Assembly: GCA_041651455.1 (NCBI GenBank)
Contig: JBAZJG010000009.1
Span: forward strand, 16,450-80,449
Reading direction: 5' to 3'
Source of the DNA: Candidatus Omnitrophota bacterium
Lineage (GTDB): Bacteria; Omnitrophota; Gorgyraeia; Pluralincolimonadales; Pluralincolimonadaceae
Length of the DNA: 64,000 nt
In this document: positions 1-64,000 of the stretch, piece by piece
How the letters are laid out: every line of letters begins with the position of its first letter
Numbering within the stretch: position 1 is the stretch's first letter
Translations under genes and position numbers: made by a program
Notes under the pieces: model-generated
Databases searched by the model: none
What the model was told of the DNA's origin: nothing
The model's input: only the letters and a program-made list of their open reading frames with translations

Positions 1-44
1 TTTATCCTTATTCCGGGTGCAAGATGAACGCTGAAGGACGGTTC

Positions 45-2921
45 ATGAAAGTGAAGAGAGGCGTTGCGCTGATAATTGCCGTCGGCGTGCTCGCGCTTGT
101 CGCGATGATAGCGACGAGTTTCGCGATCAACATGCAGATGGAATACAGGGCCACGCTCAACTTCGTGAACCAGTCGCAGGCCGCGAATCTCGCGCAGGCC
201 GGCATCGACAGGGCTGTTGCCGATATCCGTTCGTGGGTCGCGAATAATACCTATGATGCCGCGATGGGGAATATCGCGGCAAATTATACGTCACCCGGTA
301 CGGAGGTCGACATAACGGGAGGAAGCTACCAGGTATTCGTCGAGAGGGAGGACCAGAAGATAAATATCAACGCCATCGACGAAACGGATTACCCGTGGAT
401 AGATACGCTCATGGCGGCCGGCTTGAGTGACGTCGATGTTGCGAGGATAATAGATTACCGTGACCCTGATTCCAACGCGCTGACACAGTTGTTAAGGTCC
501 ACAGGTGTAATTATTGCCGCCGGCAATGAGACGAACTCGAAGAATGCGCCTTACGCGAGCGTGGAAGAGCTGCGGCTCGTCCTTAATAATGATGCGAAAT
601 ATAACGCCGTCAGGGACCTTGTCACAATATATGCCCCGCTCATACAGGGCGGGCTCATATGCAAGGGTTATACGAACAGCAGGGATCCTTGGGACAGGGA
701 TACGATTCTGTCCCTGGGTTATTATTCCGGGAAGGTCATCGAGCTGGGCGCGATGAAGGAAGCCGTTGCAGCCAGTGCATCGCCGTGGCCTCCGTCAGGC
801 ACTTTTCCCGGCGCTGATGGCGTTAATTCTGGCTGGGGCGAGGCGCATGACGGAGAGTTTGCCGGAGGGTATTTGGTCGTCGATTGGCAGAACCGTTACG
901 GGCTGGATGGATGCGGGATGGTATTTACCGGTTTTATTTATATTCCCCAGAACAGGGTAAATACGAATATCGTATTCAGGATGCGCAGTGAGAATGGCTG
1001 CAGGCTTTTCATAGACGGAGTCCAGCTAATCGCCGACTGGAGCGACAGGACGATGGGCAGCTGGCCGGCCAACAACGTCCTGACCAGCGGGCCTGTACGG
1101 TTCACGCGCGGCGGGTGGCTTCCGATAAGAATTGACTATTATAATGCCGGGAACCAGAATACGCTGGAACTAAAGTGGGATGCTTTGGGCGCAGAGGACT
1201 TTGTTCCAGCCGATTACTTTGCTTTCTATCCTTCATCATATTACGGAAGGATCCTGGATAAATGGAATACGGATACTTATATTGCGGCGCCTACTCTCGG
1301 GACCGATTATAATTCCGGCGGTATCGTAAAAGTCGTGTCGACCGGAAAGGCAAAGAGGGCGGACGGAACTGTACTGGCGGAAAAGAGGATAACTTCCGTC
1401 GTGCAGGTCTTTAACACCCTCACGCAGACGACCAGGGCGGAATTCTACGCGTCGTGGTTCTCGAATTACAACGATTACAGCGACGGAGAGCTGAGAAATG
1501 TTACCTGGCTCGATAGTTGCCCTATAAGTGCCGATTCGTGGAACGGCTCATCCATGGCGTGGGAAACGGATACCTACAGCAAGAGCTATGATTCCGTCAA
1601 ACTCGGTTACTGGGATGATTTTGACGATGACATAGCATACAGCGTTATAAATTGGAGGGGCGGATACCTTACCAAGATAACGGGAATGCTTCCTTCCAGC
1701 CCCTATACTTTTCCTGATGGCAGGACTTTCTCGGTCCCGACCGGTATTATCTGGGCCGCCGATACTAGATGGGACCTCAGCTTTGGCGACACCTCCCTGA
1801 GGCAGGGTTTCAACGGGACCTACGGTCTCAGGCTCGATTGTAAGGGTAACTATAAAGAATGGGTGACGGTTCCGCCGAATCCTCCCGTGGAGGTTCAGTA
1901 TTACCCGGAAGAGAGGAGCGCTGAGCTTAACGGGAGTTTTTACTCTCCGGGAGCGGTCTTGGGTTATAATATCTTCGCCCGGTGTTATATTTATGATGAC
2001 GGGCAGAAGGAGACCTCCAGCGGAATATGGCACAGGTCTCCGAGCAAGCGCCTGACGAACCCGGGGCAGCCTACGCCTGCTTATACTCCGTCGTGGCTTA
2101 CAGGTTATCTCTTCTTAAAAGAAGATCCTTATGTGCAGGGTAACCCAAAGCCGGGCGGCGGGTATTATTGCCTTGTAAAAGACGGAGATAATGACCTTTA
2201 CGACGCGGATATGAACGAGCTTGATGTGCCCTCATATAGCATCCAAAACGGAACTTATTCCCTTTGGCCGGATGATACACAGTACTATATTTTGTCTTCG
2301 ATAGGAGTGGGGACTACTTACAGGATATATTATACATACAGGACTTCCGGAGGATGGGGTTTTATCCAGGGCAATGCACGAGGCGCCGGCAGCTCCACCA
2401 AGACGGGGGTGGTAAAGCTACGGGGTAATAATCTTTATTACGCTGATGTGGACCAATTTTGGGCGACTCATGCAAATAATGCTTTCATCGAGAAGCTCGC
2501 CGAACGCAACGCTGACTGGTGGGGATGTGACTCTGAGAGCGTAACGCAATTCGATAACATTAGGGTGATCTACCAAAAGGGGTATATCGTGTCCGCCCCG
2601 TTTATTACCAAACTGCCGACCGACAATGCCGCGATAACATGGGATTCCATAACATGGGCCGGCATTATCCCAGTTAATACGTCTATCACGATGTATGCAA
2701 GGGCGGCGGACAGCCCCTCGTCCACAGATAATTTTACCTCGAATTACGCAAGCGGCGCGTCATTATCGGGGTTGTCGGGCAGGAAGTTCCAGTACAAGGC
2801 GTTATTGGCCACGAACGCGCTTAACCCGAACGATTATTCGGCGAGCAGCGTCACGCCTGTTCTTACGGAAGTAACGGCAACATTCCACAAACCGTCGGCG
2901 CAGGTATTCTATCAGCAGTGA
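45..2921 (+). CDS. Giant GspK-like minor pseudopilin (about 958 aa) with an internal PA14 lectin-like domain. An alternative start is at 24.
   Basis: The N-terminus KRGVALIIAVGVLALVAMIATSFA is a GspK / prepilin-type hydrophobic segment. KININAID is an HhH-like GspK motif. Nt ~820-1215 carry the PA14 signature (FTGFIYIP...RLFIDGVQLIADW...LELKWD). The conserved VTWLDSCP motif is shared with the paralogs at 3811 and 7668. An RBS-like gaagga lies 8 nt before the ATG at 45. Confidence 0.6.
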   Translation: MKVKRGVALIIAVGVLALVAMIATSFAINMQMEYRATLNFVNQSQAANLAQAGIDRAVADIRSWVANNTYDAAMGNIAANYTSPGTEVDITGGSYQVFVEREDQKININAIDETDYPWIDTLMAAGLSDVDVARIIDYRDPDSNALTQLLRSTGVIIAAGNETNSKNAPYASVEELRLVLNNDAKYNAVRDLVTIYAPLIQGGLICKGYTNSRDPWDRDTILSLGYYSGKVIELGAMKEAVAASASPWPPSGTFPGADGVNSGWGEAHDGEFAGGYLVVDWQNRYGLDGCGMVFTGFIYIPQNRVNTNIVFRMRSENGCRLFIDGVQLIADWSDRTMGSWPANNVLTSGPVRFTRGGWLPIRIDYYNAGNQNTLELKWDALGAEDFVPADYFAFYPSSYYGRILDKWNTDTYIAAPTLGTDYNSGGIVKVVSTGKAKRADGTVLAEKRITSVVQVFNTLTQTTRAEFYASWFSNYNDYSDGELRNVTWLDSCPISADSWNGSSMAWETDTYSKSYDSVKLGYWDDFDDDIAYSVINWRGGYLTKITGMLPSSPYTFPDGRTFSVPTGIIWAADTRWDLSFGDTSLRQGFNGTYGLRLDCKGNYKEWVTVPPNPPVEVQYYPEERSAELNGSFYSPGAVLGYNIFARCYIYDDGQKETSSGIWHRSPSKRLTNPGQPTPAYTPSWLTGYLFLKEDPYVQGNPKPGGGYYCLVKDGDNDLYDADMNELDVPSYSIQNGTYSLWPDDTQYYILSSIGVGTTYRIYYTYRTSGGWGFIQGNARGAGSSTKTGVVKLRGNNLYYADVDQFWATHANNAFIEKLAERNADWWGCDSESVTQFDNIRVIYQKGYIVSAPFITKLPTDNAAITWDSITWAGIIPVNTSITMYARAADSPSSTDNFTSNYASGASLSGLSGRKFQYKALLATNALNPNDYSASSVTPVLTEVTATFHKPSAQVFYQQ

Positions 2922-3814
2922 GAGGGAGCGTCTTTATGAGGAATATCTTCATCCTTTTAGTGATAGCAAGCGTCTCTGCGGCGCCGGCATCATTTGCGGC
3001 GGGCGCGGATAAATATATAATTAAAGTTCCCGGAGACTGCACTACGATAAAAGAAGCTTGCGAGAGATCGCTTCCCGGCGATACGATACTGCTCGGCGAG
3101 GGCGAGTTCACGGCAGAAAACGGGATAGTGTTCAAAGGAAATACGAAGCTCGCGGGGCAGGGTGCCGACAAGACGGTCCTGAAACTCGGACCAACGGGGC
3201 TAGGGATCATATCCATCAACGGGAACATTAATAATTTTGCACTGAAGGATATAACTGTTGAGGTAAACGGCTATCCGTTTATGGTAAACGGGCTGGACGG
3301 CCTGCTTATTAAGAACTGCGTTTTCCGCGGAAAGAACCTCTCTACATGTCTTGAGATCAGCTCGGTCAGAAATGCGCAGATATTAAATTGCAATGTTGTG
3401 AACGGTGGTTACGGGCTGCAACTCTGGGGAGGCCCTATAGAACTTACTGTCAGGAACTGTATATTTTATAATAATAGAGTGGGAATCGACGTTCCTCGGC
3501 CTCCGATAATGGCAAATACCAGGGATTGGCCGAAAGAAGAAGTTGAAAAATACTGGCAGAGGCCGCGCGAAGATGTCCGCCTTGAGCTTGAATATAATGT
3601 TTTCTGGAATATAAAGGATTTCATAGATTGCAAGAAAGGCGCCAAAGACATAATGTCTGACCCCAGGTTCGCGAATCCTTCAAAGGACGATTATCACATC
3701 AAGGATAACTCCCCGTGTATCGATGCCGGCGATCCCGACAAGAAGTATGACGATCCGGACGGCTCGCGCAACGACATCGGTGCATTTCCTTCCGGCGGCA
3801 AGAAGAGGAAATGA
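2918..3814 (+). CDS. Secreted right-handed parallel beta-helix (pectin-lyase-fold) protein
   Basis: Signal peptide MRNIFILLVIASVSAAPASFAAG. Repetitive N/G/V/I-rich beta-helix rungs (NGNINNFALKDITVEVNG..., NCNVVNGGYGLQLWGG, NNRVGIDV). Overlaps the upstream gene by 4 nt. Confidence 0.5.
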   Translation: MRGSVFMRNIFILLVIASVSAAPASFAAGADKYIIKVPGDCTTIKEACERSLPGDTILLGEGEFTAENGIVFKGNTKLAGQGADKTVLKLGPTGLGIISINGNINNFALKDITVEVNGYPFMVNGLDGLLIKNCVFRGKNLSTCLEISSVRNAQILNCNVVNGGYGLQLWGGPIELTVRNCIFYNNRVGIDVPRPPIMANTRDWPKEEVEKYWQRPREDVRLELEYNVFWNIKDFIDCKKGAKDIMSDPRFANPSKDDYHIKDNSPCIDAGDPDKKYDDPDGSRNDIGAFPSGGKKRK

Positions 3815-6312
3815 CCATGTTAAGGAAGAAAAGGGGCGTCGCGCTTATAATAACGGTGGGCATGTTGTCGCTTATGGCGATACTTGCGACGTCTTTTGCC
3901 TACAATATGATGTTTGACCTCAAGGGATCGGTTAACCATGTATTCAAGCTGAAAGCCAAGAACGCAGCCGATGCCGGCATAGCCCTCGCGATTGCCTATA
4001 TGAGGAACCTCGCCATAACGGATTTTAACGCCACACCGACGGCATCATGTGATTGGGGTTATACAAACGCGTCGAGTCCGTCTTTCGATGCGCGCGACGG
4101 GACTGTGAACAATTCCACAAGCGGCCTTTTTGGGAATGTCGGCAGGAACAGTATAGCCGTATACTCGCTGAAAGTGGTTGACACCAATGCTCAGATAAAC
4201 GTCAATGACACAAACCCGAACCTCAGGGATATCCTAGGCAATCTCACGGAGGTTCTCGGCCTCGCGAGGGCGGACGGAGAAGCTATCGCCGACAACGCTA
4301 ACAGGCCGTTCGCGACGAAGGAAGAGGTGATGACCTCGACAGGATGGACAGCTGCGAAATATGCCGTGATCAGGGATTATATTGCCGTGAACGGTTATTT
4401 CGACGAAAACAGCGAGGATTCTACCGCACCGGTCCCTCTGGGGCCAGGCAGTTACCAGAGGAAGTCGCCGGTAAATATTAATACCGCGAGCTCCGAGGTC
4501 CTTCAGGCTGTCTTAAGGGGAGTGATCACCGACCAGCAAGCGGCGGCGCTTGCGGCCGCGATCATTGCCCAGCGCAACACCGTGCCGTTCAGGGGATGGA
4601 ATGCCGCAACAGCGGCAGGCGGTTTTGACGATTTTATCGATAACGTTTCCATAACGCCTGCGCTCGGTTTAAGCGACAGGGCTAATGTCAAGGATAACGC
4701 CAATCCGAACAGGATAAAGCCCTCGACAAGCACCACGGATTTCTGTTTTAACCCGGGCGGATTCTTTGAGATAACATCCACTGGAACGACGGGCGTTGAT
4801 GCCAATTCGGACGGGGACCTTTCGGATATCATCGACATGGTATCGGCTAAGCAGGAGACCGTCGTCATCGCCAGGATATACGAGGTCCTGAACTATACGA
4901 CAAAAGAGCAGTTCCGCGGGGAGGATGCCAATTATAACGGTGTCTTGGACCCAGGCGAGGATAAAAACGGCAACGGTATCCTTGAACTGCCTGTTTTTTC
5001 AAGGGTGACATGGCTGAATTCATGCCCCGTACTGTCAAACGAAGACCAGGGCCTTGTATATGCCGCGAACTATTCGACGATCCCCAATTCACTGAAACTC
5101 GGTTATTGGGATGGTTTCGACGAAGACAACGACAATGTCAGCAAGAACGGATACAGTTGGTCGAACTGGCAGCAGCAGAACGGGGTGTTGAACATATCCG
5201 ACAGCGACGCTGACGGCGAATGCGAGATGTGGGGATCGGGTTGGCCGAAGTTCGCGCTGGCGGATATCAGCAAGTGGACATTCGGAGGTACTTTCTCCTT
5301 TCGCGTATCTCTAAGGCCTTCCCCGGGCGGCGATGGATGGGAAGATTCCGGGCATATCGATTTTTCGTGGGCAGGGCAGGTTAAAGGTAAACTGTGGACG
5401 CAGAATTGGGGTTTCCAATACTCTCCAAGGAGGGATATTACCCGGCCGGGATGGACCGTGGCTAACGATTCTGCCACAAGCGAGCCCTCATCGGCAAGGG
5501 AGGGAAAGGATTTTGCTGACAGCAAGGTACTGCTCCACATGTGGAAAAACAGCCCCGCCCTGAGGAACGAGCGAACCTACAACCTTGGGTACCTGTATGG
5601 ATTAAGCGATCCTCAGATTAACCACTATTTCGATTATACGGCAACGTCTGGCGACCAGGGGGCGGAGCAGTTCCACGGCGTATGCCCCGTAAGGGAGACC
5701 CTGAAACTCGTCGTTAGTAACGCGCAGAGCCCCAATTACCGCGTCTATCTAGCCGTAGGGCAGGGTTGGCACAGGTATTATAATTTCAGTAACGGATGGT
5801 TCCTTAGCAGCGTAGGTTTCAGCCCGACGACTACCGGTTATGTGATGATACCGTTCCATGCCGACGCGTCGAACGAGCTTAAGCGCGACAGGTACGGTTT
5901 CTGGACAATAACCAACAATGACATAAACAGCTGGCAGCTTACGCAATGGTATCCCGTTCTTTACGGGAATAACGCTTCTCCGCAATGGGACGAACTGAGG
6001 ATAATATCCCCTGACGGGACATATCGCTGTCCGACCTTCATGGCGGGGGAGAACGTCAGGTGGGGGACGATATCCTGGACGGTGACGGTGCCTTCAACCG
6101 CTAACGCCTCATCTGAACAGGTTTCGATGCAGGTTGACACCGGCAGCGGCGCGGCAGCGGTGTCGAAAGACGGCCCGATAGGAGGCGTTTCGGGAGGCGC
6201 GGCCTTTATCGCGTTGCTTTCCAGCATTAACGCCAATTTCACGGAAACACCGGTCCTCGAAGACGTAACGTTGACTTATCTTCCGCCGGTTGAGATCGTA
6301 TATTGCAAATAG
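3811..6312 (+). CDS. Giant GspK-like minor pseudopilin, paralog 2 (833 aa)
   Basis: N-terminus KRGVALIITVGMLSLMAILATSFA. SPVNINTASSEVLQAVL is an HhH (GspK/ComEA-like) motif. Shares FRGEDANYNGVLDPGED and VTWLNSCP with the paralog at 7668. ATGA overlap with the upstream gene. Confidence 0.6.
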   Translation: MTMLRKKRGVALIITVGMLSLMAILATSFAYNMMFDLKGSVNHVFKLKAKNAADAGIALAIAYMRNLAITDFNATPTASCDWGYTNASSPSFDARDGTVNNSTSGLFGNVGRNSIAVYSLKVVDTNAQINVNDTNPNLRDILGNLTEVLGLARADGEAIADNANRPFATKEEVMTSTGWTAAKYAVIRDYIAVNGYFDENSEDSTAPVPLGPGSYQRKSPVNINTASSEVLQAVLRGVITDQQAAALAAAIIAQRNTVPFRGWNAATAAGGFDDFIDNVSITPALGLSDRANVKDNANPNRIKPSTSTTDFCFNPGGFFEITSTGTTGVDANSDGDLSDIIDMVSAKQETVVIARIYEVLNYTTKEQFRGEDANYNGVLDPGEDKNGNGILELPVFSRVTWLNSCPVLSNEDQGLVYAANYSTIPNSLKLGYWDGFDEDNDNVSKNGYSWSNWQQQNGVLNISDSDADGECEMWGSGWPKFALADISKWTFGGTFSFRVSLRPSPGGDGWEDSGHIDFSWAGQVKGKLWTQNWGFQYSPRRDITRPGWTVANDSATSEPSSAREGKDFADSKVLLHMWKNSPALRNERTYNLGYLYGLSDPQINHYFDYTATSGDQGAEQFHGVCPVRETLKLVVSNAQSPNYRVYLAVGQGWHRYYNFSNGWFLSSVGFSPTTTGYVMIPFHADASNELKRDRYGFWTITNNDINSWQLTQWYPVLYGNNASPQWDELRIISPDGTYRCPTFMAGENVRWGTISWTVTVPSTANASSEQVSMQVDTGSGAAAVSKDGPIGGVSGGAAFIALLSSINANFTETPVLEDVTLTYLPPVEIVYCK

Positions 6313-7514
6313 GAGAAGAGATGCGGGGACTTAAAAATTTGGCCTTCGTTTTGTTGTTATCTGCCGTTATCTTGTGCCTGGGCGAGGCGCAGGCGGATAT
6401 TATTGAGTTGAAGGAGGCGGGGGAAAAGATAGACGGGAAGATAATCGAGGAAAGCGACACTCATGTGACCGTGAAACTCAAGACGGGGGGAAAGAGCACC
6501 TTTCCCAAAGCGTGGATAAAGAACATAAAGAAAGCGGAGATACCGGAAGAGGAACTTTATACGAAGCAGGACGTATACCTTTCGAAGCTCAAGATGCTTG
6601 ACCCGAATGATGCCGAAGCGCAGTTAAGCATCGCCAAGTGGTGCTTTGATAATGCCACCGCGGACAACGGGCTCTTTGAAATGGCCGACAGGCACTATAA
6701 GGCCGCGAAAGAGTTGGACCCGAAATTTGCCGAAAAAGGCGGCAAGGAGCTTGCCGCTGCACAGGAGAAAGAGGCAGAAAAACTGTTTTCCGTAGCGGAA
6801 ACCGAATATAAGCTGGGCGAATATTTTAAGGCCGAACAGATGGCGATATCGGTGATTTCGCTTTACCCGGATTCCTCTTTTGCGGGAAAAGCCAGGGGGC
6901 TTATAGCGAAGATCTGGGGTAATGCCAGGGCGCCGAAGATATTCGATAACCCGCAGAACCTGCCCGAGATCGTATTTACGGTTGAAGAGATGCAATCAGT
7001 GCTTTCCCATATGGGCACCGAAGAGCGCAAGCAGGCGTATTTCATGAAGTGCCTTGATCGCGGTATAGATTACGAGGAGCGGGCGGAGGAGGTCGATAAA
7101 GACAGGAAGGGCGGGTATTATATGGCAGCGATATCATGTTACGATGTCGTTTCGGGTTCAGCCGCAGGCCAAGTGAAGAAATCCGCCGACTTCAAGATGC
7201 AAGGCTCATTAAAAAAATATTTTGACGGTAAACCGGAGCCGTTCAGCGATGCACGTTACGCGCTGATGGCCGGATATATTCTAAAGATACAGGACCCGTC
7301 TTATATAGAAAAGCTTACCGTCCAATATTCCAAGCTGGGCGACGAGTTGTTTAAGAAAGCGAAGAGGATGAAGCAGCCTGAGAAATCAGAAAAAGCCAAA
7401 ACGGCGTATTTTTGCTTCTCGATCGTAAACAATTATTCAAAAGACGAAATGATAAGGCAGGATGCCTTCGAGAAAATGATAGAATGCCAGCGCCTTGAGA
7501 GAGCGCGCAAGTAG
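6303..7514 (+). CDS. Secreted partner protein of unknown function, paralog A. The probable start is at 6321.
   Basis: Signal peptide MRGLKNLAFVLLLSAVILCLGEAQA. Paralogous to 10255..11457, with the same C-terminus (E/V)CQRLERARK and a shared KQPEK...AYFC(F/Y)SI block. No family recognised. Confidence 0.45.
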   Translation: MQIGEEMRGLKNLAFVLLLSAVILCLGEAQADIIELKEAGEKIDGKIIEESDTHVTVKLKTGGKSTFPKAWIKNIKKAEIPEEELYTKQDVYLSKLKMLDPNDAEAQLSIAKWCFDNATADNGLFEMADRHYKAAKELDPKFAEKGGKELAAAQEKEAEKLFSVAETEYKLGEYFKAEQMAISVISLYPDSSFAGKARGLIAKIWGNARAPKIFDNPQNLPEIVFTVEEMQSVLSHMGTEERKQAYFMKCLDRGIDYEERAEEVDKDRKGGYYMAAISCYDVVSGSAAGQVKKSADFKMQGSLKKYFDGKPEPFSDARYALMAGYILKIQDPSYIEKLTVQYSKLGDELFKKAKRMKQPEKSEKAKTAYFCFSIVNNYSKDEMIRQDAFEKMIECQRLERARK

Positions 7515-7520
7515 ATGTAT

Positions 7521-7575
7521 AAAATCTTGCTTTTGAAAAGAAATATTTGACATCACGGTGATAATCTTGTATACT
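7521..7575 (+). promoter_or_regulatory. Conserved about 25-nt A-rich upstream element plus a sigma70 promoter: TTGACA (7547-7552), 17-nt spacer, TATACT (7570-7575).
   Basis: Read directly from the sequence. The same cassette recurs at 11465..11520 with about 90% identity, although the flanking coding sequence has diverged much more. Confidence 0.55.
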
Positions 7576-7667
7576 TTAATAAAATAAGAAAACCGATAAA
7601 AGAAGAATTATTTTTTTTGAGCAAAAATGCCCCCGTGGGCATTCAATCAAACCATAGGGTTGAAGCA

Positions 7668-10247
7668 ATGAATAGCAGTAACAGGAAGGGTGTCGCTCTC
7701 ATCATAACGGTAGGGATCCTTGCGCTCCTGGCTATGATTGCGACCTCTTTCGCGTATAATATGATGGTTGACCTCAAGGACGCCGCCAATTATGTATTGA
7801 AGATGAAGGCAAAGAACGCGGCTGAAGCGGGGGTAAACCTTTCGATAGCACACCTCAGGATGCTTGCCACAAGCGATTTCAATGCAGTCCCTACAACCGC
7901 ATGCGATTGGGCATATACGAGTTCCACGCAGCCGTCATTCGACGGCCGCGACGGCACAGCAGGCAATTCAACGAGCGGATTGCTGGGCGATGTCGGCAGG
8001 GGGCATATCGCCGTGTGTTCGTTGAGGGTTACCGACACCAATTCACAGATAAACATAAACGACACCAACCCGAACCTGAATGTCATCCTTGGCAATCTCG
8101 GGACCATTTTGGCCATTCCGGGATGGGCACAGGCGAATGCGGACAGCATGGTCTCCGGAAGGCCTGCGGGCGGTTATGCGACCAAGGAAGGGATAGTCGA
8201 ATATATGCCGGGCGCCGACCTGACGGCAAAGAGGGCTAATTATGCCCTTATAAGGGACTTCGTGACCGTCAACAGCTATATAGACCAATACAGCGAGGAC
8301 GCGGCCGCCCCGTTGCTTACCAGTAATAATTACCAGAGCAAGTCGCCGGTCAATATCAACACGGCAAGGAGGGAGGTATTGCGCGCGGTCCTGCGCCCGC
8401 TTGTCAGCACGGATGTGAACGCGGCTCAGGTAGCCAACGCGATAGTCACCGCGAGGACAATGGTCTCCCCGTTCCGGAGCTGGAACGGGACTGCGGCACA
8501 GGGAGGTTTCAATGCTTTTATAGACAACATAAATCCGACCATACTGAACAATCCGCAGAAGGAGGCCATCAAGAATAATTTCAACCCGAACAAGGTCAAA
8601 CAGGGCACATATACGACGGATTTCTGTTTCCACCCGGGCGGTCTATACGAGATCGTCTCGACCGGCACGGTCGGATTAGACAATAATTCGGACGGCGCGG
8701 TTGAGGATGTCAAGGCAAGGCAGGAGCTCACCGCGGTCGCGAGGATATACAGCATCCTTAATTATACGGCAAAGGAGCAGTTCCGCGGCGAGGACGCGAA
8801 CTATAACGGCATTTTGGACGCGGGCGAGGACGCGAACAGCAACGGCGCAATCGACAGCCCGACGTTCCAGAATGTGACATGGATGAATTCATGCCCGGTG
8901 GTCTCGACGGAAGGCGACAGCGTCAAATATCCCGCGGTCGGCGGTTATACGGCAGTTCCGAATTCCATCAAGCTCGGAGTTTGGGATAATTTTGACGAGG
9001 ACAATTACGATACGAACGGAGACGGAGTGGTCGAGAACGGCTTCAGTGTCTGGGCGTGGACAAAATTGTCCGGCGGGCTGTCGACAAGAGAAATAAGAGA
9101 TGCCGATGCCGACGGCGATATGGAGATTTATGGTACCGGAGACTATTCGGGGTCCCCGTGGATTTACCCTAAATTCCAATTAAGGCCGGACTGGGTATTC
9201 GGAAAAAGGTTCTCGCTTAGGGCCTTTCAGATCCCGAATGTAGACGGGGACGGAATAGACGATGGCGGTCATATAGATTTCACTAGTTTCGCCGCCGGCA
9301 CCACATATGGATCCTTGCTGATGATGAGATTTGCATATAACTATCCGGGAGGCAGGGATATGACCAGGCCTCCTGCGTCAGTAATATGGGATGATTCTGC
9401 CACAGCTGCCGGTAATGCAAAAAAAGGCAAGGATTTTCCCGATAGCAGCATCTTCCTGAAGATGAGTAACACCAGTATGCGTCTATACAGGCTGGGCGAC
9501 CTGTACGGTTATACAGACCAATTTACGGACCACTATAATTTTTGTACCGATCCTACAGCAGGTGCCGTTACTTTTTTTGAAGAGGGGATAGATAGGTATC
9601 ACGGGGTAATGCCGGAAATATATACTTTGAAACTTGCCGTGAGCCCCGATTTGTCGCCAAATTACCGGGTCTGGTTCGCGGTCGGGAACATAAATACCGC
9701 CGAACAATATGACTATCATAACGGTACATATACCGGGTTTATAGCGTGTTCAGCTCCGTCCGCTAATTTTATGGCAGTTCCGATACATACCAGTTCGCGC
9801 ATGTCTTATGATAGGTATGACTGTCACGATATAGCTTGCCCCAGCAATACCTGGAATATCAGCGCATGGTACCTGACGCTTTACGGGCAGCATTCCTCCA
9901 CAACATGGGATGAGGTAAGGGTCATACCCGATACCGGGTTTTACCAGTCGTCCGCATTTGCGGCATCGTTACTTAACGGCGGTAATCCCGTAATATGGGG
10001 TACGGCTTCATGGACTATTAGCATACCTTCCACCGCTAGCCCGGCAAGTGAAATATGTAACGTACAAACGGATATCGGAAGCGGAATGGTGAATGCTGCA
10101 TATAACGGGGCAATAGGGGGGTCCTCAAACTCAATCTACTATAAGATAAATTTATCCTCGATCGACACGGATTGCAGCGAGACGCCGGTCTTCGAGGACA
10201 TGACTATAACTTATCTACCCAGGGTAAGCATATTATATCAGAGGTAA
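7668..10247 (+). CDS. Giant GspK-like minor pseudopilin, paralog 3. The ORF track begins at a TTG at 7617, but the start is more likely the ATG at 7668.
   Basis: N-terminus RKGVALIITVGILALLAMIATSFA. SPVNINTARREVLRAVL is an HhH motif. VTWMNSCP motif present. A 7-bp hairpin (7626-7643) and a T8 tract lie between 7617 and 7668, so the 5' end is probably untranslated. Confidence 0.6.
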   Translation: MNSSNRKGVALIITVGILALLAMIATSFAYNMMVDLKDAANYVLKMKAKNAAEAGVNLSIAHLRMLATSDFNAVPTTACDWAYTSSTQPSFDGRDGTAGNSTSGLLGDVGRGHIAVCSLRVTDTNSQININDTNPNLNVILGNLGTILAIPGWAQANADSMVSGRPAGGYATKEGIVEYMPGADLTAKRANYALIRDFVTVNSYIDQYSEDAAAPLLTSNNYQSKSPVNINTARREVLRAVLRPLVSTDVNAAQVANAIVTARTMVSPFRSWNGTAAQGGFNAFIDNINPTILNNPQKEAIKNNFNPNKVKQGTYTTDFCFHPGGLYEIVSTGTVGLDNNSDGAVEDVKARQELTAVARIYSILNYTAKEQFRGEDANYNGILDAGEDANSNGAIDSPTFQNVTWMNSCPVVSTEGDSVKYPAVGGYTAVPNSIKLGVWDNFDEDNYDTNGDGVVENGFSVWAWTKLSGGLSTREIRDADADGDMEIYGTGDYSGSPWIYPKFQLRPDWVFGKRFSLRAFQIPNVDGDGIDDGGHIDFTSFAAGTTYGSLLMMRFAYNYPGGRDMTRPPASVIWDDSATAAGNAKKGKDFPDSSIFLKMSNTSMRLYRLGDLYGYTDQFTDHYNFCTDPTAGAVTFFEEGIDRYHGVMPEIYTLKLAVSPDLSPNYRVWFAVGNINTAEQYDYHNGTYTGFIACSAPSANFMAVPIHTSSRMSYDRYDCHDIACPSNTWNISAWYLTLYGQHSSTTWDEVRVIPDTGFYQSSAFAASLLNGGNPVIWGTASWTISIPSTASPASEICNVQTDIGSGMVNAAYNGAIGGSSNSIYYKINLSSIDTDCSETPVFEDMTITYLPRVSILYQR

Positions 10248-10254
10248 TAAAGGA

Positions 10255-11457
10255 ATGAACAGAGCGAGAATACATAAAGTTTGGATATTCATATTGGCTT
10301 ATGCCGCAGCATCGGCTTGGGCCGTAGTCCGGGCGGATGATGTAATCCTAAAAGAGAGCGGACGTGTCATTGTCGGCAGGATACTCGGAGAAAAAGACGG
10401 GATGCTTACCGTAAAGATGACTAAAGGCGGTACCTGCGTTCTCCCGAGGGATTGGATAAAGCAGATAATAAAGAAAGATATTGCCGACGAAGAGCTTTTT
10501 ACCAAAGGTGATTTATATCGGCAGAAGCTGAAAGACATCGATCCGGAATCCGCGGAAGACCATCTGTCGCTTGCCGATTGGTGCCTTAAGAACGGAACTC
10601 CGGAAAACGGAATGCTCTTTGCCGCCGAATCCCATTTTAATATTGCGATGCAGATTGATCCGGACTCCGCAAAACGCGGATCGGCAGAACTTCTAAAGGC
10701 AAGGGAGAAGACTGCCGAGAAGTCCTACTCTATAGCCGTGATAGAGTATGATAACGGAGAATACATTAAATCAGAAACCGAAGCACTATCGCTTATTTCC
10801 GCGTATGGTGAGACAAGATATGCATTAAAGGCTAAGGACTTGCTTGTCAAAATATGGGGCAAGGACAGGGCAGCCGCGTTACTGGAACCTAAAGATGATT
10901 TGCTTCCGGGAATTGTATATACAAAGGAAGACTTGCAGTCTGTTCTTTCAAACTTCCAAAATGAGGAGCAGGCAGAGCTGTATTTTTTGAAATGTATAAG
11001 AAAAGCGAAAGATTGCGAGCAGAGGAGCGAGGAAGTCCCTGTAGGCAAGAGGGCAGGTTATTACAGGATAGGCATTGACTGCTACAGAAATGTTTTGTCA
11101 AGCGTAAAGCCTGAGGTAAGGGCCATTGCAGATTTAAATATGCAGGTATTGCTTAAGAAATATTTTGTCGACCCGCCGGCATTGTACAGTGATTATTATT
11201 TCTCTCTTGCATCCAATATGATGCTGTTAATAAAGGACCAGCAACTCGTTCAGGATATAAGCACGCGGTACTCGGAGACAGGAGACGGATTATTCAAGAA
11301 GGCAAGAAGGCAAAAGCAGCCCGAGAAGGGCAAGAACGCAATGGCCGCATATTTCTGTTATTCCATAGCAAATAATTTTTCTAAGGACGGGAAGATAAGG
11401 GAGAATGCTATTGAGAATATGGTCGAATGCCAGCGCCTGGAGAGAGCACGCAAGTAG
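10255..11457 (+). CDS. Secreted partner protein, paralog B
   Basis: Signal peptide MNRARIHKVWIFILAYAAASAWA. Colinear with 6303..7514, including the C-terminal VECQRLERARK. Confidence 0.45.
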   Translation: MNRARIHKVWIFILAYAAASAWAVVRADDVILKESGRVIVGRILGEKDGMLTVKMTKGGTCVLPRDWIKQIIKKDIADEELFTKGDLYRQKLKDIDPESAEDHLSLADWCLKNGTPENGMLFAAESHFNIAMQIDPDSAKRGSAELLKAREKTAEKSYSIAVIEYDNGEYIKSETEALSLISAYGETRYALKAKDLLVKIWGKDRAAALLEPKDDLLPGIVYTKEDLQSVLSNFQNEEQAELYFLKCIRKAKDCEQRSEEVPVGKRAGYYRIGIDCYRNVLSSVKPEVRAIADLNMQVLLKKYFVDPPALYSDYYFSLASNMMLLIKDQQLVQDISTRYSETGDGLFKKARRQKQPEKGKNAMAAYFCYSIANNFSKDGKIRENAIENMVECQRLERARK

Positions 11458-11464
11458 GAGCGTC

Positions 11465-11520
11465 AAAATCTTGCTTTGGAAAAAGAAATAATTGACAACC
11501 GGGTTCTAATTTTATAGAAT
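11465..11520 (+). promoter_or_regulatory. Second copy of the conserved upstream element plus a sigma70 promoter: TTGACA (11492-11497), 17 nt, TAGAAT (11515-11520). It leaves only about a 7-nt leader before the pilM ATG at 11534.
   Basis: Read directly from the sequence. No Shine-Dalgarno motif lies between the -10 box and the ATG, which suggests a near-leaderless mRNA. Confidence 0.5.
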
Positions 11521-11533
11521 ATACGCAAGCCAT

Positions 11534-13132
11534 ATGGGAAAACGTGCTCTTGGAATCGATATAGGCGCAGGCTCAGTCAAGCTCGTAGAGCTTGAGAAGA
11601 CATCCGAAGGCGTGCAACTCCTTCGGGCAAAGTTTTTTGACCTCACTCAGCACCCCGACCAGGAGAAACGCGAAGCCCTCGTAAGGGAAGGTCTCGAAGG
11701 GCTCCTCAAGACAGAAAAGATCAGAAGCGGCAATACTGCAATATCCCTCTCAGGCCAATCAGTCTTCATCAGGTTCCTTAAGCTCCCCAAGATACAAAAA
11801 GGCAAAGTAGACAAGATAATAAAATACGAGGCCCAGCAGCAGGTTCCGTTCCCCCTTGATAAGATAACCTGGGACCACCAGATATTCCATAGCAGTGCCG
11901 GCCCGGAAGAGGATGTGCTCTTTGTCGCCGCCAAGAAGGAGCTTGTCGAGGCCACGTTATTGAATTTTTCGAGGACCGGCCTCAACGTCGAGATCGTCGA
12001 CGTGAGCCCGCTCTCACTACTCAACGCGATCACCTACAACGAGCCTCTCGCCAAAGGCGTCATAATAGATATAGGAGCGAAGGCGACGAACCTGATAGTC
12101 CTCGACGCAAAGGGCTTCTGGGTGCGCTCGGTGCTTGTGGCAGGCGATGAAATGACGCACGCGATAGCGTCGAAAATGAACATACCGTTCGACAAGGCCG
12201 AAGAACTCAAGCGCAAGGAAGGCATGGTCGTCCCGTCGGACAACCTCGTGCCGTCGAACATAAGCTCTACGGGCCAGGAGCTGGTAAACATACTTAATAC
12301 AGTTGTCTCCGACATGGTCTCGTCGATAATACAATCCCTGGAATTTTATAAGTCAAAGCACGGCAGGGACGTAGTCTTTGGAGAGGTAATACTCTCCGGC
12401 GGCGGTTCGAAGCTGAAGGGCATAGAGGACTACCTTGCAAAAGGCCTAGGAATGCAGATAAGGCGCGCGAACCTCGGCCAGAAGATAAAATGCCCTTCAA
12501 ACCTCAGGGTAGACATAGATTTCCAGTCGAGGTTCGGGGCCGCGATAGGCCTCGGCCTGCGCCTGCTCCAGAGATGCCCCACGAATATAGACCTGCTGCC
12601 TGCCGAAAGGAAAGAGGACAGGGATTTCAAGAAGGAAAGGATCTGGATAATGGCGGCAGGGGTCATGCTGTCGCTGATACCTTTCACGATAGCGATGAAT
12701 ATATGGTTCCAGTCCGGTGCGCTCAGGAAACAGATAATGTTTCTCGACGACATATTGGCGCAATATGACGACGTGAAAGCGAAAATAGCGTTGCTGAAAG
12801 ACGATATCAAGAAGGGCGAACAGAAGATAAAACCGCTCGAAGGCGTCGCTATAAGGAGATCGTTGCTTTTGGAGGCGCTCCTTGAAGTCGAGAAGCTGCT
12901 CCCGAAAGAGACGTGGTTGACCTCGCTTAGCGAAGAGAAGGATTGGGTCTCTATAGAAGGCAGGACTTCAGAGAACCTTCTCACTATAACGGAGTTCAAG
13001 AACAAGCTTTCTGCGTCATCGTTGTTCGATTCGGTTGAAATAATCTACGCTAGCCTTCCGAAGGATTCCGAGGAAGGTATTGGCCAGTTGAGGGATTTTT
13101 CGATCAAGTTCAAACTGAAGGCAGGACAGTAG
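11534..13132 (+). CDS. pilMN: PilM-PilN fusion protein (type IV pilus / T2SS inner-membrane assembly)
   Basis: The N-terminus ALGIDIGAGSVKLVEL is the actin-like PilM signature. The C-terminal third has a TM helix (IWIMAAGVMLSLIPFTIAMNIWF) followed by a coiled coil, as in PilN. Confidence 0.65.
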   Translation: MGKRALGIDIGAGSVKLVELEKTSEGVQLLRAKFFDLTQHPDQEKREALVREGLEGLLKTEKIRSGNTAISLSGQSVFIRFLKLPKIQKGKVDKIIKYEAQQQVPFPLDKITWDHQIFHSSAGPEEDVLFVAAKKELVEATLLNFSRTGLNVEIVDVSPLSLLNAITYNEPLAKGVIIDIGAKATNLIVLDAKGFWVRSVLVAGDEMTHAIASKMNIPFDKAEELKRKEGMVVPSDNLVPSNISSTGQELVNILNTVVSDMVSSIIQSLEFYKSKHGRDVVFGEVILSGGGSKLKGIEDYLAKGLGMQIRRANLGQKIKCPSNLRVDIDFQSRFGAAIGLGLRLLQRCPTNIDLLPAERKEDRDFKKERIWIMAAGVMLSLIPFTIAMNIWFQSGALRKQIMFLDDILAQYDDVKAKIALLKDDIKKGEQKIKPLEGVAIRRSLLLEALLEVEKLLPKETWLTSLSEEKDWVSIEGRTSENLLTITEFKNKLSASSLFDSVEIIYASLPKDSEEGIGQLRDFSIKFKLKAGQ

Positions 13133-13134
13133 AT

Positions 13135-13899
13135 ATGGCAAAGGGCATTAAGCCGCATGTAATGACGAAACTTGTGCTGGGGCTCGTGTTCCTCGGGTCC
13201 CTTTGTGTCGCCATATTTGTCGCTTTCGACAGGTCTTCCCTCGAGAGATCCATACAGGATAAGACCGGCGAACTCGAGAGTTATAAGGATCAGGGGCTTG
13301 CCGTCCTTAATAGGGATAGGCTCAGGCTCGAAAAACAGCTTAAGGCCCTTAAGGACGTGAACGACCAATTGAGTGCCGGGCTCTTCTCGAACCCGAAATC
13401 AAAGATGCCGAAGGAAGCCGGCGATGCGTTAAAGTTCAAGGAAGAACTTTACAGGGTCCAGAACAAGATAAAGGAAGAAGGGATGCCGATAGATTTCCAG
13501 TTCCCGTTCTGGCTCGGTTTCGAAAGATATGAGCACGATATTCCCGTTTCAGCCGATCTGCCTGTCAGGGCTAAGCAGCTCGAGATAATAAAAGAGATCA
13601 TGGATTTGATGTTGCAGGCGAAGGTTCCTGAGGTGTCGTCAATAGAGTTCCTCGAATCGAAGAACGTGACTTATGACGGCGGCAAGGAGCCGATGTTCAG
13701 GGAGTTCCCTGTAAGGATGTCATTCAAATGCAAGAACGACAACCTTCTCGGTTTCTTGTATAAGATATATGTTTCCGGTATACCTTTCAGAGTGGACATG
13801 CTCAAGATCAAGGTCCTTAATGAGGAGACCGGCGAGAAGGGCGAGCTTAAAGTGGAAGCCGTTATAGTGGCTGCAATACAGCAGGCGGATAAGATATGA
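13135..13899 (+). CDS. PilO-like bitopic membrane protein
   Basis: N-terminal TM helix (LVLGLVFLGSLCVAIFVAF), a coiled-coil segment and a periplasmic domain. Its position right after pilMN matches PilO. Confidence 0.4.
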   Translation: MAKGIKPHVMTKLVLGLVFLGSLCVAIFVAFDRSSLERSIQDKTGELESYKDQGLAVLNRDRLRLEKQLKALKDVNDQLSAGLFSNPKSKMPKEAGDALKFKEELYRVQNKIKEEGMPIDFQFPFWLGFERYEHDIPVSADLPVRAKQLEIIKEIMDLMLQAKVPEVSSIEFLESKNVTYDGGKEPMFREFPVRMSFKCKNDNLLGFLYKIYVSGIPFRVDMLKIKVLNEETGEKGELKVEAVIVAAIQQADKI

Positions 13900-14567
13900 A
13901 AGGCATCTATAAGATAGCCGCGATCGCATTGTTCATATTATGGTTTATACTGCTATGGTTGGCGCCGGTACTGTTTACGCCTAAGGATTTCTCGGTCCCG
14001 ACAGGCGAGGATAGCATAATTAAGTCAGATGATATTACGGTTGACGCGTCTAATGCGTATTCTACGCTTATAGAAAGCATAAAGTCCCCGTTTGCCGCTT
14101 CAAGATACCAGCAGCTCCTAGACAGGAACCTGTTCATCAAGCCGGAAACTCCTCCGCCGGTTTTTACTCCGGACAAGCTTAAAGTTGTGTCCATAGGGGC
14201 AACAAACCTGCCGTTCATATATACGGGGTTCATACAGAAGCAGGACGGCACTATAATAGGACAGATTAACTGGTCGGGGAAGACATATTTCGCGAAGAAG
14301 GGCGAGAAGTTCAAGGATTATAAGGTGCTCGAGATAAATTCGAAACAGATTAGGGCCGAGAACAAGGATGGACAGCTGACACTGGAATTCAAGAAACCCG
14401 TGAAGAGCAAAGAATTGATTGGAAAGCTCTTCAATTCCATGGATGACAAGACATATGAAGTGAAAAAGGGAGATGATATAAATGGTTATAAAGTTCTTGA
14501 CATTAAGGCCGATAGTGTGATAATATACGGCCAGGATCAAGAGTGGGTCATTAAAAAGGGGAGATGA
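13896..14567 (+). CDS. PilP-like or periplasmic assembly component (uncertain)
   Basis: N-terminal TM helix / signal anchor (IAAIALFILWFILLWLAPVLF). The assignment rests on operon position only. Confidence 0.3.
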   Translation: MKGIYKIAAIALFILWFILLWLAPVLFTPKDFSVPTGEDSIIKSDDITVDASNAYSTLIESIKSPFAASRYQQLLDRNLFIKPETPPPVFTPDKLKVVSIGATNLPFIYTGFIQKQDGTIIGQINWSGKTYFAKKGEKFKDYKVLEINSKQIRAENKDGQLTLEFKKPVKSKELIGKLFNSMDDKTYEVKKGDDINGYKVLDIKADSVIIYGQDQEWVIKKGR

Positions 14568-14572
14568 TATAA

Positions 14573-15691
14573 ATGGATATTACCAATGGGGTTAAAAGAA
14601 CGGTTCCGCCATTTTTTTGTATCTTTCTGACTTTCAATTTGTTCTTTATTATCTCATTGTATTATTTTGCCGGGGACGAAGCCTACGCTGCCACGGGAGC
14701 CGGATATTCTAATGATTCCCTTGAGGCAAAAATAATAGCCGAGGACCTGGCAAAGCAGAAGAAAGTAGAAAAGAAATCCCTCGTTGCAGACCTCTTTAAG
14801 CAGGCAAAAGCCTCATACGACGCGAAAGATTACGAGACCTCCCAGAAGATGTTCGAAAGAGTCGTCCAATTAGACCCGAAGAACAAGCAAGCCTCGCACT
14901 ATGTGGAATTGTGCAAGGAAGGCATGGCTAAGGATGTCCCCGCATCAATATCGGGCACCCTTATGAAGAGGGGTAAAGCAAATTACGCGAACAAACAGTA
15001 TTCGGCCGCAATAGCGGATTTTGAAACTGCGTTGGCCGCGAACCCTAATGACTCCGAAGCCAGGTTGTGGCTCGAGAAGGCCCATAAGGGAGAAGAACTG
15101 TATTCAAGGGAAAAATCGACCAAAGAAGAGCGAAAAGATATAGTTAATGATAGGAAGGTTTTGAAGGAAGAGAAGGACACGGCAGAGCAGGCAGCCCTGC
15201 GAGACGTCGACAAGGGTTGGCTGCCTCCGGCTGCGCCGGTAAAGGAAGAGCTTCAGGTTGAAGAGGTTATATCGGAATCCGAGAGGGCCGAACAGGAGGC
15301 CAAGAAGGCGCTTATCGATAAGATGCGCAGCGTGATGGTCCCTGCGATTTCAGTCACGGACGCTGATATCCAGGACCTGATACGTCAGCTTATGGAGATG
15401 ACCGGCGTCACGATAGTCGTGGATGAAAGGGAGCTTGCAGCCCTCACGAAGGATGCCCCTATAAAGATATCATTGAGCACTGCAACGCCAATGCCGTTGC
15501 TGGACGTGCTTGATATTGCGTTCAAGACGACGCAGTTGGGCTATAAAGTAGAGCCAAATTACGTATACGTAACGAGCAAGCGCATGAGGGATATAGAAGA
15601 CCTCGTGACAAGGACGTATAAGCTTAAATACCCGGAGCGCAAGACGAGGGAAGTTAAACTGAAGGAATTTGAGGTCAAAGAGGCGGAATAA
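14573..15691 (+). CDS. TPR-repeat protein with a C-terminal secretin N0 (STN-like) domain
   Basis: An N-terminal hydrophobic anchor, then TPR-like repeats (AKASYDAKDYETSQKMFERVVQLDPKN..., GKANYANKQYSAAIADFETALAANPND). The C-terminal ISVTDADIQDLIRQLMEMTGVTIVVDE...PLLDVLDIAFKTTQLGYKVEPNYVYVTS matches the GspD/PilQ N0 fold pattern. Confidence 0.5.
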   Translation: MDITNGVKRTVPPFFCIFLTFNLFFIISLYYFAGDEAYAATGAGYSNDSLEAKIIAEDLAKQKKVEKKSLVADLFKQAKASYDAKDYETSQKMFERVVQLDPKNKQASHYVELCKEGMAKDVPASISGTLMKRGKANYANKQYSAAIADFETALAANPNDSEARLWLEKAHKGEELYSREKSTKEERKDIVNDRKVLKEEKDTAEQAALRDVDKGWLPPAAPVKEELQVEEVISESERAEQEAKKALIDKMRSVMVPAISVTDADIQDLIRQLMEMTGVTIVVDERELAALTKDAPIKISLSTATPMPLLDVLDIAFKTTQLGYKVEPNYVYVTSKRMRDIEDLVTRTYKLKYPERKTREVKLKEFEVKEAE

Positions 15692-15693
15692 AT

Positions 15694-16809
15694 ATGGTAA
15701 AAAATCTCTGTCTTTTTGCGCTGGCGTCCCTTCTAATACTCCCCCGTATGGTGTCTGCAGAAGACATCAACGTCGCGAATTACCTGAAAGACAGCCTTCC
15801 TCCGCAGGAAGGCCGGAAGATAACGTATAACCAGTCATCAAAACTCCTTACCGTTACGGACACCAAGTCGAACCATAACCTGATAAAGAACCTTATAAAA
15901 CAGTTCGAGATAGGGCCAAAACAGGTCATGATCGAGACAAGGTTCGTAGAGGTCGATGTTACCGATCTCATGGAGATCGGTATTGAGTGGGATTTCTACA
16001 AACAGGGCCATCCTAGCGGCAAAGGTTTCAGGGGCATGCGTTGGGGCGATCCTACTCCCGGCGCCGATTATCAGGGCGTCCATTGGAATAACGACCTTGA
16101 ATCCACGTTCCCTATAACAGGGAATTTTGCCGGGCAGCTGGCGCTCTATAAAGTGCTGGAATCCGGTGATTATATAGTATCTAACCTCAGGGCTTTGGCT
16201 GAGCAGGGCAAGGTGAACCTGTTGTCATCCCCGAAGATAACGACGGTCGCCGGCCAAATGGCGAATATCCAGGTAGTCAGGACCCAGCCGTATGTTTCGG
16301 ACTTTACGCTTGAAAATATCGGTACGGCGGAAGACCCTATATGGAGCTATAAGCTAACTCTTGCCGAGAAGCCGATAGGTATATTTCTCGAGGCCACTCC
16401 TTATGTGACCGAAGGCTCGAACACGATAACGCTTGACCTCCATCCCGAGGTCAGCATATTGAGAGATCAGGTGCGGATATCGACGCTTACGACAAGCGGT
16501 GAGACCGGTGAACTCGGTAACGTTACCGCCGACGACTCGATACCGCTTATCCCGGAAGACCTCGGATGGCCTGTTGTGGATGTCAGGACTACGCAAACCA
16601 GCGTCGTAGTCGACAGCGGTCAGACGATAGTCCTTGGCGGGATGATCAAGGATGAAGAGCAGGTGATCAAGAGAAAAGTCCCGGTATTGGGGGATATACC
16701 GCTGCTTGGGAAGGCTTTCCAGTATGATTACAAAGAACAGCGCAAGAAGAACCTCCTTATATTCATCACGGCCAGCATCATCAATGCCAGAGGGGAGGTA
16801 ATAAGGTGA
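15694..16809 (+). CDS. Short secretin (GspD/PilQ family), paralog 1
   Basis: Signal peptide. VMIETRFVEV (start of the N3 / secretin domain). C-terminal KVPVLGDIPLLGKAFQY...KNLLIFITASII is the canonical secretin motif. Confidence 0.75.
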   Translation: MVKNLCLFALASLLILPRMVSAEDINVANYLKDSLPPQEGRKITYNQSSKLLTVTDTKSNHNLIKNLIKQFEIGPKQVMIETRFVEVDVTDLMEIGIEWDFYKQGHPSGKGFRGMRWGDPTPGADYQGVHWNNDLESTFPITGNFAGQLALYKVLESGDYIVSNLRALAEQGKVNLLSSPKITTVAGQMANIQVVRTQPYVSDFTLENIGTAEDPIWSYKLTLAEKPIGIFLEATPYVTEGSNTITLDLHPEVSILRDQVRISTLTTSGETGELGNVTADDSIPLIPEDLGWPVVDVRTTQTSVVVDSGQTIVLGGMIKDEEQVIKRKVPVLGDIPLLGKAFQYDYKEQRKKNLLIFITASIINARGEVIR

Positions 16810-17927
16810 AAAATATGATAAGAACGTTCCTATATATTCCGGTAATATCTCTGATAGTAATGTCGGCAGCGTATATTCCCGTGTGCCATGCGGCGGAAGG
16901 GGAAGAGACGGTCGCCGATACCTCAGTGTCAGGCGGGGAAGCTTCTACCATACAGGAATACCTGCAGCAGGCGCTTCCGGAGAATCCCGAGAGGAAGATA
17001 GTCCTGGACGAGGTGACGGGCGTGCTTACGGTTACGGATACACCGAGCAACCAGACGCTGGCAAAGGACCTTATAATGCTCTGGGACACGGGCCCGAGCC
17101 AGGTAAAGATCCAGGCGAGGTTTGTCGAGATCGAGATGACGGATATCGAGGAACTCGGCGTGGAGTGGTGGTGGTCGAGGGAGGACAGGCATTCGGAAAA
17201 GAACGGACGCTTTAGCAATATGGGCGTGAACATGTCCTCTCCGTCGATAAGCGAAGACGCGGCTGATGCGGCGATATTCGGCATGGCCAATGAGACGTCA
17301 GGTTTAGGCCTTAAGCTGGGCAGGTTCACCCAGGCCGGAAGCGTCATACAGGTATACCTGAAGGCGCTGCAGGAAGAAGGCAAGGCAAACCTTTTATCAT
17401 CCCCCACGGTAACGACCCTTTCAGGACAGATGGCGAACATACAGTTGGCTAATATAGTCCCCTATGCGTCGGATTTCACGAGGACGAATATAGGCAGCCC
17501 GGAGTTCCCGGTAATGGTAGAGGTTTATAAGGTGGCCGAAAAGGTCACAGGGATAATGCTTGAAGTCACTCCTACGGTCGCCGGCGACAGCCAGGTGGTC
17601 ACTATGGATATACATCCCGAGGTAAGCGTCCTTGTGGACCAGCTTCCTATCACGGCTTCAACGGAGTTCCCGGACGGCCTCGGATACCCGGTCATAGATA
17701 CGAGGACCGCACAGACATCGGTCGTTATAAAGAGCGGCGAGACTGTTGTTCTTGGCGGCCTTATCAGGGAAGACGAGAATGTGACGAAGAAGAAGGTCCC
17801 GTTCCTCGGAGATGTGCCGTTGATCGGAAATCTTTTCAAGACGCATCATACGAACAGCGTAAAGAAGAATCTCGTGATATTCCTCACGGCGACAGTACTT
17901 AATTCCAGAGGAGAGCCGGTACTATGA
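16806..17927 (+). CDS. Short secretin (GspD/PilQ family), paralog 2
   Basis: VKIQARFVEIEM, then KVPFLGDVPLIGNLFKTH...KNLVIFLTATVL. Colinear with the preceding gene. Confidence 0.75.
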   Translation: MKNMIRTFLYIPVISLIVMSAAYIPVCHAAEGEETVADTSVSGGEASTIQEYLQQALPENPERKIVLDEVTGVLTVTDTPSNQTLAKDLIMLWDTGPSQVKIQARFVEIEMTDIEELGVEWWWSREDRHSEKNGRFSNMGVNMSSPSISEDAADAAIFGMANETSGLGLKLGRFTQAGSVIQVYLKALQEEGKANLLSSPTVTTLSGQMANIQLANIVPYASDFTRTNIGSPEFPVMVEVYKVAEKVTGIMLEVTPTVAGDSQVVTMDIHPEVSVLVDQLPITASTEFPDGLGYPVIDTRTAQTSVVIKSGETVVLGGLIREDENVTKKKVPFLGDVPLIGNLFKTHHTNSVKKNLVIFLTATVLNSRGEPVL

Positions 17928-18247
17928 AACGCAAGCTTATAGTCGTGTCGGTGGTATTGGCCGCGGCGGTTGCCGCTTCTACGGTGTTCGCGCAGGTCAT
18001 AACAAAGACGAAGCCTTCTGGCGGCAAACAGAAGGATATAGTCCTTACGACGGCTGATATGAAGGACTCCTATAAGGTCGTCGGAATAGTATCGGCGCGC
18101 GGCGGAGAGGTGAATCTGGACGGTTTGAACGCAAAATTGAAGGATGCGGCCAGGGACCTGGGAGCCGATTGCGTCATAGGCATAAACTATTTCAACTATA
18201 GCGGTTATGTCTACGCTTATGGCACGGCAATAAAGCTCAAGGAATAG
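17924..18247 (+). CDS. Small exported protein (107 aa) ending the secretin operon, possibly a pilotin-like accessory
   Basis: Signal peptide MKRKLIVVSVVLAAAVAASTVFAQV. Function assumed from position only. Confidence 0.3.
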   Translation: MKRKLIVVSVVLAAAVAASTVFAQVITKTKPSGGKQKDIVLTTADMKDSYKVVGIVSARGGEVNLDGLNAKLKDAARDLGADCVIGINYFNYSGYVYAYGTAIKLKE

Positions 18248-18347
18248 AGCAACCAGTCTTGTTTGGGTTTCACGCCTGTTTGTTTTTCCCGCACATTGCC
18301 TACACCGGAAATGTACCCATTAAAAAGTAGAAATTTCATATAAAGAT

Positions 18348-21014
18348 ATGTCCGATAAAAGGCGCCTATTCCTTATTGACGGCAATTCGTTCTGTTACAG
18401 GGCTTTCTATGCCATACGCGCTCTCTCAAACTCGAAGGGGCAGCCGACGAACGCCATATACGGCTTCATTACGATGATAAACAAGATCATCAAGGACGAG
18501 AAGCCGGGTTATCTCGCGATGGCGTTCGACCTGAAGGGACCCACGTTCAGGCACAAGAAATTCGAGCAGTATAAAATACACCGCAAACCGATGCCGGATG
18601 AGCTCGTCGACCAGATGCCGATAATAAAGGATGTGGTCAGGGCGTACAATATCCCGGTCTTTGAATTGCAGGGCTATGAGGCGGATGATATACTCGCTAC
18701 GCTGACGAAGTCGGCAGTTGCCGCAGGTTACGAGGTCTATATAGTGACGGGCGACAAGGATATGCTTCAGCTCGTCGGACCCCATGTCAAAGTATACAAC
18801 GTCCATAAGGATGGGCTCATATACGACAGGGAGGCGGTAAAAGAGCGATACGGCGTGCCTCCTGAGGGCATTGTCGACCTTATAGCGTTGATGGGCGACG
18901 CCTCGGACAATATTCCAGGTGTTGCGGGCATAGGGGAAGTCACCGCGAAGAAGCTTATGGAGGAATTTGGAAGCCTCGACAATGTGATCGCGGGTGCCGA
19001 TAAGATTAAATCGGAAAGCCTTCGCAGAAAGATAACCGAGCATAAGGACCAGGCGTTGATGAGCAAGGACCTTGCGACCGTCGACACTGAAGTGCCTATA
19101 GATGTAGACCTCGAGAAATTGCGTCTTGCCGAACCGGACAGGGAGAAGCTCTACGGGATCTATTCGGAGCTTGAGTTCAAGAGCCTGCTGAAGGATTATT
19201 CGGCCCCGGGGAAACAGATATCCGGCAAATATGAGCTCGTGGAAGGCGATGCGGCGCTTAAACGGCTCATAAAGGAATTGTCGGGCCAGAAAGAGTTCGC
19301 GCTTGATTTTGAGACCACCGGGACAGACCCGATGTCCTGCGAACCGGTCGGAATATCGTTCTGCTGGGAAGAGGGAAGCGCTTATTACGTGCCGATAGGG
19401 GACGTAAAAGGCGGGTTCGACAAGGCAGGGCTCTTCGGAGCCCTTAAGCAAGTGCTTGAGGACAGGGATATAGCCAAGATCGGCCAGAACATAAAATACG
19501 AGAAGCTCCTGCTGGCGGTCAACGGCATAGATATAAAAGGCGCGGTCTTTGACACGATGGTCGCATCATACGTGCTTAATCCGTCAAAATCGAACCATAA
19601 CCTCGAAGACATAACGCTCGAATACCTCGACTTAAAGAAGACGCCGATAACGGAACTGATAGGCGAGGGCAAGAAGAAGATAACGATGAAGGAAGTCGAG
19701 GTGGGCAGGGCAAAGGATTACTGCTGCCAGGATTCTGACGCGACGTTCAGGCTCAAAAAAGTGCTCGACAGGCAGCTCGAGGAGAAGGACATGGGAAAGC
19801 TCTTCCACGAAGTCGAGATGCCGCTGATCGATTGCCTAACGGATATGGAGCTCAGCGGTGTCGCGATAGACACCGGATATCTCGGCACGATGTCAAAGGA
19901 GATGGAGAGGCAGCTCGAAAAGATCACCGCGGAAATATATGAGGCGGCGGGCGCCGAATTCAACATAAATTCACCGAAACAGCTGGCCGAGATACTGTTC
20001 GTAAAGTTGAAGCTTCCGGCCGTCAGGAAGACCAAGACCGGGCAGTCCACTGATGTGGACGTGCTCGAGACGCTTTCAGGGTCCCATAAGCTGCCGGCGC
20101 TGCTTCTGAAGTACCGCGAGATACAGAAATTGAAATCGACTTATGTCGACGCATTGCCGGAACTGGTCAACCCGGGGACGGGCCGCGTGCACACCTCGTT
20201 CAACCAGACGGTCACCGCTACGGGCAGGCTGAGCTCATCGGACCCGAACTTCCAGAATATCCCGGTAAAGACGGAGATGGGCAGGAAGATACGCAAGGCG
20301 TTCATAGCGGGCCGCAAGGGCTGGTCGATCCTGACGGCGGATTATTCGCAGATAGAACTCAGGATACTCGCGCATTTCTCGGCGGACCCGGAGCTTTTGA
20401 AGGCGTTCGAGAGCGGCCGCGATATCCATACGCATACGGCATCGTTGATATTCGACGTAAAGGAAGGCGACGTAACGCCCGAGATGCGTTCGATAGCGAA
20501 GACGGTGAATTTCGGCATCATCTACGGGATGAGCCCGTTCGGGCTCTCGAAGGAACTCAAGATAGAGATATCGAAGGCGAAGGATTTCATAGACGCGTAT
20601 TTCGAGAAGTACGGCAGGGTTAAGGCATTCCTCGGAGACCTGGTTGAGGCTGCGCGCGCAGACGGCTACGTTTCGACCATACTTAACCGCCGCAGGTACC
20701 TGCCCGAGATAAACAGCAGTAACAATTCGGTAAGGCAGTTCGCCGAGCGCGCGGCGATCAACGCGCCTATACAGGGATCGGCCGCGGATCTGATAAAGAT
20801 AGCGATGATAAATATATATAACGTGATGAACGAGAAGAAACTGAAGTCGAAGATGCTGCTGCAGGTGCACGACGAGCTCATATTCGAGGTGCCGCCCGAA
20901 GAAGTGAAGGAGATGCGCGAGATCGTAAGGGAAAGGATGGAGCAGGTGGTTAAGCTGAACGTCCCCGTTAAGGTGCAGGTCAAGGTAGGCGATAACTGGC
21001 TGGAGGCTGCCTGA
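18348..21014 (+). CDS. polA: DNA polymerase I
   Basis: 5'-3' exonuclease N-terminus (LFLIDGNSFCYRAFYA), 3'-5' exonuclease and polymerase motifs (RRxxKxxNFGxxYG, QVHDELIFE). Confidence 0.9.
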   Translation: MSDKRRLFLIDGNSFCYRAFYAIRALSNSKGQPTNAIYGFITMINKIIKDEKPGYLAMAFDLKGPTFRHKKFEQYKIHRKPMPDELVDQMPIIKDVVRAYNIPVFELQGYEADDILATLTKSAVAAGYEVYIVTGDKDMLQLVGPHVKVYNVHKDGLIYDREAVKERYGVPPEGIVDLIALMGDASDNIPGVAGIGEVTAKKLMEEFGSLDNVIAGADKIKSESLRRKITEHKDQALMSKDLATVDTEVPIDVDLEKLRLAEPDREKLYGIYSELEFKSLLKDYSAPGKQISGKYELVEGDAALKRLIKELSGQKEFALDFETTGTDPMSCEPVGISFCWEEGSAYYVPIGDVKGGFDKAGLFGALKQVLEDRDIAKIGQNIKYEKLLLAVNGIDIKGAVFDTMVASYVLNPSKSNHNLEDITLEYLDLKKTPITELIGEGKKKITMKEVEVGRAKDYCCQDSDATFRLKKVLDRQLEEKDMGKLFHEVEMPLIDCLTDMELSGVAIDTGYLGTMSKEMERQLEKITAEIYEAAGAEFNINSPKQLAEILFVKLKLPAVRKTKTGQSTDVDVLETLSGSHKLPALLLKYREIQKLKSTYVDALPELVNPGTGRVHTSFNQTVTATGRLSSSDPNFQNIPVKTEMGRKIRKAFIAGRKGWSILTADYSQIELRILAHFSADPELLKAFESGRDIHTHTASLIFDVKEGDVTPEMRSIAKTVNFGIIYGMSPFGLSKELKIEISKAKDFIDAYFEKYGRVKAFLGDLVEAARADGYVSTILNRRRYLPEINSSNNSVRQFAERAAINAPIQGSAADLIKIAMINIYNVMNEKKLKSKMLLQVHDELIFEVPPEEVKEMREIVRERMEQVVKLNVPVKVQVKVGDNWLEAA

Positions 21015-21015
21015 T

Positions 21016-22368
21016 ATGGCGAGCAGGAAGAAGCTCAAGGTGCTTTTCGCGTCAAGCGAGGTGGAACCGTTCTCGAAGACGGGCGGGCTGGCGGATGTGG
21101 CCGGCAGCCTTCCGGTGGCGCTGCAGAAGGCGGGCGCGGATGTCAGGGTCATCACCCCGAAATATAAATGCGTCAAGGTCAAGGGCGCGAAGGCCCTACT
21201 TGCCGGAAAAGTGCCCGTGCATTTCGTGGAGAACGACGGGTATTTTATGAGGGACAACCTTTATGCCGAGAAGTCCGGTGATTACGGCGATAACCTCGAC
21301 AGGTTCGTATTCTTCTCGAGGCGTGTCCTCGAGATGGCGAAGGAGCTGAAATTCAAGCCCGATGTCATCCACTGCAACGACTGGCAGACAGCCCTCGTGC
21401 CGGTATACCTGAAAGAGAAACTGATGGGCAGGGACAAGTTCTACAAGGGAATAAGGACGGTCCTGACCGTGCACAATATGGGTTATCAGGGCATATTCCC
21501 GAAGGAGCAGTTCGAAAAAACCGGGCTCGGATGGGAATACTTCACGATGCACAGGCTCGAGTTCTACGATATGGTGAACATATTGAAGGGCGGACTCGTA
21601 TTTACGGACCTTATAACGACAGTATCTCCTACATATGCCCGGGAGATACAGCAGGCGGAGTTCGGCTACGGGCTTGACCCGCTGCTGAGGGAGCGCAGGG
21701 ACTCGCTGTCCGGGATACTCAACGGCATAGATTACGGTGAATGGGTACCGGGTCCGGCGGGAAAGCGCAGGGACAAGGTTCTGCTGCAGAAGGAGAGCGG
21801 CCTCGAACAGAATGCCGATTTGCCGCTTATAGGCGTGATATCGAGGCTCGCGGACCAAAAAGGCCTCGACCTTATTGCGCAAATGATCAACCAGATGCTG
21901 GATCTCGATGTGCAGTTCATACTGCTCGGGACGGGAGAGGAGAAATACCACCGTCTCTTTGAGGATATTAGCAGGAGGATACCTCACAAAGCGTCTATCA
22001 ACCTGAAATTCGATGAAGCGCTCGCGAGGAAGATATACGCGGGATGCGACATGTTCCTTATGCCGTCGAGGTACGAACCCTGCGGCCTCGGGCAGATCAT
22101 ATCGCTCAGATACGGAACGATACCGGTGGTCCGGAATACGGGAGGCCTCGCCGACACAATAAGAGAATTTAACGCGCAGACGGGCGCGGGCAACGGTTTC
22201 CTTTTCGAGAGGTATGACGCATGGGAGCTTTTCGACGCGGTAAAACGCGCCATAAGCGTATATAAGCAAAAGAAGCTTTGGTCAAAACTGGTCTCGAACG
22301 CCAAGAGATGCGATTTTTCGTGGGATAAGTCGGCAAAGGAATACCTGGAATTATACGGGAAGAAGTAG
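21016..22368 (+). CDS. glgA: Glycogen synthase
   Basis: LKVLFASSEVEPFSKTGGLADVAGSLP is the GlgA N-terminal signature. 450 aa. Confidence 0.85.
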   Translation: MASRKKLKVLFASSEVEPFSKTGGLADVAGSLPVALQKAGADVRVITPKYKCVKVKGAKALLAGKVPVHFVENDGYFMRDNLYAEKSGDYGDNLDRFVFFSRRVLEMAKELKFKPDVIHCNDWQTALVPVYLKEKLMGRDKFYKGIRTVLTVHNMGYQGIFPKEQFEKTGLGWEYFTMHRLEFYDMVNILKGGLVFTDLITTVSPTYAREIQQAEFGYGLDPLLRERRDSLSGILNGIDYGEWVPGPAGKRRDKVLLQKESGLEQNADLPLIGVISRLADQKGLDLIAQMINQMLDLDVQFILLGTGEEKYHRLFEDISRRIPHKASINLKFDEALARKIYAGCDMFLMPSRYEPCGLGQIISLRYGTIPVVRNTGGLADTIREFNAQTGAGNGFLFERYDAWELFDAVKRAISVYKQKKLWSKLVSNAKRCDFSWDKSAKEYLELYGKK

Positions 22369-22373
22369 ATAGG

Positions 22374-22973
22374 ATGCTCATAATCGGAGTCACGGGCAGT
22401 ATAGGGACAGGCAAGACCACGGTTGCAAAAATGCTGCGCCGGCTCGGCGCGACCGTTGTGGACGCCGACGATACCGCGCACCGGGCGATGGAGCCCGGGA
22501 ATCCCGCGTGGAAGAAGATAGTAGCCCGTTTCGGCAGGAAAGTATTGCGCCATGACGGGTATATAGACAGGCAGGCCCTCGGGGCGGAGGTCTTTTCGGA
22601 CAAGGAGAAGCTCAGGAAACTGTGCGCGATACTGCATCCGGAGGTCTACAAGAGGATGCGCGCGGTAGTCGGCAGGACGAGGAGAGCCGATAGTTCGGCC
22701 GTGGTAGTCCTCGACGTGCCGCTCCTTCTCGAGACCGGCGGGCAGAAGTACATAGACAAGCTTATAGTTGTTTCGGCGCCGAGGGAGGTGCAGATCGGAA
22801 GGGCCTGCAGGAAGTTCGGCCTCAAGCGCGCCCAGATAGTCAAGAGGATAAGGATGCAGATGCCCCTGAGCCGTAAGGTAAAGGCGGCGGATTTTGTGGT
22901 CGATAACGGAGGAAGTATTGTATCGACGGAGAAACAGGTAAGGGCCATATGGAAGAAGCTGGCGGGGGCGTAA
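22374..22973 (+). CDS. coaE: Dephospho-CoA kinase
   Basis: IIGVTGSIGTGKTTVAKMLRRLGATVVDAD (P-loop, CoaE pattern). Confidence 0.85.
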   Translation: MLIIGVTGSIGTGKTTVAKMLRRLGATVVDADDTAHRAMEPGNPAWKKIVARFGRKVLRHDGYIDRQALGAEVFSDKEKLRKLCAILHPEVYKRMRAVVGRTRRADSSAVVVLDVPLLLETGGQKYIDKLIVVSAPREVQIGRACRKFGLKRAQIVKRIRMQMPLSRKVKAADFVVDNGGSIVSTEKQVRAIWKKLAGA

Positions 22974-23467
22974 ACTGCCCCCACAAGATCGAGGATATCC
23001 TCGGGATACTTGACGGGGAGATATCCGGCTCCAAGGATAAAAGGCTGCTTCCGTCCGTCGTGCTGCTTCTGATTGACATAGATAACCTTGAAAGGGTGAA
23101 CCGCTGGTACGGCAGGAACGCCGGCGATGATGTACTTGCGGCGGTATCGCGGACGATAGGGGACAGCATAACGGGCCGCGACCTGCTGGCGAGATTCGGC
23201 GGGGACGAGTTCCTTGTGTTGTTGCGCGGCGTCACGCTGAAGGAAGCGAAGCAGCACAGCGCCCGGATACTGGAGGCGCTAAGGTCGCTCGATTTCGCCT
23301 CCGCAAAGCTGAAGGTCTCGGCATCCATCGGGATAGCGCACTATTTTTCGTTCGCTTTCTCGGGGGAAGAGCTGCTGGGATGCGCGGTGGAGGCATTAGC
23401 ATTGGCTCAAAAAGAGGGAGGAACTTTTAAAGTGTTCATGGAAGAGGAGGAATGGAATGAAAAGTAG
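22949..23467 (+). CDS. Stand-alone GGDEF-domain protein (putative diguanylate cyclase with no sensor domain)
   Basis: [17 protein letters not shown]...[11 protein letters not shown] carries an intact GGDEF motif. The I-site RxxD is not conserved. Overlaps the coaE 3' end. Confidence 0.55.
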
Positions 23468-24797
23468 CAGCGAAGAGACGAACGGAAAACAGCCGGGCAA
23501 AGAGGCGAAAGAGGGTGCCGAGGCCAAGGAGTCGTCCGGGCCGGTGTTCAATATCGCCAAACTGAAGAAGATGACGATACAGGAGCTCACTAAGGCCGCG
23601 AAGGACCTGAACATAAACTCCATAAGCGGGCTGAAGAAACAGGACCTCATATTCAAGATACTTCAGGCGCAGGCCGAGAAGGAAGGGTTCATGTTCGGCG
23701 AGGGAGTGCTCGAGATACTGCCGGACGGGTTCGGGTTCCTGCGTTCGTCAAACTACAATTACCTGCCGTCGCCCGACGACATTTACGTGTCGCCGAGCCA
23801 GATACGCAGGTTCGACCTGAGGACCGGCGATACCGTCAGCGGCCAGATACGTCCGCCGAAGGAAGGCGAGCGCTATTTCGCGCTGCTGAAGGTAGAGGTC
23901 GTTAACATGGAACATCCGGAATCGATGAAGGAGAGGACATTGTTTGATAATTTGACGCCGCTTTACGCGAACGAAAGGTATGTGCTCGAGACCGAGCCCG
24001 GCGAGATATCCATGAGGATAATGGATATGCTTACGCCCATCGGAAAAGGGCAGAGGGGCCTTATCGTCGCGCAGCCTTACAGCGGCAAGACGATACTGCT
24101 GCAGAAGATATCGAACTCGATAATGAAGAATTATCCGGACGTGGTCCTGATAGTCCTACTTATCGACGAGCGCCCCGAGGAAGTCACCGATATGCAGCGC
24201 TCGGTAAAGGGCGAGGTGGTAAGTTCCACGTTCGATGAGCCCGCCGAGAGGCACATACAGGTAGCCGAGATAGTCCTCGAAAAGGCGAAGAGGCTCGTAG
24301 AGAACAAGAAGGACGTGGTCGTCCTGCTTGACTCGATAACGCGCCTAGCGCGCGCTTACAACACGGTCGCCCCGCACAGCGGGAAGATACTTTCCGGCGG
24401 CGTCGACTCGAGCGCGCTGCACAAGCCGAAGAGGTTCTTCGGCGCGGCAAGGGCGGTCGAGGAAGGCGGTTCGCTGACGATAATAGCGACGGCCCTCGTG
24501 GATACGGGAAGCCGCATGGACGAGGTCATCTTCGAGGAGTTCAAGGGCACCGGCAACATGGAACTCCAGCTCGACAGGAACATGTTCCAGAAGAGGATTT
24601 ATCCCGCCATCGACATCAAGAGGTCGAATACGAGGAAGGAAGACCTGCTGTTGAAGGAGGATGAGCTGAAGCGAATCTGGATACTCAGGAAAGTGCTCAA
24701 TGAGATGAATTCGGACGAGGCGATGGAACTGCTTGTCGACAGGCTAAGCAAGACCAAGACGAACGCCGAATTCCTGATGAACATGCAGCAGAAATAA
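23457..24797 (+). CDS. rho: Transcription termination factor Rho
   Basis: Rho N-terminal domain ([16 protein letters not shown]...[12 protein letters not shown]), then RecA-like ATPase motifs. Confidence 0.9.
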
Positions 24798-24826
24798 TAC
24801 ACTCAAAAACAAAAAAGGAGAGCAAG

Positions 24827-25027
24827 ATGAAGGAAAAGATCCATCCGAAATACGAACCGACGACGATAACCTGCGCATGCGGCGAAGTGATACATACGCG
24901 TTCGGTCAAGCCGAACATCAAGGTAGAGATCTGCTCGAAGTGCCACCCTTTCTTTACCGGCACGACGAAGATCATGGACACCGCCGGCAGGGTCGAGAAG
25001 TTCAAGAAAAAATACGGGAAGAAGTAA
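24827..25027 (+). CDS. rpmE: 50S ribosomal protein L31
   Basis: MKEKIHPKY...CxC...[10 protein letters not shown], 66 aa. Confidence 0.9.
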
Positions 25028-25036
25028 CGGCGTCCT

Positions 25037-26113
25037 ATGCTGATGTTCGAGGCGCTCGAGACTAGGCTGAGGCGTTATGAGGAGCTTGAGAGGCTTATCA
25101 CCGATCCGAAGGTGATATCCGATTCCTCCTCATACCAGAAATTCACGAAGGAGCTCGCATCGCTGCGAGGCATCGTCTCGAAGTACAAGGAATACAGGAA
25201 GGCGGGTTCCGAGATCGAGGAGCTTGAAGGCGTCCTTGCGAAAAAATCGCACGACGCCGATTTCGCGGAGCTCGCGAAGGAAGAGCTGCTGGGCCTCAGG
25301 AAGAAGATGCCGGTCCTTGAGAAGGAGATAGAGGAATTGCTCCTCGAGGACGATCCCGACGCCGACAAGAACATCATCGTCGAGATACGCGCCGGCACGG
25401 GAGGCCAGGAGGCCTCGTTGTTCGCTTCCGACCTGTTCAGGATGTATTCGAAATACGCGGCGGGACAGGGCTGGTCCGTCGAGATGCTCGGATCAAGCAT
25501 ATCGGAAGCCGGCGGTTTCAAGGAAGTCGTTTTCGGCATAAACGGCAACGGCGTCTACCGGAAGATGAAATTCGAGTCGGGTGTCCACAGGGTGCAGAGG
25601 GTCCCGGCCACGGAAGCGTCCGGCAGGATACATACGTCGACGGTATCGGTCGCGGTGCTCCCGGAGGCGGAGGATGTCGACATCAAGATCGACACGAAGG
25701 ACCTCAGGGTCGACGTATTCAGGTCGTCGGGCGCCGGAGGCCAGTCGGTCAACACGGCAGATTCGGCGGTCAGGATAACGCATGTCCCTACCGGCATCGT
25801 CGTGCAGTGCCAGGATGAGCGCTCGCAGCTGAAGAACAAGAACAAGGCGATGAAGGTGCTTCGCGCGCGCCTTCTCGACAAGGCCGTGAGCGAACAGCAC
25901 GATAAGATAGCGAGGGAACGCAAGACGCAGATAGGCACAGGGGAACGCAGCGAAAAGATACGGACTTATAATTATCCGGACAGGCGCGTTACCGACCACA
26001 GGATAGGGCTTACGGTGCATAACCTCGAGAACGTGCTCGAAGGCGACCTCGAGGAGATAATAATGGAGTTACTTAAGCAGGAAAAAGACCTTAAGCTTAA
26101 AGAGGCGAAATAA
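25037..26113 (+). CDS. prfA: Peptide chain release factor 1
   Basis: GGQ motif (SGAGGQSVN) and RF1-type domain order. Directly followed by prmC. Confidence 0.9.
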   Translation: MLMFEALETRLRRYEELERLITDPKVISDSSSYQKFTKELASLRGIVSKYKEYRKAGSEIEELEGVLAKKSHDADFAELAKEELLGLRKKMPVLEKEIEELLLEDDPDADKNIIVEIRAGTGGQEASLFASDLFRMYSKYAAGQGWSVEMLGSSISEAGGFKEVVFGINGNGVYRKMKFESGVHRVQRVPATEASGRIHTSTVSVAVLPEAEDVDIKIDTKDLRVDVFRSSGAGGQSVNTADSAVRITHVPTGIVVQCQDERSQLKNKNKAMKVLRARLLDKAVSEQHDKIARERKTQIGTGERSEKIRTYNYPDRRVTDHRIGLTVHNLENVLEGDLEEIIMELLKQEKDLKLKEAK

Positions 26114-26115
26114 AT

Positions 26116-26901
26116 ATGGATTCACTTGAACAGCTTGCGTGCTGGGCGTTTAATTGCGACCGCGCGCAATTATATACAGGCGATTATGAGGCAGACGACG
26201 AGAAGATAGAGGCCTTCCATGAGGCGCTCGATTCCTACGCGCGAGGCATCCCGGTCCAGTACATAACAGGGCTCGCAGAGTTCATGGGGTTCGAGTTCGA
26301 CGTTAACAGCTCGGTGCTGATACCGAGGCCGGAGACGGAGATTCTTGTCGAAAGGATTCTTACGCTTATCGAGCGGGAAGGGATCGAGAAACCGCGGATC
26401 CTGGACCTCGGCACCGGTTCGGGAGCAATAGCGGTCAGTTTGACAAAATTGAGCCCGTCCTGTAAAATAATGGCTTCCGATGTCTCCGAAGAAGCCCTGG
26501 AAGTGGCGCGCGGGAATTCCGCGGCCAACGGCATCGTCGAGGGGATAGAATTCGTGAATTCGGACCTTTTTAAGGGGATCCCGGCAAAGGGCAGGTTCGA
26601 TATCATAATATCCAATCCGCCGTATATACCGAGCGAGGATTACGATTCGCTGCCCCTGGAAGTCAAGAGCGAGCCTCGGTTGGCCCTGGACGGCGGGCCA
26701 AAGGGCCTGGATTTTTACGCAAGGATCGTACCGGAAGCCGCGGGCAGGCTCAGGCGCGGTGGTTTTCTCGCGCTCGAGATAGGTTTCGGGCAGTCCGGGG
26801 CGGTAAGGGGGATCATAGCGGGATGCGGTTCGTATTCGCATGTCGAGGTCATAAAAGATTATAACGATATAGACAGGATCGTGATAGCAAAGAGGCGCTG
26901 A
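26116..26901 (+). CDS. prmC: Release factor glutamine N5-methyltransferase
   Basis: LDLGTGSGAIAV (SAM binding) and NPPY (IISNPPYIP). Confidence 0.85.
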   Translation: MDSLEQLACWAFNCDRAQLYTGDYEADDEKIEAFHEALDSYARGIPVQYITGLAEFMGFEFDVNSSVLIPRPETEILVERILTLIEREGIEKPRILDLGTGSGAIAVSLTKLSPSCKIMASDVSEEALEVARGNSAANGIVEGIEFVNSDLFKGIPAKGRFDIIISNPPYIPSEDYDSLPLEVKSEPRLALDGGPKGLDFYARIVPEAAGRLRRGGFLALEIGFGQSGAVRGIIAGCGSYSHVEVIKDYNDIDRIVIAKRR

Positions 26902-26908
26902 ACCCCGC

Positions 26909-28174
26909 ATGGATAAGATAGTCATAGAAGGGCCTACGAAATTAAATGGCACGGTCGAGGTAAGCGGCGCGAAGAATTCCGCGCTGCCGATAATGGCCGC
27001 CACGCTGTTGACGGACGAGAAGTGCGTGATAAAGAGGGTACCTCCGCTCCGGGACGTCAATACGATGGTGAAGATATTGCGCAACCTCGGCGTCAAGGTG
27101 CAGTTCGAGGGCGGACGGGCCGTAATAGAGCCAAGGGGATACAAGAACCATATAGCGCCGTATAAATATGTTAAGGAGATGCGCGCGTCGTTCTGTGTGC
27201 TCGGGCCTATACTAGCGAAGCACAGGATAGCGCAGGTCTCGTACCCGGGCGGTTGCGCGATAGGCAACAGGCCCGTCGACCTGCACCTTAAAGGCATAAA
27301 GGCGCTAGGCGCCGAGATCAGGATAGAGCACGGGTATGTCATAGCGCAGGCGAAGCAGCTGAAGGGCGCGCATATATTCCTCGGAGGCGCGTTCGGCTCA
27401 TCGGTGCTTGCGACGGACAATGTAATGATGGCGGCCACGCTCGCGAAGGGCAAAACGGTCATCGAGAATGCCGCCTGCGAACCGGAGGTCGTCGACCTGG
27501 CGGATTTTCTGGTAAAAATGGGCGCGAAGATAAAGGGCGCGGGCACGCCTTTGCTGGAGATAGAAGGCGTAAGGCGGCTCGGCGGCGCGGAGTACGAAGT
27601 GATACCCGACAGGATAGAAGCCGGGACGTTCATGATAGCGGCTGCGATAACGAAGGGCGACCTGCTGATAAAGGGCGCGAGGTACGACCATCTCGGCGCG
27701 CTCGTGGACAAACTGCTCGACGCCGGCGTGACGATAACGAGGCACGGGAAGGATATCAGGGTGCGCGTCATGAGGCACCTGAAGCCCGTAGACATAACGA
27801 CGCTTCCGTACCCGGGTTTCCCGACGGACCTCCAGGCGCAGATGATGGCGCTCGTGTCCGTGATAAACGGCATAAGCGTGATCACGGAGAAGATATATCC
27901 CGACAGGTATATGCATGTCAGCGAACTTGCGAGGATGGGTGCACAGATAAAATTGGAGGGCGATTCCGCGATAGTCAAGGGCATAAAACAGCTCAGCGGA
28001 GCTCCGGTTATGGCGTCGGACCTGCGCGCATCGGCAGCTTTGGTGCTTGCCGGCATGGCCGCGAAGGGGAGGACCGACGTATCAAGGGTCTACCATTTGG
28101 ACAGGGGTTATGATAGGATAGAGCTCAAACTGTCTGACGTGGGAGCCAATATCAGAAGAGAAAAGGAGGAGTAG
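26909..28174 (+). CDS. murA: UDP-N-acetylglucosamine 1-carboxyvinyltransferase
   Basis: MDKIVIEGPTKLNGTVEVSGAKNSALPIMAA, 421 aa. Confidence 0.9.
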   Translation: MDKIVIEGPTKLNGTVEVSGAKNSALPIMAATLLTDEKCVIKRVPPLRDVNTMVKILRNLGVKVQFEGGRAVIEPRGYKNHIAPYKYVKEMRASFCVLGPILAKHRIAQVSYPGGCAIGNRPVDLHLKGIKALGAEIRIEHGYVIAQAKQLKGAHIFLGGAFGSSVLATDNVMMAATLAKGKTVIENAACEPEVVDLADFLVKMGAKIKGAGTPLLEIEGVRRLGGAEYEVIPDRIEAGTFMIAAAITKGDLLIKGARYDHLGALVDKLLDAGVTITRHGKDIRVRVMRHLKPVDITTLPYPGFPTDLQAQMMALVSVINGISVITEKIYPDRYMHVSELARMGAQIKLEGDSAIVKGIKQLSGAPVMASDLRASAALVLAGMAAKGRTDVSRVYHLDRGYDRIELKLSDVGANIRREKEE

Positions 28175-28177
28175 TTA

Positions 28178-28420
28178 ATGGCAGCGGTAATAAGGTTGAA
28201 GAGGTTAGGGACGAAGAAGTCGCCCAACCAGAGGATCATAGTCATCGATTCTCACAGGGGCCGCGATATGAAGGCGATAGAGGAACTCGGGTTCTATGAT
28301 CCGACCAAGAGGCCGGCATACGGCAACCTCAAGAAGGAGAGGATATTGCACTGGATGAAAGTCGGTGCAAAACCTTCTACGGCCGTATCGCATATACTGA
28401 AGAAATCCGGCATTATCTGA
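28178..28420 (+). CDS. rpsP: 30S ribosomal protein S16
   Basis: MAAVIRLKRLGTKKSPNQRIIV. Confidence 0.9.
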   Translation: MAAVIRLKRLGTKKSPNQRIIVIDSHRGRDMKAIEELGFYDPTKRPAYGNLKKERILHWMKVGAKPSTAVSHILKKSGII

Positions 28421-28421
28421 T

Positions 28422-29141
28422 ATGCGGATAGATATCCTGACCCTCTTTCCCGGCATGTTCGAGGGCGCGCTCGAGGAATCGATAATAAAGCGCGCGAGGA
28501 AAGGCGGGAAAGCGGATATCCGCGTGCATAACCTGCGCGACTGGACCGACGACAAGCACCGCAAGGTCGACGACAAGCCGTTCGGCGGCGGGCCCGGCAT
28601 GGTCATAAAGCCGCAGCCGCTCTTCGACGCCGTGCAGGACTTGCGAAGCAGGGCCGCGCGTGTGGTATTGATGACGCCGCAGGGCAGGAAGCTCGACCAG
28701 GCGGCCGCCAGGAAACTGTCGAAAGCGCGGCATATCATAATCGTCTGCGGGCATTACGAGGGGATAGACGAGAGGTTCAGGAGCAGATGCGTCACCGACG
28801 AGATATCGCTCGGGGATTTCGTGCTTACGGGCGGAGAGATACCCGCGATGGCGCTGGTCGATTGCGTAGTGCGGCTCCTGCCCGGGGTCGTAGGGGACAA
28901 GGAATCGCTGGAGTTCGAATCGTTCTCGGCGGGCCTTCTTGAATACCCGCATTATACTAGGCCGGCGGATTTCAGGGGCCTCAAGGTCCCGAAGGTCCTG
29001 CTGTCGGGGGACCATAAAAAGATAGATGCATGGCGAAGAGAGATGGCGTTGAAAAGGACGAAAAAGATGCGCCCTGATATGCTGGACTCCGCAATTGGGG
29101 CAAAATCCCGCAGAAGCGGGATACATAAGGAGAAGAGATGA
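28422..29141 (+). CDS. trmD: tRNA (guanine37-N1)-methyltransferase
   Basis: [15 protein letters not shown]. Sits in the rpsP-trmD-rplS context. Confidence 0.9.
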
Positions 29142-29476
29142 TGGGTAAGGTAGCGGTCATAGAAAAAGGTTACGAGAAAAAAGAAGTCCCCGTTTTCAGG
29201 GTGGGCGATACCGTCAAGGTCGCTGTTAAGATCAGGGAAGAGGACAAGTTCCGTATCCAGATGTTCGAGGGCGTCGTGATAAAGAAAAGGGGCGCCGGCG
29301 TATCGTCATCGTTCACGGTCCGCCGCGTATCATACGGCGAGGGCATCGAGAGGACGTTCCCGCTCCATTCGCCTTCGATAGACAAGGTAACGGTGGTCAA
29401 GTCCTCGAAGCCGAAAAGGGCGAAGCTCTATTACATGCGTAAGAACGTCGGCAAGAAGGCTGATGTTGTATCATGA
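29138..29476 (+). CDS. rplS: 50S ribosomal protein L19
   Basis: [29 protein letters not shown]. Confidence 0.9.
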
Positions 29477-30050
29477 GAGAAAGCTTATAAGGCAGGGAAA
29501 GAGAAATATCGCGGGCATAGATGAAGCCGGCCGCGGCCCGTTAGCCGGGCCGGTCGTCGCCGCCGCAGTGATATTGAAGGAATTCAGTTTCAGCAACAGG
29601 ATAGCCGATTCCAAGAAGCTTACGAGGATCTCCCGCGAAAAGGCATACGCGGAGATAATGGGCAAAGCGCACGTAGGCATAGGAATAGTAGGCGAAAAAG
29701 AGATAGACAACATTAATATCCTCAGGGCCACCCTAAAGGCGATGAGGATGGCGGTCCTGGATCTTCGCGCAAGGCCCGACCACCTCCTAATAGACGGCAA
29801 CTCCACGCCGCCGGGCATCAGGTGCCCGAAGACACTCATTATAAACGGGGAAGCACATTCCATCTCGATCGCCTGCGCTTCGATAATAGCCAAGGTAACA
29901 AGGGATTTCATCATGTCATATTACGACGCCCTTTACCCGGAATACGGGTTCGGCAGGCACAAAGGATACGGGACAACCCGCCATTTCAGCGCGTTGAGGG
30001 AGTTCGGCCCTTCGCCCATACACAGGCGCACTTTCACTCTGGTAAAATGA
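29463..30050 (+). CDS. rnhB: Ribonuclease HII
   Basis: [21 protein letters not shown]. Confidence 0.85.
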
Positions 30051-30658
30051 ATATATTCATCGTAAGGCACGGCGAATCGGTATGGAACAGGGAGCAAAGG
30101 GTCCAGGGAAGGGAAGACCCGGGTCTCAGCGCCGCGGGGCGGAGGCAGGCGAGGGCCGCGGCAAAACGCCTCAAGAGGGAAGGAATAAAGACCGTCTATT
30201 CGAGCGACCTTAAGCGAGCCGCGCAGACCGCGAAGATAATAGCGGACGTGACACGAGCGAAAATAGTGCTCGTGCCGGAACTTGAAGAGATGATACTCGG
30301 AGCGTGGCAGGGCATGACCATCGACGAGGTCAAGAAACGCTTCCCGAAGTCGTATGCGGCATGGAAAAAGGCGCCTTCGAAGGCGAGGATACCAGGATGG
30401 GAAGGCGTGCAGAATTTTACCTCCAGGGTCAGGCGCGTGTTCAAGGTGATCACGGGAAAAGGCGGTGTTTCGCATGATGCCTGCGTCGTCACGCATTGGG
30501 GCGTCATAGCGGCGTATTTCTCGCTGGTAATGAAGATGGATTTCGACAGGTTCTTCAAATCGGTCAGGATAGACAACTGCAGCATTAACAAGGTATCTTA
30601 CAAGAACGGAAAGGCGATAATACAATGCATAAACGACACCTTGCATTTGCCGTCGTGA
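30047..30658 (+). CDS. Histidine phosphatase (phosphoglycerate mutase family) protein
   Basis: [14 protein letters not shown] (the RHG catalytic motif). The start was re-chosen at the ATG overlapping the rnhB stop. Confidence 0.65.
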   Translation: MNIFIVRHGESVWNREQRVQGREDPGLSAAGRRQARAAAKRLKREGIKTVYSSDLKRAAQTAKIIADVTRAKIVLVPELEEMILGAWQGMTIDEVKKRFPKSYAAWKKAPSKARIPGWEGVQNFTSRVRRVFKVITGKGGVSHDACVVTHWGVIAAYFSLVMKMDFDRFFKSVRIDNCSINKVSYKNGKAIIQCINDTLHLPS

Positions 30659-31923
30659 TGTTGTTATCGGCAGCCGTTTCGCCGTTTTGCGGGGCCCAGC
30701 AGGAACAACAGGGAAGTATCGTCAAGGTGGCCGGCCAGAAGGGCAGCTGGACCCTCGAGGTCAACGGCAAGCCCTTTTACATAAAGGGCGCGGGCCTCGG
30801 AAACATGAAGGGCAAAGACGGCGAGGATTACATGAAACTCGCCCAGGAGCTTGGTGCGAATGCCGTGCGCACGTGGGGTACCGACCAGGGAACGCAGGAG
30901 TATTTCGATGCCGCGCAGAAGTACGGCCTCATGGTCGACGCGGGCATCTGGCTGAATTACGCGGAAAACGACGGAAAATACACATATATCGGCGATAACG
31001 ACCTCAAAAAGCAGAAGAGGAAAGAGATCGAGGATTATGTGAATAAATTCAAAAGCCATCCGGCGCTGCTGATGTGGAATGTCGGCAACGAGGCGATATT
31101 CTTCACGAAGGACGAAGAGCAGCGAATAGAGCTCTCGAAGTTCCTCGAGGAGATGGTGCAGCTCGTGCATAAGCTGGACCCCGCCCATCCCGTGATATAT
31201 ACGTCGGCCGATACGACCGCGCTGCCCTATATCGTTAACTATGTCCCGAGCCTCGACATCTTCGGGATGAACATATACGGGAGCGTAAGGATGTCCCACA
31301 GCAAATGGGACAAGTCCGGGCTCAACATACCGTATTGCGTGACCGAATACGGCCCGCATGGCCCGTGGGACGTGAAGAAGGACCAGAACGGCGCTTCGCA
31401 GGATGAACCGGACCAGGGCAAAGCGGCCTTATACAGGAACATGACGAATGACATAATCGGGTTCAGGGGATACAACATCGGAGGTTTTGTATTCCATCTC
31501 GGCGAGACGACGCAGGAATCGCTGACCTGGTGGAACCTGAATTACAAGCTTTTCAAGCGCGCCGCGTTCTGGGAGGTTTACAAGATATATACCGGAAGCA
31601 AGCCGTCGAACCTCCCGCCGAGGATCACCGCTTTTAAGCTGGGCAAGACGAAAGGCATAGCGCCAGGAGAGACGGTGGATATAGCCGCGGAAGCGTCGGA
31701 CAATGACAGCAACCCTCTCGATTACCAGTTCCTCGTATCCACTGCGAAGGAAGGCGTGCTCGCATATTACGTGAACAAGGAAGTGCCCGTGGAATTCACC
31801 TGCGAAGGCACGGTCTTCCGCATGAAGGCCCCCGATAAGAAAGGGTTATACAGGGTGTATCTCATCGTGAACGACGGATACGGGAACGTCGCCATTGCCA
31901 ACAGGTCGTTCAGAGTGGAGTGA
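30625..31923 (+). CDS. Secreted TIM-barrel glycoside hydrolase (GH5/GH2-like) with a C-terminal Ig-like domain
   Basis: Signal peptide. LMWNVGNEAIFF (an NE catalytic acid/base-like motif), then a C-terminal beta-sandwich. Confidence 0.4.
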   Translation: MHKRHLAFAVVMLLSAAVSPFCGAQQEQQGSIVKVAGQKGSWTLEVNGKPFYIKGAGLGNMKGKDGEDYMKLAQELGANAVRTWGTDQGTQEYFDAAQKYGLMVDAGIWLNYAENDGKYTYIGDNDLKKQKRKEIEDYVNKFKSHPALLMWNVGNEAIFFTKDEEQRIELSKFLEEMVQLVHKLDPAHPVIYTSADTTALPYIVNYVPSLDIFGMNIYGSVRMSHSKWDKSGLNIPYCVTEYGPHGPWDVKKDQNGASQDEPDQGKAALYRNMTNDIIGFRGYNIGGFVFHLGETTQESLTWWNLNYKLFKRAAFWEVYKIYTGSKPSNLPPRITAFKLGKTKGIAPGETVDIAAEASDNDSNPLDYQFLVSTAKEGVLAYYVNKEVPVEFTCEGTVFRMKAPDKKGLYRVYLIVNDGYGNVAIANRSFRVE

Positions 31924-32999
31924 TGATGGCGGAAAAGAAGGAAGACATAAAAGACCTTTCGCTCGCGCAGCTCTACGCGAAATTCAAGAGCCTGAACGAG
32001 CCGGCCTACAGGGCCGAGCAGGTCTTCGAATGGATATACAAGAAGGGCGCGAAGTCATTCGCCGATATGACGGACCTGCCGGCAAAATTACGCGGCTACC
32101 TGTCGAATAAGTACGAGATATCGGGCGTAACCCTCGTCAGCGTCCAGATGTCGAAGTCGGACGGTACGAGCAAATACCTTTTTGCGCTTTCGGACGGTGA
32201 GACCGTCGAGTCGGTCCTTATTCCCGCAAAAGACCCGAACGGAGGCGCGAGCAGGCAGACGGTATGCCTTTCGTCGCAGGCCGGATGCGCGTACGGATGC
32301 TATTTTTGCGCGAGCGGGCTCGCGGGATTCAAGAGGAACCTTACCTGCGGCGAGATACTCTCGCAGGCGCTCGCGATACAGGACGGCCTTCTGCGCAAAG
32401 GCAGGAGGATAACGAACGTAGTGATGATGGGGACGGGCGAACCGCTCTCGAATTACGACAATGTCATGAAGGCCGTCGAGACAATGAACTCCCCGCACGG
32501 CCTCGGGATAGGCGCGAGGAAGATAACGGTATCGACCGCGGGCCATATCCCCGGTATCCAAAGGTATATGCTGGAGAAGGAGCAGTTCGAGCTTTCCGTA
32601 TCACTGCACGCGGCCGACGACAAGACCCGTTCTAAACTCATGCCTATCAACAATGTTTACCCGCTCGGGAAGCTCATGACCGTATGCAAGGAATACACGA
32701 GGGAGAAGGGAAGGATAATAACCTTCGAATATATACTGATAAAGGACGTGAACGCCTCGCTTACCGACGCGCAGAACCTCGTGAAACTGCTGAAGGGGCT
32801 GAACTGCAAGGTCAACCTTATACCTTTCAACCCCGTGGCGGATTTCAAATTTTCACCTCCGTCTCCGAAAGAGGCGAAGGCCTTCCAGGAAGCGCTGGAA
32901 AAAGGCGGCATAAGCTCGACAGTCAGGTCGCAGAGGGGGGCGGATATAGATGCTGCATGCGGCCAGCTAAGGTTGCGGGAGGCGGGGAAGGGCCGATGA
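31920..32999 (+). CDS. rlmN: 23S rRNA / tRNA (adenine-C2)-methyltransferase RlmN (radical SAM)
   Basis: CLSSQAGCAYGCYFC (CxxxCxxC radical-SAM cluster), RlmN/Cfr architecture, GTG start. Confidence 0.8.
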   Translation: MMMAEKKEDIKDLSLAQLYAKFKSLNEPAYRAEQVFEWIYKKGAKSFADMTDLPAKLRGYLSNKYEISGVTLVSVQMSKSDGTSKYLFALSDGETVESVLIPAKDPNGGASRQTVCLSSQAGCAYGCYFCASGLAGFKRNLTCGEILSQALAIQDGLLRKGRRITNVVMMGTGEPLSNYDNVMKAVETMNSPHGLGIGARKITVSTAGHIPGIQRYMLEKEQFELSVSLHAADDKTRSKLMPINNVYPLGKLMTVCKEYTREKGRIITFEYILIKDVNASLTDAQNLVKLLKGLNCKVNLIPFNPVADFKFSPPSPKEAKAFQEALEKGGISSTVRSQRGADIDAACGQLRLREAGKGR

Positions 33000-35020
33000 A
33001 GAATATACGGAAAGCCGCCGCGCTGGCATTTGCCTTGCTGTTCGCATGCGGGATATACGCCGCGGAGGAAGGCAAGAAATGGGAGCCCTATTATTTCGGG
33101 CCGGCGACACAGGGCGGGATCGTCTCCGAGAACGACGAGGGTGTCTCGATCTCGCTCGACAGGGTGGGCGTATTCGGGATATATAACCCGAGCAAGTTCG
33201 GGGGGAATTTCGACGCGCAGACGGAATTCAAGCCGCTTTCCGGCACATGCGGGATAATGCTCTTCAGGGACAAGGACGGGAAACCCGACCCGTCGAATTT
33301 CGTCGGTATAGAGCGCAAGCAGGACAAGCGCGGCGATAAGACCGTCAGGGTGTTCGCGATAAGGGACGGTCAGGACATGCTCGGGCAGAATTCGAAATGG
33401 AACCCGAGGTATGAATTCCTGCTCAACAACGATTCCTTCGGGCATGAGGCGAAAGCGTTCAGGATAATCAGGGACGAGAAGGCGGAATGCCTGCATTTCT
33501 ATTATAAATATGAAAGGGATGTGGACGGGAAACGGCTTGAGGGCTGGATGGAATTTTCCACCCTGCCGGACCCGGGCAACGGAATGTATTATTTCTACCC
33601 GTATGTTAAGTCCGACGGGAACGCGCCGGTCATAGCGACATTCATGCGGCCGATGGTCATGCTGACGCCGTCGGACGACAAGTCCGACAAGGATACGGGG
33701 TTCGGCGCCGTAAAGAGGGATTATGTCTTCTCGGGTTTTTCCGGGGACGCCATAGTCGTGACATTCGACAGGGAATTCCCGTTCTATGAGAAGTCGAAGT
33801 TCGTATTCTGGAACGAAGCCGAATACATCCCGTGGTGGCATATAGACGAAAAATGCGCGGTCTATTACGAGTTCGTCGAGATCTGGGGCGGCGGGACCGA
33901 GGGCTGCTGCGAGCCGATGGGAGACAGGCTGCTGCGCTGGTCCAAGGCAGAGATAGTCGAGTCGAACAAGGCGCGAGTCATAGTGCACTGGAGGTACCTG
34001 CTCGCCGACCCCGAGTATAAATGGTGGGGGCTCGACCCGGTCGACAGGCCTTACGCGGACGAATGGTACACCTTCTACCCGGACGGCGTCGGGGTGCGCA
34101 AGGTCACCTATACGCCGGTCGTAACAACCAAGTACGAGACGGACTGGAACGAGATATCGGAACTCGCGGTGGTAAAACGCGGCGGCGTCAAACCGTCGGA
34201 GATAATCGACCAGAAGGCGATATCGATGATGAACGTCCAGGGCGACAAGATAGATTACGCATGGTACCTTAACGAGCAGACGTCCCCGTCGAAACTCGAC
34301 GAAACGTCGAAGAACTGGACCGAGGCGATATGCCGCGTGAACCTCAAGAACAGGCCGGCGGTGTTCGAGTCCTTCGCGCAGGGCGAGGATGTCTCCGACA
34401 TGACGTTCCCGGTGCCGTTCAGGAAATGGTGGGGGCATTACGGTGAGAATTGGGCGTTCGAGCTCAGGGGCGGCGGCGAGTACGAGGGTGATTTCTTCGT
34501 CTTCTCGCATTGGCCGATCAGCAAGATGCCGTATGAGGAACCGGGCAAGAGCAACGGCAGATACATACGCGAGCCCGGGCACGTATCGCTGCTTCCAATA
34601 GCGGGACACCCTAAGGCGCAGGGGCCTGTCACATGGGCGATGCTTGTGGGCCTGTCGAAGGCCTGGGACGACAAGGAGATCCGCGACAGGACCGCGTCAT
34701 GGATAAACCCGAGCGACGTGAACATGATATCCGACAGCGCAAAGTTCATAAAGAACGACCTGCACCAAAGGGCGCTTGTATTCGAGACGGACAGCCTCAG
34801 GCACGGCTGTGAGTTCACACTCTTCCCGAAGATCGTATCATCCGTGGCCGTGAACCCGGTCTTCATAATAAAGAACTGGGGCAAATACCCGGTCTCTGTC
34901 AGGATGAACGGCAAACAGCTCAAAGAGGACGCCGACTTCCGCTACGCCGTAGAAGGAGAGGACGCGGTCATCTGGGTAAAAGCGAAATTCACCACGATAG
35001 CGTCGTTCGCCATCAAGTAA
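32996..35020 (+). CDS. Secreted protein of unknown function (about 674 aa)
   Basis: Signal peptide MKNIRKAAALAFALLFACGIYAAEEG begins at the internal Met of the longer 32684 ORF. The ATG overlaps the rlmN stop. The opposite-strand 650-aa ORF is an Arg-rich shadow ORF. Confidence 0.5.
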   Translation: MKNIRKAAALAFALLFACGIYAAEEGKKWEPYYFGPATQGGIVSENDEGVSISLDRVGVFGIYNPSKFGGNFDAQTEFKPLSGTCGIMLFRDKDGKPDPSNFVGIERKQDKRGDKTVRVFAIRDGQDMLGQNSKWNPRYEFLLNNDSFGHEAKAFRIIRDEKAECLHFYYKYERDVDGKRLEGWMEFSTLPDPGNGMYYFYPYVKSDGNAPVIATFMRPMVMLTPSDDKSDKDTGFGAVKRDYVFSGFSGDAIVVTFDREFPFYEKSKFVFWNEAEYIPWWHIDEKCAVYYEFVEIWGGGTEGCCEPMGDRLLRWSKAEIVESNKARVIVHWRYLLADPEYKWWGLDPVDRPYADEWYTFYPDGVGVRKVTYTPVVTTKYETDWNEISELAVVKRGGVKPSEIIDQKAISMMNVQGDKIDYAWYLNEQTSPSKLDETSKNWTEAICRVNLKNRPAVFESFAQGEDVSDMTFPVPFRKWWGHYGENWAFELRGGGEYEGDFFVFSHWPISKMPYEEPGKSNGRYIREPGHVSLLPIAGHPKAQGPVTWAMLVGLSKAWDDKEIRDRTASWINPSDVNMISDSAKFIKNDLHQRALVFETDSLRHGCEFTLFPKIVSSVAVNPVFIIKNWGKYPVSVRMNGKQLKEDADFRYAVEGEDAVIWVKAKFTTIASFAIK

Positions 35021-35065
35021 ATACTGTTGCAAAAACCCGGTTATTTCCCTATAATAAATAACACT

Positions 35066-36745
35066 ATGTTCGCTAAAATACCGCATTCCACATCGGAGAT
35101 CGCGAAGCTTACGCATCCCAAGCAAATAGTTGGGGTTGCGACAAAAATCGGCCTTAACGCCGATGAGCTGGAATTTTACGGCAATTTTAAGGCAAAGGTC
35201 GTCCTCGGCGTCCTCCAGAGGCTCAAGGCCAGGCCGGACGGGAAACTCGTCCTCGTTACCGCGATAACGCCGACAAAACACGGCGAAGGCAAGACCTGCA
35301 TATCGATAGGGCTTACGCAGGCGCTCGGCCGCCTGAAGAAACGGGTGGTATTATGTTTGCGCGAGCCGTCATTGGGCCCGGCTCTCGGCCTTAAGGGCGG
35401 CGGCTGCGGCGGCGGGTACGCGCAGGTCCTGCCGATGGAAGATATAAACCTGCATTTTACCGGAGACATCGCGGCGGTAGCGGCGGCACATAACCTGCTG
35501 AGCGCGATAATAGACAACCATATCGCGAGGGGCAATGAGCTGAAGATCGACCCGAAGCGGATCGTCTGGCGCAGGACGATAGACCTCTGCGACAAGAGCC
35601 TGCGCGAGATACAGGTAGGCATGGCCGAAGGTTCCGTAAAGAGGCGCGACGGGTTCGATATAACGGCCGCGTCGGAGATAATGGCGTGCCTTGCGCTTAC
35701 CACCGGGTACAGGGACCTGAAGGAACGCCTCGGCAAGATGATAATAGGTTTCACTAACAAAGGGCGCCCGGTAGCCGCCGCGGAACTGAAAGTCGTCGGC
35801 GCGATGGCCGCTATCCTGAAGGAAGCGGTTAAGCCCAATATAGCGCAGACGCTCGAAGGGCAGCCCGCGTTCATACATATGGGGCCGTTCGGCAACATCG
35901 CGCACGGGACCAACAGCATACTCGCCACGCAGATGGCGCTGAAACTCGCGGACTACGCGGTGGTCGAGACCGGTTTCGGGACCGACCTCGGTTTCGAGAA
36001 GTTCTGCGATGTTGTCACAAGGCAGGGCAAATTCAGGCCGGATTGCGCGGTAGTTGTCGTGAGTGCGAGGGCGCTTAAATCGCACGGCGGCGCCGCGGAT
36101 GACCTGCTCGAAAAGGAGGACCTCGGCGCGCTTAACAACGGCCTGTGCAACCTCGAAAGGCACATAGATAACGTAAAGAAGTTCGGCATCTGGCCGGTCG
36201 TCGCGATAAACAGGTTCCCCGGCGACACCGATAACGAGCTGAACAGGATAAAGGAATCGTGCAGGAGCAAAGGCGTTCTCGCGGAGATCACGGAGGTCGT
36301 CGCGAAAGGCGGCGAGGGCGGCGAGAAGCTCGCGCAGGCGGTGATAACGACGATGCAGGAGCACCCGTCGAAGTTCAGCCCTTTATATGAGCTGAGCCTG
36401 ACGATAAAAGAGAAAATAGAAAAGATAGCGGTCGAGATGTACGGCGCCGAAGGCGTCGTATACGTGGGGACCTCGGAAGACGACATAAATTTCCTTACGG
36501 AGAACGGTTACGACGAGCTTCCGGTAAATATGGCAAGGACGCACCTCTCGTTCACCGACGACCCGAAGGTCAAAGGCGCGCCGTCCGGCTGGAGGCTGAA
36601 GGTCAAGGAAGTGAAGGTCTCGGCGGGCGCGGGATTCCTCGTGGCGCTTACGGGCGAGATGAACCTTATGCCAGGCATGCCGAGGGTGCCGCTAGCGGAG
36701 CGTGTGGATATAGATAACGACGGAAATATATCGGGGTTATTTTAA
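35066..36745 (+). CDS. fhs: Formate--tetrahydrofolate ligase
   Basis: DIEIA-type N-terminus (SEIAKLTHPKQI) and LVTAITPTKHGEGKTCISIGL (FTHFS signature). The start is set at the internal Met. Confidence 0.85.
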   Translation: MFAKIPHSTSEIAKLTHPKQIVGVATKIGLNADELEFYGNFKAKVVLGVLQRLKARPDGKLVLVTAITPTKHGEGKTCISIGLTQALGRLKKRVVLCLREPSLGPALGLKGGGCGGGYAQVLPMEDINLHFTGDIAAVAAAHNLLSAIIDNHIARGNELKIDPKRIVWRRTIDLCDKSLREIQVGMAEGSVKRRDGFDITAASEIMACLALTTGYRDLKERLGKMIIGFTNKGRPVAAAELKVVGAMAAILKEAVKPNIAQTLEGQPAFIHMGPFGNIAHGTNSILATQMALKLADYAVVETGFGTDLGFEKFCDVVTRQGKFRPDCAVVVVSARALKSHGGAADDLLEKEDLGALNNGLCNLERHIDNVKKFGIWPVVAINRFPGDTDNELNRIKESCRSKGVLAEITEVVAKGGEGGEKLAQAVITTMQEHPSKFSPLYELSLTIKEKIEKIAVEMYGAEGVVYVGTSEDDINFLTENGYDELPVNMARTHLSFTDDPKVKGAPSGWRLKVKEVKVSAGAGFLVALTGEMNLMPGMPRVPLAERVDIDNDGNISGLF

Positions 36746-37227
36746 TGAAGATATCCGACAGGAACAGGATAGACGCTTTCATAAAGGCGCTCGGGCAGAA
36801 GAAGCCGGTCCCCGGCGGCGGCGCGGCGTCGGCCCTGGCAGGCGCGCTCGGAGCCGCGTTATTGATGAAGGTCGCGAATTTTACCATAGGAAAGAAGAGA
36901 TACAGGATCTACGAGAAGGACGCGAAGGTGATACTCGGCAAGGCCGATACGCTCATGAAGAGGCTCAGCGCTTACATCGAAAGGGACGCTAAGGCGTATG
37001 ATGAATACGCGAGGACCAAGAGCCCTGCCGCGATGAAGAAAGCGACGCTGTGCGTGTCAGAGATAGCGAAGATGTCCTCTGCCGGGCTGAAGTTCTGCCC
37101 GCGGCTCAGGAAGATAGGCAACAGGAACCTTATGGGCGATCTGTATGCCGCCGAGGCGCTGTTAAAGGCGTCGGCGCAGTCGGCGGGCAACCTCGTGAAG
37201 CTTAACAGGAAACGGACGGGACGATAG
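36745..37227 (+). CDS. fchA: Cyclodeaminase/cyclohydrolase-family protein (FTCD_C-like, putative methenyl-THF cyclohydrolase)
   Basis: PVPGGGAASALAGALGAALLMKV is the hallmark of the formiminotransferase-cyclodeaminase C-terminal family. Confidence 0.55.
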   Translation: MKISDRNRIDAFIKALGQKKPVPGGGAASALAGALGAALLMKVANFTIGKKRYRIYEKDAKVILGKADTLMKRLSAYIERDAKAYDEYARTKSPAAMKKATLCVSEIAKMSSAGLKFCPRLRKIGNRNLMGDLYAAEALLKASAQSAGNLVKLNRKRTGR

Positions 37228-38043
37228 ATGGCCGCAAAGATACTTAACGGAAAAGTTCTCGCATCGAAGCTCAAGGCGCAGATAAAGCGCGAGGTCTCCG
37301 CCATAAGGAAAAAATACGGAAGGGCGCCGATGCTTTCCGTCATCCAGATAGGCGGGCATAAGCCGGCCACTATATACATAAATTCGCAGGAGAAACTCGC
37401 GAAGGAGCTCGGGATAAGGTACAAGAAGATACGGCTGAGCAATTCCGTATCGCAGGACGAACTGATAAGGGTCATAAAGAAACTGAACAGGGACAAGGCA
37501 ACGACCGCGATCATGCTGGGCCTGCCTGTCCCGAAGACGATAAACCTGAAGCAGGCGATATATTACATCGACCCGGCTAAGAACGTCGAAAGGGTCAACC
37601 CGACTGCGTCGGCGGTCATGGAGATGATAAGGTCCACCGGCATAAGTTTATTCGGCAGGGAAGCGGTCGTCGTCGGCCACGGCGAACTTGTCGGCAAGCC
37701 CATAGCGATGTTCCTCCTCGATAAGCTGGCTACCGTGACGGTCTGCCACATAGGGACGGCTACGCGCGGGAAACTGAAAGAGCATATCTCCAGGGCGGAG
37801 ATACTCGTGGTCGCGGTAGGAAAGCCGGACCTCATAAAAGGCGGATGGATAAAGCGCGGCGCGGTGGTCGTGGATGTAGGGATAACGAAGGTCGGCGGCA
37901 GGATAGCAGGGGACGTTGAATTCGAGCCGGCGAGGAGACGCGCCGGGTTCATAACACCCGTCCCGGGCGGCGTCGGACCGCTGACCGTGATAATGTCGAT
38001 GTGCAACTGCATTGCGCTCTTTAAGGAGCAGGTAAAGAAATGA
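37228..38043 (+). CDS. folD: Bifunctional 5,10-methylene-THF dehydrogenase / cyclohydrolase
   Basis: MAAKILNGKVLA..., Rossmann fold, and the FolD-type C-terminus VPGGVGPLT. Confidence 0.85.
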   Translation: MAAKILNGKVLASKLKAQIKREVSAIRKKYGRAPMLSVIQIGGHKPATIYINSQEKLAKELGIRYKKIRLSNSVSQDELIRVIKKLNRDKATTAIMLGLPVPKTINLKQAIYYIDPAKNVERVNPTASAVMEMIRSTGISLFGREAVVVGHGELVGKPIAMFLLDKLATVTVCHIGTATRGKLKEHISRAEILVVAVGKPDLIKGGWIKRGAVVVDVGITKVGGRIAGDVEFEPARRRAGFITPVPGGVGPLTVIMSMCNCIALFKEQVKK

Positions 38044-38702
38044 TAATTACAAAACAGAAACCTGTCGATAATATATTAAAGTCCCTCGAAAAAGCGGAAA
38101 AGGTGTTCATCGTGGGCTGCACGCAGTGCGCGACGGTATGCAAGACCGGCGGCGAGGAAGAGGTAAAGAAGATGAAGGAACTCCTCGAGTCGAAAGGCAA
38201 GAAGGTGACCGCCGCCGAGGTCTGGGACACGCCCTGCAACCTCCTCGAGGTGAAGAAGCGGTTGCGTGACAATAAAGACACGCTCGCGGGGTCTGAAGTT
38301 CTGCTGCTGATGAGCTGCGGCGACGGTGCGCATACGGTCTTCCTCGGCACGGGCATGAGCGTAGTCCCGGCGAACGATACGCTCTTCCTCGGCCAGTCCG
38401 AGAGGGCGGGAAAGTTCAACGAGGTATGCGCGCTCTGCGGCGACTGCACATTATTCGTCACGGGCGGTTACTGCCCGAACGCGTTGTGCCCGAAGGGGCT
38501 CCAGAACGGCCCCTGCGGAGGCGCGAAGGACGGAAAGTGCGAGGTAAGCCCCGAGATAGACTGCGGATGGCTGCTTATATATAACAGTTTGAAGGATGCC
38601 GGAAGGCTCGATAACATGAAAAAGATCCTTCCGCCCAAGGACCATTCGAAGTCGGTGAAACCGCGCAAGATCACCGTAGACGCGGTCAGAAAGAGGCAAT
38701 GA
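38040..38702 (+). CDS. metV: MetV-like zinc-ribbon protein (small subunit associated with methylene-THF reductase)
   Basis: Cys-rich motifs GCTQCATVC, SCGDG, CALCGDC, YCPNALCPKGLQNGPCGG. Located immediately 5' of metF, as in acetogen metVF. Confidence 0.55.
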   Translation: MIITKQKPVDNILKSLEKAEKVFIVGCTQCATVCKTGGEEEVKKMKELLESKGKKVTAAEVWDTPCNLLEVKKRLRDNKDTLAGSEVLLLMSCGDGAHTVFLGTGMSVVPANDTLFLGQSERAGKFNEVCALCGDCTLFVTGGYCPNALCPKGLQNGPCGGAKDGKCEVSPEIDCGWLLIYNSLKDAGRLDNMKKILPPKDHSKSVKPRKITVDAVRKRQ

Positions 38703-39568
38703 TGACCTTAAAAGAAAAGATCAAGAGCAAGAAATTCATTATAACGGCCGAGATCGGCCCGCCGAAGGGCATAGACGTGCAGTCACAACTTCAGGAAGCG
38801 GAACTGCTAAGGTCCCGCGTTGACGCGATAAACGTGACCGACTCGCAGAGCGCGGTAATGAGGCTTGGCTCCCTTGCCGTATCGTCGCTCCTGCAGAGGA
38901 AAGGGATCGAGCCCGTATACCAGCTCACGTGCCGCGACCGCAACAGGATCGCGCTGCAGTCGGACGCGCTCTCCGCGGCGGCGTTGGGCATCGAGAACAT
39001 CCTCGTGCTTACCGGCGACCACCCGATGCGCGGGGACCATCCTGAGGCGAAGCCGGTATTCGACCTGGATTCCGTGCAGCTTATCGGGGCATTGCGCATG
39101 CTTGAAGCGGGCAGGGACCTGGCCGGCAAGGAGCTCAAGGGCGCGCCGAGGTTCTGCATAGGCGCCGTCGTGAACCCGGGAGCCGACCCGGTCGAGCCCG
39201 AGCTGATAAAATTCGAGAAGAAGATAAACGCGGGCGCGGAGTTCTTCCAGACCCAGGGCGTATATGACGTCGGAGCGTTCTCTAAATTCATCGACAAGGC
39301 TAAGTATATCGATACATGCATCATCGCCGGGATAATACTGATAAAGTCGCCGGAGATGGCGAGGTTCATGAACAAGAACGTCGCCGGGATATTCGTTCCG
39401 GACGGCCTTATCAGGGAGATCGAAGGCGCGTCAGACAGGCAGCAGAAGGCCGCAGAGATAGCAGCGCGCACGATAAAAGAACTGAAGGGGCTGGTCCAGG
39501 GCGTGCACATCATGTCGTTAGGATGGAACAAGCTCGTCCCGCAGATTCTGGACATGGCCGGGCTCTAG
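38699..39568 (+). CDS. metF: 5,10-methylenetetrahydrofolate reductase
   Basis: FIITAEIGPPKG... TIM-barrel MTHFR pattern, 289 aa. Confidence 0.8.
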   Translation: MMTLKEKIKSKKFIITAEIGPPKGIDVQSQLQEAELLRSRVDAINVTDSQSAVMRLGSLAVSSLLQRKGIEPVYQLTCRDRNRIALQSDALSAAALGIENILVLTGDHPMRGDHPEAKPVFDLDSVQLIGALRMLEAGRDLAGKELKGAPRFCIGAVVNPGADPVEPELIKFEKKINAGAEFFQTQGVYDVGAFSKFIDKAKYIDTCIIAGIILIKSPEMARFMNKNVAGIFVPDGLIREIEGASDRQQKAAEIAARTIKELKGLVQGVHIMSLGWNKLVPQILDMAGL

Positions 39569-39698
39569 GAGACCTAAGATCGTCTTTCTGAAGAACATCC
39601 CGATAAAAATACCGTCGGACCTCGTCCTGTCACGCCTCAAATACGCGAAATACAAGACAAAGGCGGACGGGAGGATACTGTCTTTCATAGCCGGCATC

Positions 39699-40247
39699 AT
39701 GGACGAGGGGTATTCGTTAGTCGAGACGAGGGCCGTATTCGCGGTATTCGATATTGCGGTTAAGGCCGGCGGGACCGTCAGGTTCGGCTCATCGGGGCTG
39801 CGCATAAAGAGCGCGTCCCTTTCGAAACACCTGAAAGGGGCTTCGAAGGCCGCGCTGTTCGCCTGCACGATAGGCAAAGGTCTCGGTGAAAAGGTCAACG
39901 ATTACGTGCGAAAAGGCGAGATTGCGTCCGCGACCGTACTCGACGCCGTCGGCTCCGAGGCGGCTGAAGCGCTTGCCGACGAGATAGACCGCGTCGTGAC
40001 AAAGAACGCGCGCGCGGAGGGGTACTCGACCGTCACGCGGTTCAGCCCAGGCTACGGCGACTGGTCGGTCTTCGACCAGGGCAAGGTGTTGAAAGCGTTG
40101 AAGGCCTCGAAGATAGGCGTAAGGGCGACGAAGAGCTATATAATGGTGCCGGAGAAATCGGTGACCGCCTGCATAGGGCTTGTCAAGGCGGGCGCCAAGC
40201 CGGTCAGGAAGGTGTATGAAGGGAATACTCGCAAGATTAAAAAATGA
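39699..40247 (+). CDS. Methionine synthase activation (AdoMet-binding reactivation) domain protein, encoded separately. The N-terminus may extend upstream.
   Basis: Size and motif pattern of Met_synt_B12-type stand-alone activation domains. The reading frame stays open back to 39522 with no ATG, GTG or TTG. Confidence 0.45.
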   Translation: MDEGYSLVETRAVFAVFDIAVKAGGTVRFGSSGLRIKSASLSKHLKGASKAALFACTIGKGLGEKVNDYVRKGEIASATVLDAVGSEAAEALADEIDRVVTKNARAEGYSTVTRFSPGYGDWSVFDQGKVLKALKASKIGVRATKSYIMVPEKSVTACIGLVKAGAKPVRKVYEGNTRKIKK

Positions 40248-42645
40248 GATATTGATATACGACGGCGCATTCGGCACGGTCCTGCAGGAGTCCGGGGCGC
40301 TGAAGGCGGGAGCCTGCCCGGAAGAACTGAACATATCGAATCCCGGGATAGTGAAAAAGATACACAGGGATTACATAAATGCGGGCGCGGATGTCATCGA
40401 GACGAACTCTTTCGGCGCCAGCAAACTGAAACTTGCCGCTTACGGCCTTGAGAAGGACGCCGACAGGATAAATTATGAGGCCGCGCGCATCGCGCGCTCT
40501 ATCGCCTCGGCGTACGCTTCAAGGAAGATATACGTAGCGGGCTCGGTAGGCCCGCTTGACAGGCAGATAACCCCGCTGGGCGACCTGTCGTTCGATGAGG
40601 CGGTCAAGGCATTCGAGGACCAGATAAGAAAACTTAAGGAAGGCGGATGCGACCTCATTATCCTCGAGACGTTTGCCGACATAAAGGAGCTCAAAGCCGC
40701 GGTGATAGCGGCGAAGGAGATCGGCGGGCTGCCCATACAGGCGCAGATGACCTTCGAGGGCGGCGAGCGCAGCACCTACGGCACGACCCCTGCGGCATTC
40801 GCGGTCCTGTTTAATTCGCTCGGTGCGGATATAATCGGCACGAACTGTTCGACCGGCCCGAAGGAACTGGTAAATGTCATAAAGGAGATATCCCCGAGGA
40901 CCGACAGGTTCATATCCTGCCAGCCGAACGCCGGGCTGCCGGAACTGCGCTCGGGCAAGACATTCTTCCCGGAGACGCCGAAGTCGTTCGCGAAATATGC
41001 GGTCACGTTCGCCAAGCTGGGAGTAAATGTGATAGGCGGATGCTGCGGTACTACGCCGGACCACATAAAAGAGATAAGATCCGCGCTGAAGAAGAGCAAA
41101 CCCGCGAAGAGGATATATGTGCCCGCCTTCAGGTTATCGTCGAGGACAAAGACGGTGGAACTCTGCGCTAAGACGAGGCCGCTCATAATAGGCGAGAGGA
41201 TAAACCCGACAGGAAAGAAAGACCTGCAGGAGGAGATCAAGCAGGGAAAGAACATAATCATAAGGCGCGAAGCGATAGAGCAGACGAGAAAAGGCGCGGA
41301 TATACTGGACGTGAACGTCGGCGTGCCTGGGACGCGGGAACAGGAGACGATGGCTCCCGCCGTTGAGGCGGTTCAGGCGGTCAGCGAGGCGCCTATATCG
41401 ATAGACAGCGCGAACCCGTTTGCGGTCGAGGCCGCACTTAAGGAAGCCGCGGGCAAGCCGCTAATCAATTCGGTCAACGGCGAGAAGGAGAAGACGGATT
41501 CGATCCTGCCGCTCGCGAAAAAATACGGCGCCGCGATCCTCGTGCTCGCGCTCGATAACCGCGGCATACCGAAGGACTGCGCCGCGCGCATAAAGATAGC
41601 GGAAGGGGTCATCAGGAAGGCCGTGGCGCTGGGCATACGTAAAGAGGATATTATAGTCGACCCGCTTACGCTTGCGATATCGGCAAAACCGGAGCAGGTC
41701 AAGGAGACGCTGAAGGCGATAAGGGCGCTGAAGAAGAAGGGTTTTTCGTCGTCCCTCGGCGTCAGCAATATCTCGTTCGGCCTTCCGAACAGGAGGAAGA
41801 TCAACGCGGACTTCTTCGGTCTCGCGCTGGCCTTCGGGCTGGATCTCGCGATAATCAACCCGAGCGACGACAACATGTTCTGGGTCGCCAAGCAAAAGAA
41901 GGGCCTGCGGGCACCGGATACCGGCGTAAAGAAGTTCCTGAAGGACGCGCTGAGCCCCGCGGCGGAGGCGTCGAAAAAAGGCATAGCCGCATCCTGCAAA
42001 GGCGCGCCCAAAGACGTCAGGGCCCGCCTGAAGGAAGCGGTCCTCTACGGGGACAAGGACAATATCTCCGCCTACGTAGAAGAGGCGCTCGCGCAGGGCA
42101 TAGGCCCTGCCGAGATAAACAGCAATATACTGATCCCCGCGCTCGAGGTTGTCGGCGAGAAGTTCGGCAAGAGGGAATATTTCCTGCCGCAGGTCATACT
42201 CTCGGCGGAATCCGTCCAGCGCGCGTTCGGCCGCCTGAAGAAAGAGATCAAGCCGGGCGAGCAGGAGGACAAGGGCACTATCGTGATAGCGACCGTGGAG
42301 GGCGACATACATGATATCGGCAAGAACATCGTGATATCCGTCCTCGAGAACCACGGCTACAAGATATTTGACCTCGGCAGGGGCGTGACGGCCGATGTCA
42401 TCATAAAAGAAGCGGTGAGGAAGAAGGCGGACATAATCGGCCTCAGCGCGCTGATGACTACGACGATGATACAGATGGAGCGAGTCATCAAGGAACTTAA
42501 AAAGAAGGGCCTTAATTTCAAGACGATAGTCGGCGGGGCTGTGGTGACCGAGGCGTTCGCGAAGGAGATAGGAGCGTCGGCATACGCGCGCGACGCGATC
42601 GAGGCGGTCAGTATCGTTAAGTCGCTGATGAAAGAAAGGTCGTGA
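40216..42645 (+). CDS. metH: Methionine synthase core (Hcy S-methyltransferase + pterin-binding + B12-binding domains), lacking the activation domain
   Basis: ILIYDGAFGTVLQE (homocysteine-binding N-terminus), a pterin-binding barrel, and the DxHxxG B12 motif (DIHDIGKNIV). The start is chosen at MKGILARLKNE. Confidence 0.8.
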   Translation: MKGILARLKNEILIYDGAFGTVLQESGALKAGACPEELNISNPGIVKKIHRDYINAGADVIETNSFGASKLKLAAYGLEKDADRINYEAARIARSIASAYASRKIYVAGSVGPLDRQITPLGDLSFDEAVKAFEDQIRKLKEGGCDLIILETFADIKELKAAVIAAKEIGGLPIQAQMTFEGGERSTYGTTPAAFAVLFNSLGADIIGTNCSTGPKELVNVIKEISPRTDRFISCQPNAGLPELRSGKTFFPETPKSFAKYAVTFAKLGVNVIGGCCGTTPDHIKEIRSALKKSKPAKRIYVPAFRLSSRTKTVELCAKTRPLIIGERINPTGKKDLQEEIKQGKNIIIRREAIEQTRKGADILDVNVGVPGTREQETMAPAVEAVQAVSEAPISIDSANPFAVEAALKEAAGKPLINSVNGEKEKTDSILPLAKKYGAAILVLALDNRGIPKDCAARIKIAEGVIRKAVALGIRKEDIIVDPLTLAISAKPEQVKETLKAIRALKKKGFSSSLGVSNISFGLPNRRKINADFFGLALAFGLDLAIINPSDDNMFWVAKQKKGLRAPDTGVKKFLKDALSPAAEASKKGIAASCKGAPKDVRARLKEAVLYGDKDNISAYVEEALAQGIGPAEINSNILIPALEVVGEKFGKREYFLPQVILSAESVQRAFGRLKKEIKPGEQEDKGTIVIATVEGDIHDIGKNIVISVLENHGYKIFDLGRGVTADVIIKEAVRKKADIIGLSALMTTTMIQMERVIKELKKKGLNFKTIVGGAVVTEAFAKEIGASAYARDAIEAVSIVKSLMKERS

Positions 42646-43505
42646 TGCATATGGAGCGCAGGAAGGTCACAATACCGGATATCCGGAAGAAGAAGCTCGA
42701 AGGCAAGAAGATAACGATGCTTACCGCCTACGATTACCCGTCCGGACGCCTCATAGACGAGGCGGGCATGGACATGATACTCGTCGGGGACTCGCTCGCG
42801 ATGACCGTACTCGGATACGAGTCGACGATACCCGTCACGATGGACGAGATGGTGCACCATTCAAAGGCCGCGAGGCGCGGCATCAAATACGCGCTGCTGG
42901 TCGGCGACATGCCCTTCATGACGTATAATATCGGGGAGAAAGAGACGATACGCAACGCAGGCAGGTTCATAAAGGAAGGCGGATGCGGGGCGGTCAAGAT
43001 AGAAGGCGGCGCGGAGATGGCGGATACCGTGAAGGCGCTCGTAAGGTCCGGCATACCGGTCCTCGGGCATATCGGCCTGACGCCGCAGACGGCGACACAG
43101 CTAGGCGGGTTCAGGGTGCAGGGCAAGGACGCCAAAAGTGCGCGCCTGCTCATCGATTCGGCGGTTGCCCTTGAGAAGGCCGGGTGTTTCGCGCTCGTGC
43201 TCGAATGCGTCCCTGACAAGCTCGCCGAATTGATAACATCAAAGCTGGAGATACCTACGATAGGAATCGGCGCCGGCCCGCATTGCGACGGGCAGGTCCT
43301 CGTGACGAACGATATGATAGGGATGTACGACAGGTTCACCCCGAAATTCGTGAAGAAATACGCCGACCTCTGGCCGCAGCTGGCGAACGCGTTCAGCAGG
43401 TACAGGGAAGACGTCGAGAGCGGGAAGTTCCCGTCGAAAGAGCACTGTTTCGAAATGAACAAGTCGGAGCTCAGGAAGTTAAAGACGAACAGGAGAGCCA
43501 AATGA
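42642..43505 (+). CDS. panB: 3-methyl-2-oxobutanoate hydroxymethyltransferase
   Basis: KITMLTAYDYPSGRLIDEAGMDMILVGDSLAMTVLGY. Confidence 0.85.
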   Translation: MMHMERRKVTIPDIRKKKLEGKKITMLTAYDYPSGRLIDEAGMDMILVGDSLAMTVLGYESTIPVTMDEMVHHSKAARRGIKYALLVGDMPFMTYNIGEKETIRNAGRFIKEGGCGAVKIEGGAEMADTVKALVRSGIPVLGHIGLTPQTATQLGGFRVQGKDAKSARLLIDSAVALEKAGCFALVLECVPDKLAELITSKLEIPTIGIGAGPHCDGQVLVTNDMIGMYDRFTPKFVKKYADLWPQLANAFSRYREDVESGKFPSKEHCFEMNKSELRKLKTNRRAK

Positions 43506-44467
43506 AGATAACGGTGATAGGCCCCGGCGCGCTTGGTTGTCTCGTTGCCGCTTCATTGGTGAAGTCCGGCGAGGATGTATGGCTTCTCGACAATGCCACG
43601 GAGCGCGCGAAAAAGATAAACAAGGACGGCATAAAGGTCGAGGGGACCGGCGAATTCAACGCGAAGGTCAGGGCGACCTGCGACGCGAAGGATATCGGCG
43701 TCTGCGAGCTCGCCATCGTCTGCGTCAAATCGTACGATACGGAAGACGCGATAAAAGAGGCGAAGCCGGTAATAGGCGACAATACGCTCGTGCTGACGCT
43801 GCAGAACGGCCTCGGCAACGAGGAGGCGATAGCCGAGATCATTGGCCAGGAGAAGGTAATAGGCGGCATAACTATGCACGGCTCTACATACCTCGCCGAC
43901 GGCCGCATACGGCACTCAGGCAAGGGCGAGACGATAATAGGCAGGTGGTATACCCCCGCGCCGCGCAAGGACGTAAAGAAATGGTATATACCGCGCCGCC
44001 GGCTTGAGGAAGTCGCCGCTGTCCTGAAGAAAGCAAATTTCGAGACAAAGATATCGGACAGTATAAAAGACGTCATCTGGTCGAAGCTCATAATAAATGC
44101 CGGAATAAATGCGCTTGGCGCCATCACGCGGCTCAAGAACGGCGACCTGTTCCAGTACGAGTGGACGAGGAATATCATGAAGCAGGCGGTCATGGAGGCG
44201 GTGAAGGTAGCGAAGAGGCGTCGTATAAGTTTGCAATATACCGATCCGGTAAAGAAGATAGAGTCCGTATGCTCCGCCTGCGGCAACAACATATGTTCGA
44301 TGCTGCAGGACGTGCTCGACGGGCAGCGGACGGAGATAGATTACATAAACGGCGCGATAGCTGCCGAAGGCGCGGGCCTCGGCATCGCCACGCCGGTGAA
44401 TTCCGTATTGACGGACATGGTGAAGACGTTGGAAGCGAGCGGTAAAAAACAAATCAACAAGGAGTGA
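43502..44467 (+). CDS. panE: 2-dehydropantoate 2-reductase
   Basis: MKITVIGPGALGCLVAASL (ApbA/PanE Rossmann N-terminus). The start is at the internal Met of the 43283 ORF. Confidence 0.7.
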   Translation: MKITVIGPGALGCLVAASLVKSGEDVWLLDNATERAKKINKDGIKVEGTGEFNAKVRATCDAKDIGVCELAIVCVKSYDTEDAIKEAKPVIGDNTLVLTLQNGLGNEEAIAEIIGQEKVIGGITMHGSTYLADGRIRHSGKGETIIGRWYTPAPRKDVKKWYIPRRRLEEVAAVLKKANFETKISDSIKDVIWSKLIINAGINALGAITRLKNGDLFQYEWTRNIMKQAVMEAVKVAKRRRISLQYTDPVKKIESVCSACGNNICSMLQDVLDGQRTEIDYINGAIAAEGAGLGIATPVNSVLTDMVKTLEASGKKQINKE

Positions 44468-44473
44468 CGCTAG

Positions 44474-45286
44474 ATGCATAAGGTTGTGGAAAAGAAGGTT
44501 TTAGCCAGCACCATAACCCTCCTCAAAGTCGAGGCGCCGATGGTTGTGCGCGAGGCAAAACCCGGGCAGTTCGTCATCGTGAGGTTGAACGAGTTCGCGG
44601 AAAGGATCCCGCTTACGATCTGTGACATCGACAAGGCAAAGGGGCACTTGACGATGATAATACAGGAACTCGGAAAGTCGACAAAGGACCTGTGCGCGGT
44701 AGAAACAGGCGGCCAAATACAGGATATACTCGGGCCGCTCGGTAACCCGAGCGAGATAGAAAAGTTCGGGACCGTAGTGATGATAGGCGGCGGCGTCGGT
44801 TCGGCGGAGCTTTATACCGTCGTCCGGGCGCTTAAAGATAGCGGGAACAAGGTAATAACCATTCTCGGCGCGAGGAACAAGGAACTCGTGATACTCGAGG
44901 ATGTCTTCAGGAAGCTTGCCGACGAGGTCATGATAACGACCGATGACGGCAGCTACGGCGAGAAAGGGCTCGTGACGGACGCGCTAAAGAAGCTCTTCGC
45001 GCGCGGCGAGAAGATCGACCGCATCATCTGCTGCGGCCCGATACCGATGATGAGGGCAGTGGTTGAGACCGCGAGGCCGACCGGCATACAGGCGATCGTT
45101 AGCCTCAACGCGATACTGCTCGACGGGACGGGCATGTGCGGGTCGTGCCGTTGCACTATCGAGGGCAAGACGCGTTTCTCGTGCGTCGACGGGCCCGAGT
45201 TCGACGGCTACAAGGTCGATTTCAACGAGCTCACTATGAGGAATAAGAGGTTTCTCGCTGAGGAAAGGAGAGCGCTCGAATCTTAA
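44474..45286 (+). CDS. nfnA: PyrK-like FAD / [2Fe-2S] oxidoreductase subunit (NfnA / SudB-like)
   Basis: Ferredoxin-NADP-reductase fold. C-terminal CGSCRC...C cluster motif. Paired with the GltD-like gene downstream. Confidence 0.55.
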   Translation: MHKVVEKKVLASTITLLKVEAPMVVREAKPGQFVIVRLNEFAERIPLTICDIDKAKGHLTMIIQELGKSTKDLCAVETGGQIQDILGPLGNPSEIEKFGTVVMIGGGVGSAELYTVVRALKDSGNKVITILGARNKELVILEDVFRKLADEVMITTDDGSYGEKGLVTDALKKLFARGEKIDRIICCGPIPMMRAVVETARPTGIQAIVSLNAILLDGTGMCGSCRCTIEGKTRFSCVDGPEFDGYKVDFNELTMRNKRFLAEERRALES

Positions 45287-45287
45287 C

Positions 45288-46679
45288 ATGGCTAAAATAT
45301 CACGTCAGGTACTGGGATGCAGGGAACCGAACGACAGGAACAAGGACTTCAAAGAAGTGGCTCTCGGGTTTACCGAAGAGCAGGCCGTCCTCGAAGCGCA
45401 GCGTTGCATAGCGTGCAAGAAGAAGCCGTGCTGCAGCGGATGCCCGGTAGAGGTGGATATTCCCGAGTTCATCAAGCTTATCGCCAAGAAGGACTTCAAG
45501 GGCGCGATACGGAAGATAAAGGAGAAGAATAACCTTCCGGCCATCTGCGGCCGCGTCTGCCCGCAGGAGACGCAGTGCGAGGCGGTCTGCACTTTTTCCG
45601 CCAAGAAGGAGTCCATAGCCATCGGCGCCCTCGAGCGTTTCGTTGCCGATTGGGAAGCGGGCAACCCGGAGGCGAAAGGGGCACCCGTATCGGGGGATAA
45701 GAAAGATATCAAGGTGGCGGTCGTCGGCGCAGGCCCCGCGGGCCTTACGGCCGCGGCTGACCTCGCGAGATACGGCTACAAGGTCACGTTGTTCGAGTCG
45801 TTGAGCAACAGCGGCGGCGTGCTCAGGTACGGAATACCGGAGTTCAGGCTCCCGAAGGTCATACTTGACAGGGAGACGGAGTATATAAGGTCGCTCGGCG
45901 TCGGGATCAACTACAACATTCTCGTCGGCAGGACCATAACCATAGACGACCTGTTCAGGGACGGTTACAAGGCGGTATTCGTCGGCTCGGGCGCGGGATT
46001 GCCGTATTTCCTCGGCATACCGGGAGAGAACCTTAACGGCGTCTACTCGGCGAACGAGTTCCTGACGCGCGTTAACCTCATGCATGCTTACGAATTCCCG
46101 AAATACAAGACGCCCGTCAAGATAGGCGAGCGGGTCGCGGTCGTCGGCGCGGGCAATACGGCGATGGACTGCGTACGCGTAGCGAAGCGCCTCGGCGCGA
46201 AGGACGCGATGATAGTATACAGGAGGAGCGAGCACGAGGCGCCCGCAAGGCGCGCGGAGGTAGAGCATGCTCAGGAAGAAGGGATCGAATTCCGTTTCCT
46301 GACCGCCCCTCTTTCCATAGAAGGCGACGAGAAGGGCGAGGTAAAGAGCATGACATGCATAAAGATGGAACTCGGCGAGCCGGATGCCAGCGGCCGCAGG
46401 CGCCCGGTACCGGTCAAGGGTTCCGAATATACAATGCCGGTCGATACGGTCGTTATAGCGGTCGGGCAGGGCCCGAACCCGCTTATACCGCGCACGTCAA
46501 AGGGTATCGCGGTGGACCAGAAGAGCGGCGAGCTTATCATAGACGAGAACTGCATGACGTCGATAAAAGGCGTATTCGCCGGAGGCGATATAACCACCGG
46601 CGAAGGCACGGTCATCGCCGCGATGGGCGCGGGCAAAAAGGCCGCAGCCGCGATGGACAGGTACCTTAAAGGAGCTTAA
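45288..46679 (+). CDS. nfnB: GltD-like NAD(P)H-dependent oxidoreductase subunit (NfnB / SudA / glutamate synthase small-chain family)
   Basis: Two N-terminal Cys clusters (CIACKKKPCCSGCP, CGRVCPQETQCEAVC). FAD/NAD dinucleotide motifs (VAVVGAGPAGL, VAVVGAGNTAMD). Confidence 0.6.
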   Translation: MAKISRQVLGCREPNDRNKDFKEVALGFTEEQAVLEAQRCIACKKKPCCSGCPVEVDIPEFIKLIAKKDFKGAIRKIKEKNNLPAICGRVCPQETQCEAVCTFSAKKESIAIGALERFVADWEAGNPEAKGAPVSGDKKDIKVAVVGAGPAGLTAAADLARYGYKVTLFESLSNSGGVLRYGIPEFRLPKVILDRETEYIRSLGVGINYNILVGRTITIDDLFRDGYKAVFVGSGAGLPYFLGIPGENLNGVYSANEFLTRVNLMHAYEFPKYKTPVKIGERVAVVGAGNTAMDCVRVAKRLGAKDAMIVYRRSEHEAPARRAEVEHAQEEGIEFRFLTAPLSIEGDEKGEVKSMTCIKMELGEPDASGRRRPVPVKGSEYTMPVDTVVIAVGQGPNPLIPRTSKGIAVDQKSGELIIDENCMTSIKGVFAGGDITTGEGTVIAAMGAGKKAAAAMDRYLKGA

Positions 46680-47758
46680 TGAAGAAAGCTTTTATAGCTT
46701 CCTTGCTGATAGCTGCCTCGGCAGCCGTAAGCGGTTGTTTTATCGATATCTCGGCGGTCTCGAAGATCAACGCCGACGGGTCGGGTTTCAGGATAACGAC
46801 CTATACGGCCGACGGCGCGAGCGAGAAAGAGGAGCTGCTGAAGTATTACATCCTTCCTGAGGGCGGCGGCTGGAAGCTTGACAGCTACGTCGAGGGCAAG
46901 CCGCCTCTTCATGTCTATGAGGTCAAGAGGGTATTCAAGGATATAAAAGAGCTCCCGCCTGACTACGTAAGGAAAGGCGCGGACCCGTCGAATGTCTCCG
47001 GCAACGAATGCTCCCTCGATATACGCAAGGGAATGGTCTTCACGACCTACAGGTACGAGGAAATTTACAGGGACTGCGCGGATGAGGCGAAGATCCGCGC
47101 GTTCTGCGAAGGATGGTACGGTTCGGCGCTCGAGGTGATGTCGGATGAGGTCGCCAAGGCCTTCCCGCGCTCCGTGAAGAAGGACGAGGTCAGGTCCTTC
47201 CTCGACGACAGGTTCAGGCCGTATTACGACCATTTCCTGAAGGCATTCCTCGCGAGCGGGCGCAAGTCGCTCGAAGGCAGCGACAGCGCCGCAAATAAGG
47301 CAAAGATGGATGAGTTCGAACGGCAGTACGAGGAGACGGTATTCGCCGGGTATATGGCCGATTATATCGTATCGGCCGACAAGGGCCAGGACAGGAAACG
47401 CGCCTACGATAAGCTGCTCGCGCTGCATAAAAAGATAGATGAGAGGCTCTCGGTCATGAGCGAGTCGCTCAACGAGAGCAATTACGGCGACGCGTTCGGC
47501 GTATATGGGTGGCCGCTATTCATGGGATACTCGTTCAAGGTCTCCGTCACGCTGCCGGGACAGGTGATCGAGGCGAACACGAACGACATCAAATCCGGCA
47601 CGGTGACATGGAAATTCAACAGCGATGATTTCCAGATGGGGGAACACAAGCTTACGGCGGTATCGCGGAAATTCAACCCGGCGGGCGCGGTGATAATAGC
47701 CGCAGGCCTGCTCTTGGCCGTATACCTGTCATACAGAGGAAAGCCCAAGAAGAAGTGA
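46679..47758 (+). CDS. Lipoprotein of unknown function
   Basis: Lipobox AAVSGC after the signal peptide. C-terminal TM helix. Confidence 0.45.
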   Translation: MKKAFIASLLIAASAAVSGCFIDISAVSKINADGSGFRITTYTADGASEKEELLKYYILPEGGGWKLDSYVEGKPPLHVYEVKRVFKDIKELPPDYVRKGADPSNVSGNECSLDIRKGMVFTTYRYEEIYRDCADEAKIRAFCEGWYGSALEVMSDEVAKAFPRSVKKDEVRSFLDDRFRPYYDHFLKAFLASGRKSLEGSDSAANKAKMDEFERQYEETVFAGYMADYIVSADKGQDRKRAYDKLLALHKKIDERLSVMSESLNESNYGDAFGVYGWPLFMGYSFKVSVTLPGQVIEANTNDIKSGTVTWKFNSDDFQMGEHKLTAVSRKFNPAGAVIIAAGLLLAVYLSYRGKPKKK

Positions 47759-48789
47759 AGAGAGTCGTTGTCGCAATGAGCGGCGGCGTTGATTCATCGG
47801 TCGCCGCTTTTTTATTGAAGGAGCAGGGCTTCGAGGTTATCGGGCTCACGATGCGGTTATGGGCCGATAACCGGCGTGCTGTCGCGGACGCGAAACGCGT
47901 CGCGGCTAAACTCGGCATACCGCACCATGTCATAGACCTTCGCAGGGAATTCGAGCGCGATGTCATAAGATATTTTTGCTCCGAATATATAAAGGGCAGG
48001 ACGCCTAACCCATGCGTAGTATGCAACAGGATGATAAAATTCGGCAAGCTCCTCGAAAAGGCAAAGATGCTGGGCGCGGACCTTCTCGCAACGGGCCATT
48101 ACGCGCGCATCGGACGAGACGCTGCGTCCGCGAGATTTTACATAAGGCAGGCCGCCGACAAGTCGAAGGACCAGTCGTATTTCCTTTTTGACCTGGGCCA
48201 GCGCCAACTTGCGAGATTGTCGTTCCCGCTCGGGGAGCTTGAAAAGAGCGAGGTAAAGCGGATAGCGAAATCCGCCGGGCTTAAAGCGGTGCAGGATAAG
48301 CCGGAGAGCCAGGACATCTGCTTTATTACGAGAAAAGGTTACAGGGAGTTCATCAGCGGCAGGGTCAAAGGCATAAGGCCCGGCAGGGTCGTCGATACCC
48401 GCGGGAAATATATGGGAACGCATAAAGGCATTGCGTTCTATACTATCGGGCAGAGGGAAGGGCTCGGGATAGCGGCGGGAAAGCCCATCTATGTCGTAAA
48501 GCTGAACCCGCGCAGGAACGAGGTCGTGGTCGGTGATGCCGCCGAGGTTAAGGGCAGGGAACTCACGGCTAAAAATATCCGTTGGATGTATAGGGCAGGG
48601 CTTTCAAGGCCGGTCCGCGCGCAGGCGAAGATAAGGTATAACCACTGGAAATCGGCATGCAGGATAACGCCCTTGTCGTCACGCAGGGTAAAGGCGGTAT
48701 TCGATGAGCCGCAGCATGCGATAACCCCGGGGCAGGCGCTGGTTGTCTACGATGGAGAGAAGATATTGGGCGGCGGATGGATAGAGTAG
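47755..48789 (+). CDS. mnmA: tRNA-specific 2-thiouridylase
   Basis: VVVAMSGGVDSSVAAFLL (PP-loop), MnmA architecture. Confidence 0.85.
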   Translation: MKRVVVAMSGGVDSSVAAFLLKEQGFEVIGLTMRLWADNRRAVADAKRVAAKLGIPHHVIDLRREFERDVIRYFCSEYIKGRTPNPCVVCNRMIKFGKLLEKAKMLGADLLATGHYARIGRDAASARFYIRQAADKSKDQSYFLFDLGQRQLARLSFPLGELEKSEVKRIAKSAGLKAVQDKPESQDICFITRKGYREFISGRVKGIRPGRVVDTRGKYMGTHKGIAFYTIGQREGLGIAAGKPIYVVKLNPRRNEVVVGDAAEVKGRELTAKNIRWMYRAGLSRPVRAQAKIRYNHWKSACRITPLSSRRVKAVFDEPQHAITPGQALVVYDGEKILGGGWIE

Positions 48790-49508
48790 CGGTCGCTTTC
48801 TCGGGAGGGGCGGATTCGGCCTTCCTTCTCAAGGCCATGAAGGATGCGCTCGGCCGCGGGAACGTCCTCGCCGTCACGGTCCGTTCGGAGTTCAGTACGG
48901 GTGCGGAGATTCGCGGCGCAGCTCGCCTGGCAAAGTCGCTCGGCATAAAACACGCAGTCATAACAGCGAAGCTGTTGTCCGACCCGAAGATCAGGGCAAA
49001 TACGCCGCTCAGGTGTTATTACTGCAAGAAGAAGATATTTTCGCTGGTAAGGAAGGAAGCCCTGAAAAGGGGATACAGGGTAGTTGTCGACGCGAGCAAC
49101 ATCGACGACAGGAAAGATTACAGGCCCGGGCGGCTAGCCCTGAAGGAGCTCGGTATATTTAGCCCGCTGGAGGATGCCGGAATGACAAAAGCGCGCATAC
49201 GCGTATTGTCGAAAATGGCCGGGCTTCCGACCTGGAATAAGCCGGCGGATGCCTGCCTCGCCACGAGGATCCCCTACGGAGAAAAGATCACGCGCGGGAA
49301 CCTGGAAATGGCCGAAAGGGCGGAGGATATCATCAGGCGCGATATCGGGGCAGGCCAGCTGAGGGTCAGGGTCCACGGGGACCTGGCGAGGATCGAGGTT
49401 CCGAAGGAACGGGTAAAGAAAGCCCTCGCGCTCGGCAGCAAAACGATAAAGGGGCTTCATGCGCTGGGTTTCAGGCACATAACCATCGATACGGAGGGTT
49501 ACAGGTGA
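48777..49508 (+). CDS. PP-loop ATP pyrophosphatase (LarE / TIGR00268-like)
   Basis: VAVAFSGGADSAFLL (SGGxDS PP-loop). Confidence 0.5.
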   Translation: MDRVAVAFSGGADSAFLLKAMKDALGRGNVLAVTVRSEFSTGAEIRGAARLAKSLGIKHAVITAKLLSDPKIRANTPLRCYYCKKKIFSLVRKEALKRGYRVVVDASNIDDRKDYRPGRLALKELGIFSPLEDAGMTKARIRVLSKMAGLPTWNKPADACLATRIPYGEKITRGNLEMAERAEDIIRRDIGAGQLRVRVHGDLARIEVPKERVKKALALGSKTIKGLHALGFRHITIDTEGYR

Positions 49509-50173
49509 AAAAGAAGGTCATTTTCTCGTGGAGCGGCGGCAAGGACAGCGCGCTCGCGCTTTACGAACTCGTACAAAGCGGGGAGTATGATATTGCCGCG
49601 CTATTGACCACCGTCACGAAGGATTACGACAGGATAAGCATGCACGGCGTAAGGACCGTCCTGCTCGAGAAACAGGCCAAGGCGCTCGGCATTACGCTCG
49701 AGAAGGCGCTGATGAAGAAGGGCGCGACCATCGAAGAAAACGAGTCGAAGATCCGCGAGGTAATGCAGAGGTATTTCGGCAACGGTGTCCTGCTCAACGC
49801 CGCGGGCGACATAGCGCTTGAGGACGTAAAGAAGTACAAGGACGACAACCTCGCGCGCATAGGCATGGAGGGGATATACCCGCTCTGGAAACGCGGCAGC
49901 GCGGAACTTGCCCGCAGGTTCATAGGCCTCGGTTTCAAGGCCGTGATAACATGCGTGGATTCGACCCTGTTGGACAAAAGCTTTGTCGGAAGGGAGTTCG
50001 ACGAGTCGTTCATCGCGGACCTGCCGGCGGGCGTAGACCCGTGCGGGGAGAACGGCGAGTTCCACTCGTTCGTATACGACGGGCCGATATTCCGTGAAAA
50101 GGTCGCTATCGCCAGGGGCGAGATTGTGTTAAGGGACAACCGCTATTACTTCTGCGACTTATTGCCAAACTGA
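49505..50173 (+). CDS. PP-loop ATPase of the MJ0570 / diphthine-ammonia-ligase-like family
   Basis: VIFSWSGGKDSALAL. Confidence 0.5.
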   Translation: MKKKVIFSWSGGKDSALALYELVQSGEYDIAALLTTVTKDYDRISMHGVRTVLLEKQAKALGITLEKALMKKGATIEENESKIREVMQRYFGNGVLLNAAGDIALEDVKKYKDDNLARIGMEGIYPLWKRGSAELARRFIGLGFKAVITCVDSTLLDKSFVGREFDESFIADLPAGVDPCGENGEFHSFVYDGPIFREKVAIARGEIVLRDNRYYFCDLLPN

Positions 50174-50219
50174 AGTATTTGTGATAATATAATCATCCTT
50201 ATCCCGCACAAAATATGAT

Positions 50220-50296
50220 GGCGGCGTAGCTCAGATGGTTAGAGCGAGCGGCTCATACCCGCTATGTCATCCGTTCAATTCGGATCGCCGCCACCA
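50220..50296 (+). tRNA. tRNA with a CAU anticodon (elongator Met or lysidine-modified Ile2)
   Basis: Cloverleaf folded by hand: acceptor GGCGGCG/CGCCGCC, anticodon loop CUCAUAC, TUC loop TTCAATT, 3' CCA encoded. The G1-C72 pair and anticodon stem make it a non-initiator. It lies 640 nt upstream of tilS. Confidence 0.8.
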
Positions 50297-50331
50297 GATT
50301 CATTCATAGAAAGCCCAAAAAGGAGGTACTC

Positions 50332-59998: not shown

Positions 59999-60168
59999 GA
60001 GCCGATGTTTTGAAAGCAGAGCTTCTATTTATACGAAGTTAAGTAGAAAACCACCCCAAATTCCCTTTGAATTACCTAATTTAGGCCTTATAATGTTATA
60101 TGAAGTAAAAAATCTTAAATATAAATTCATATGTTACGCTAATAAATTGGTTCAAGGAAGGATAGATA

Positions 60169-60867
60169 ATGGAAGATATATCAATCATTAAGAAGACAGA
60201 GACTGCATTAGATGATTTAATAAATCTTTGGCGCAGACGTAAATTATTATGCATCATTGTCGTAGCAATAATCAGTACGCCGTTAATATATTCAGTTGTC
60301 ATAACATCACAAATGAAATCAAAACTTGAAAACGCAGAAAAAGCAAAAGAGAACGCTGAAAAGGCAAAAGATAAAGCTGAATTGCAGCTTGCTCCTTTTT
60401 TAGCAGCAGCAAATCAAGGGTTTCCAAATATTGACCCGGAAAAAAGGTTAGAATTGCTTCTATCTAAGCTCAACGATGCAGTCATAAATGTTCAGGATGC
60501 GGCTCGACGCATATCGTCAGAACGCAATATAAGTGCTGATTTGAAGTGTACTCTTATCGAGAATTTGAAGAAGATACAACCACTTGAGGTTAACGTTGTT
60601 AGTATTATCGGAGATGCAGAAACGTATTCACTTGCGGTGCAAATTAAAGATATATTTGAGGAAGCGGGATGGAAAGTCGAAGGCGTAGATCAGGCAACAT
60701 ATACTGTTCCACCAAAGCATCTTGTGCTTGTATTTGGAAAGAAAGCTACACCAGAGCTTGAAAGAGCCATCACTCCACTCGTTGATAGTTTTGGTTACCA
60801 GCGAAAAGCAGTGCTCGACGATATGATTGGAGAAAATGCTATGAGGATTATAGTCGGTTCAAAATAG
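60169..60867 (+). CDS. Membrane-anchored coiled-coil protein of unknown function (232 aa), AT-rich
   Basis: RBS ggaagga. TM helix LLCIIVVAIISTPLIYSVVI, followed by a KxxE-rich coiled coil (ENAEKAKENAEKAKDKAE). Sigma70-like TTGAAT ... TATAAT upstream at about 60060-60092. Confidence 0.45.
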   Translation: MEDISIIKKTETALDDLINLWRRRKLLCIIVVAIISTPLIYSVVITSQMKSKLENAEKAKENAEKAKDKAELQLAPFLAAANQGFPNIDPEKRLELLLSKLNDAVINVQDAARRISSERNISADLKCTLIENLKKIQPLEVNVVSIIGDAETYSLAVQIKDIFEEAGWKVEGVDQATYTVPPKHLVLVFGKKATPELERAITPLVDSFGYQRKAVLDDMIGENAMRIIVGSK

Positions 60868-60944
60868 TAATATAGAATCTAAGCAGGCTTTTAAGAAACA
60901 TATGGCAAAACAATGAAGGTTATATCTAGGTAAAAGGATTTCAG

Positions 60945-62984
60945 TTGAGAAATATAGTAATAAGCACTCTATTAATCGTTTTAACTTACACATCATACTC
61001 TTTCGCTGCCCCCTGGCCCAACTCCGTCTCCGACTCCGACCGCGCCTACCTTAAAGAATTAATGAAAGATACCTGGCACTACATAGATTTCTTCATCTCC
61101 CCGGAGACAGGTTTCCCGTATGATTCCAACCAGGCGAAGGATATCACGAACACGACCAACGTCGGCCTCTACCTGACCTCCGTCTGCATGGCCTACAAAC
61201 TCGGCTACGTAAGCGAGGAGCATGCCGTCGCCCGCATAACCAAGATATTAGACAGCCTGGACACCTACGGCAACTGGAACCGCCTCTATAATAACTGGCT
61301 CGACCCCGAAGGCAAGAACCGCGCGGCCAAGCCCGGCCCCAATAATATCTCGGATTACAACAAGCTTCCCGCGGGCCTGATAGTCGTCCGCCGGACGTTC
61401 CCGCAGCTCAGGAAGCGCTGCACGGATTTCCTCGATGAGATCCCGTGGGAGAAGTTCCACGATGCGGGCACGGGAAGGATATATTACGAGTTCGACGTCG
61501 CGGAGAAGAGCATGCGCAACCCCGTCTTTTTCTACCGCGGGGAGGATAAGATATTAGGCCATTTCCTGATGATCGCCTCCGGCAAGGTGCCCGCGTACAC
61601 GTGGGACAAGCACGACCTTTCGGACGAGGCCCGCTACGGTTACCAGTATTACAAGCACGGCTGGCAGGGCGGGGGGCTCTTCATGCAGTTCATCTGCGAC
61701 ATGTTCCTCGATAATGAAGGCACGCTTCTCGGCAAGTCATCAGTCAACTTCACGTGGGCCCAGATATTGCACGCGTCGAAGATAGGCGCGCCCGTATGGG
61801 GCTGGTCGGCCTGCGTCTCGCCGAACGGGCCGTATCTCGGAATGGGCGGCCTCGTTGACGAGGTGGTGACGCCCCACGCGAGCGTGCTGGCGGTCAGCTT
61901 GTTCCCGAGCGAGGTTGTCAGCAACCTCAAGCGGCTCGAGGACTACGGCTTGCGCACGCCTTTCATGGTCGACGGCAAACCGGAGAAGTTCGGCTTCCGC
62001 GACAGCGTGAACTGGAAGAACGGCCAGACATGCGATAAATACCTTGTGCTCGACCAGGCGATGCTCTTCCTGTCGCTGGTCAACTATTGCGAGAACGGCC
62101 TGCTCTGGAAGACGTTCGACAGCGATGAGATGGTCAAATACGGAAAGAGTGTAATAAGCGACTACAAGAAGGCCGACAGCCAGCGCGCTGCTCAGAGAGA
62201 TTATATAAGGAAGCTGTCTGCGGACGATATCGACACCTTCTGGATAGGCAGGGAGATATGGGCGCGTTCGCTGTCATCCAATGCGGCGCCTGATATTAAG
62301 GAAAGCTGGAAGGTCTCGGATGAGTCCGGCAGGGTCATTGTCCAGGGCAGCGAAAATACAGGCCTTTTGGCGCACGGGATCAATATGGTGAAAGAGGTAG
62401 AGGTCCCGGATAATAAGGAAGAATACGGCACTATGTGGACTTTCGAGGCATCTCTGGAAAGGCCCGGGGCAGCCGCGGTAACACGGGTTGTGAAGGTTCG
62501 CTTCCCGATGTCCCTGATGCTTGAGGGCAAGTGGAAGATAGCCGACGGCAATATGGCGGAATGGGCGTCACCGGATTTTGACGATTCCGCATGGAAAGAG
62601 GCCTACGTGCCTTTGCGTTGGGAAGAGGAGGCGCTGAAGGACTATGACGGTGTTGCATGGTACCGCCTGCATTTCGATATACCGGCCGAGATGTTGAAGC
62701 GTTGGGGGGATATGCCCCTTGCGGTGGGTATGGGCGCCGTTGATGACGCCGATGAGACGTTCCTTAACGGCCAGATGATAGGTAAGAGCGGGGAGTTCCC
62801 GCCGGTAAAGAAAACCGCCTATGACACTCCGAGGATCTACGCGTTTGATAAAGGGCTGCTGAAAGAGCATAACGTCCTGGCAGTACGCGTGAGCGACTGG
62901 GGCGGCAACGGCGGAATCTGGCGCGGGCCCGTGTTGATAGGCCCTGCGGATGAGGTCAGACAGCTGATAGGGGAGTCGCGTTAA
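60945..62984 (+). CDS. Secreted glycoside-hydrolase-like protein with a C-terminal galactose-binding-like (GH2 sugar-binding-type) jelly-roll domain
   Basis: TTG start after aagga. Signal peptide MRNIVISTLLIVLTYTSYSFA encoded by AT-rich DNA; the mature part is GC-rich. C-terminal W..Y..F....DE.F.NG..IG......N.L.V.V.DWGG.GGI.R.V.L pattern. Confidence 0.35.
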   Translation: MRNIVISTLLIVLTYTSYSFAAPWPNSVSDSDRAYLKELMKDTWHYIDFFISPETGFPYDSNQAKDITNTTNVGLYLTSVCMAYKLGYVSEEHAVARITKILDSLDTYGNWNRLYNNWLDPEGKNRAAKPGPNNISDYNKLPAGLIVVRRTFPQLRKRCTDFLDEIPWEKFHDAGTGRIYYEFDVAEKSMRNPVFFYRGEDKILGHFLMIASGKVPAYTWDKHDLSDEARYGYQYYKHGWQGGGLFMQFICDMFLDNEGTLLGKSSVNFTWAQILHASKIGAPVWGWSACVSPNGPYLGMGGLVDEVVTPHASVLAVSLFPSEVVSNLKRLEDYGLRTPFMVDGKPEKFGFRDSVNWKNGQTCDKYLVLDQAMLFLSLVNYCENGLLWKTFDSDEMVKYGKSVISDYKKADSQRAAQRDYIRKLSADDIDTFWIGREIWARSLSSNAAPDIKESWKVSDESGRVIVQGSENTGLLAHGINMVKEVEVPDNKEEYGTMWTFEASLERPGAAAVTRVVKVRFPMSLMLEGKWKIADGNMAEWASPDFDDSAWKEAYVPLRWEEEALKDYDGVAWYRLHFDIPAEMLKRWGDMPLAVGMGAVDDADETFLNGQMIGKSGEFPPVKKTAYDTPRIYAFDKGLLKEHNVLAVRVSDWGGNGGIWRGPVLIGPADEVRQLIGESR

Positions 62985-62999
62985 AAAAGGAGCGGTAAG

Positions 63000-63404
63000 A
63001 TGAGGAAGATCGTAAAGGCATTGCTGGCAAGCTTTGTATTATCATTGGTCGTTTCAGGCACCGCGTTCGCGTGGGAGAACGACCTCAATACGGCCATCTC
63101 CAAGGCGAAAGCCAACGGCAAGATGGTATTCATAATGTTCGGGCGCGAGGCCTGCGGCAACTGCCAGCACCTCAAGAAGATGATAAGGAGCGGCGCCGTG
63201 GACATTAAGGTAAACAAGTTCGTCATAGCGGACATCAACTGCGATGACAAGAAGCAGAGTGCGGTATTTTACAAGAAGTATTCGGTGAACGGTAATTACC
63301 TGCCTTTTGTCGTCATCGCGAAACCGGACGGCACTATGATAACATCTAAGACCGGTTACGGCGAGGCGGCGGAATACAATAACATGATAAAGAGCGCCAA
63401 ATAA
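63000..63404 (+). CDS. Exported thioredoxin-fold protein (CGNC active site)
   Basis: RBS aaggag. Signal peptide. MVFIMFGREACGNCQHL carries a CxxC motif. Confidence 0.5.
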   Translation: MRKIVKALLASFVLSLVVSGTAFAWENDLNTAISKAKANGKMVFIMFGREACGNCQHLKKMIRSGAVDIKVNKFVIADINCDDKKQSAVFYKKYSVNGNYLPFVVIAKPDGTMITSKTGYGEAAEYNNMIKSAK

Positions 63405-63405
63405 C

Positions 63406-64000
63406 ATGGCAGAGATACAGTCAAACATTTCCGGTGTATTCCGGCACAACAGTTATCTCGTGCGCAGGAAGATATTCACGCTCTTCGGGGCGGAGTTCCA
63501 CATCTACGACCCTTCCGGCGCGGTCGCGTTCTATTCGAAGCAGAAAGCGTTCAAGCTGAAGGAAGACATACGGGTCTATACGGGCGAGGACATGCGAACG
63601 GAGGTATTGGCCATCCACGCGCGCAATGTCATCGATATCTCGGCTACCTACGATGTGATCGACCCGGCCAGCAATATCAAAGTCGGCGCGCTGAGGCGTA
63701 AGGGCATCAAATCCATGTTAAGGGACGAGTGGCTGATCCTGGACAGGGAAGACGTGGAGATAGGGGTTATCCGCGAAGACAGGATGCTTCTCGCGGTAAT
63801 ACGCCGTTTCCTTTCCAACCTGGTCCCGCAGAAATACCACGGGTATGTGGACGGCCGCCTGGCCTGTGTCTTCAGCCAGAACTTCAATCCTTTCGTCACG
63901 AAGATACACCTTGATTATTCGATGGATACGCGCAGCCTGCTCGACAGGCGCCTCGGCATCGCGGCGGCCATCCTGCTATGCGCCATAGAAGGCAAGCAAA
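63406..64000 (+). CDS. LURP-one-related / tubby-C-terminal-like protein (3' end lies beyond the window)
   Basis: Hand translation is open to the window end (MAEIQSNISGVFRHNSYLVRRKIFTLFGAEFHIYDPSG...). This ORF is absent from the supplied ORF track because it is not closed. Confidence 0.35.
   Translation, partial: MAEIQSNISGVFRHNSYLVRRKIFTLFGAEFHIYDPSGAVAFYSKQKAFKLKEDIRVYTGEDMRTEVLAIHARNVIDISATYDVIDPASNIKVGALRRKGIKSMLRDEWLILDREDVEIGVIREDRMLLAVIRRFLSNLVPQKYHGYVDGRLACVFSQNFNPFVTKIHLDYSMDTRSLLDRRLGIAAAILLCAIEGKQ

What the first reader, a model, noticed from the sequence alone, without database searches (positions are those of the whole stretch)
24..11533. Three tandem cassettes of giant GspK-like minor pseudopilins, each with a secreted partner gene
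Three paralogous proteins of 830-965 aa begin with a prepilin / GspK-type N-terminus ((K)RGVALII.VG.L.L.AMIATSFA) and carry the HhH-like NINTA motif of T2SS protein K. They also share a conserved VTW(L/M)(N/D)SCP motif. Known GspK/PilX-type minor pseudopilins are 150-350 aa. These carry 500-700 aa of extra, partly divergent C-terminal modules. Each has a conserved C-terminal strand (TPV(L/F)EDVT.TYLP...). Each is followed by a secreted partner: a beta-helix protein for copy 1, and a paralogous ~400-aa protein pair for copies 2 and 3. The layout, conserved N-terminal anchor plus variable distal modules, looks like a repertoire of alternative pilus-tip or pseudopilus-tip adhesins assembled by the downstream pilMNOP / secretin operon.
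Basis: partly seen in the sequence, partly recalled or inferred. Interest (0 to 1): 0.8.

Follow-up and report, generated by a model that had tools for sequence, protein, structure and literature searches.

The report
Giant lectin-tipped GspK pilus caps
An uncultivated Omnitrophota bacterium encodes three oversized versions of the cap subunit of a type IV pilus / type II secretion filament, each fused to sugar-binding-type domains and paired with its own helper gene; this looks like a swappable set of sticky pilus tips.

Summary
Window 24-11457 carries three paralogous K-type minor pilin genes: A 965 aa, B 833 aa, C about 860-876 aa. Each is followed by a gene for a protein with an N-terminal signal-like segment.

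An ENA contig with the same genes extends upstream: GspE, GspF, GspG, GspI-like and GspJ-like genes lie directly before A. PilMN, PilO-like, PilP-like and secretin genes follow C.

Related operons hold one, two or three cassettes. Against the closest relative, machinery genes are 88-98% identical. The distal half of A plus the beta-helix gene, and the distal half of C plus its partner, are only 54-70%. The variable region in C starts near the K-domain/distal junction.

Stand-alone paralogs lie among CBM, GH94, GH26 and sugar-regulator genes.

Best reading: alternative glycan-binding pilus-tip caps, a new variant of "modular pilins". Tip location, glycan binding and the partners' role are inferred. 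No prepilin peptidase was found in the window.

The parts
24..2921 (+). K_A: giant K-type minor pilin, 965 aa. The leader ends at G13 (nt 57-62 encode RG). The GspK-like part covers about aa 12-205. A PA14-containing insert covers about aa 206-440, with the Pfam PA14 match at aa 315-390 (nt 966-1193). The junction motif VTWLDSCP is at nt 1500-1523. The distal region is aa 501-965.
   Evidence: NCBIfam T2SS_GspK E 2.1e-13 over aa 12-203. Pfam PA14 27.3 bits, above the 24-bit cut-off. The A-family profile hits the RsgI3 PA14 (6qe7) at 6.5e-23 and GspK 3ci0_K at 0.02. All 25 homologs found carry PA14, and NCBI names the protein 'PA14 domain-containing protein'.
2918..3814 (+). Partner of K_A: 298-aa right-handed beta-helix protein with an N-terminal hydrophobic signal-like segment. 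Its start overlaps the stop of K_A, and its stop overlaps the start of K_B.
   Evidence: Pfam Beta_helix 28.5 bits, above the 25.9-bit cut-off. A beta-helix gene follows A-type K genes in L002, L003, L004, L008, L011, L058, L059, L061, L064 and L072. It shares the low identity of K_A against L002 (54%) and the higher identity against L008 (76%).
3811..6312 (+). K_B: giant K-type minor pilin, 833 aa. The leader ends at G9. The N-terminal helix is aa 5-70. The GspK alpha/beta fold runs to about aa 365 (nt 3811-4905), with NINTA at nt 4474-4488. Calcium-loop-like DxNxNG/DxDxDG motifs are at aa 330, 372, 384 and 464. The junction motif VTWLNSCP is at nt 5005-5028. The distal beta-rich lectin-like region is aa 395-833 (nt 4993-6309).
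6303..7514 (+). Partner1: 403 aa. It has an N-terminal hydrophobic helix, a small five-strand beta-barrel (aa 28-81) and an all-alpha TPR-like domain (aa 88-400).
7515..7616 (+). Intergenic region homologous to the one upstream of pilM. It holds a 19-nt repeat (7521-7539) and a promoter-like site, TTGACA-17-TATACT (7547-7575).
   Evidence: Repeat D7. One of the two best promoter-like matches outside coding sequence, 11 of 12. Alignment with 11458-11533.
7617..10247 (+). K_C: giant K-type minor pilin, 876 aa from the TTG start; the true start may be the ATG 17 codons downstream. The leader ends at G25. NINTA is at nt 8352-8366 and the junction motif VTWMNSCP at nt 8874-8897. The distal region starts at about nt 8850.
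   Evidence: phmmer vs K_B 5e-233. NCBIfam T2SS_GspK E 2.8e-12 over aa 24-289. Identity to B is 53-68% in the GspK part and 38-42% in the distal part.
10255..11457 (+). Partner2: 400-aa paralog of partner1.
   Evidence: 47% identity, E 4e-121. Like the distal part of K_C, it is less similar to L002 than the machinery genes are (70% to L002, 74% to L008).
11458..11533 (+). Intergenic region before pilMN, with a promoter-like site TTGACA-17-TAGAAT (11492-11520) and a repeat copy (11465-11483).
11534..13132 (+). PilM-PilN fusion (GspL-like architecture), 532 aa.
   Evidence: Pfam PilM_2 1.9e-34 and PilN 1.7e-8. TIGR01175 pilM 152 bits, above the 133-bit cut-off; Amuc_1101 family 270 bits, below its cut-off.
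13135..13899 (+). PilO/GspM-like protein of the Amuc_1100 type, 254 aa.
   Evidence: NCBIfam Amuc_1100_fam 1e-8, below cut-off. Precomputed Pfam PF28028 Amuc_1100 on the identical gene in L001.
13896..14567 (+). PilP/GspC-like protein, 223 aa (weak assignment).
   Evidence: NCBIfam pilP_fam 0.012 and GspC_delta 0.035. Its position is conserved in all related operons.
14573..15691 (+). TPR plus N0-like outer-membrane component, 372 aa. It corresponds to the N-terminal part of the Amuc_1098-type secretin.
   Evidence: TPR Pfam hits and weak STN / GspD_N0 hits. Amuc_1098_fam 2.6e-13.
15694..16809 (+). Secretin-domain protein 1, 371 aa.
   Evidence: NCBIfam GspD 7.9e-45, MshL, PilQ, all below cut-off. 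Precomputed Pfam Secretin on the L001 copy.
16806..17927 (+). Secretin-domain protein 2, 373 aa, a paralog of secretin 1.
   Evidence: NCBIfam GspD 2.9e-52 and PilQ 1.6e-48, below cut-off. phmmer between the two secretins 1e-81.

Best explanation
A, B and C are modular K-type minor pilins, the capping and priming subunit of a type IV filament.

The proposed mechanism has five steps.
1. Each protein is made with a GspK-type class III leader (K/R-G|VALII...) and has no Glu at position +5. A prepilin peptidase encoded elsewhere would cleave it.
2. The long hydrophobic N-terminal helix and the GspK alpha/beta domain dock onto the single GspI-like/GspJ-like pair encoded just upstream. This forms the tip complex.
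3. That complex primes polymerisation of the GspG-type major pilin. Polymerisation uses the GspE/GspF motor, the PilMN/PilO/PilP platform and the split secretin encoded in the same operon.
4. Because K sits at the very top, the 450-600 extra residues are displayed at the filament tip. These are a concanavalin-A-like lectin fold in B and, by homology, in C, and PA14 plus a divergent distal module in A. There they bind glycans, either on a host or prey cell envelope or on polysaccharide particles.
5. The three K proteins compete for one I-J platform, so a cell can make pili with three different heads.

The distal module and the downstream partner gene appear to be inherited and exchanged as a unit, starting near a conserved junction (VTW.xSCP...KLG.WD.FD.D). 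The partner is either a beta-helix protein or a beta-barrel-plus-TPR protein. It most likely docks on or chaperones the bulky head.

Shown here: the GspK fold, the lectin-type fold, PA14, the operon context, the copy-number variation, the mosaic divergence and the glycan-gene neighbourhoods of the stand-alone paralogs.

Inferred: processing, tip location, glycan binding, competition between the three K proteins and the partners' role.
For: - **K-type N-terminus.** Gly at -1 and Ile at +5. The upstream G, I-like and J-like proteins have G|FT(I/L)IE or G|LTLVE with Glu5.
- **Operon.** GspE-GspF-GspG-I-J-K...PilMN-PilO-PilP-TPR/N0-secretin x2.
- **PA14 in A.** Above the Pfam cut-off, and most similar in the PDB to the PA14 of RsgI3.
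- **Cassette number.** 1, 2 or 3 in related operons.
- **Mosaic divergence.** Machinery genes are 88-98% identical to L002, but K_A is 64%, beta-helix 54%, the distal part of K_C 62-70% and partner2 70%. The otherwise more distant L008 is closer in those segments. The variable segment in C starts at about nt 8800, near the K/distal junction.
- **Family-restricted frame.** The distal frame occurs only in this family: 112 clusters out of 1.84 billion representatives. Nearly all are 650-1040 aa proteins matched at the same relative position, and the middle part is variable.
- **Neighbourhoods of stand-alone paralogs.** Among 146 neighbours in 23 loci: 12 PEP-CTERM, 10 LacI/GntR sugar regulators, 8 CBM11, 7 GH94, 6 sugar ABC permeases, 4 GH26/CBM9. 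None of these families appears among the 38 housekeeping proteins of the rest of the window.
- **Precedent.** Modular pilins with lectin or PA14 modules are documented, and PilC of S. sanguinis is a tip-located glycan-binding pilin with a concanavalin-A-like module (PMC8179133, PMC9934059).
Against: - No experiment or expression data exist.
- No prepilin peptidase was found in the 64-kb window, and the rest of the genome was not available.
- NCBIfam GspK scores (47-52 bits) are far below the equivalog cut-off of 130 bits.
- The GspK fold was modelled only for B. For A only the first half of the K domain is recognisable by sequence.
- Lectin-type folds also include enzymes (GH16, PL7). Absence of one motif does not exclude catalysis.
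- The distal modules have no Pfam hit, so ligand specificity is unknown.
- The gene-neighbourhood argument applies to stand-alone paralogs in other genomes, not to the three genes of the window. It has only a small informal control.
- Tight packing suggests all three are largely co-transcribed, so there is no sign of a switch that selects one.
- Whether a roughly 100-kDa head passes this unusual split secretin is not known.
Confidence: 0.62

Rival explanations
1. This is a classical type II secretion reading. The filament is a short periplasmic pseudopilus that never leaves the cell. The oversized K proteins are piston tips whose lectin and PA14 modules recognise or push cargo. The adjacent signal-bearing proteins (the beta-helix protein and the TPR-like proteins) are the secreted substrates or their chaperones.
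For: The ATPase next to GspF passes the GspE cut-off (655 > 630 bits) but not the PilB cut-off (652 < 676). The major pilin has the T2SSG domain and best matches GspG. The K alpha-domain is a T2SS hallmark. No PilT is seen in the available sequence of this lineage. Beta-helix proteins are typical exo-enzymes.
Against: The platform is PilM/PilN/PilO/PilP-like, not GspC/L/M. Related operons carry a bona fide PilT (446 > 319 bits, L024; PilT-sized genes in L014, L025, L028, L032, L047). Seymour et al. classify these Omnitrophota clusters as type IVa pili and report that V. archaeovorus expresses type-4a pili (PMC10066038). Fast, mosaic evolution of the distal modules fits surface-exposed ligand binders better than an internal piston. 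Partner1/2 are TPR-like scaffolds, not enzymes.
Confidence: 0.15
2. This is a bindosome-like or surface-display reading. The K-like proteins are glycan-capturing proteins that use the class III leader and pilin-like helix only as an export and anchoring device. They sit in the envelope, or in a short pilin-based scaffold, and feed oligosaccharides to ABC transporters and phosphorylases. They are not adhesive tips of long pili.
For: Stand-alone paralogs lie next to sugar ABC permeases, solute-binding proteins, GH94 phosphorylases, GH26/CBM9, CBM11-PEP-CTERM proteins and LacI/GntR sugar regulators, without I or J genes. The distal folds are lectin or CBM type. From my own knowledge, archaeal sugar-binding proteins with class III signal peptides assembled by the Bas system are a precedent.
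Against: The full GspK capping domain is conserved in all members, including the stand-alone ones (T2SSK above gathering score in L012, L019, L046). That would be unnecessary for a mere anchor. The three genes of the window sit between I/J and the assembly platform. This reading is not exclusive of tip display: a tip-displayed CBM on a retractile pilus would also serve foraging.
Confidence: 0.13
3. This is a redundancy or decay reading. Only one K is functional, and the other copies are recent duplicates drifting toward loss, without distinct roles.
For: Many related operons work with a single K. C arose by tandem duplication that copied the K gene, its partner and the downstream promoter-like region.
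Against: All three ORFs are intact here, in the ENA contig and in L002, which has diverged by about 10-15% at the nucleotide level. A-type and B-type are old, separately conserved lineages, each with its own partner type. Paralogs keep the K domain and the frame while the head diverges, which is the pattern of functional diversification.
Confidence: 0.05

Closest known systems
GspK / XcpX, the minor pseudopilin K of type II secretion systems (PDB 3ci0_K, 5vtm_X)
   Different: It is 2.5 to 3 times larger. About 450-600 extra residues form lectin-type or PA14 modules. There are three copies in one operon, each with a partner gene. Scores are below the NCBIfam equivalog cut-off. The platform is PilMNOP-like, not GspCLM.
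Modular type IV pilins, especially PilC (concanavalin-A-like lectin module) and PilB (vWA module) of Streptococcus sanguinis (PMC9934059, PMC8179133)
   Same: The design principle is the same: a pilin carrier with a grafted ligand-binding module displayed at the tip. The same fold superfamily is involved (concanavalin-A-like lectin/glucanase). PA14 and lectin architectures are listed among modular pilins in PMC8179133.
   Different: Here the carrier is the K cap itself, which already has an alpha-domain insert, in a secretin-containing (diderm-type) machinery. The distal module has no database signature, so signature-based surveys are unlikely to list the B/C type. Tandem alternative copies, dedicated partner genes and mosaic exchange are not features described for the S. 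sanguinis pilins in the passages of those papers I read.
PilY1 / PilC tip adhesin of diderm type IVa pili
   Same: By inference, the functional position is the same: a large effector presented by the H-I-J-K minor-pilin complex at the pilus tip. B and C also contain calcium-loop-like motifs.
   Different: PilY1 is a non-pilin with a C-terminal beta-propeller. No such domain is found here, and no PilY1 gene is seen in the operon. The effector is covalently part of K.
Verru_Chthon cassette proteins A-D (NCBIfam TIGR02600, TIGR02598, TIGR02599), uncharacterised
   Same: The cassette logic is similar in the same PVC-related part of the tree. The A model is 1296 positions long and starts with a K-like segment. 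The I-like and J-like proteins here hit cassette proteins B and C.
   Different: Only the first ~60 residues match (14-25 bits against a 332-bit cut-off). The distal architecture is different. Function is unknown for both.
Akkermansia Amuc_1098-Amuc_1102 type IV pilus-like cluster
   Same: The PilM-like (Amuc_1101 family), Amuc_1100-like and Amuc_1098-like components match. This places the machinery in the PVC-type pilus group.
   Different: All scores are below the equivalog cut-offs. The secretin is split into three genes here. As far as I know, giant K cassettes are not part of that cluster.
ComZ of Thermus thermophilus and CofB of ETEC (large minor pilins with extra structural domains; cited in PMC8179133)
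   Same: These are oversized tip-associated minor pilins in which an added domain provides ligand binding.
   Different: The added folds are different (beta-solenoid; beta-repeat/beta-sandwich). They are single copies, with no K alpha-domain and no partner cassette.

Membership tests
GspK (T2SS minor pseudopilin K) | Class III-type leader ending in Gly, a hydrophobic N-terminal helix, and no Glu at position +5 | tested here: met
   K/R-G|VALII..., with Ile at +5, in A, B and C. The neighbouring G, I-like and J-like proteins have Glu5. The model helix covers aa 5-70.
GspK (T2SS minor pseudopilin K) | Pilin fold with an alpha-domain inserted in the beta-sheet | tested here: met
GspK (T2SS minor pseudopilin K) | Score above the curated family thresholds | tested here: not met
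   NCBIfam NF037980 gives 50.5, 52.2 and 46.8 bits against a cut-off of 130. Pfam T2SSK passes only for B (28.2 > 24.2). C scores 19.6 and A has no hit.
GspK (T2SS minor pseudopilin K) | Encoded after gspI and gspJ in an operon with gspE, gspF and gspG | tested here: met
   L001: GspE-GspF-GspG-I-like-J-like-A. The order is conserved in more than 20 related loci.
GspK (T2SS minor pseudopilin K) | Forms the tip heterotrimer with GspI and GspJ | not testable with these tools
   No complex prediction tool was available.
Classical T2SS (machinery) | GspC, GspL and GspM assembly platform | tested here: not met
   The platform is a PilM-PilN fusion, an Amuc_1100/PilO-like protein and a PilP-like protein. 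The GspM and GspC hits have E > 0.03.
Type IVa pilus (machinery) | PilM/N/O/P plus a PilQ-type secretin, a PilB-type extension ATPase and a PilT retraction ATPase | tested here: inconclusive
   PilM passes its cut-off (152 > 133 bits) and PilN is found by Pfam. The ATPase scores 652 bits for PilB, below the 676-bit cut-off, and 655 bits for GspE, above the 630-bit cut-off. PilT is present in related operons (L024, 446 > 319 bits) but not seen in the sequence available for this lineage. The major pilin is of the GspG type.
Modular type IV pilins (Raynaud et al. 2021, PMC8179133) | An N-terminal pilin module fused to an additional module that is not specific to pilus biology | tested here: met
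   A K-type pilin module plus a lectin-type fold in B and PA14 in A. Note that the IPR012902/N_methyl signature used in that survey is not detected in the K proteins.
PilY1 / PilC tip adhesins | C-terminal PilY1-type beta-propeller; a non-pilin with a Sec signal | tested here: not met
Verru_Chthon cassette protein A (TIGR02600) | Full-length match above 332 bits | tested here: not met
   14-25 bits, covering residues 1-62 of a 1296-position model only.
GH16 / concanavalin-A-like glucanases (enzyme reading of the distal fold) | Catalytic ExDxxE (or ExDxE) motif on the jelly-roll | tested here: not met
   The motif is absent from A, B and C (regex). There is no GH16 Pfam hit. Other catalytic types were not excluded.

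The most novel reading that the evidence does not exclude
Omnitrophota, which are mostly ultra-small and thought to depend on hosts or prey, have replaced the PilY1-type tip adhesin. In its place they use a programmable system in which the K cap of the pilus carries the receptor-binding head. Heads are exchanged between lineages together with a dedicated partner gene by recombination near a conserved junction. Several heads are kept in tandem or as stand-alone genes wired to glycan-utilisation loci. The family would then determine host or substrate range for the phylum's main surface organelle. In that sense it would be comparable to phage receptor-binding-protein cassettes, but built on a pilus.
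Probability: 0.3. Interest if true: 0.78.

Novelty: new variant of a known kind. Interest (0 to 1): 0.6.

Why it matters
Omnitrophota are widespread, uncultivated and mostly ultra-small. Their type IV pili are the main candidate organelle for attaching to hosts, prey or particles (PMC10066038). What the pili recognise is unknown.

This family gives a concrete candidate for the recognition element. It is a K cap with lectin-type and PA14 heads that varies in copy number and shows mosaic divergence between close relatives.

For pilus biology, it would extend the 'modular pilin' idea from monoderm minor pilins to the K cap of a secretin-containing machinery. It also offers an alternative to PilY1.

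Public annotation misses the architecture. Copy A is named only 'PA14 domain-containing protein' and B 'GspK'. The distal module has no database signature, so signature-based surveys are unlikely to find the B/C type.

The heads can be expressed and tested on glycan arrays, which makes host and substrate specificity of an uncultivated phylum directly testable.

Tried and rejected
- **afdb50 fold search.** The library was not available, so I could not ask whether the full architecture exists in UniProt models outside this phylum.
- **Pfam on the isolated distal regions of A, B and C.** No hits.
- **Enzyme reading of the lectin fold.** No ExDxxE or ExDxE motif.
- **PilY1 and Verru_Chthon cassette A membership.** Rejected.
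- **Phase-variation switch.** No convincing inverted repeats or invertible promoter. The only inverted pair is 22 nt, 82% complementary and 5.6 kb apart. Terminator-like sites are not above the shuffled expectation.
- **Prepilin peptidase.** Not found among the 38 downstream proteins of the window, nor in the upstream flanks of related loci that I read by eye.
- **Longer contig of the same genome.** The look-up returned only the 29-kb ENA contig. The 82,950-bp NCBI contig was not delivered.
- **hhalign of the A family against the B family.** Probability is 100%, but alignment A2 contains A itself, so this is not an independent test.

Full report
**What is in the window.**

All long ORFs in 1-18,400 lie on the + strand and are tightly packed:
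- A: 24-2921, 965 aa.
- Beta-helix protein: 2918-3814, 298 aa.
- B: 3811-6312, 833 aa.
- Partner1: 6303-7514, 403 aa.
- C: 7617-10247, 876 aa from a TTG start, possibly about 859 aa from an internal ATG.
- Partner2: 10255-11457, 400 aa.
- Then a PilM-PilN fusion, a PilO-like protein (Amuc_1100 type), a PilP-like protein, a TPR/N0 protein and two paralogous secretin-domain proteins, ending at 17927.
- PolA and housekeeping genes follow.

A, B and C are paralogs. B vs C gives 5e-233, and A vs B or C gives 1e-17 to 1e-22. Partner1 and partner2 are 47% identical.

NINTA occurs in B and C but not in A.

**Identity of the N-terminal part.**

NCBIfam's GspK model matches all three at E 1e-12 to 1e-14, below its cut-off. 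Pfam T2SSK passes for B.

I built an alignment of B with 30 homologs and A (A2). The resulting AlphaFold model has pLDDT 83.6 and pTM 0.81. It shows a 65-residue N-terminal helix, an alpha/beta domain to about residue 365, and a beta-rich region from 395 to 833.

The leader ends in Gly and position +5 is Ile, as expected for the K cap. The neighbouring G, I-like and J-like proteins have Glu5.

**The rest of the machinery.**

The window starts 23 nt before A. An ENA contig encoding identical A and B proteins and the same gene order (L001) extends upstream.

The machinery is a hybrid.
- The ATPase passes the GspE cut-off but not the PilB cut-off.
- The pilin is GspG-like.
- The platform is PilM/N/O/P-like.
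- Related operons include a genuine PilT.

The organism is Candidatus Omnitrophota. Seymour et al. classify these clusters as type IVa pili and link them to attachment to host cells (PMC10066038). That paper does not mention GspK.

**The extra modules.**

B and C have several DxNxNG/DxDxDG calcium-loop-like motifs, and A has none.

A has a PA14 domain (Pfam above cut-off) where B and C have the second HhH repeat. A profile of 25 A-type homologs hits the PA14 of RsgI3 at 6.5e-23.

Between A and B, only the junction (VTWL.SCP...KLGYWD.FD.D, E 1e-7) and the last ~120 residues (E 3e-4) align.

I ran an exhaustive HMMER search with the distal 439 aa of B. It found only 112 clusters among 1.84 billion representatives. 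Nearly all are 650-1040 aa proteins matched at the same relative position. The junction and the C-terminal ~115 aa are conserved and the middle is variable. The distal region is therefore a family-specific frame around a variable core.

**Partners.**

In L072 the gene after an A-type K fuses the partner's N-terminal barrel region to a beta-helix domain. This suggests that the barrel is a shared docking element and the rest is a variable payload. That is inference.

Across related loci, B-type K genes are followed by the TPR-like partner family and A-type K genes by a beta-helix gene.

**Comparative genomics.**

A pattern scan of one genome per species found 77 related loci. Most records are titled Omnitrophota. 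Others are titled Planctomycetia or Planctomycetota, Auribacterota, PVC group, Actinomycetota or simply bacterium. Several genomes have more than one locus.

The conserved operon is GspE(x2-3)-GspF-GspG-(H)-I-J-K-[partner]-PilMN-PilO-PilP-TPR/N0-secretin(s)-...-PolA. Cassette numbers vary:
- Three cassettes: the window, L001 and L002.
- Two cassettes: A+B types in L003, L004 and L011; A+C types in L008.
- One cassette: B type in at least nine loci, A type in five loci.

A second cluster with three K genes exists in some genomes (L041, L060, L063).

The third cassette arose by tandem duplication. The intergenic region after partner1 is homologous to the one before pilM, and both carry 11-of-12 promoter-like sites (7547-7575 and 11492-11520).

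**Mosaic divergence.**

Against the closest genome (L002), machinery proteins are 88-98% identical and the B cassette is 88-89%. In contrast, K_A is 64%, the beta-helix protein 54%, K_C 78% (N part 91-94%, distal part 62-70%) and partner2 70%.

The otherwise more distant L008 is closer in exactly these segments: 82%, 76%, 81% and 74%.

Sliding nucleotide identity places the variable segments at about 800-3600 and 8800-11200. The second begins near the K/distal junction of C. A 42-nt stretch encoding the junction is the best-conserved DNA shared by all three genes.

This pattern fits exchange or replacement of 'head plus partner' units. It is what one expects of exposed ligand-binding parts.

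**Stand-alone paralogs.**

Many K paralogs lie away from any machinery gene. Around them, in 146 same-strand neighbours within 4.5 kb across 23 loci, the commonest Pfam families are:
- PEP-CTERM, 12.
- LacI/GntR-type sugar-regulator domains, 10.
- CBM11, 8.
- GH94 phosphorylase, 7.
- Sugar ABC permease, 6.
- PilZ, 6.
- GH26/CBM9, 4.

None of the CBM11, GH94, PEP-CTERM or LacI/GntR families occurs among the 38 housekeeping proteins of the rest of the window. This is only an informal control. It points to glycans as the ligands of the family.

**Interpretation.**

The best-supported reading is that A, B and C are modular K-type cap pilins that present glycan-binding heads at the tip of a type IV filament. 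They would act as alternatives on one I-J platform, each with a cognate partner that docks on or chaperones the head. I put confidence at about 0.6.

The K identity and the lectin-type and PA14 folds are shown. Processing, tip display, glycan binding, competition and the partner role are inferred.

The rivals are:
- a non-extending T2SS pseudopilus whose neighbours are cargo;
- a bindosome-like display of glycan-capturing proteins;
- simple redundancy.

**Relation to what is known.**

Modular pilins are established. PilC of S. sanguinis carries a concanavalin-A-like lectin module and binds glycans at the pilus tip. Lectin and PA14 architectures were catalogued among more than 1,200 modular pilins (PMC8179133, PMC9934059).

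The following appear new:
- the K cap of a secretin-containing machinery as the carrier;
- a family-specific distal frame that has no database signature;
- tandem and stand-alone alternative copies;
- cognate partner genes;
- mosaic head-plus-partner divergence.

NCBI annotates B as GspK and A merely as 'PA14 domain-containing protein'. I rate this a new variant of a known kind, with interest about 0.6.

Noticed in passing
window 14573-17927: The secretin is split and duplicated. There is a TPR+N0-like protein (372 aa) followed by two paralogous ~370-aa secretin-domain proteins (phmmer 1e-81 between them). The pair is conserved in most related Omnitrophota operons. L013, L015, L023 and L024 instead have one 680-711-aa protein that matches both parts. 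This may indicate a heteromeric secretin.
   Followed up: partly
window 11534-13132: PilM and PilN are fused into one 532-aa protein, which reproduces the GspL architecture. It matches the Akkermansia Amuc_1101 family below the cut-off.
   Followed up: partly
L002 1477-3210; window 22949-23467: The ATPase next to GspF has an MshEN-type c-di-GMP-binding N-terminal domain (61 bits > 38-bit cut-off). A small GGDEF protein lies 5 kb downstream of the operon. PilZ proteins are frequent next to stand-alone K genes. Together these hint at c-di-GMP control of the pilus.
   Followed up: no
window 7515-7616 and 11458-11533: These are two homologous intergenic regions. Each has a 19-nt repeat directly after the partner stop codon and an 11-of-12 sigma-70-like promoter match. 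The duplication that created cassette C therefore copied the region upstream of pilM.
   Followed up: yes
L041, L060, L063 (for example L063 629-13084): Relatives such as UBA6215 carry a second cluster elsewhere in the genome. It has three giant K genes (about 960, 1040 and 1030 aa) interleaved with partner-like genes, after a J-like gene. One of these K proteins has a weak CBM_4_9 hit and another a weak Laminin_G_3 hit.
   Followed up: partly
L019 9253-18830 and equivalents in L016-L020, L046, L048: Stand-alone K genes are embedded in what look like glycan-utilisation loci. These contain a CBM11+PEP-CTERM protein, GH26+CBM9, CBM30, a GntR/sugar-binding regulator, a GH94 phosphorylase and a GH2-like enzyme.
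   Followed up: partly
window 1-64000: Every likely gene in the 64-kb window is on the + strand, and GC skew is positive in every 2-kb bin.
   Followed up: no
window 58000-63000: GC content drops from about 0.57 to 0.45-0.47. The region holds a DUF3800 protein (58903-59829), an unassigned 232-aa ORF (60169-60867) and a glucoamylase-like protein (60945-62984). It may be an acquired segment.
   Followed up: no
window 32684-35020: A 778-aa ORF has no Pfam match and overlaps the 3' end of the rlmN-like gene. It is followed by genes for C1 / tetrahydrofolate metabolism: FTHFS, FolD, MTHFR and a MetH-like protein.
   Followed up: no
L001 2906-4510 versus L014 7720-8796 and L024 8135-8632: The lineage of the window lacks a GspH-like gene between the major pilin and the I-like pilin. 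Other Omnitrophota operons have one or two there.
   Followed up: no

Follow-up and report, generated by a model that had tools for sequence, protein, structure and literature searches.

The first of three giant GspK-like genes in the window, the whole stretch of 64,000 nucleotides analysed here, encodes an apical GspK/PilX-type minor pseudopilin, XcpX-like in fold, that holds a genuine PA14 beta-sandwich domain. Judged by its paralogues, this domain has replaced the second helix-hairpin-helix (HhH) subdomain of the GspK alpha-domain, and both the architecture and its genomic setting are conserved across the Omnitrophota. We favour, with moderate confidence, a reading in which the protein is a GspK-type filament tip that carries PA14 as a module for binding a ligand, most likely a glycan. 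The gain from this analysis is one of context rather than discovery. The domain call is already public, since an identical protein is entered in NCBI/ENA as 'PA14 domain-containing protein [Candidatus Omnitrophota bacterium]', and both pilin plus PA14 and PA14-PilY1 architectures have been published (PMC8179133). In the literature on Omnitrophota pili and PA14, on GspK with PA14, and on Velamenicoccus pseudopilins, we found no description of a PA14-GspK family.

The original prediction had recognised a PA14 consensus in this protein. The peptides it quoted lie in frame in the open reading frame, and Pfam PF07691 matches copy 1 at residues 315-390 with 27.3 bits (E 3.6e-6) against a gathering cutoff of 24, a modest match confined to positions 61-138 of 147 in the profile, its C-terminal half. 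A precomputed PF07691 match is present in all 25 homologues. When compared with the PDB, a profile built from these homologues reaches the PA14 dyads 6qe7 (E 6.5e-23) and 6qdi (E 2.3e-22), and a domain-only profile reaches the RsgI dyads at 1.5e-25 as well as MpPA14, Lap PA14 and anthrax protective antigen. The AlphaFold2 model of the domain (pTM 0.74) gives the predicted beta-sandwich. All 38 of its Foldseek matches at E <= 1e-3 are PA14 domains (TM 0.4-0.68, the model's score being depressed by an insert of about 45 residues that was left unmodelled). Searched alone, the domain returned 495 PA14-type matches among 1.84 billion representatives.

The boundaries first proposed for the domain, nt 820-1215, do enclose PA14 sequence, but they begin too late. 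A family HMM covers residues 205-400 of copy 1 (E 1e-86), and the opening strands, G209-G-L-I-C-K-G-Y and then G236-K-V-I-E-L-G, lie upstream of nt 820. Residues G209, G210, L211 and Y216 of the N-terminal strand are invariant in the family, and the domain model shows strands there. The HMMER alignment of the G209 stretch with 'GLRGEYYNNM' of RsgI3 is not significant on its own.

The protein that carries the domain has the features of a K-type subunit. Translation may in fact begin from the ATG at nt 45 (MKVKRG...), and the prepilin-type N-terminus KRG↓VALII, without Glu+5, is common to copies 1, 2 and 3; the upstream GspG, GspI and GspJ read G↓FT(I/L)IE or G↓LTLVE, with Glu+5 present. The missing Glu+5 is a mark of the apical K-type subunit (PMC13533445). 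The NCBIfam T2SS_GspK model NF037980 matches residues 12-203 of copy 1 (E 2.1e-13) at 50.5 bits, far below its curated cutoff of 130, and a Pfam scan of copy 1 returned no match to PF03934, PF21687 or N_methyl. In the homologue profile, GspK (3ci0_K) aligns to residues 142-200 (E 0.02), and Foldseek pairs the copy 1 model with XcpK in 9a1f_T (E 8.5e-5, 20% identity). The GspK HMM, the N-terminus and the XcpK fold match thus bear out the earlier placement of PA14 inside a giant apical pseudopilin of the GspK/PilX type.

The copy 1 model places helices at residues 12-74, 123-144 and 182-196, and strands after PA14 at 431-444, 450-463 and 466-471, which would mark the return into the pilin sheet. 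Legume-lectin-like Foldseek matches of the full model probably fall within the beta-rich region that follows. At the extreme C-terminus, T944, P945, V946, T951, T953, P957 and Y963 are identical in the alignment of the three paralogues, and the model has a strand at 946-956. By analogy with an idea put forward in PMC13533445, this strand might complete the K-type pilin sheet.

Domain replacement is visible in the comparison of the paralogues, where PA14 of copy 1 falls at the place that the Pfam T2SSK segment takes in copies 2 and 3. In the alpha-domain of copy 1, HhH subdomain 1 is present, as seen in the 3ci0_K match and the model helices, and subdomain 2 is absent. The T2SSK match of copy 3 reaches 19.6 bits against a cutoff of 24.2, and a GspK without PA14 that takes the place of copy 1 in the operon of another locus (L027) likewise gives a weak, sub-cutoff match (E 0.0038, 18 bits). 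The expectation that PA14 would be confined to copy 1 also held. Pfam finds none in copies 2 and 3 at E <= 1, hhalign of the PA14 profile against them gives probabilities of 0.4% and 0.1%, and the family HMM has one match only in the six-frame translation of the window.

Table. Features of the PA14-bearing pseudopilin gene and its neighbours, in positions of the window.
Feature	Coordinates (nt)	Strand	Basis
Copy 1 gene, PA14-bearing GspK-like minor pseudopilin, 965 aa	24..2921	+	ORF list
Prepilin-type (class III) signal and hydrophobic alpha1-N, MKVKRG↓VALIIAVGVLALVAMIATSFA, Ile at +5	45..125	+	Sequence reading
GspK-like N-terminal part: long alpha1, first pilin beta-strands, HhH subdomain 1	57..635	+	HMM, PDB profile, Foldseek, model
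PA14 domain, residues ~205-400	636..1223	+	Pfam, profile-to-PDB, Foldseek, family HMM
Family-specific insert within PA14, residues 242-294	747..905	+	Conserved columns, pLDDT
E323-N324-G325, in place of the DcisD-Gly Ca2+/sugar motif on strand beta5	990..998	+	HMM alignments
N374-A-G-N-Q-N, equivalent of calcium-binding loop 2 (Q130/N131 in RsgI domains)	1143..1160	+	Alignment to 6qe7
Beta-strands past PA14, residues ~431-471, GGIVKVVSTG...VVQVF, also in copies 2 and 3	1314..1436	+	Paralogue alignment, model
Beta-rich region, ~470 aa, common to all three copies, no Pfam family	1437..2843	+	Pfam, paralogue alignment, model
Conserved extreme C-terminus (TPVLTEVTATFHKPSAQVFYQQ), candidate terminal beta-strand	2853..2918	+	Paralogue alignment, model
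Sec-signal right-handed beta-helix protein, 298 aa, conserved partner downstream of the PA14 copy	2918..3814	+	Pfam Beta_helix 28.5 bits
GspK-like copy 2, 833 aa, without PA14, HhH subdomain 2 kept (Pfam T2SSK, residues 221-274)	3811..6312	+	
GspK-like copy 3, 876 aa, without PA14, sub-threshold T2SSK match at residues 245-272	7617..10247	+	

The PA14-GspK architecture is kept in 25 Omnitrophota loci of two paralogous types, and in 21 of these the gene stands directly after GspI-GspJ. The operon runs GspE-GspF-GspG-GspI-GspJ-GspK and on to PilMN and secretins, and extending the window upstream (locus L001) gave the order GspE-GspF-GspG-GspI-GspJ-K, which recurs in 21 of the 25 loci. No GspH was identified. 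In five loci (L007, L010, L013, L017 and L026) the PA14 copy is the sole GspK-like gene found before PilMN, which argues that it is a bona fide GspK and not an accessory subunit. The beta-helix gene adjoins the PA14 copy in 13 loci, plus L011 and L009, and in L009 the downstream partner is a beta-helix fused to three PA14 domains, Laminin_G_3 and Glucodextran_B. Compared with the PDB by sequence, the beta-helix partner matches a capsule depolymerase at E 0.0019, too weak a match to call an activity. The remainder of the window encodes PolA, glycogen synthase, CoaE, Rho, MetH, FtsH and tRNAs, which are housekeeping genes unrelated to this locus.

In the mechanism that we favour, prepilin peptidase would process copy 1, which together with GspI and GspJ would then nucleate the fibre. 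The lack of Glu+5 would keep copy 1 at the extreme tip, with PA14 at the distal end of the filament, where the domain would bind a ligand, most likely a glycan. Alternative tips without PA14 would be supplied by copies 2 and 3. The ATPase of the locus scores 648.7 against the NCBIfam GspE cutoff of 630.25, with PilB below its own cutoff, and the tip might therefore bind cargo instead of mediating adhesion, on a filament that may never leave the periplasm. The locus would then encode a true type II secretion system (T2SS) with a short periplasmic pseudopilus, whose PA14 tip recognises cargo and not a foreign surface. A polysaccharide or a glycoprotein might be the cargo pushed through the secretin, and so might the adjacent beta-helix protein, which carries a Sec signal and is encoded immediately 3' in most loci. 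GspF, GspG, GspI and GspJ best match T2SS models, all below cutoff, and the locus showed no PilT. We nevertheless consider a T2SS unlikely. PilM-PilN and the PilX_N-type features are T4P-like, and three interchangeable tips of ~90-105 kDa suit a diversity of adhesion better than they suit a piston. A lectin tip also speaks against it, as we know of no T2SS that has one.

How far the preferred tip adhesin reading extends to glycans depends on the binding site. In RsgI, Epa, Flo and MpPA14 domains, the DcisD aspartate pair holds the ligand-binding Ca2+; RsgI3 PA14-B, with N-G at this site, binds neither Ca2+ nor pectin, but the DcisN variant PA14-A of C. clariflavum still binds both Ca2+ and xylan (PMC6852018). 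The aspartate pair is absent in copy 1, where HMM alignments set E323-N324-G325 opposite T-D-D-G of RsgI3 PA14-A and N-G-G of PA14-B; N374 of loop 2 is present. Throughout the clade of the window's protein the DcisD position reads E-N, E-Q or E-H, and D-D-G plus N or D in loop 2 is found in 13 of the 25 family members. Since these 13 members keep D-D, the ancestral state of the family was probably a Ca2+-dependent lectin, and with its altered site copy 1 may differ in binding chemistry from canonical PA14 lectins. Loop-2 residues 375-376 are the most variable core positions of PA14 among close homologues, as measured by column entropies. This variable loop, the 13 members with D-D-G and the partner in L009 would all be consistent with ligand binding. 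Glycan-directed adhesion, as originally proposed for copy 1, is plausible on sequence grounds, although weakened by the E323-N324 pair. PA14 domains of glycosidases and of anthrax PA are, to our knowledge, not proven lectins.

The most conserved segment of PA14 is unrelated to the known sugar site. It is the acidic, family-specific insert, with the near-invariant motif G263-A-D265-G ... E273-A-H275-D276-x-E278-F-A280-G281-G-Y283 (nt 810-872), and its residues 242-285 have pLDDT below 50 in both AlphaFold2 models. The insert might be an interface, because it is conserved and yet is not placed by AlphaFold2 when modelled alone. A domain that had lost lectin activity and served only as a structural or protein-protein module, whether as a spacer or as a dock for the beta-helix partner or GspJ, could account for the substitutions at DcisD across this clade and for the top conservation of so non-canonical an element (in copy 1, G-A-D-G...E-A-H-D-A-E-F-A-G-G-Y). 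We regard such a loss as rather unlikely, given that N374 and a D/N-rich loop 2 are retained, that half of the family keeps D-D, that loop 2 varies among close relatives in the manner of a specificity loop, and that the DcisN variant remains functional. Chance similarity to a consensus of low information content is barely credible as the source of the resemblance to PA14. It would fit a single-sequence Pfam score that clears the threshold by only 3 bits, over half of the model, but it was ruled out by E values of 1e-23 to 1e-25 in the profile-to-PDB comparison, by the PA14-only fold matches and by the 495 PA14-type matches.

Omnitrophota are uncultured, mostly ultra-small and suspected of living on other cells, and their pili have been proposed to serve in attachment (PMC10066038). 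The PA14-GspK family offers a concrete, expressible candidate for such a function in the form of a putative tip subunit whose binding fold can be recognised, and the D-D and E-N states in which its Ca2+ site occurs naturally allow direct comparison. We know of no adhesin or ligand-binding element that has so far been assigned to Omnitrophota pili. The family further indicates that half of the GspK alpha-domain is exchangeable for a beta-sandwich module. We also speculate, in a scenario that is improbable as a whole, that the PA14-tipped GspK works as a 'grab-and-cut' unit with the secreted beta-helix protein that is conserved beside it. If so, an ultra-small Omnitrophota cell that depends on a host would grip a glycan on the host or prey envelope with the PA14 tip of a filament able to retract or extend, while the depolymerase-like partner, which in L009 itself bears three PA14 and further carbohydrate-binding modules, would degrade polysaccharide of a capsule, of EPS or of a sheath. 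Copies 2 and 3, the K-type paralogues without PA14, each with an accessory gene of its own, would then be swappable tips that let one machine reach several target specificities.

Among solved structures, the best sequence relatives of the domain are the PA14 domains of the anti-sigma factors RsgI3 and RsgI4 (6QE7, 6QDI; E 1e-25), which share the beta-sandwich and align with copy 1 residue by residue in strand beta5 and loop 2. The clostridial domains form tandem dyads in a membrane sensor, and their PA14-A, with DcisD plus Q/N, binds pectin or xylan; copy 1, in contrast, has E-N at the site, a conserved insert of ~50 aa and a pilin host. The same fold is found in MpPA14 of the Marinomonas RTX adhesin (5J6Y, 6X8D; TM up to 0.68, MpPA14-normalised), in Lap PA14 (6M8M) and in the fungal Epa1, Flo5 and Cea1. 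All of these modules are displayed distally on a surface structure, as copy 1 PA14 would be, but they sit on RTX or GPI-anchored stalks, bind sugar in a Ca2+/DcisD-dependent manner and share only 13-16% identity with copy 1.

The pilin part is closest to GspK/XcpX (3CI0, model 9A1F), with which copy 1 shares a prepilin helix without Glu+5, a gene position after GspI-GspJ and a pilin sheet interrupted by an alpha-domain. GspK, however, has ~300-330 aa and two HhH subdomains, whereas copy 1 has 965 aa, PA14 in the place of HhH-2, ~500 aa of beta-rich sequence before the C-terminal strand, and a sub-cutoff HMM score. Verru_Chthon cassette protein A (TIGR02600), from a related superphylum, is a protein of ~1300 aa with a K-like pseudopilin N-terminus, encoded in cassettes with proteins B and C. 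The upstream GspI-like and GspJ-like genes match cassette proteins B and C, and copy 1 itself gives weak N-terminal matches to TIGR02600 within the first ~60 residues only (E 4e-6). Membership of copy 1 in cassette A was ruled out by a score of 25 against a cutoff of 332. A PilC/PilY1 tip adhesin was likewise ruled out, as copy 1 has no IPR008707-type Pfam match at E <= 1 and has a pilin-type N-terminus. CpaL of the Caulobacter Tad pilus is another large subunit in the K position, with a pilin-like N-terminal domain, a big middle adhesin region and an extreme C-terminal beta-strand proposed to complete the pilin sheet (PMC13533445). CpaL lacks PA14 and is part of a filament of another class (T4c), and conservation of the C-terminus is what suggests a parallel topology in copy 1.

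The broadest comparison is with modular type IV pilins. Raynaud et al. 2021 (PMC8179133) recorded PA14 on pilins (IPR012902-IPR011658) in 9 proteins and on PilY1 in 76. Pfam detects no N_methyl in copy 1, so this IPR012902-based survey may have missed it, and for the same reason signature-based surveys may undercount modular pilins among such K-type subunits. [quoted passage not shown] Like the modular pilins, copy 1 combines a pilin module with one that is not specific to pilus biology, and as in these and in PA14-PilY1 (PMC8179133), a pilin or tip-complex carrier would present a binding module at the tip of the filament.

We consider it reasonably probable that the first of the three giant GspK-like pseudopilins in the window (copy 1, hereafter PA14-GspK) is the apical subunit of a filament and displays a PA14 binding module, most likely for glycan. 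The PA14 domain is real. Both peptide strings quoted in the original prediction are present in this ORF, and residues 315-390 score 27.3 bits (E = 3.6e-6) against Pfam PA14 (PF07691), above the gathering score of 24. Because this single match is thin, leaving the N-terminal half of the model uncovered (it spans positions 61-138 of 147), the identity of the domain was tested in three further ways. A search of 5.8 billion proteins recovered 25 homologues, all 25 with a precomputed PF07691 match. Their profile (A1) matched the solved PA14 dyads 6qe7 and 6qdi, from RsgI3 and RsgI4, at E = 6.5e-23 and 2.3e-22; a domain-only profile (A3) matched the RsgI dyads at E = 1.5e-25, as well as sulfatase PA14s, Lap PA14, MpPA14 and anthrax protective antigen. 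When residues 200-408 were modelled with AlphaFold2 (pTM 0.74), the expected beta-sandwich was borne out, since all 38 Foldseek matches at E <= 1e-3 were PA14 domains (RsgI, Flo5, Flo1, Epa1, Epa6, Epa9, Cea1, KpFlo2, MpPA14 and protective antigen), with TM up to 0.68 against MpPA14. A search with the domain alone among 1.84 billion representative proteins returned 495 matches at E <= 1e-3: approximately 20 representatives share the PA14-GspK architecture, and the others are typical tandem-PA14 proteins. The original prediction, essentially correct about this feature, placed the domain at nt 820-1215. Its start lies further upstream, as the first strands (G209-G-L-I-C-K-G-Y and G236-K-V-I-E-L-G, with G209, G210, L211, Y216 and G236 invariant in the family) are encoded 5' of nt 820.

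The host protein has the features of a K-type pseudopilin, in agreement with the claim that PA14 is embedded in one. A prepilin-type signal, KRG/VALIIAVGVLALVAMIATSFA, forms its N-terminus; it lacks the glutamate at +5, an absence that marks the apical K-type subunit (PMC13533445). The GspG, GspI-like and GspJ-like proteins encoded upstream on the same contig carry G/FTIIE, G/FTLIE and G/LTLVE. NCBIfam T2SS_GspK matches residues 12-203 (E 2.1e-13; 50.5 bits, well under the cutoff of 130), profile A1 matches GspK 3ci0_K at E 0.02, and the full-length model (mean pLDDT 71) matches XcpK in the XcpGHIJK filament model (Foldseek E 8.5e-5, 20% identity). After prepilin processing, PA14-GspK would join GspI and GspJ in nucleating a filament. 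Without Glu+5 it would stay apical, so that PA14 would be displayed at the distal end. Copies 2 and 3 would then be alternative tips.

A GTDB scan, with one genome per species, returned 42 related loci, annotated with our own HMMs (N-terminal, PA14 and C-terminal parts) and with phmmer for neighbouring genes. They are mostly labelled as Omnitrophota MAGs, and some as Planctomycetia, Actinomycetota or unclassified. MAGs labelled 'uncultured Planctomycetia' or 'Actinomycetota' include those of loci L003, L006, L016, L018 and L026; on MAGs with an Omnitrophota-specific operon, such labels are probably automatic mislabels. PA14-GspK occurs in 25 loci, the window's contig included; the proteins are 770-1100 aa long, PA14 spans approximately residues 200-400, and the gene lies directly 3' of GspI-GspJ in 21 of the loci. 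In at least five (L007, L010, L013, L017, L026) no other GspK-like gene was found ahead of PilMN, and PA14-GspK is therefore the system's own GspK rather than an accessory. Several genomes have two such loci, including UBA6215 (L005, L019) and fen_1319 (L008, L023). Other Omnitrophota carry a PA14-less GspK-like gene at the same position (L027, with a weak, sub-threshold T2SSK match, L028, L038, L042 and L043), which indicates that PA14 is a lineage-specific acquisition.

Alignment of the three paralogues places PA14 opposite the second helix-hairpin-helix subdomain of copies 2 and 3 (Pfam T2SSK at residues 221-274 of copy 2, above cutoff, and 245-272 of copy 3, under cutoff), and only ~30 residues separate its end from the shared strand GGIVKVVSTG. 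PA14 has thus taken the place of one half of the GspK alpha-domain instead of being added on to it. Its restriction to copy 1, as originally claimed, held: Pfam (E <= 1), the family HMM and hhalign (probability <= 0.4%) found no PA14 in copies 2 and 3. A further ~500 beta-rich residues, which belong to no Pfam family, are common to the three copies, as is a conserved extreme C-terminus, TPV(L/F)xxVTxT(F/Y)..P....Y. On the model of GspK and CpaL (PMC13533445), this end is likely to be the terminal beta-strand completing the K-type pilin sheet, in which case the ~500-aa 'extension' would topologically be an insertion, as in CpaL. In Foldseek, the full-length model also matched legume lectins and alginate lyase (E 1e-4 to 1e-3); these matches are not localised, probably falling at residues ~540-800. 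They suggest a ConA-like jelly-roll within the common beta-rich region; if so, copies 2 and 3 may bear a different lectin-like fold. The operon has three giant K-type pseudopilins without Glu+5, copy 1 at 24..2921, copy 2 at 3811..6312 and copy 3 at 7617..10247, versus one GspI and one GspJ, and Omnitrophota loci contain one to three GspK-like copies. The three may be alternative, mutually exclusive filament tips.

The operon runs GspE - GspF - GspG - GspI - GspJ - PA14-GspK - beta-helix - GspK-like 2 - 403-aa protein - GspK-like 3 - 400-aa protein - PilM/PilN fusion - two unassigned ORFs (one weak Amuc_1100-family) - TPR/N0 protein - two secretins. GspE scores above its curated cutoff (648.7 vs 630.25). 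Tandem GspE/PilB-like ATPase genes precede GspF in many related loci (L003, L005, L006, L008, L025, L027, L038, L043), two as a rule and three in L038; no PilT-like gene was found in related loci. Three neighbouring ORFs within 14573..17927 code for the secretin, namely the TPR protein and two short, paralogous secretins (371 and 373 aa), and a heteromeric or split secretin is possible. Further downstream, G+C falls from about 0.57 to 0.45-0.47 at 58000..62000. This stretch, which may be a small island beside the tRNAs, contains tRNA-Thr, tRNA-Tyr, tRNA-Gly, a DUF3800 protein, a 232-aa unassigned ORF and a glucoamylase-like protein.

Directly 3' of PA14-GspK, 13 loci encode a Sec-signal right-handed beta-helix protein, as does the truncated locus L011. 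The window's protein weakly matches capsule K1 depolymerase in the PDB (E 0.0019). In L009 (11347-16695), the following gene encodes a 1,782-aa fusion of Beta_helix with three PA14 domains (E 1e-64), plus Laminin_G_3, Glucodextran_B and Ig-like domains. These domains and the depolymerase match suggest a carbohydrate-active partner. A GspE-type ATPase and an adjacent gene for a secreted beta-helix protein would also suit a periplasmic T2SS pseudopilus in which PA14 recognises cargo, a reading we consider unlikely.

RsgI3 PA14-A coordinates its ligand-binding Ca2+ through D86-cis-D87 on strand beta5 and Q130 in calcium-binding loop 2; PA14-B, with N-G at this DcisD site, binds neither Ca2+ nor pectin, and a DcisN variant, C. 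clariflavum PA14-A, still binds (PMC6852018). HMM alignment sets S322-E323-N324-G325 of PA14-GspK opposite T-D-D-G and N374 opposite Q130, so that the canonical motif is absent. Across the 25 loci, the site reads D-D-G in 13, E-Q in four, E-N in two (the window and L006), and R-D, N-D, K-N or G-D in the remainder. Every member of the second locus type has D-D-G, as do the more divergent ones of the first; a Ca2+-dependent lectin is thus probably ancestral, its chemistry probably changed or lost in the window's clade. Within the PA14 core, close homologues differ most at loop-2 residues 375-376, as might be expected of a specificity loop, though variation is common in loops generally. Conservation across the whole domain peaks in a family-specific insert, G263-A-D-G...E273-A-H-D276-x-E278-F-A-G281-G-Y, which has no counterpart in the PA14 consensus and receives pLDDT values below 50 in the models; it could serve as a second site for metal or ligand, or as an interface between subunits. 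Loss of D-D and this conserved, unmodelled insert would accord with a purely structural or docking module, which we likewise regard as unlikely. Chance likeness to PA14 is refuted by the profile and fold evidence, and we give it practically no credence.

Features of the PA14-GspK operon and its surroundings (window positions)
Feature	Position	Strand	Details
PA14-GspK (copy 1)	24..2921	+	965 aa, at start of window
PA14 domain	~636-1223	+	residues ~205-400; profile, fold, invariant first strands
Near-invariant acidic insert motif	810..872		residues 263-283, inside PA14; kept in both locus types
Conserved extreme C-terminus	2853..2918; ends of 3811..6312, 7617..10247	+	paralogue alignment
Beta-helix protein	2918..3814	+	Sec signal, right-handed beta-helix, Pfam Beta_helix
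Accessory gene 3' of copy 2	6303..7514		403 aa; weak Lepto_7_Nterm/PTPDL-like N-terminus
Accessory gene 3' of copy 3	10255..11457		400 aa; weak Lepto_7_Nterm/PTPDL-like N-terminus
PilM-PilN fusion	11534..13132		532 aa
Weak Amuc_1100-family ORF	13135..13899		E 1e-8, below cutoff; family of Akkermansia pilus-like proteins
TPR protein	14573..15691		weak N0/STN matches
Short secretin 1	15694..16809		Secretin_N + Secretin domains
Short secretin 2	16806..17927		Secretin_N + Secretin domains
DUF3800 protein	58903..59829		
Glucoamylase-like protein	60945..62984		

Display of PA14 by an apical PA14-GspK would have precedents. Our literature search found no paper describing the PA14-GspK family, and the PA14 domain itself was already known, being annotated on an identical NCBI sequence. 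Copy 1 has no N_methyl signature by Pfam, and signature-based surveys may therefore miss such proteins. Modular pilins equipped for binding are well established: in S. sanguinis, the module of PilB is a vWA domain and that of PilC a ConA-like lectin. Among the modules often found on pilins, Raynaud et al. include PA14 (IPR012902-IPR011658, 9 proteins); in their survey PA14-PilY1 is the third commonest PilY1 architecture (76 proteins), and GspK is itself named as a modular pilin, its extra domain being an insertion (PMC8179133). PA14-GspK differs in that PA14 is swapped into the alpha-domain of a K-type subunit. That combination is new, as are its giant size, its phylum-wide conservation in two locus types and its coupling to a beta-helix partner.

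Follow-up and report, generated by a model that had tools for sequence, protein, structure and literature searches.

The consensus of Escherichia coli UP elements consists of a distal T-tract and a proximal A-tract. The UP subsites lie at -37 to -58 and are bound by alpha C-terminal domains (PMC2613000). Regulation of a pilus promoter is known from Neisseria, where the promoter of the pilMNOPQ operon is regulated by MtrR (PMC12943328), and in Omnitrophota type IV pili are regarded as central to a host-attached lifestyle (PMC10066038).

The locus described here is a pilus-like operon of approximately 22 kb, similar to type IV pilus and type II secretion systems, from an Omnitrophota bacterium; it lies in a 64-kb stretch of DNA, which we call the window and to whose positions all coordinates refer. 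Omnitrophota is an uncultivated phylum, and to our knowledge its promoters have not previously been described. Two promoter-like cassettes, P1 and P2, interrupt the operon. In our view these are probably (at a rough probability of 0.75) paralogous internal sigma-70 promoters with a UP-type element, P2 being the ancestral promoter and P1 a copy that arose through the stacking of gene modules.

Two promoter-like cassettes within a pilus operon

The genes from position 24 to approximately 18247 form one co-directional operon. This starts with genes for a giant PA14 pseudopilin and a beta-helix protein, followed by giant pseudopilin A, partner protein A and P1, then by giant pseudopilin B, partner protein B, P2 and a PilM-PilN fusion (Table 1). 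The PilM-PilN gene is the first of a platform/secretin sub-operon (to approximately 18247), in which an Amuc_1100-like protein, a 223-aa protein, a TPR protein, two secretins and a 107-aa protein follow. An identical contig from another sample (L149) reaches 4.5 kb further upstream and adds T2SSE, T2SSF, T2SSG and minor pilins. The operon contains no regulator gene. The two secretin genes (371 and 373 aa, at 15694-17927), which are tandem paralogues, and the PilM-PilN fusion are conserved in all related loci. Elsewhere in the window, ARAGORN places a tRNA-Met (CAT) at 50220-50296, which is absent from the Rfam listing at gathering threshold.

Table 1. Positions of the two cassettes and of the genes that flank them
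Feature	Position	Strand	Remarks
Giant GspK/PilX-like minor pseudopilin A	3811..6312	+	A-type module, 833 aa; Pfam T2SSK, PilX_N
Partner protein A	6303..7514	+	Approximately 397-403 aa (397 aa as called in L149); without a Pfam family
P1 upstream element	7521..7546	+	AAAATCTTGCTTTTGAAAAGAAATAT; 81% A+T, -36 to -61
P1 -35 hexamer	7547..7552	+	TTGACA
P1 spacer	7553..7569	+	17 nt, free to evolve
P1 -10 hexamer	7570..7575	+	TATACT
Predicted leader of giant B	7576..7667	+	T8 run 7611-7618; hairpin AATGCCCCCGTGGGCATT 7626-7643
Giant pseudopilin B	7668..10247	+	Preferred ATG 7668
Partner protein B	10255..11457	+	400 aa
P2 upstream element	11465..11491	+	AAAATCTTGCTTTGGAAAAAGAAATAA
P2 -35 hexamer	11492..11497	+	TTGACA
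P2 spacer	11498..11514	+	ACCGGGTTCTAATTTTA; 17 nt, constrained in the close clade
P2 -10 hexamer	11515..11520	+	TAGAAT
-10 box to pilM ATG	11521..11533	+	13 nt, without Shine-Dalgarno
PilM-PilN fusion gene	11534..13132	+	Pfam PilM_2, PilN

The gene junctions are overlaps or gaps of at most 7 nt, except for those at P1 (153 nt) and P2 (76 nt), and between 24 and 17927 these two are the only gaps longer than 25 nt. The stop codon of partner A lies 6 nt 5' of the P1 element. The start of giant B is ambiguous, the frame being open from a TTG at 7617 and a GTG at 7635, within the hairpin, being the start called in L149. We favour the ATG at 7668, from which the N-terminus aligns with that of giant A; similarity to the related locus L002 starts 14 nt into the L002 giant gene, corresponding to window position 7668.

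P1 begins with AAAATCTTGCTTTTGAAAA (7521-7539) and P2 with AAAATCTTGCTTTGGAAAA (11465-11483). Within the window, the motif AAAATCTTGCTTT(T/G)GAAAA is found only at 7521 and 11465, and the 19-nt pattern, with up to three mismatches allowed, gives two matches in the 64 kb against 0.01 expected by chance. In both copies the upstream element runs through TTGC, a T-tract, an A-tract and GAAATAA; the two elements, of 26-27 nt, are 81% A+T in a window of approximately 50% G+C. The core sequences, TTGACA-17-TATACT (7547-7575) and TTGACA-17-TAGAAT (11492-11520), each match 11 of the 12 consensus positions, all six in the -35 box and five of six in the -10 box. They are the two best sigma-70-type sites in positions 1-20000, and on the forward strand of the whole 64 kb only five sites reach at least 10 of 12 with a near-TTGACA -35 box.

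The original prediction, made from the letters of the window, thus placed both copies correctly (7521-7575 and 11465-11520), with a promoter-like site 3' of each partner gene. The A-rich stretch that it noted 5' of the -35 box occupies, at -36 to -61, the place expected of an UP element or a regulator site. Its figure of about 90% identity describes the part from AAAATC through TTGACA (30/33, 91%) but not the whole block (44/56, 79%), beyond that part 14 of 23 positions being the same; the -10 boxes, spacers and leaders differ. The near-palindrome CTTTTgAAAAG that it singled out is exact only in P1 of the window and of the related locus L001, and no part of the element varies more than its centre. 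Protein identity between the flanking paralogues was overestimated at 50-60%: it is 47-48% by BLASTP (48% for giant A against giant B) and 44-52% in global alignments.

Two other promoter-like sites deserve mention. A third near-consensus promoter, TTGACA-17-TATATT, is found in the gap between the T2SSE and T2SSF genes (L149 positions 1591-1619, approximately 2.9 kb upstream of window position 1). Its -35 box lies inside a terminator-like hairpin, GCGCCTTTGACAAAGGCG, that is followed by TTTT, and the site is without the shared AAAATCTTGC...AAAAGAAATA upstream element. A TTGACA-16-GATAAT with an extended TGTG is present at 14497-14526, inside the 3' part of the 223-aa gene, approximately 50 nt before the TPR gene. 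This may be a further internal promoter or may simply reflect protein constraint: the stretch TTGACA...TGTGATAAT at 14497 is coding (YKVLDIK...) and is conserved in all relatives. As this coding site is equally conserved, consensus matches alone can mislead.

Conservation of core and upstream element

We compared the cassettes with related loci, seven of which came from a search with the partner protein and eight from PilMN orthologues and DNA scans. P1 is carried by three lineages (window, L001 and L004). The element together with the -35 box (7518-7553) is invariant at 35 of 36 positions and the -10 region (7570-7579) at 90%, while the spacer is invariant at 53% and the early leader at 45%; the corresponding figure for third codon positions is 54-59%. 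With its conserved hexamers and free spacer, this pattern is the footprint that a promoter would leave.

For P2, five close lineages could be compared, whose pilMN DNA is 88-95% identical. In columns 11463-11533, 67 of 71 are invariant, against 58% of third codon positions (P ~5e-12). Four of the columns that vary among the five lineages lie directly after the stop codon, one is at the dyad centre and three are in the spacer, which also varies in distant orthologues. Synonymous sites are much less conserved than the upstream element, and the worry raised with the original prediction, that the element might be conserved no better than these, falls away. Orthologue comparisons thus show purifying selection on both P1 and P2.

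Conservation also continues downstream of the P2 promoter: all 71 positions of 11525-11595, including the synonymous sites of the first 21 pilM codons, are invariant in the five lineages. The unusual conservation of the P2 spacer and of the first 62 nt of pilM is not explained by a simple promoter model.

Among more distant relatives, core and element have different fates. The -35 box TTGACA is invariant in 15 of 15 aligned cassettes, and the spacer is 17 nt long in every copy and orthologue. All 12 lineages with a pilMN orthologue have TTGACAA(C/T), the 17-nt spacer, TA(G/A)AAT and a distance of 12-14 nt to the ATG, and this core is still found where the conserved-block proteins are only 57% identical. 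The upstream element is kept, as TTGCTnTTTGAAAAGAAATAA or TTGCT(T/A)TTTGAAAAGAAATAA, in L142, L144, L148 and L147, and persists at 57-66% protein identity, but it is diverged in L145 and cleanly deleted in L143 and L146. In these two the stop codon of the partner gene abuts TTGACA, and despite the deletion the -35 box, the 17-nt spacer, the -10 box and the spacing to the ATG are all retained. Lineages with the element stand between L143 and L146 in the tree, which makes the two losses look independent. Taken together, a core found in every orthologue and an element lost by deletion from two related lineages mark the core as essential and the element as accessory, and, given its divergence in L145 as well, the element's contribution may be small or conditional.

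Proposed function of the cassettes and of the upstream element

If both cassettes are active, RNA polymerase would start approximately 7 nt past each -10 box, near 7582 and 11527. The P1 transcript would then have a leader of approximately 86 nt, with a hairpin and a weak Shine-Dalgarno-like AGGG, while P2 would give an almost leaderless pilMN mRNA with a leader of 5-7 nt. So short a leader without a Shine-Dalgarno sequence implies initiation of the leaderless type, and both the invariant first 62 nt of pilM and the lack of any special fold there are consistent with this.

Giant pseudopilin B and pilMN each have a promoter-like site of their own, as originally predicted. The further claim that the two are identically regulated goes too far. 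The upstream element and the -35 box are common to both, but strictly identical regulation seems unlikely with -10 boxes, spacers and leaders that differ; furthermore, no terminator-like site was found on the forward strand near P1 or P2, so P1 transcripts should run on into pilMN.

What can be said of the upstream element? Its T-tract (-52 to -48) and A-tract (-46 to -43) are in register with the E. coli UP consensus, of which approximately 8 of the 14 specified positions are matched; the match is only partial, and the organism belongs to another phylum. The conserved TTGC (approximately -56 to -53) and G (-42) lie outside that consensus. By position, the element (-36 to -61) coincides with the UP subsite region (PMC2613000). 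It would raise promoter strength, through a UP-type contact with the alpha C-terminal domain, through curved DNA or through both, and it possibly doubles as a regulator site.

Two other identities for this sequence were considered. Sigma-54 promoters, with GG and GC elements 10 nt apart (TGGCAC-N5-TTGC), are common for pilin genes, but a sigma-54 promoter built on the TTGC was rejected, as it lacks a GG 12 nt upstream and the stretch in question varies among orthologues. A palindromic operator of a dimeric regulator is at odds with a dyad whose centre is its most variable part and with the 1-nt indel between P1 and P2. As the centre varies and the indel is tolerated, a UP-like or curvature element fits better than a strict dimeric operator.

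A looser form of the operator idea, itself compatible with a promoter, is that the element's main role is to bind a specific transcription factor, as operator or activator site, and that this factor co-regulates giant B with the pilMN-secretin genes. We regard this as possible but doubtful. The TTGC and the G of AAAAGAAAT are invariant in P1, P2 and distant orthologues, a pattern more specific than an A/T tract, and they leave room for a specific regulator; the clean deletions in L143 and L146 could mark the loss of control by such a factor, and pilMNOPQ promoters are under transcription factor control in other bacteria, as by MtrR in Neisseria (PMC12943328). On the other hand, the dyad varies, with TG, TA, GG, AG or TT at its centre, the 1-nt deletion in P1 shifts TTGC relative to the -35 box, and the operon, as noted above, is without a regulator gene.

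Nor did further copies come to light that such a factor might bind. The window holds only the two, and the element was not found elsewhere in approximately 200 kb of related loci. A scan of genome contigs gave, among the matches listed, mostly chance hits in A/T-rich genomes, the real ones (L046 and L100) both being this locus; the pattern was too loose for that collection, and the scan is uninformative on other genomic sites. In a metagenome scan two of 14 matches are real (L135 and L139), and both are P2 ahead of pilM. Among the matches listed, the real copies are thus all at this locus, and they offer no evidence for a regulon.

Rather unlikely is the more far-reaching proposal that the 22-27-nt element is the site of a dedicated Omnitrophota regulator or of a lineage-specific polymerase contact, coupling the pilus-tip module of giant pseudopilin and partner to the PilMN-secretin platform. 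On this reading, the expression of the two would be coupled in host-attached nanobacteria, the deletions in L143 and L146 would represent regulatory rewiring, and the near-leaderless pilMN mRNA would be a second layer of control.

Probable origin of the second copy

The modules of giant pseudopilin and partner gene are mosaic across the related loci, with A-only, B-only and A+B genomes (window 3811-11457; L001-L007 and L142-L148). The A-type module, including giant A, is the orthologue of the sole module in L143 and L146, and the B-type module is the orthologue of the sole module in L002, L007 and L142; both types are present in the window, L001 and L004. Such a distribution indicates that both modules are ancient. 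The simple recent tandem duplication that one might first assume is therefore replaced by the stacking, or by an ancient duplication, of A-type and B-type modules. Two histories fit this, a tandem pair of long standing followed by differential loss, or the later stacking of alternative cassettes, and in both P1 would have been copied from the pilMN promoter and have come along with the upstream module. Since each module stands alone in some species, the coding regions may have diverged before stacking gave rise to the promoter copy, and the comparison of coding with promoter divergence since one duplication, as drawn in the original prediction, is unsafe as a clock.

We propose that P2 is the ancestral promoter of the pilMN-to-secretin sub-operon, and that P1 arose as its copy when a second module of giant pseudopilin and partner was stacked in tandem, which would have left P1 where it is now, 5' of giant B. 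Ahead of the giant gene, single-module relatives have a hairpin, ATGCCCnCGTGGG, and a promoter-like site that belongs to this gene; in L143 the hairpin is followed by T6, which is terminator-like, and then by that site. The hairpin AATGCCCCCGTGGGCATT of the window is homologous to the one between the beta-helix and giant genes in L142 and L143. Here it lies 3' of P1, and the old -10 box of the giant gene has decayed, which fits a take-over of giant B expression by P1. The T8 run and the hairpin (7611-7643) are conserved in L001 and L004, where only the loop varies. In the window the hairpin has lost its T-tail on the forward strand, and on the reverse strand it looks like a good terminator.

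Could the block instead be kept mainly as a homology anchor for the swapping and stacking of variable pseudopilin and partner modules? The mosaic distribution speaks for this, as does L004, in which the segment matching 8900-11292 has been replaced (the partner protein is approximately 44% identical) between flanks of 80-88% identical DNA. However, the replacement ends at approximately 11293, some 165 nt before the partner stop codon and not at the cassette, in L143 and L146 the element was itself deleted instead of being used, and 33 nt is very short for homologous recombination. We consider this explanation very unlikely.

A neutral relic of recent duplication or gene conversion, with no selection on the element, is more improbable again. 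Across 260 fourfold-degenerate sites of the two paralogous gene pairs, identity is 32%, which is saturated; given this background, the probability of at least 30 identities in 33 is ~3e-12. In a sliding 55-nt comparison of the aligned units, 7482-7535 ties as the most similar stretch. P1 has a 1-nt deletion, T at -37, TC after the -35 box, TATACT and TAT before the element, where P2 has A at -37, AC after the -35 box, TAGAAT and GTC before the element, and these distinguishing states, which flank the shared block, are identical across the window, L001 and L004. As they are common to several genomes, recent gene conversion is excluded. Among orthologues, third codon positions are also much less conserved than either copy, and the element, as described above, persists at 57-66% protein identity. 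What can be said in favour of a relic is that the last 33 nt of partners A and B share synonymous codons, as in a short conversion tract. The last 11 codons of the partner genes (7482-7514 and 11425-11457) differ at two positions in the window, one in L001 and approximately eight in L004, and their near-identity may come from conversion over a very short tract, distinct from the promoter block.

Least probable of all is that the block acts in read-through RNA, where it would terminate transcription, be a site of processing or belong to the 3' UTR of the partner gene: it does follow a stop codon directly and, like the targets of RNase E and RNase Y, is A/U-rich, but no stable fold is predicted for either cassette (z = +0.61 and +0.71), neither a forward-strand terminator-like site nor an Rfam match is found there (the Rfam searches of the window at gathering and permissive thresholds returned only tRNAs and chance matches), and what is conserved, the -35 and -10 hexamers at a fixed 17-nt spacing with a free P1 spacer, is a pattern of DNA recognition.

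Comparison with known promoters and pilus operons

By all the comparisons above, the sequences of P1 and P2 are real and selected, and they are regulatory elements of an ordinary kind, with nothing that falls outside known kinds and no new kind of mechanism revealed. Their interest lies in providing a well-footprinted example, from an uncultivated phylum, of a core promoter with an accessory upstream element. The cassette could help to annotate transcription units, to design reporters and to fish for a regulator, and its history suggests that a regulatory region can be carried along during the stacking of pilus-tip gene modules.

In this last respect the locus is like other cases of promoter duplication through tandem gene duplication or stacking, in which the regulatory region is copied with the upstream module and then retained. 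It is unlike a simple recent duplicate in that the coding modules belong to ancient A-type and B-type lineages, each of which occurs alone in some relatives.

As in the pilMNOPQ operons of Proteobacteria, the unit from pilM to the secretin would have its own promoter, apart from the pilin and ATPase genes (PMC12943328). The present promoter differs in being internal to a longer co-directional operon, in which pilM and pilN are fused; the mRNA it gives would have almost no leader, and the promoter has a second copy, which precedes the gene for a giant minor pseudopilin.

The closest likeness is to sigma-70 promoters with a UP element, such as E. coli rrnB P1, which combine a consensus -35 box, a 17-nt spacer and a near-consensus -10 box with an A/T-rich block that has a T-tract and then an A-tract, lies within -37 to -58, where alpha C-terminal domains bind (PMC2613000), and is accessory to the core. 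The cassettes described here, predicted from sequence in another phylum, differ from rrnB P1 in the conserved TTGC and G of their element, and in that this element, in the window, the related loci and the matches listed, is confined to one operon instead of serving rRNA or other highly expressed genes.

Follow-up and report, generated by a model that had tools for sequence, protein, structure and literature searches.

Secretins are treated as homo-oligomeric pores encoded by a single gene, with the N0 domain covalently tethered to the channel. The initial annotation of the 64,000 nucleotide stretch of DNA analysed here (the window) described a secretin that appeared to be split across three consecutive genes. 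This raises the question of whether the three gene products are parts of one channel and, if so, how these parts would be held together, a question that bears on how pilus-like apparatus is built in the Omnitrophota, a group of largely uncultured bacteria. The three ORFs were confirmed (Table 1) and encode a protein with TPR repeats and an N0 domain (TPR-N0) and two secretins (SecA and SecB). The genes of TPR-N0 and SecA are separated by 2 nt, while those of SecA and SecB overlap by 4 nt, as do that of SecB and the small ORF following it.

Table 1. Features of the secretin locus, in window coordinates
Feature	Position	Strand	Basis
Inner-membrane alignment genes	11534..14567	+	Directly upstream of TPR-N0; Pfam and orthologues
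PilM-PilN fusion	11534-13132	+	PilM_2 E 1.9e-34, PilN E 1.7e-8
PilO/GspM-like gene	13135-13899	+	Orthologues match Pfam Amuc_1100
Bitopic 223-aa protein, PilP position	13896-14567	+	PilP identity from position only
TPR-N0 protein, 372 aa	14573..15691	+	ORF, Pfam, protein family, AF2 model, collinearity with fused secretins P0233, P0247, P0254, P0241
TPR-N0: N-terminal hydrophobic segment with conserved (A/V/S)-x-A end (...EAYA, followed by AT)	14573..14692	+	Sequence, alignment, AF2 helix at residues 13-37
TPR-N0: TPR region, residues about 47-160	14711..15052	+	TPR_2 E 2.8e-10, AF2 helical repeats, Foldseek TPR matches
TPR-N0: N0/STN-type domain, residues 256-336	15338..15580	+	Pfam, family profile, AF2, Foldseek
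TPR-N0: strand-beta1-like motif LVTRTYKLKY, residues 342-353	15596..15631	+	Conservation, alignment to fused homologues, grafting
TPR-N0: conserved C-terminal tail (G/P)xRKTRxVxLxEFE	15632..15688	+	Alignments against fused sequences
SecA, 371 aa	15694..16809	+	Pfam, AF2, Foldseek, orthologues in 28 loci
SecB, 373 aa, SecA paralogue	16806..17927	+	Pfam, PDB GspD/PilQ matches, orthologues
Small secreted YbjQ/BhsA-like protein, 107 aa	17924..18247	+	Start overlaps SecB stop; weak YbjQ_1 matches

Gene context and protein domains

Examination of related Omnitrophota loci long enough to show the arrangement (28 loci, from independently assembled genomes) revealed that the gene order PilMN, PilO-like, PilP-position gene, TPR-N0, SecA and SecB was kept in every one, and L040, a much more remote relative, also has the split arrangement. 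The PilP-position protein gave neither a Pfam nor a PDB match and showed no detectable HR-domain signal, so a link between N0 and the inner-membrane platform is drawn by analogy only. The operon was also found to encode GspG/GspH/GspK-like pseudopilins and three different giant GspK-like minor pilins. With these and the PilMN fusion and PilO-like protein near the secretin genes, the window genes are best explained as supplying a type IV pilus or type II secretion-like machine with its conduit through the outer membrane. The small YbjQ-like gene travels with the split arrangement, being present in 27 of the 28 split loci and absent at the fused loci L035 and L036. Weak YbjQ_1 matches were found in all 21 members of its protein family, and a role as accessory or targeting factor is possible for its product.

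Both SecA and SecB are genuine members of the GspD/PilQ secretin superfamily, and share 42% identity over 352 aa (E 2e-92). Pfam comparison matched secretin domains in both SecA (Secretin_N at 20-77; Secretin, PF00263, at 167-363, E 2.5e-37) and SecB (Secretin_N at 44-99; Secretin, PF00263, at 187-365, E 3.6e-43). This was supported by GspD/PilQ matches when the PDB was searched with phmmer (E 2e-28 for SecB) and by Foldseek matches of the SecA AF2 model to PulD, GspD and PilQ (E about 1e-16). The secretin motifs quoted in the initial annotation are present, except that SecB carries GDVPL in place of GDIPL. In SecA, a signal peptide (1-22) leads into an N3-type domain that is incomplete (about 24-76), with the secretin core at 167-363. 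In SecB, the signal peptide (1-29) is followed by an acidic N-terminal stretch of variable sequence; the N-domain, incomplete here too, spans about 46-99 and the secretin core 187-365. Across the split loci, secretin lengths are mostly about 350-440 aa. No N0 was found in the same polypeptide (Pfam for both proteins, AF2 for SecA), and neither an S-domain nor a lipobox was identified in SecA or SecB.

The description of two tandem short paralogs, each with a short N-domain and a core, was thus upheld, with the qualification that the N-domain is in fact incomplete. In neither protein was a complete beta-alpha-beta-beta-alpha N-domain found upstream of the core in the same chain. The AF2 model of SecA has the elements H27-34, E42-46, E51-55 and H58-71 (alpha-beta-beta-alpha) followed by the beta-barrel, the first strand being missing. 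In SecA and SecB the Secretin_N match misses the start of the 69-position profile, beginning only at 9-14, and the mature N-termini start at helix alpha1 in all 28 SecA/SecB orthologue pairs.

TPR-N0 is the detached N-terminal half of a secretin. Its signal peptide and approximately three TPRs are followed by a long helix and, ahead of the N0 domain, a WLPP motif; a tail that bears strand beta1 ends the protein. Its family (76 clusters) has lengths of about 365-378 aa throughout. The signal peptide is likely to be cleavable, and fused homologues carry ordinary signal peptides at the position matching it; no lipobox cysteine follows the signal sequence in TPR-N0 or in most of its relatives (sequence and alignment).

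Several lines of evidence agreed with the initial annotation that TPR-N0 ends in an N0-like domain. Its Pfam matches are sub-threshold (STN at residues 308-336, E 2.8e-3; GspD_N0 at residues 261-286, E 3.8e-3), scoring 17.5-22 bits, below the gathering cut-offs of 27-28.4 (PF21305, PF07660). Weak GspD_N0 matches recur in 24 of 24 family members tested, and STN matches in 23 of 24 (best 1.4e-6). A profile of the C-terminal region of TPR-N0 gave PDB matches only to GspD/XcpQ N0 domains (E 5e-4). Residues 260-335 were modelled by AF2 with the N0 fold, beta-alpha-beta-beta-alpha-beta-beta with two helices against beta-sheets (E260-265, H266-277, E281-283, E298-302, H309-318, E322-326, E331-335; block-mean pLDDT 70-83). 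Using Foldseek, the N0 domains of PilQ (4ar0, TM 0.52 on target), XcpQ (5mp2_B, rmsd 2.8 over 82 columns) and GspD (3oss_D) were the only non-TPR matches of the model in the top 50, with E-values (about 8e-3 to 2e-2) that are modest because the query is multi-domain. A phmmer search with the N0 and tail segment also matched single-chain secretins in their N0 region (P0230, P0233, P0241, P0247 and P0254; E 3e-6 to 5e-4). Judged from these sequence comparisons, the domain is a homologue of the N0 lying ahead of the N-domain and secretin core in full-length secretins. The best-conserved parts of TPR-N0 are the N0, the strand and the tail, not the TPRs.

The break point and the single-chain relatives

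In more distant relatives the same locus holds one long gene of 707-924 aa encoding TPR, N0, N-domain and secretin. Among its products, P0233 (893 aa) has AMIN, TPR, N0, Secretin_N and Secretin domains, and P0247 (707 aa) is the NCBI protein MFH0839317.1, named Candidatus Omnitrophota; both genes sit between PilMN/PilO and PolA-CoaE-Rho, as do the genes of the window. The fused secretins align collinearly with TPR-N0 and, after it, SecA or SecB. That distant relatives carry a single long gene here indicates that the window arrangement arose by fission and by duplication of the pore half. TPR repeats are also part of the chain of the fused secretins, and in TPR-N0 they come without a lipobox; they represent the N-terminal module that this secretin lineage had ancestrally, and the earlier view of an N0 fused to pilotin-type TPRs was adjusted accordingly.

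It is within the N-domain that the chain is broken. Behind N0, the fused proteins have a strand, xxT(R/K)xYxL, joined to helix alpha1 (I..L....WPEGSK) by a loop that varies from 5 to about 95 aa; TPR-N0 stops past this strand, and the mature forms of SecA and SecB begin just ahead of alpha1. The LVTRTYKLKY motif of TPR-N0 aligns with the strand before alpha1 in the fused homologues and, on this sequence evidence, is the first strand of an N-domain whose remainder sits in SecA and SecB. Residues T346, T348, Y349, L351 and Y353 are invariant or nearly so in the TPR-N0 alignment, and conservation of the strand and of the tail after it equals that of the N0 core in proteins just 31-35% identical overall. 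The tail is kept in split-type proteins, whereas fused homologues have a variable loop instead, and it may possibly serve as an extra docking element. With the native strand grafted onto it, the SecA N-domain scored 37.8 instead of 29.4 bits against Pfam Secretin_N, and the match widened to profile positions 1-69, compared to 29.3-30.8 bits for 11 shuffled or reversed control strands. When TPR-N0 is modelled alone by AF2, a helix is drawn at residues 336-352, a stretch that includes the proposed strand and over which confidence declines (block-mean pLDDT about 83 to 59), and PDB alignments with the grafted profile were not extended into alpha1 or beta1.

TPR-N0, SecA and SecB are all under purifying selection. 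Across all four genes compared, dN/dS was about 0.05-0.12, similar in range to that of PolA (0.05-0.08), values that are approximate due to saturation of dS. In NJ trees the split between SecA and SecB was recovered in 162 of 200 bootstraps, and the two tend to form old orthologous clades, the monophyly of SecB being moderately supported (117/200 with outgroup). The fused secretins were the outgroup to SecA and SecB in 200/200 bootstraps, which places the duplication within the split-type lineage, before or after fission. The distant relative L040 also has exactly two tandem secretin copies, and these are closer to each other than to SecA or SecB, suggesting that paired pore subunits may have been selected repeatedly.

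A proposed model of reassembly and its alternatives

Fission of a secretin gene, duplication of its pore half and re-attachment of TPR-N0 by its beta1 strand is, as a whole, probably the best explanation of the locus. The ancestor would have been one chain comprising a signal peptide, TPR, N0, one N3-type domain and the secretin core. Within the Omnitrophota clade of the window, this gene would have broken where it encodes the loop joining strand beta1 of the N-domain to helix alpha1, with the C-terminal piece acquiring its own signal peptide and then undergoing tandem duplication to give SecA and SecB. All three proteins would be exported to the periplasm and their signal peptides presumably cleaved, SecA and SecB making a gated beta-barrel pore in the outer membrane, where secretins of this superfamily form rings of 12-17 subunits with a double beta-barrel. 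TPR-N0 would rejoin them non-covalently by donating its C-terminal beta1 strand in trans, the strand and conserved tail being inserted in the alpha-beta-beta-alpha N-domain, and so restore an N0 ring. In canonical systems, the N0 ring couples the pore to the inner-membrane platform via the HR domain of GspC or PilP, and by analogy the ring of the window system would be linked to the PilP-position protein.

Any stoichiometry of TPR-N0, SecA and SecB, like the possible sharing of one ring by the two secretins, is inferred. A heteromeric SecA/SecB ring, at which the initial annotation hinted, is plausible but stays a hint; the stronger proposal, that SecA and SecB form one obligate hetero-oligomeric ring (for example alternating, with even symmetry) onto which the N0 ring is clipped by a third protein donating the missing beta1, is tentative and somewhat unlikely. 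Were it true, this secretin would naturally consist of three components; it would be the first heteromeric one in nature, and also a case of natural split-domain complementation in an outer-membrane machine.

SecA and SecB could instead make two separate homo-oligomeric pores, the outcome of ordinary subfunctionalisation, which might differ in substrate (for example, one extruding pili and the other secreting proteins or taking up DNA) or in conditions of use and could each dock TPR-N0. This is less likely than not, but several points favour it: secretins with solved structures are all homo-oligomers, every ring matched here in the PDB is built from a single species of subunit, a complete core and the same N-domain are retained in both paralogues, meaning that each could in principle assemble alone, and the three different giant minor pilins hint at more than one fibre tip or substrate. 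However, the two genes are always adjacent, usually with a 4-nt overlap, which suggests coupled and similar expression, none of the 28 loci has just one paralogue, the distant relative likewise has exactly two tandem copies, and a single TPR-N0 gene and a single PilMNOP set accompany both secretins.

It is improbable that TPR-N0 is mainly a pilotin-like assembly or targeting factor, transiently bound to secretin monomers rather than a stable channel subunit. Its TPR repeats would fit such a role, SecA and SecB, lacking an S-domain and lipobox, could plausibly need help with targeting, and the tail of isolated TPR-N0 is modelled by AF2 with moderate confidence only. Against this, its signal peptide is not followed by a lipobox cysteine, the secretin chain of the orthologous fused proteins permanently includes TPR and N0, and its own conservation peaks away from the TPRs. 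That the split is a frameshift, an assembly error or a pseudogene fragment beside a working copy has next to no probability; related genomes do have one long gene at the locus, but the three-gene structure with separate signal peptides recurs in 28 independently assembled genomes, protein lengths are conserved and dN/dS is low, and artefact or decay of one long secretin gene is effectively refuted by this recurrence and the low dN/dS. The initial annotation held that a single long secretin in related genomes, with one window gene a pseudogene or duplicate fragment, would count against a split. Such long secretins were found, but no window gene is a pseudogene, and for this reason the long genes argue for the split, which was borne out by the confirmed ORFs and by single-chain homologues at the orthologous locus.

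The locus amounts to a natural experiment across a whole lineage: the covalent tether was severed within a folded domain and a second copy of the pore half arose, yet all pieces are under strong selection. If the pieces reassemble by strand donation as proposed, coupling of N0 to the inner-membrane platform needs no covalent link, natural beta-strand complementation holds an envelope-spanning machine together and heteromeric secretin rings become directly testable. Annotation pipelines that call a 'hypothetical TPR protein' and a 'GspD' should then treat both as one machine part.

Comparison with known secretin systems

Canonical GspD/PilQ secretins (T2SS, T4aP) share with the window the secretin core and preceding N3-type domain, an N0 of the same fold and the operon logic of PilM/N/O with pseudopilins; the closest structural matches of the window secretin are PulD (6hcg), GspD (5zdh and 5wq7) and PilQ (6w6m). 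They differ in that the window system has N0 and strand beta1 of the N-domain on a separate polypeptide, one N-domain with no N1, N2 or S-domain, a pore half present as two paralogues and a TPR module N-terminal to N0. The fused secretins of other Omnitrophota and related metagenomic bacteria, orthologous by synteny (between PilMN/PilO and PolA), have the same domain order, to which the WLPP motif, N0, strand beta1 and the alpha-beta-beta-alpha unit all belong. They have a variable beta1-alpha1 loop at the site of the window's stop codon, start codon and signal peptide, and they are encoded by a single secretin gene with no small YbjQ-like gene downstream.

TPR repeats encoded beside a secretin are also known from PilF, PilW, Tgl and TadD, which are TPR outer-membrane lipoproteins without N0. 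Unlike these pilotins, TPR-N0 has no lipobox, carries N0 and beta1, and has its TPR within the secretin chain of its relatives.

Separate ORFs for a secretin's N- and C-terminal portions, as in the window, have been described for RhcC1 (NolW) and RhcC2 in functional systems of rhizobia and the T3SS-2 of Pseudomonas syringae, the reason for the split being unknown (PMC3574062, PMC3973906). RhcC1/RhcC2 belong to a T3SS, while the window context is that of PilM/PilN, a PilO-like protein and pseudopilins, with best matches to T2SS/T4P secretins. Furthermore, their genes are often far apart and differently regulated, they have no TPR module, and no tandem pore-half paralogues have been described for them. 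Free N0-like secretin partners resembling TPR-N0 are found in T4bP systems (BfpG, TcpQ, CofC, LngC). BfpG, a separately encoded N0-fold protein needed for biogenesis, binds the periplasmic part of BfpB by beta-strand pairing at 17:17 (1:1) (PMC12531336), and thus provides a precedent for beta-strand attachment of a separately encoded N0-like protein. However, BfpB keeps its own N0, which SecA and SecB lack, and BfpG is a small single-domain addition to the secretin, outside the N3 ring, while TPR-N0 is a multi-domain protein of 372 aa and the detached front half of the secretin itself.

Organization of the secretin locus

The initial annotation had placed a secretin across three consecutive genes, and the coordinates it gave for these ORFs were found to be exact, with all three on the + strand (Table). 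TPR-N0, the TPR protein ending in an N0 domain, is separated by a gap of 2 nt from SecA, the first of two short secretins, which in turn overlaps the second, SecB, by 4 nt. A small ORF overlaps the stop of SecB, also by 4 nt. TPR-N0 is preceded by a bitopic protein at the position of PilP and, before it, by a PilO/GspM-like gene and a PilM-PilN fusion; farther upstream, three giant minor pseudopilins resembling GspK/PilX follow one another. PolA, glycogen synthase, CoaE, Rho and RF-1 are encoded downstream. Orthologues of the PilO/GspM-like gene at four related loci (L001, L003, L035, L036) are assigned to Pfam Amuc_1100 (PF28028) by precomputed annotation, which relates this operon to the family of pilus-like gene clusters that includes Amuc_1100 of Akkermansia. 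A PilP or GspC HR identity was considered for the 223-aa PilP-position protein, but it gave no Pfam or PDB profile match and is named by position only. Two paralogous proteins, one after the second and one after the third giant pseudopilin, share the C-terminal end …CQRLERARK. Far downstream, a stretch of low GC content may be a foreign island.

Features of the window, in window coordinates, and of related loci and proteins
Feature	Location	Strand	Length (aa)	Remarks
First giant pseudopilin	24-2921		965	PA14 domain
Beta-helix (NosD-like) protein	2918-3814			
Second giant pseudopilin	3811-6312		833	T2SSK match
Paralogous protein	6303-7514		~400	no Pfam match
Third giant pseudopilin	7617-10247		876	
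Paralogous protein	10255-11457		~400	no Pfam match
PilO/GspM-like gene	13135-13899			
PilP-position protein	13896-14567		223	
TPR-N0	14573-15691	+	372	
SecA	15694-16809	+	371	
SecB	16806-17927	+	373	
Small ORF	17924-18247		107	secreted, YbjQ/BhsA-like
Low-GC stretch	58000-62000			GC falls from about 0.57 to 0.45-0.47
DUF3800 protein	58903-59829			in low-GC stretch
ORF	60169-60867			in low-GC stretch; no Pfam match
Distant split locus	L040, 6001-9932			TPR-N0 (487 aa), two tandem ~413-aa secretins, PolA
N0 protein without TPR	L039:197-1396		399	
P0208	L037:210-1409		399	single chain
P0233			893	AMIN, TPR, N0 412-483, Secretin_N 539-587, Secretin 704-884
P0247			707	TPR, STN, Secretin; NCBI MFH0839317.1, Candidatus Omnitrophota
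P0254, P0230, P0241				further single-chain proteins with N0 inside a long secretin

The two short secretins had been described as an N-domain plus core, and Pfam bore this out with one Secretin_N match in each and strong Secretin matches in both (SecA, E 2.5e-37; SecB, E 3.6e-43). Aligned over 352 residues, the two show 42% identity. Among solved proteins they are best matched by GspD of the T2SS and PilQ of T4P (E down to 2e-28), and by their core they are members of the secretin superfamily.

In TPR-N0, Pfam identified a TPR_2 match (E 2.8e-10) and, in the C-terminal quarter, sub-threshold matches to STN (308-336) and GspD_N0 (261-286). Among 24 members of its family, GspD_N0 was matched weakly in all 24 and STN in 23 (best 1.4e-6). 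A profile of the last ~128 residues of these 24 members, searched against all PDB sequences with E up to 10, gave as its sole match the N0 of P. aeruginosa XcpQ/GspD (E 5e-4), aligned from the start of N0. The AlphaFold2 model (39-sequence alignment, mean pLDDT 75) has a hydrophobic helix at the N-terminus, followed by the TPR helices, one helix of 55 residues and, at residues 260-335, the order strand-helix-strand-(short helix)-strand-helix-strand-strand, which is the topology of N0. With the full-length model as a Foldseek query against the PDB, the only non-TPR matches among the top 50 were the N0 domains of PilQ (4ar0), XcpQ (5mp2_B, rmsd 2.8 Å over 82 columns) and GspD (3oss_D). TPR matches dominate that list and, as several domains are present in the query, the N0 matches reach only weak E-values (about 8e-3 to 2e-2), so that the Foldseek result is supportive, if not strong by itself. 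These four lines agree with one another; each is modest by itself, and the N0-like C-terminus that had been proposed is secure when they are combined with the single-chain relatives described below.

Single-chain relatives and the break inside the N-domain

A HMMER search with the N0 and tail segment against 1.8 billion representative proteins returned 68 matches, among them split-type proteins with N0 at the C-terminus and single-chain proteins with N0 midway in a long secretin (Table). The single-chain proteins P0247 and P0233 occupy the same chromosomal position as TPR-N0, SecA and SecB of the window, directly 3' of PilMN and an Amuc_1100/PilO-like gene and directly 5' of PolA-(glycogen synthase)-CoaE-Rho, with a single secretin gene and without the small ORF. 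A WLPP motif upstream of N0 is common to the single-chain P0254 and the TPR-N0 of the window. These same-locus homologues, lying between PilMN/PilO-like and PolA, substantiate the reading of a secretin split over several genes: what is one protein in the relatives is represented in the window by TPR-N0 as its front half and, in duplicate, by SecA and SecB as its back half. Canonical secretins in phyla other than Omnitrophota are single chains, and fission is therefore the derived state.

The fused proteins have, after N0, a strand of the form xxT(R/K)xYxL. The loop that comes next varies greatly in length, between 5 residues (P0241) and about 95 residues of low complexity (P0247), and is succeeded by a helix (I..L....WPEGSK(I/V)), a pair of strands and another helix. 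Strand, helix, strand pair and helix make up the beta-alpha-beta-beta-alpha N-domain leading into the secretin core. TPR-N0 ends with the strand LVTRTYKLKY and 19 further residues. In the window, the predicted mature SecA begins two residues ahead of the helix (ED-INVANYLKDSLPPQEGRKI…) and mature SecB with a short variable acidic stretch followed by the helix; the start at this helix was seen in all 28 SecA/SecB pairs compared. In keeping with this break point, Pfam Secretin_N matches in both begin at profile position 9-14 of 69, and the AlphaFold2 model of SecA (57-sequence alignment, N-domain block-mean pLDDT about 77-84) has helix 27-34, strands 42-46 and 51-55 and helix 58-71, with the first strand absent. 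The TPR-N0-N-secretin gene has been broken in the beta1-alpha1 loop of the N-domain; the part beyond the break carries a signal peptide of its own and is present as two old paralogues.

With the native strand joined directly to it, the SecA N-domain scored 37.8 instead of 29.4 bits against Secretin_N, and the match was extended to positions 1-69; shuffled or reversed strands (n=11) gave 29.3-30.8 bits and never reached position 1. On SecB the native strand raised the score from 31.3 to 45.1, with one shuffled control at 37.0. When a grafted N-domain profile (native strand plus alpha1) was compared with PDB sequences, alignments covered beta2-beta3-alpha2 only and scored no better than the ungrafted profile. 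Strand residues T346, T348, Y349, L351 and Y353 and post-strand residues G354, R356 and L363 are invariant or nearly so among TPR-N0 proteins that are otherwise only 31-35% identical. The post-strand segment (G/P)xRKTRxVxLxEFE is conserved in the split type only, the fused proteins having a variable loop there.

Conservation, duplication and distant relatives

The family of TPR-N0 homologues is compact (76 clusters, nearly all 365-378 aa) and its named members are from Candidatus Omnitrophota. When one genome of each GTDB species was scanned, 30 loci were identified. Every one is of the Omnitrophota type, with part of the records bearing the title 'Planctomycetia'. Of these and further loci from a metagenome look-up, the 28 that were sufficiently long were judged, and the order PilMN, PilO-like, PilP-position gene, TPR-N0, SecA, SecB was kept in every one. 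The small ORF follows SecB in 27 of the 28, usually with PolA 0.1-4 kb beyond it, and is absent at both fused-secretin loci (L035, L036); its presence thus seems tied to the split form of the locus. Records in GTDB with the title 'uncultured Planctomycetia bacterium' (L008, L014, L019, L020, L025-L027, L029, L033, L034) carry the same locus as those titled Omnitrophota, with up to 97% identity to the TPR-N0 protein of the window, and are probably mislabelled.

At every locus SecA was the best-scoring reference for the first secretin and SecB for the second. Members of one group had a mean identity of 56% (A) or 54% (B), compared with 44% between the groups. In simple Kimura-distance neighbour-joining trees, for which support values are rough, A and B separated in 162 of 200 bootstraps and the fused proteins were the outgroup to both in 200 of 200. 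This places the duplication within the split-type lineage, the tree being compatible with its occurrence before or after fission. Against relatives 65-87% identical at the protein level, where dS is saturated and ratios are rough, dN/dS was 0.05 for TPR-N0, 0.08 for SecA, 0.08-0.13 for SecB and 0.09-0.12 for the small ORF, compared with 0.05-0.08 for PolA; despite this roughness, none of the four genes is decaying. A pseudogene or assembly artefact is effectively ruled out by these low ratios, the 28 kept loci and the separate signal peptides of the proteins there. As telling against a split secretin, the initial annotation had named a single long secretin in related genomes together with a pseudogene or duplicate fragment among these genes; the long secretin does exist in relatives but argues for the split, as none of these genes in the window is a pseudogene.

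The two secretins of the distant locus L040 are 49% identical to each other and only about 30% to SecA, SecB or the fused forms, which suggests independent duplication or gene conversion; either duplication recurred or the orthology signal was lost.

Several other relatives differ in architecture. The L039 protein has a non-TPR N-terminal region with the same N0 plus tail (…SKTYRLKYGIRNLRPIELTSL), and is followed directly by a PolA 5'-3' exonuclease gene, with no adjacent secretin gene on the 3.4-kb contig. In proteins P0207, P0209, P0219 and P0240 (440 to 1896 aa), N0/STN-like repeats akin to the N0 of the window occur in tandem, with 3 to 7 per protein. P0208 combines N0, strand, short loop and an N-domain (SVIDYLKAALPPQKGRKV) very close to that of SecA; its secretin-domain match is weak and partial (PF00263, 25 bits, E 1.6e-5, under the gathering score), and it lies outside the usual operon, adjoined by a VWA-domain gene and an AbiEii gene.

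Proposed assembly and comparison with known systems

After export, the beta1 strand and conserved tail of TPR-N0 may bind the secretin subunits at their incomplete N-domain, which would rebuild that domain and set a TPR-extended N0 ring below the pore. In canonical T2SS and T4aP systems, N0 contacts the HR domain of GspC/PilP in the inner-membrane platform. HR-domain similarity was not detectable in the PilP-position protein by Pfam or PDB profile, which counts against this mechanism, as does the AlphaFold2 model of TPR-N0 alone, in which 336-352 is a helix and block-mean pLDDT goes from about 83 to 59. For a protein of N0 fold that is encoded apart from the secretin and bound to it through paired beta-strands, BfpG on BfpB is a solved precedent, with 1:1 stoichiometry (PMC12531336).

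The heteromeric channel hinted at by the duplication, with SecA and SecB together in one ring, is regarded as possible though somewhat doubtful. Neither was ever found singly among the 28 loci, they are usually translationally coupled and share one TPR-N0 and one set of platform genes, and even the distant L040 has the same split with, again, exactly two tandem secretins. However, all secretins of solved structure are homo-oligomers, and both paralogues have kept a full core. The pIV proteins of phages f1 and IKe, whose divergence is about that of SecA and SecB, reportedly assemble into mixed multimers on co-expression (Kazmierczak et al. 1994), and mixed secretin rings would thus be physically possible.

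The repeats of the TPR protein had been likened to those of the PilF/PilW pilotins. The protein itself is not a pilotin of the PilF/TadD type and differs from these in having an N0 and no lipobox, and the TPR module belongs to the secretin chain of the fused relatives; the pilotin reading has accordingly been downgraded. Two features of canonical GspD/PilQ are missing from SecA and SecB, which have neither N0 nor a complete N-domain in cis. In the literature on Omnitrophota secretins and on heteromeric, paralogous or split secretins, of which coverage was incomplete, this system was not described; a split T2SS/T4P-class secretin, a break inside the N-domain or tandem pore-half paralogues were not found, nor was any of these reported for Omnitrophota. 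Split secretin genes as such are already known from the Rhc-type T3SS, where the functional significance of separate RhcC1/NolW and RhcC2 is unknown (PMC3574062, PMC3973906), and free N0-like partners of the secretin are already known from T4bP systems (PMC12531336).
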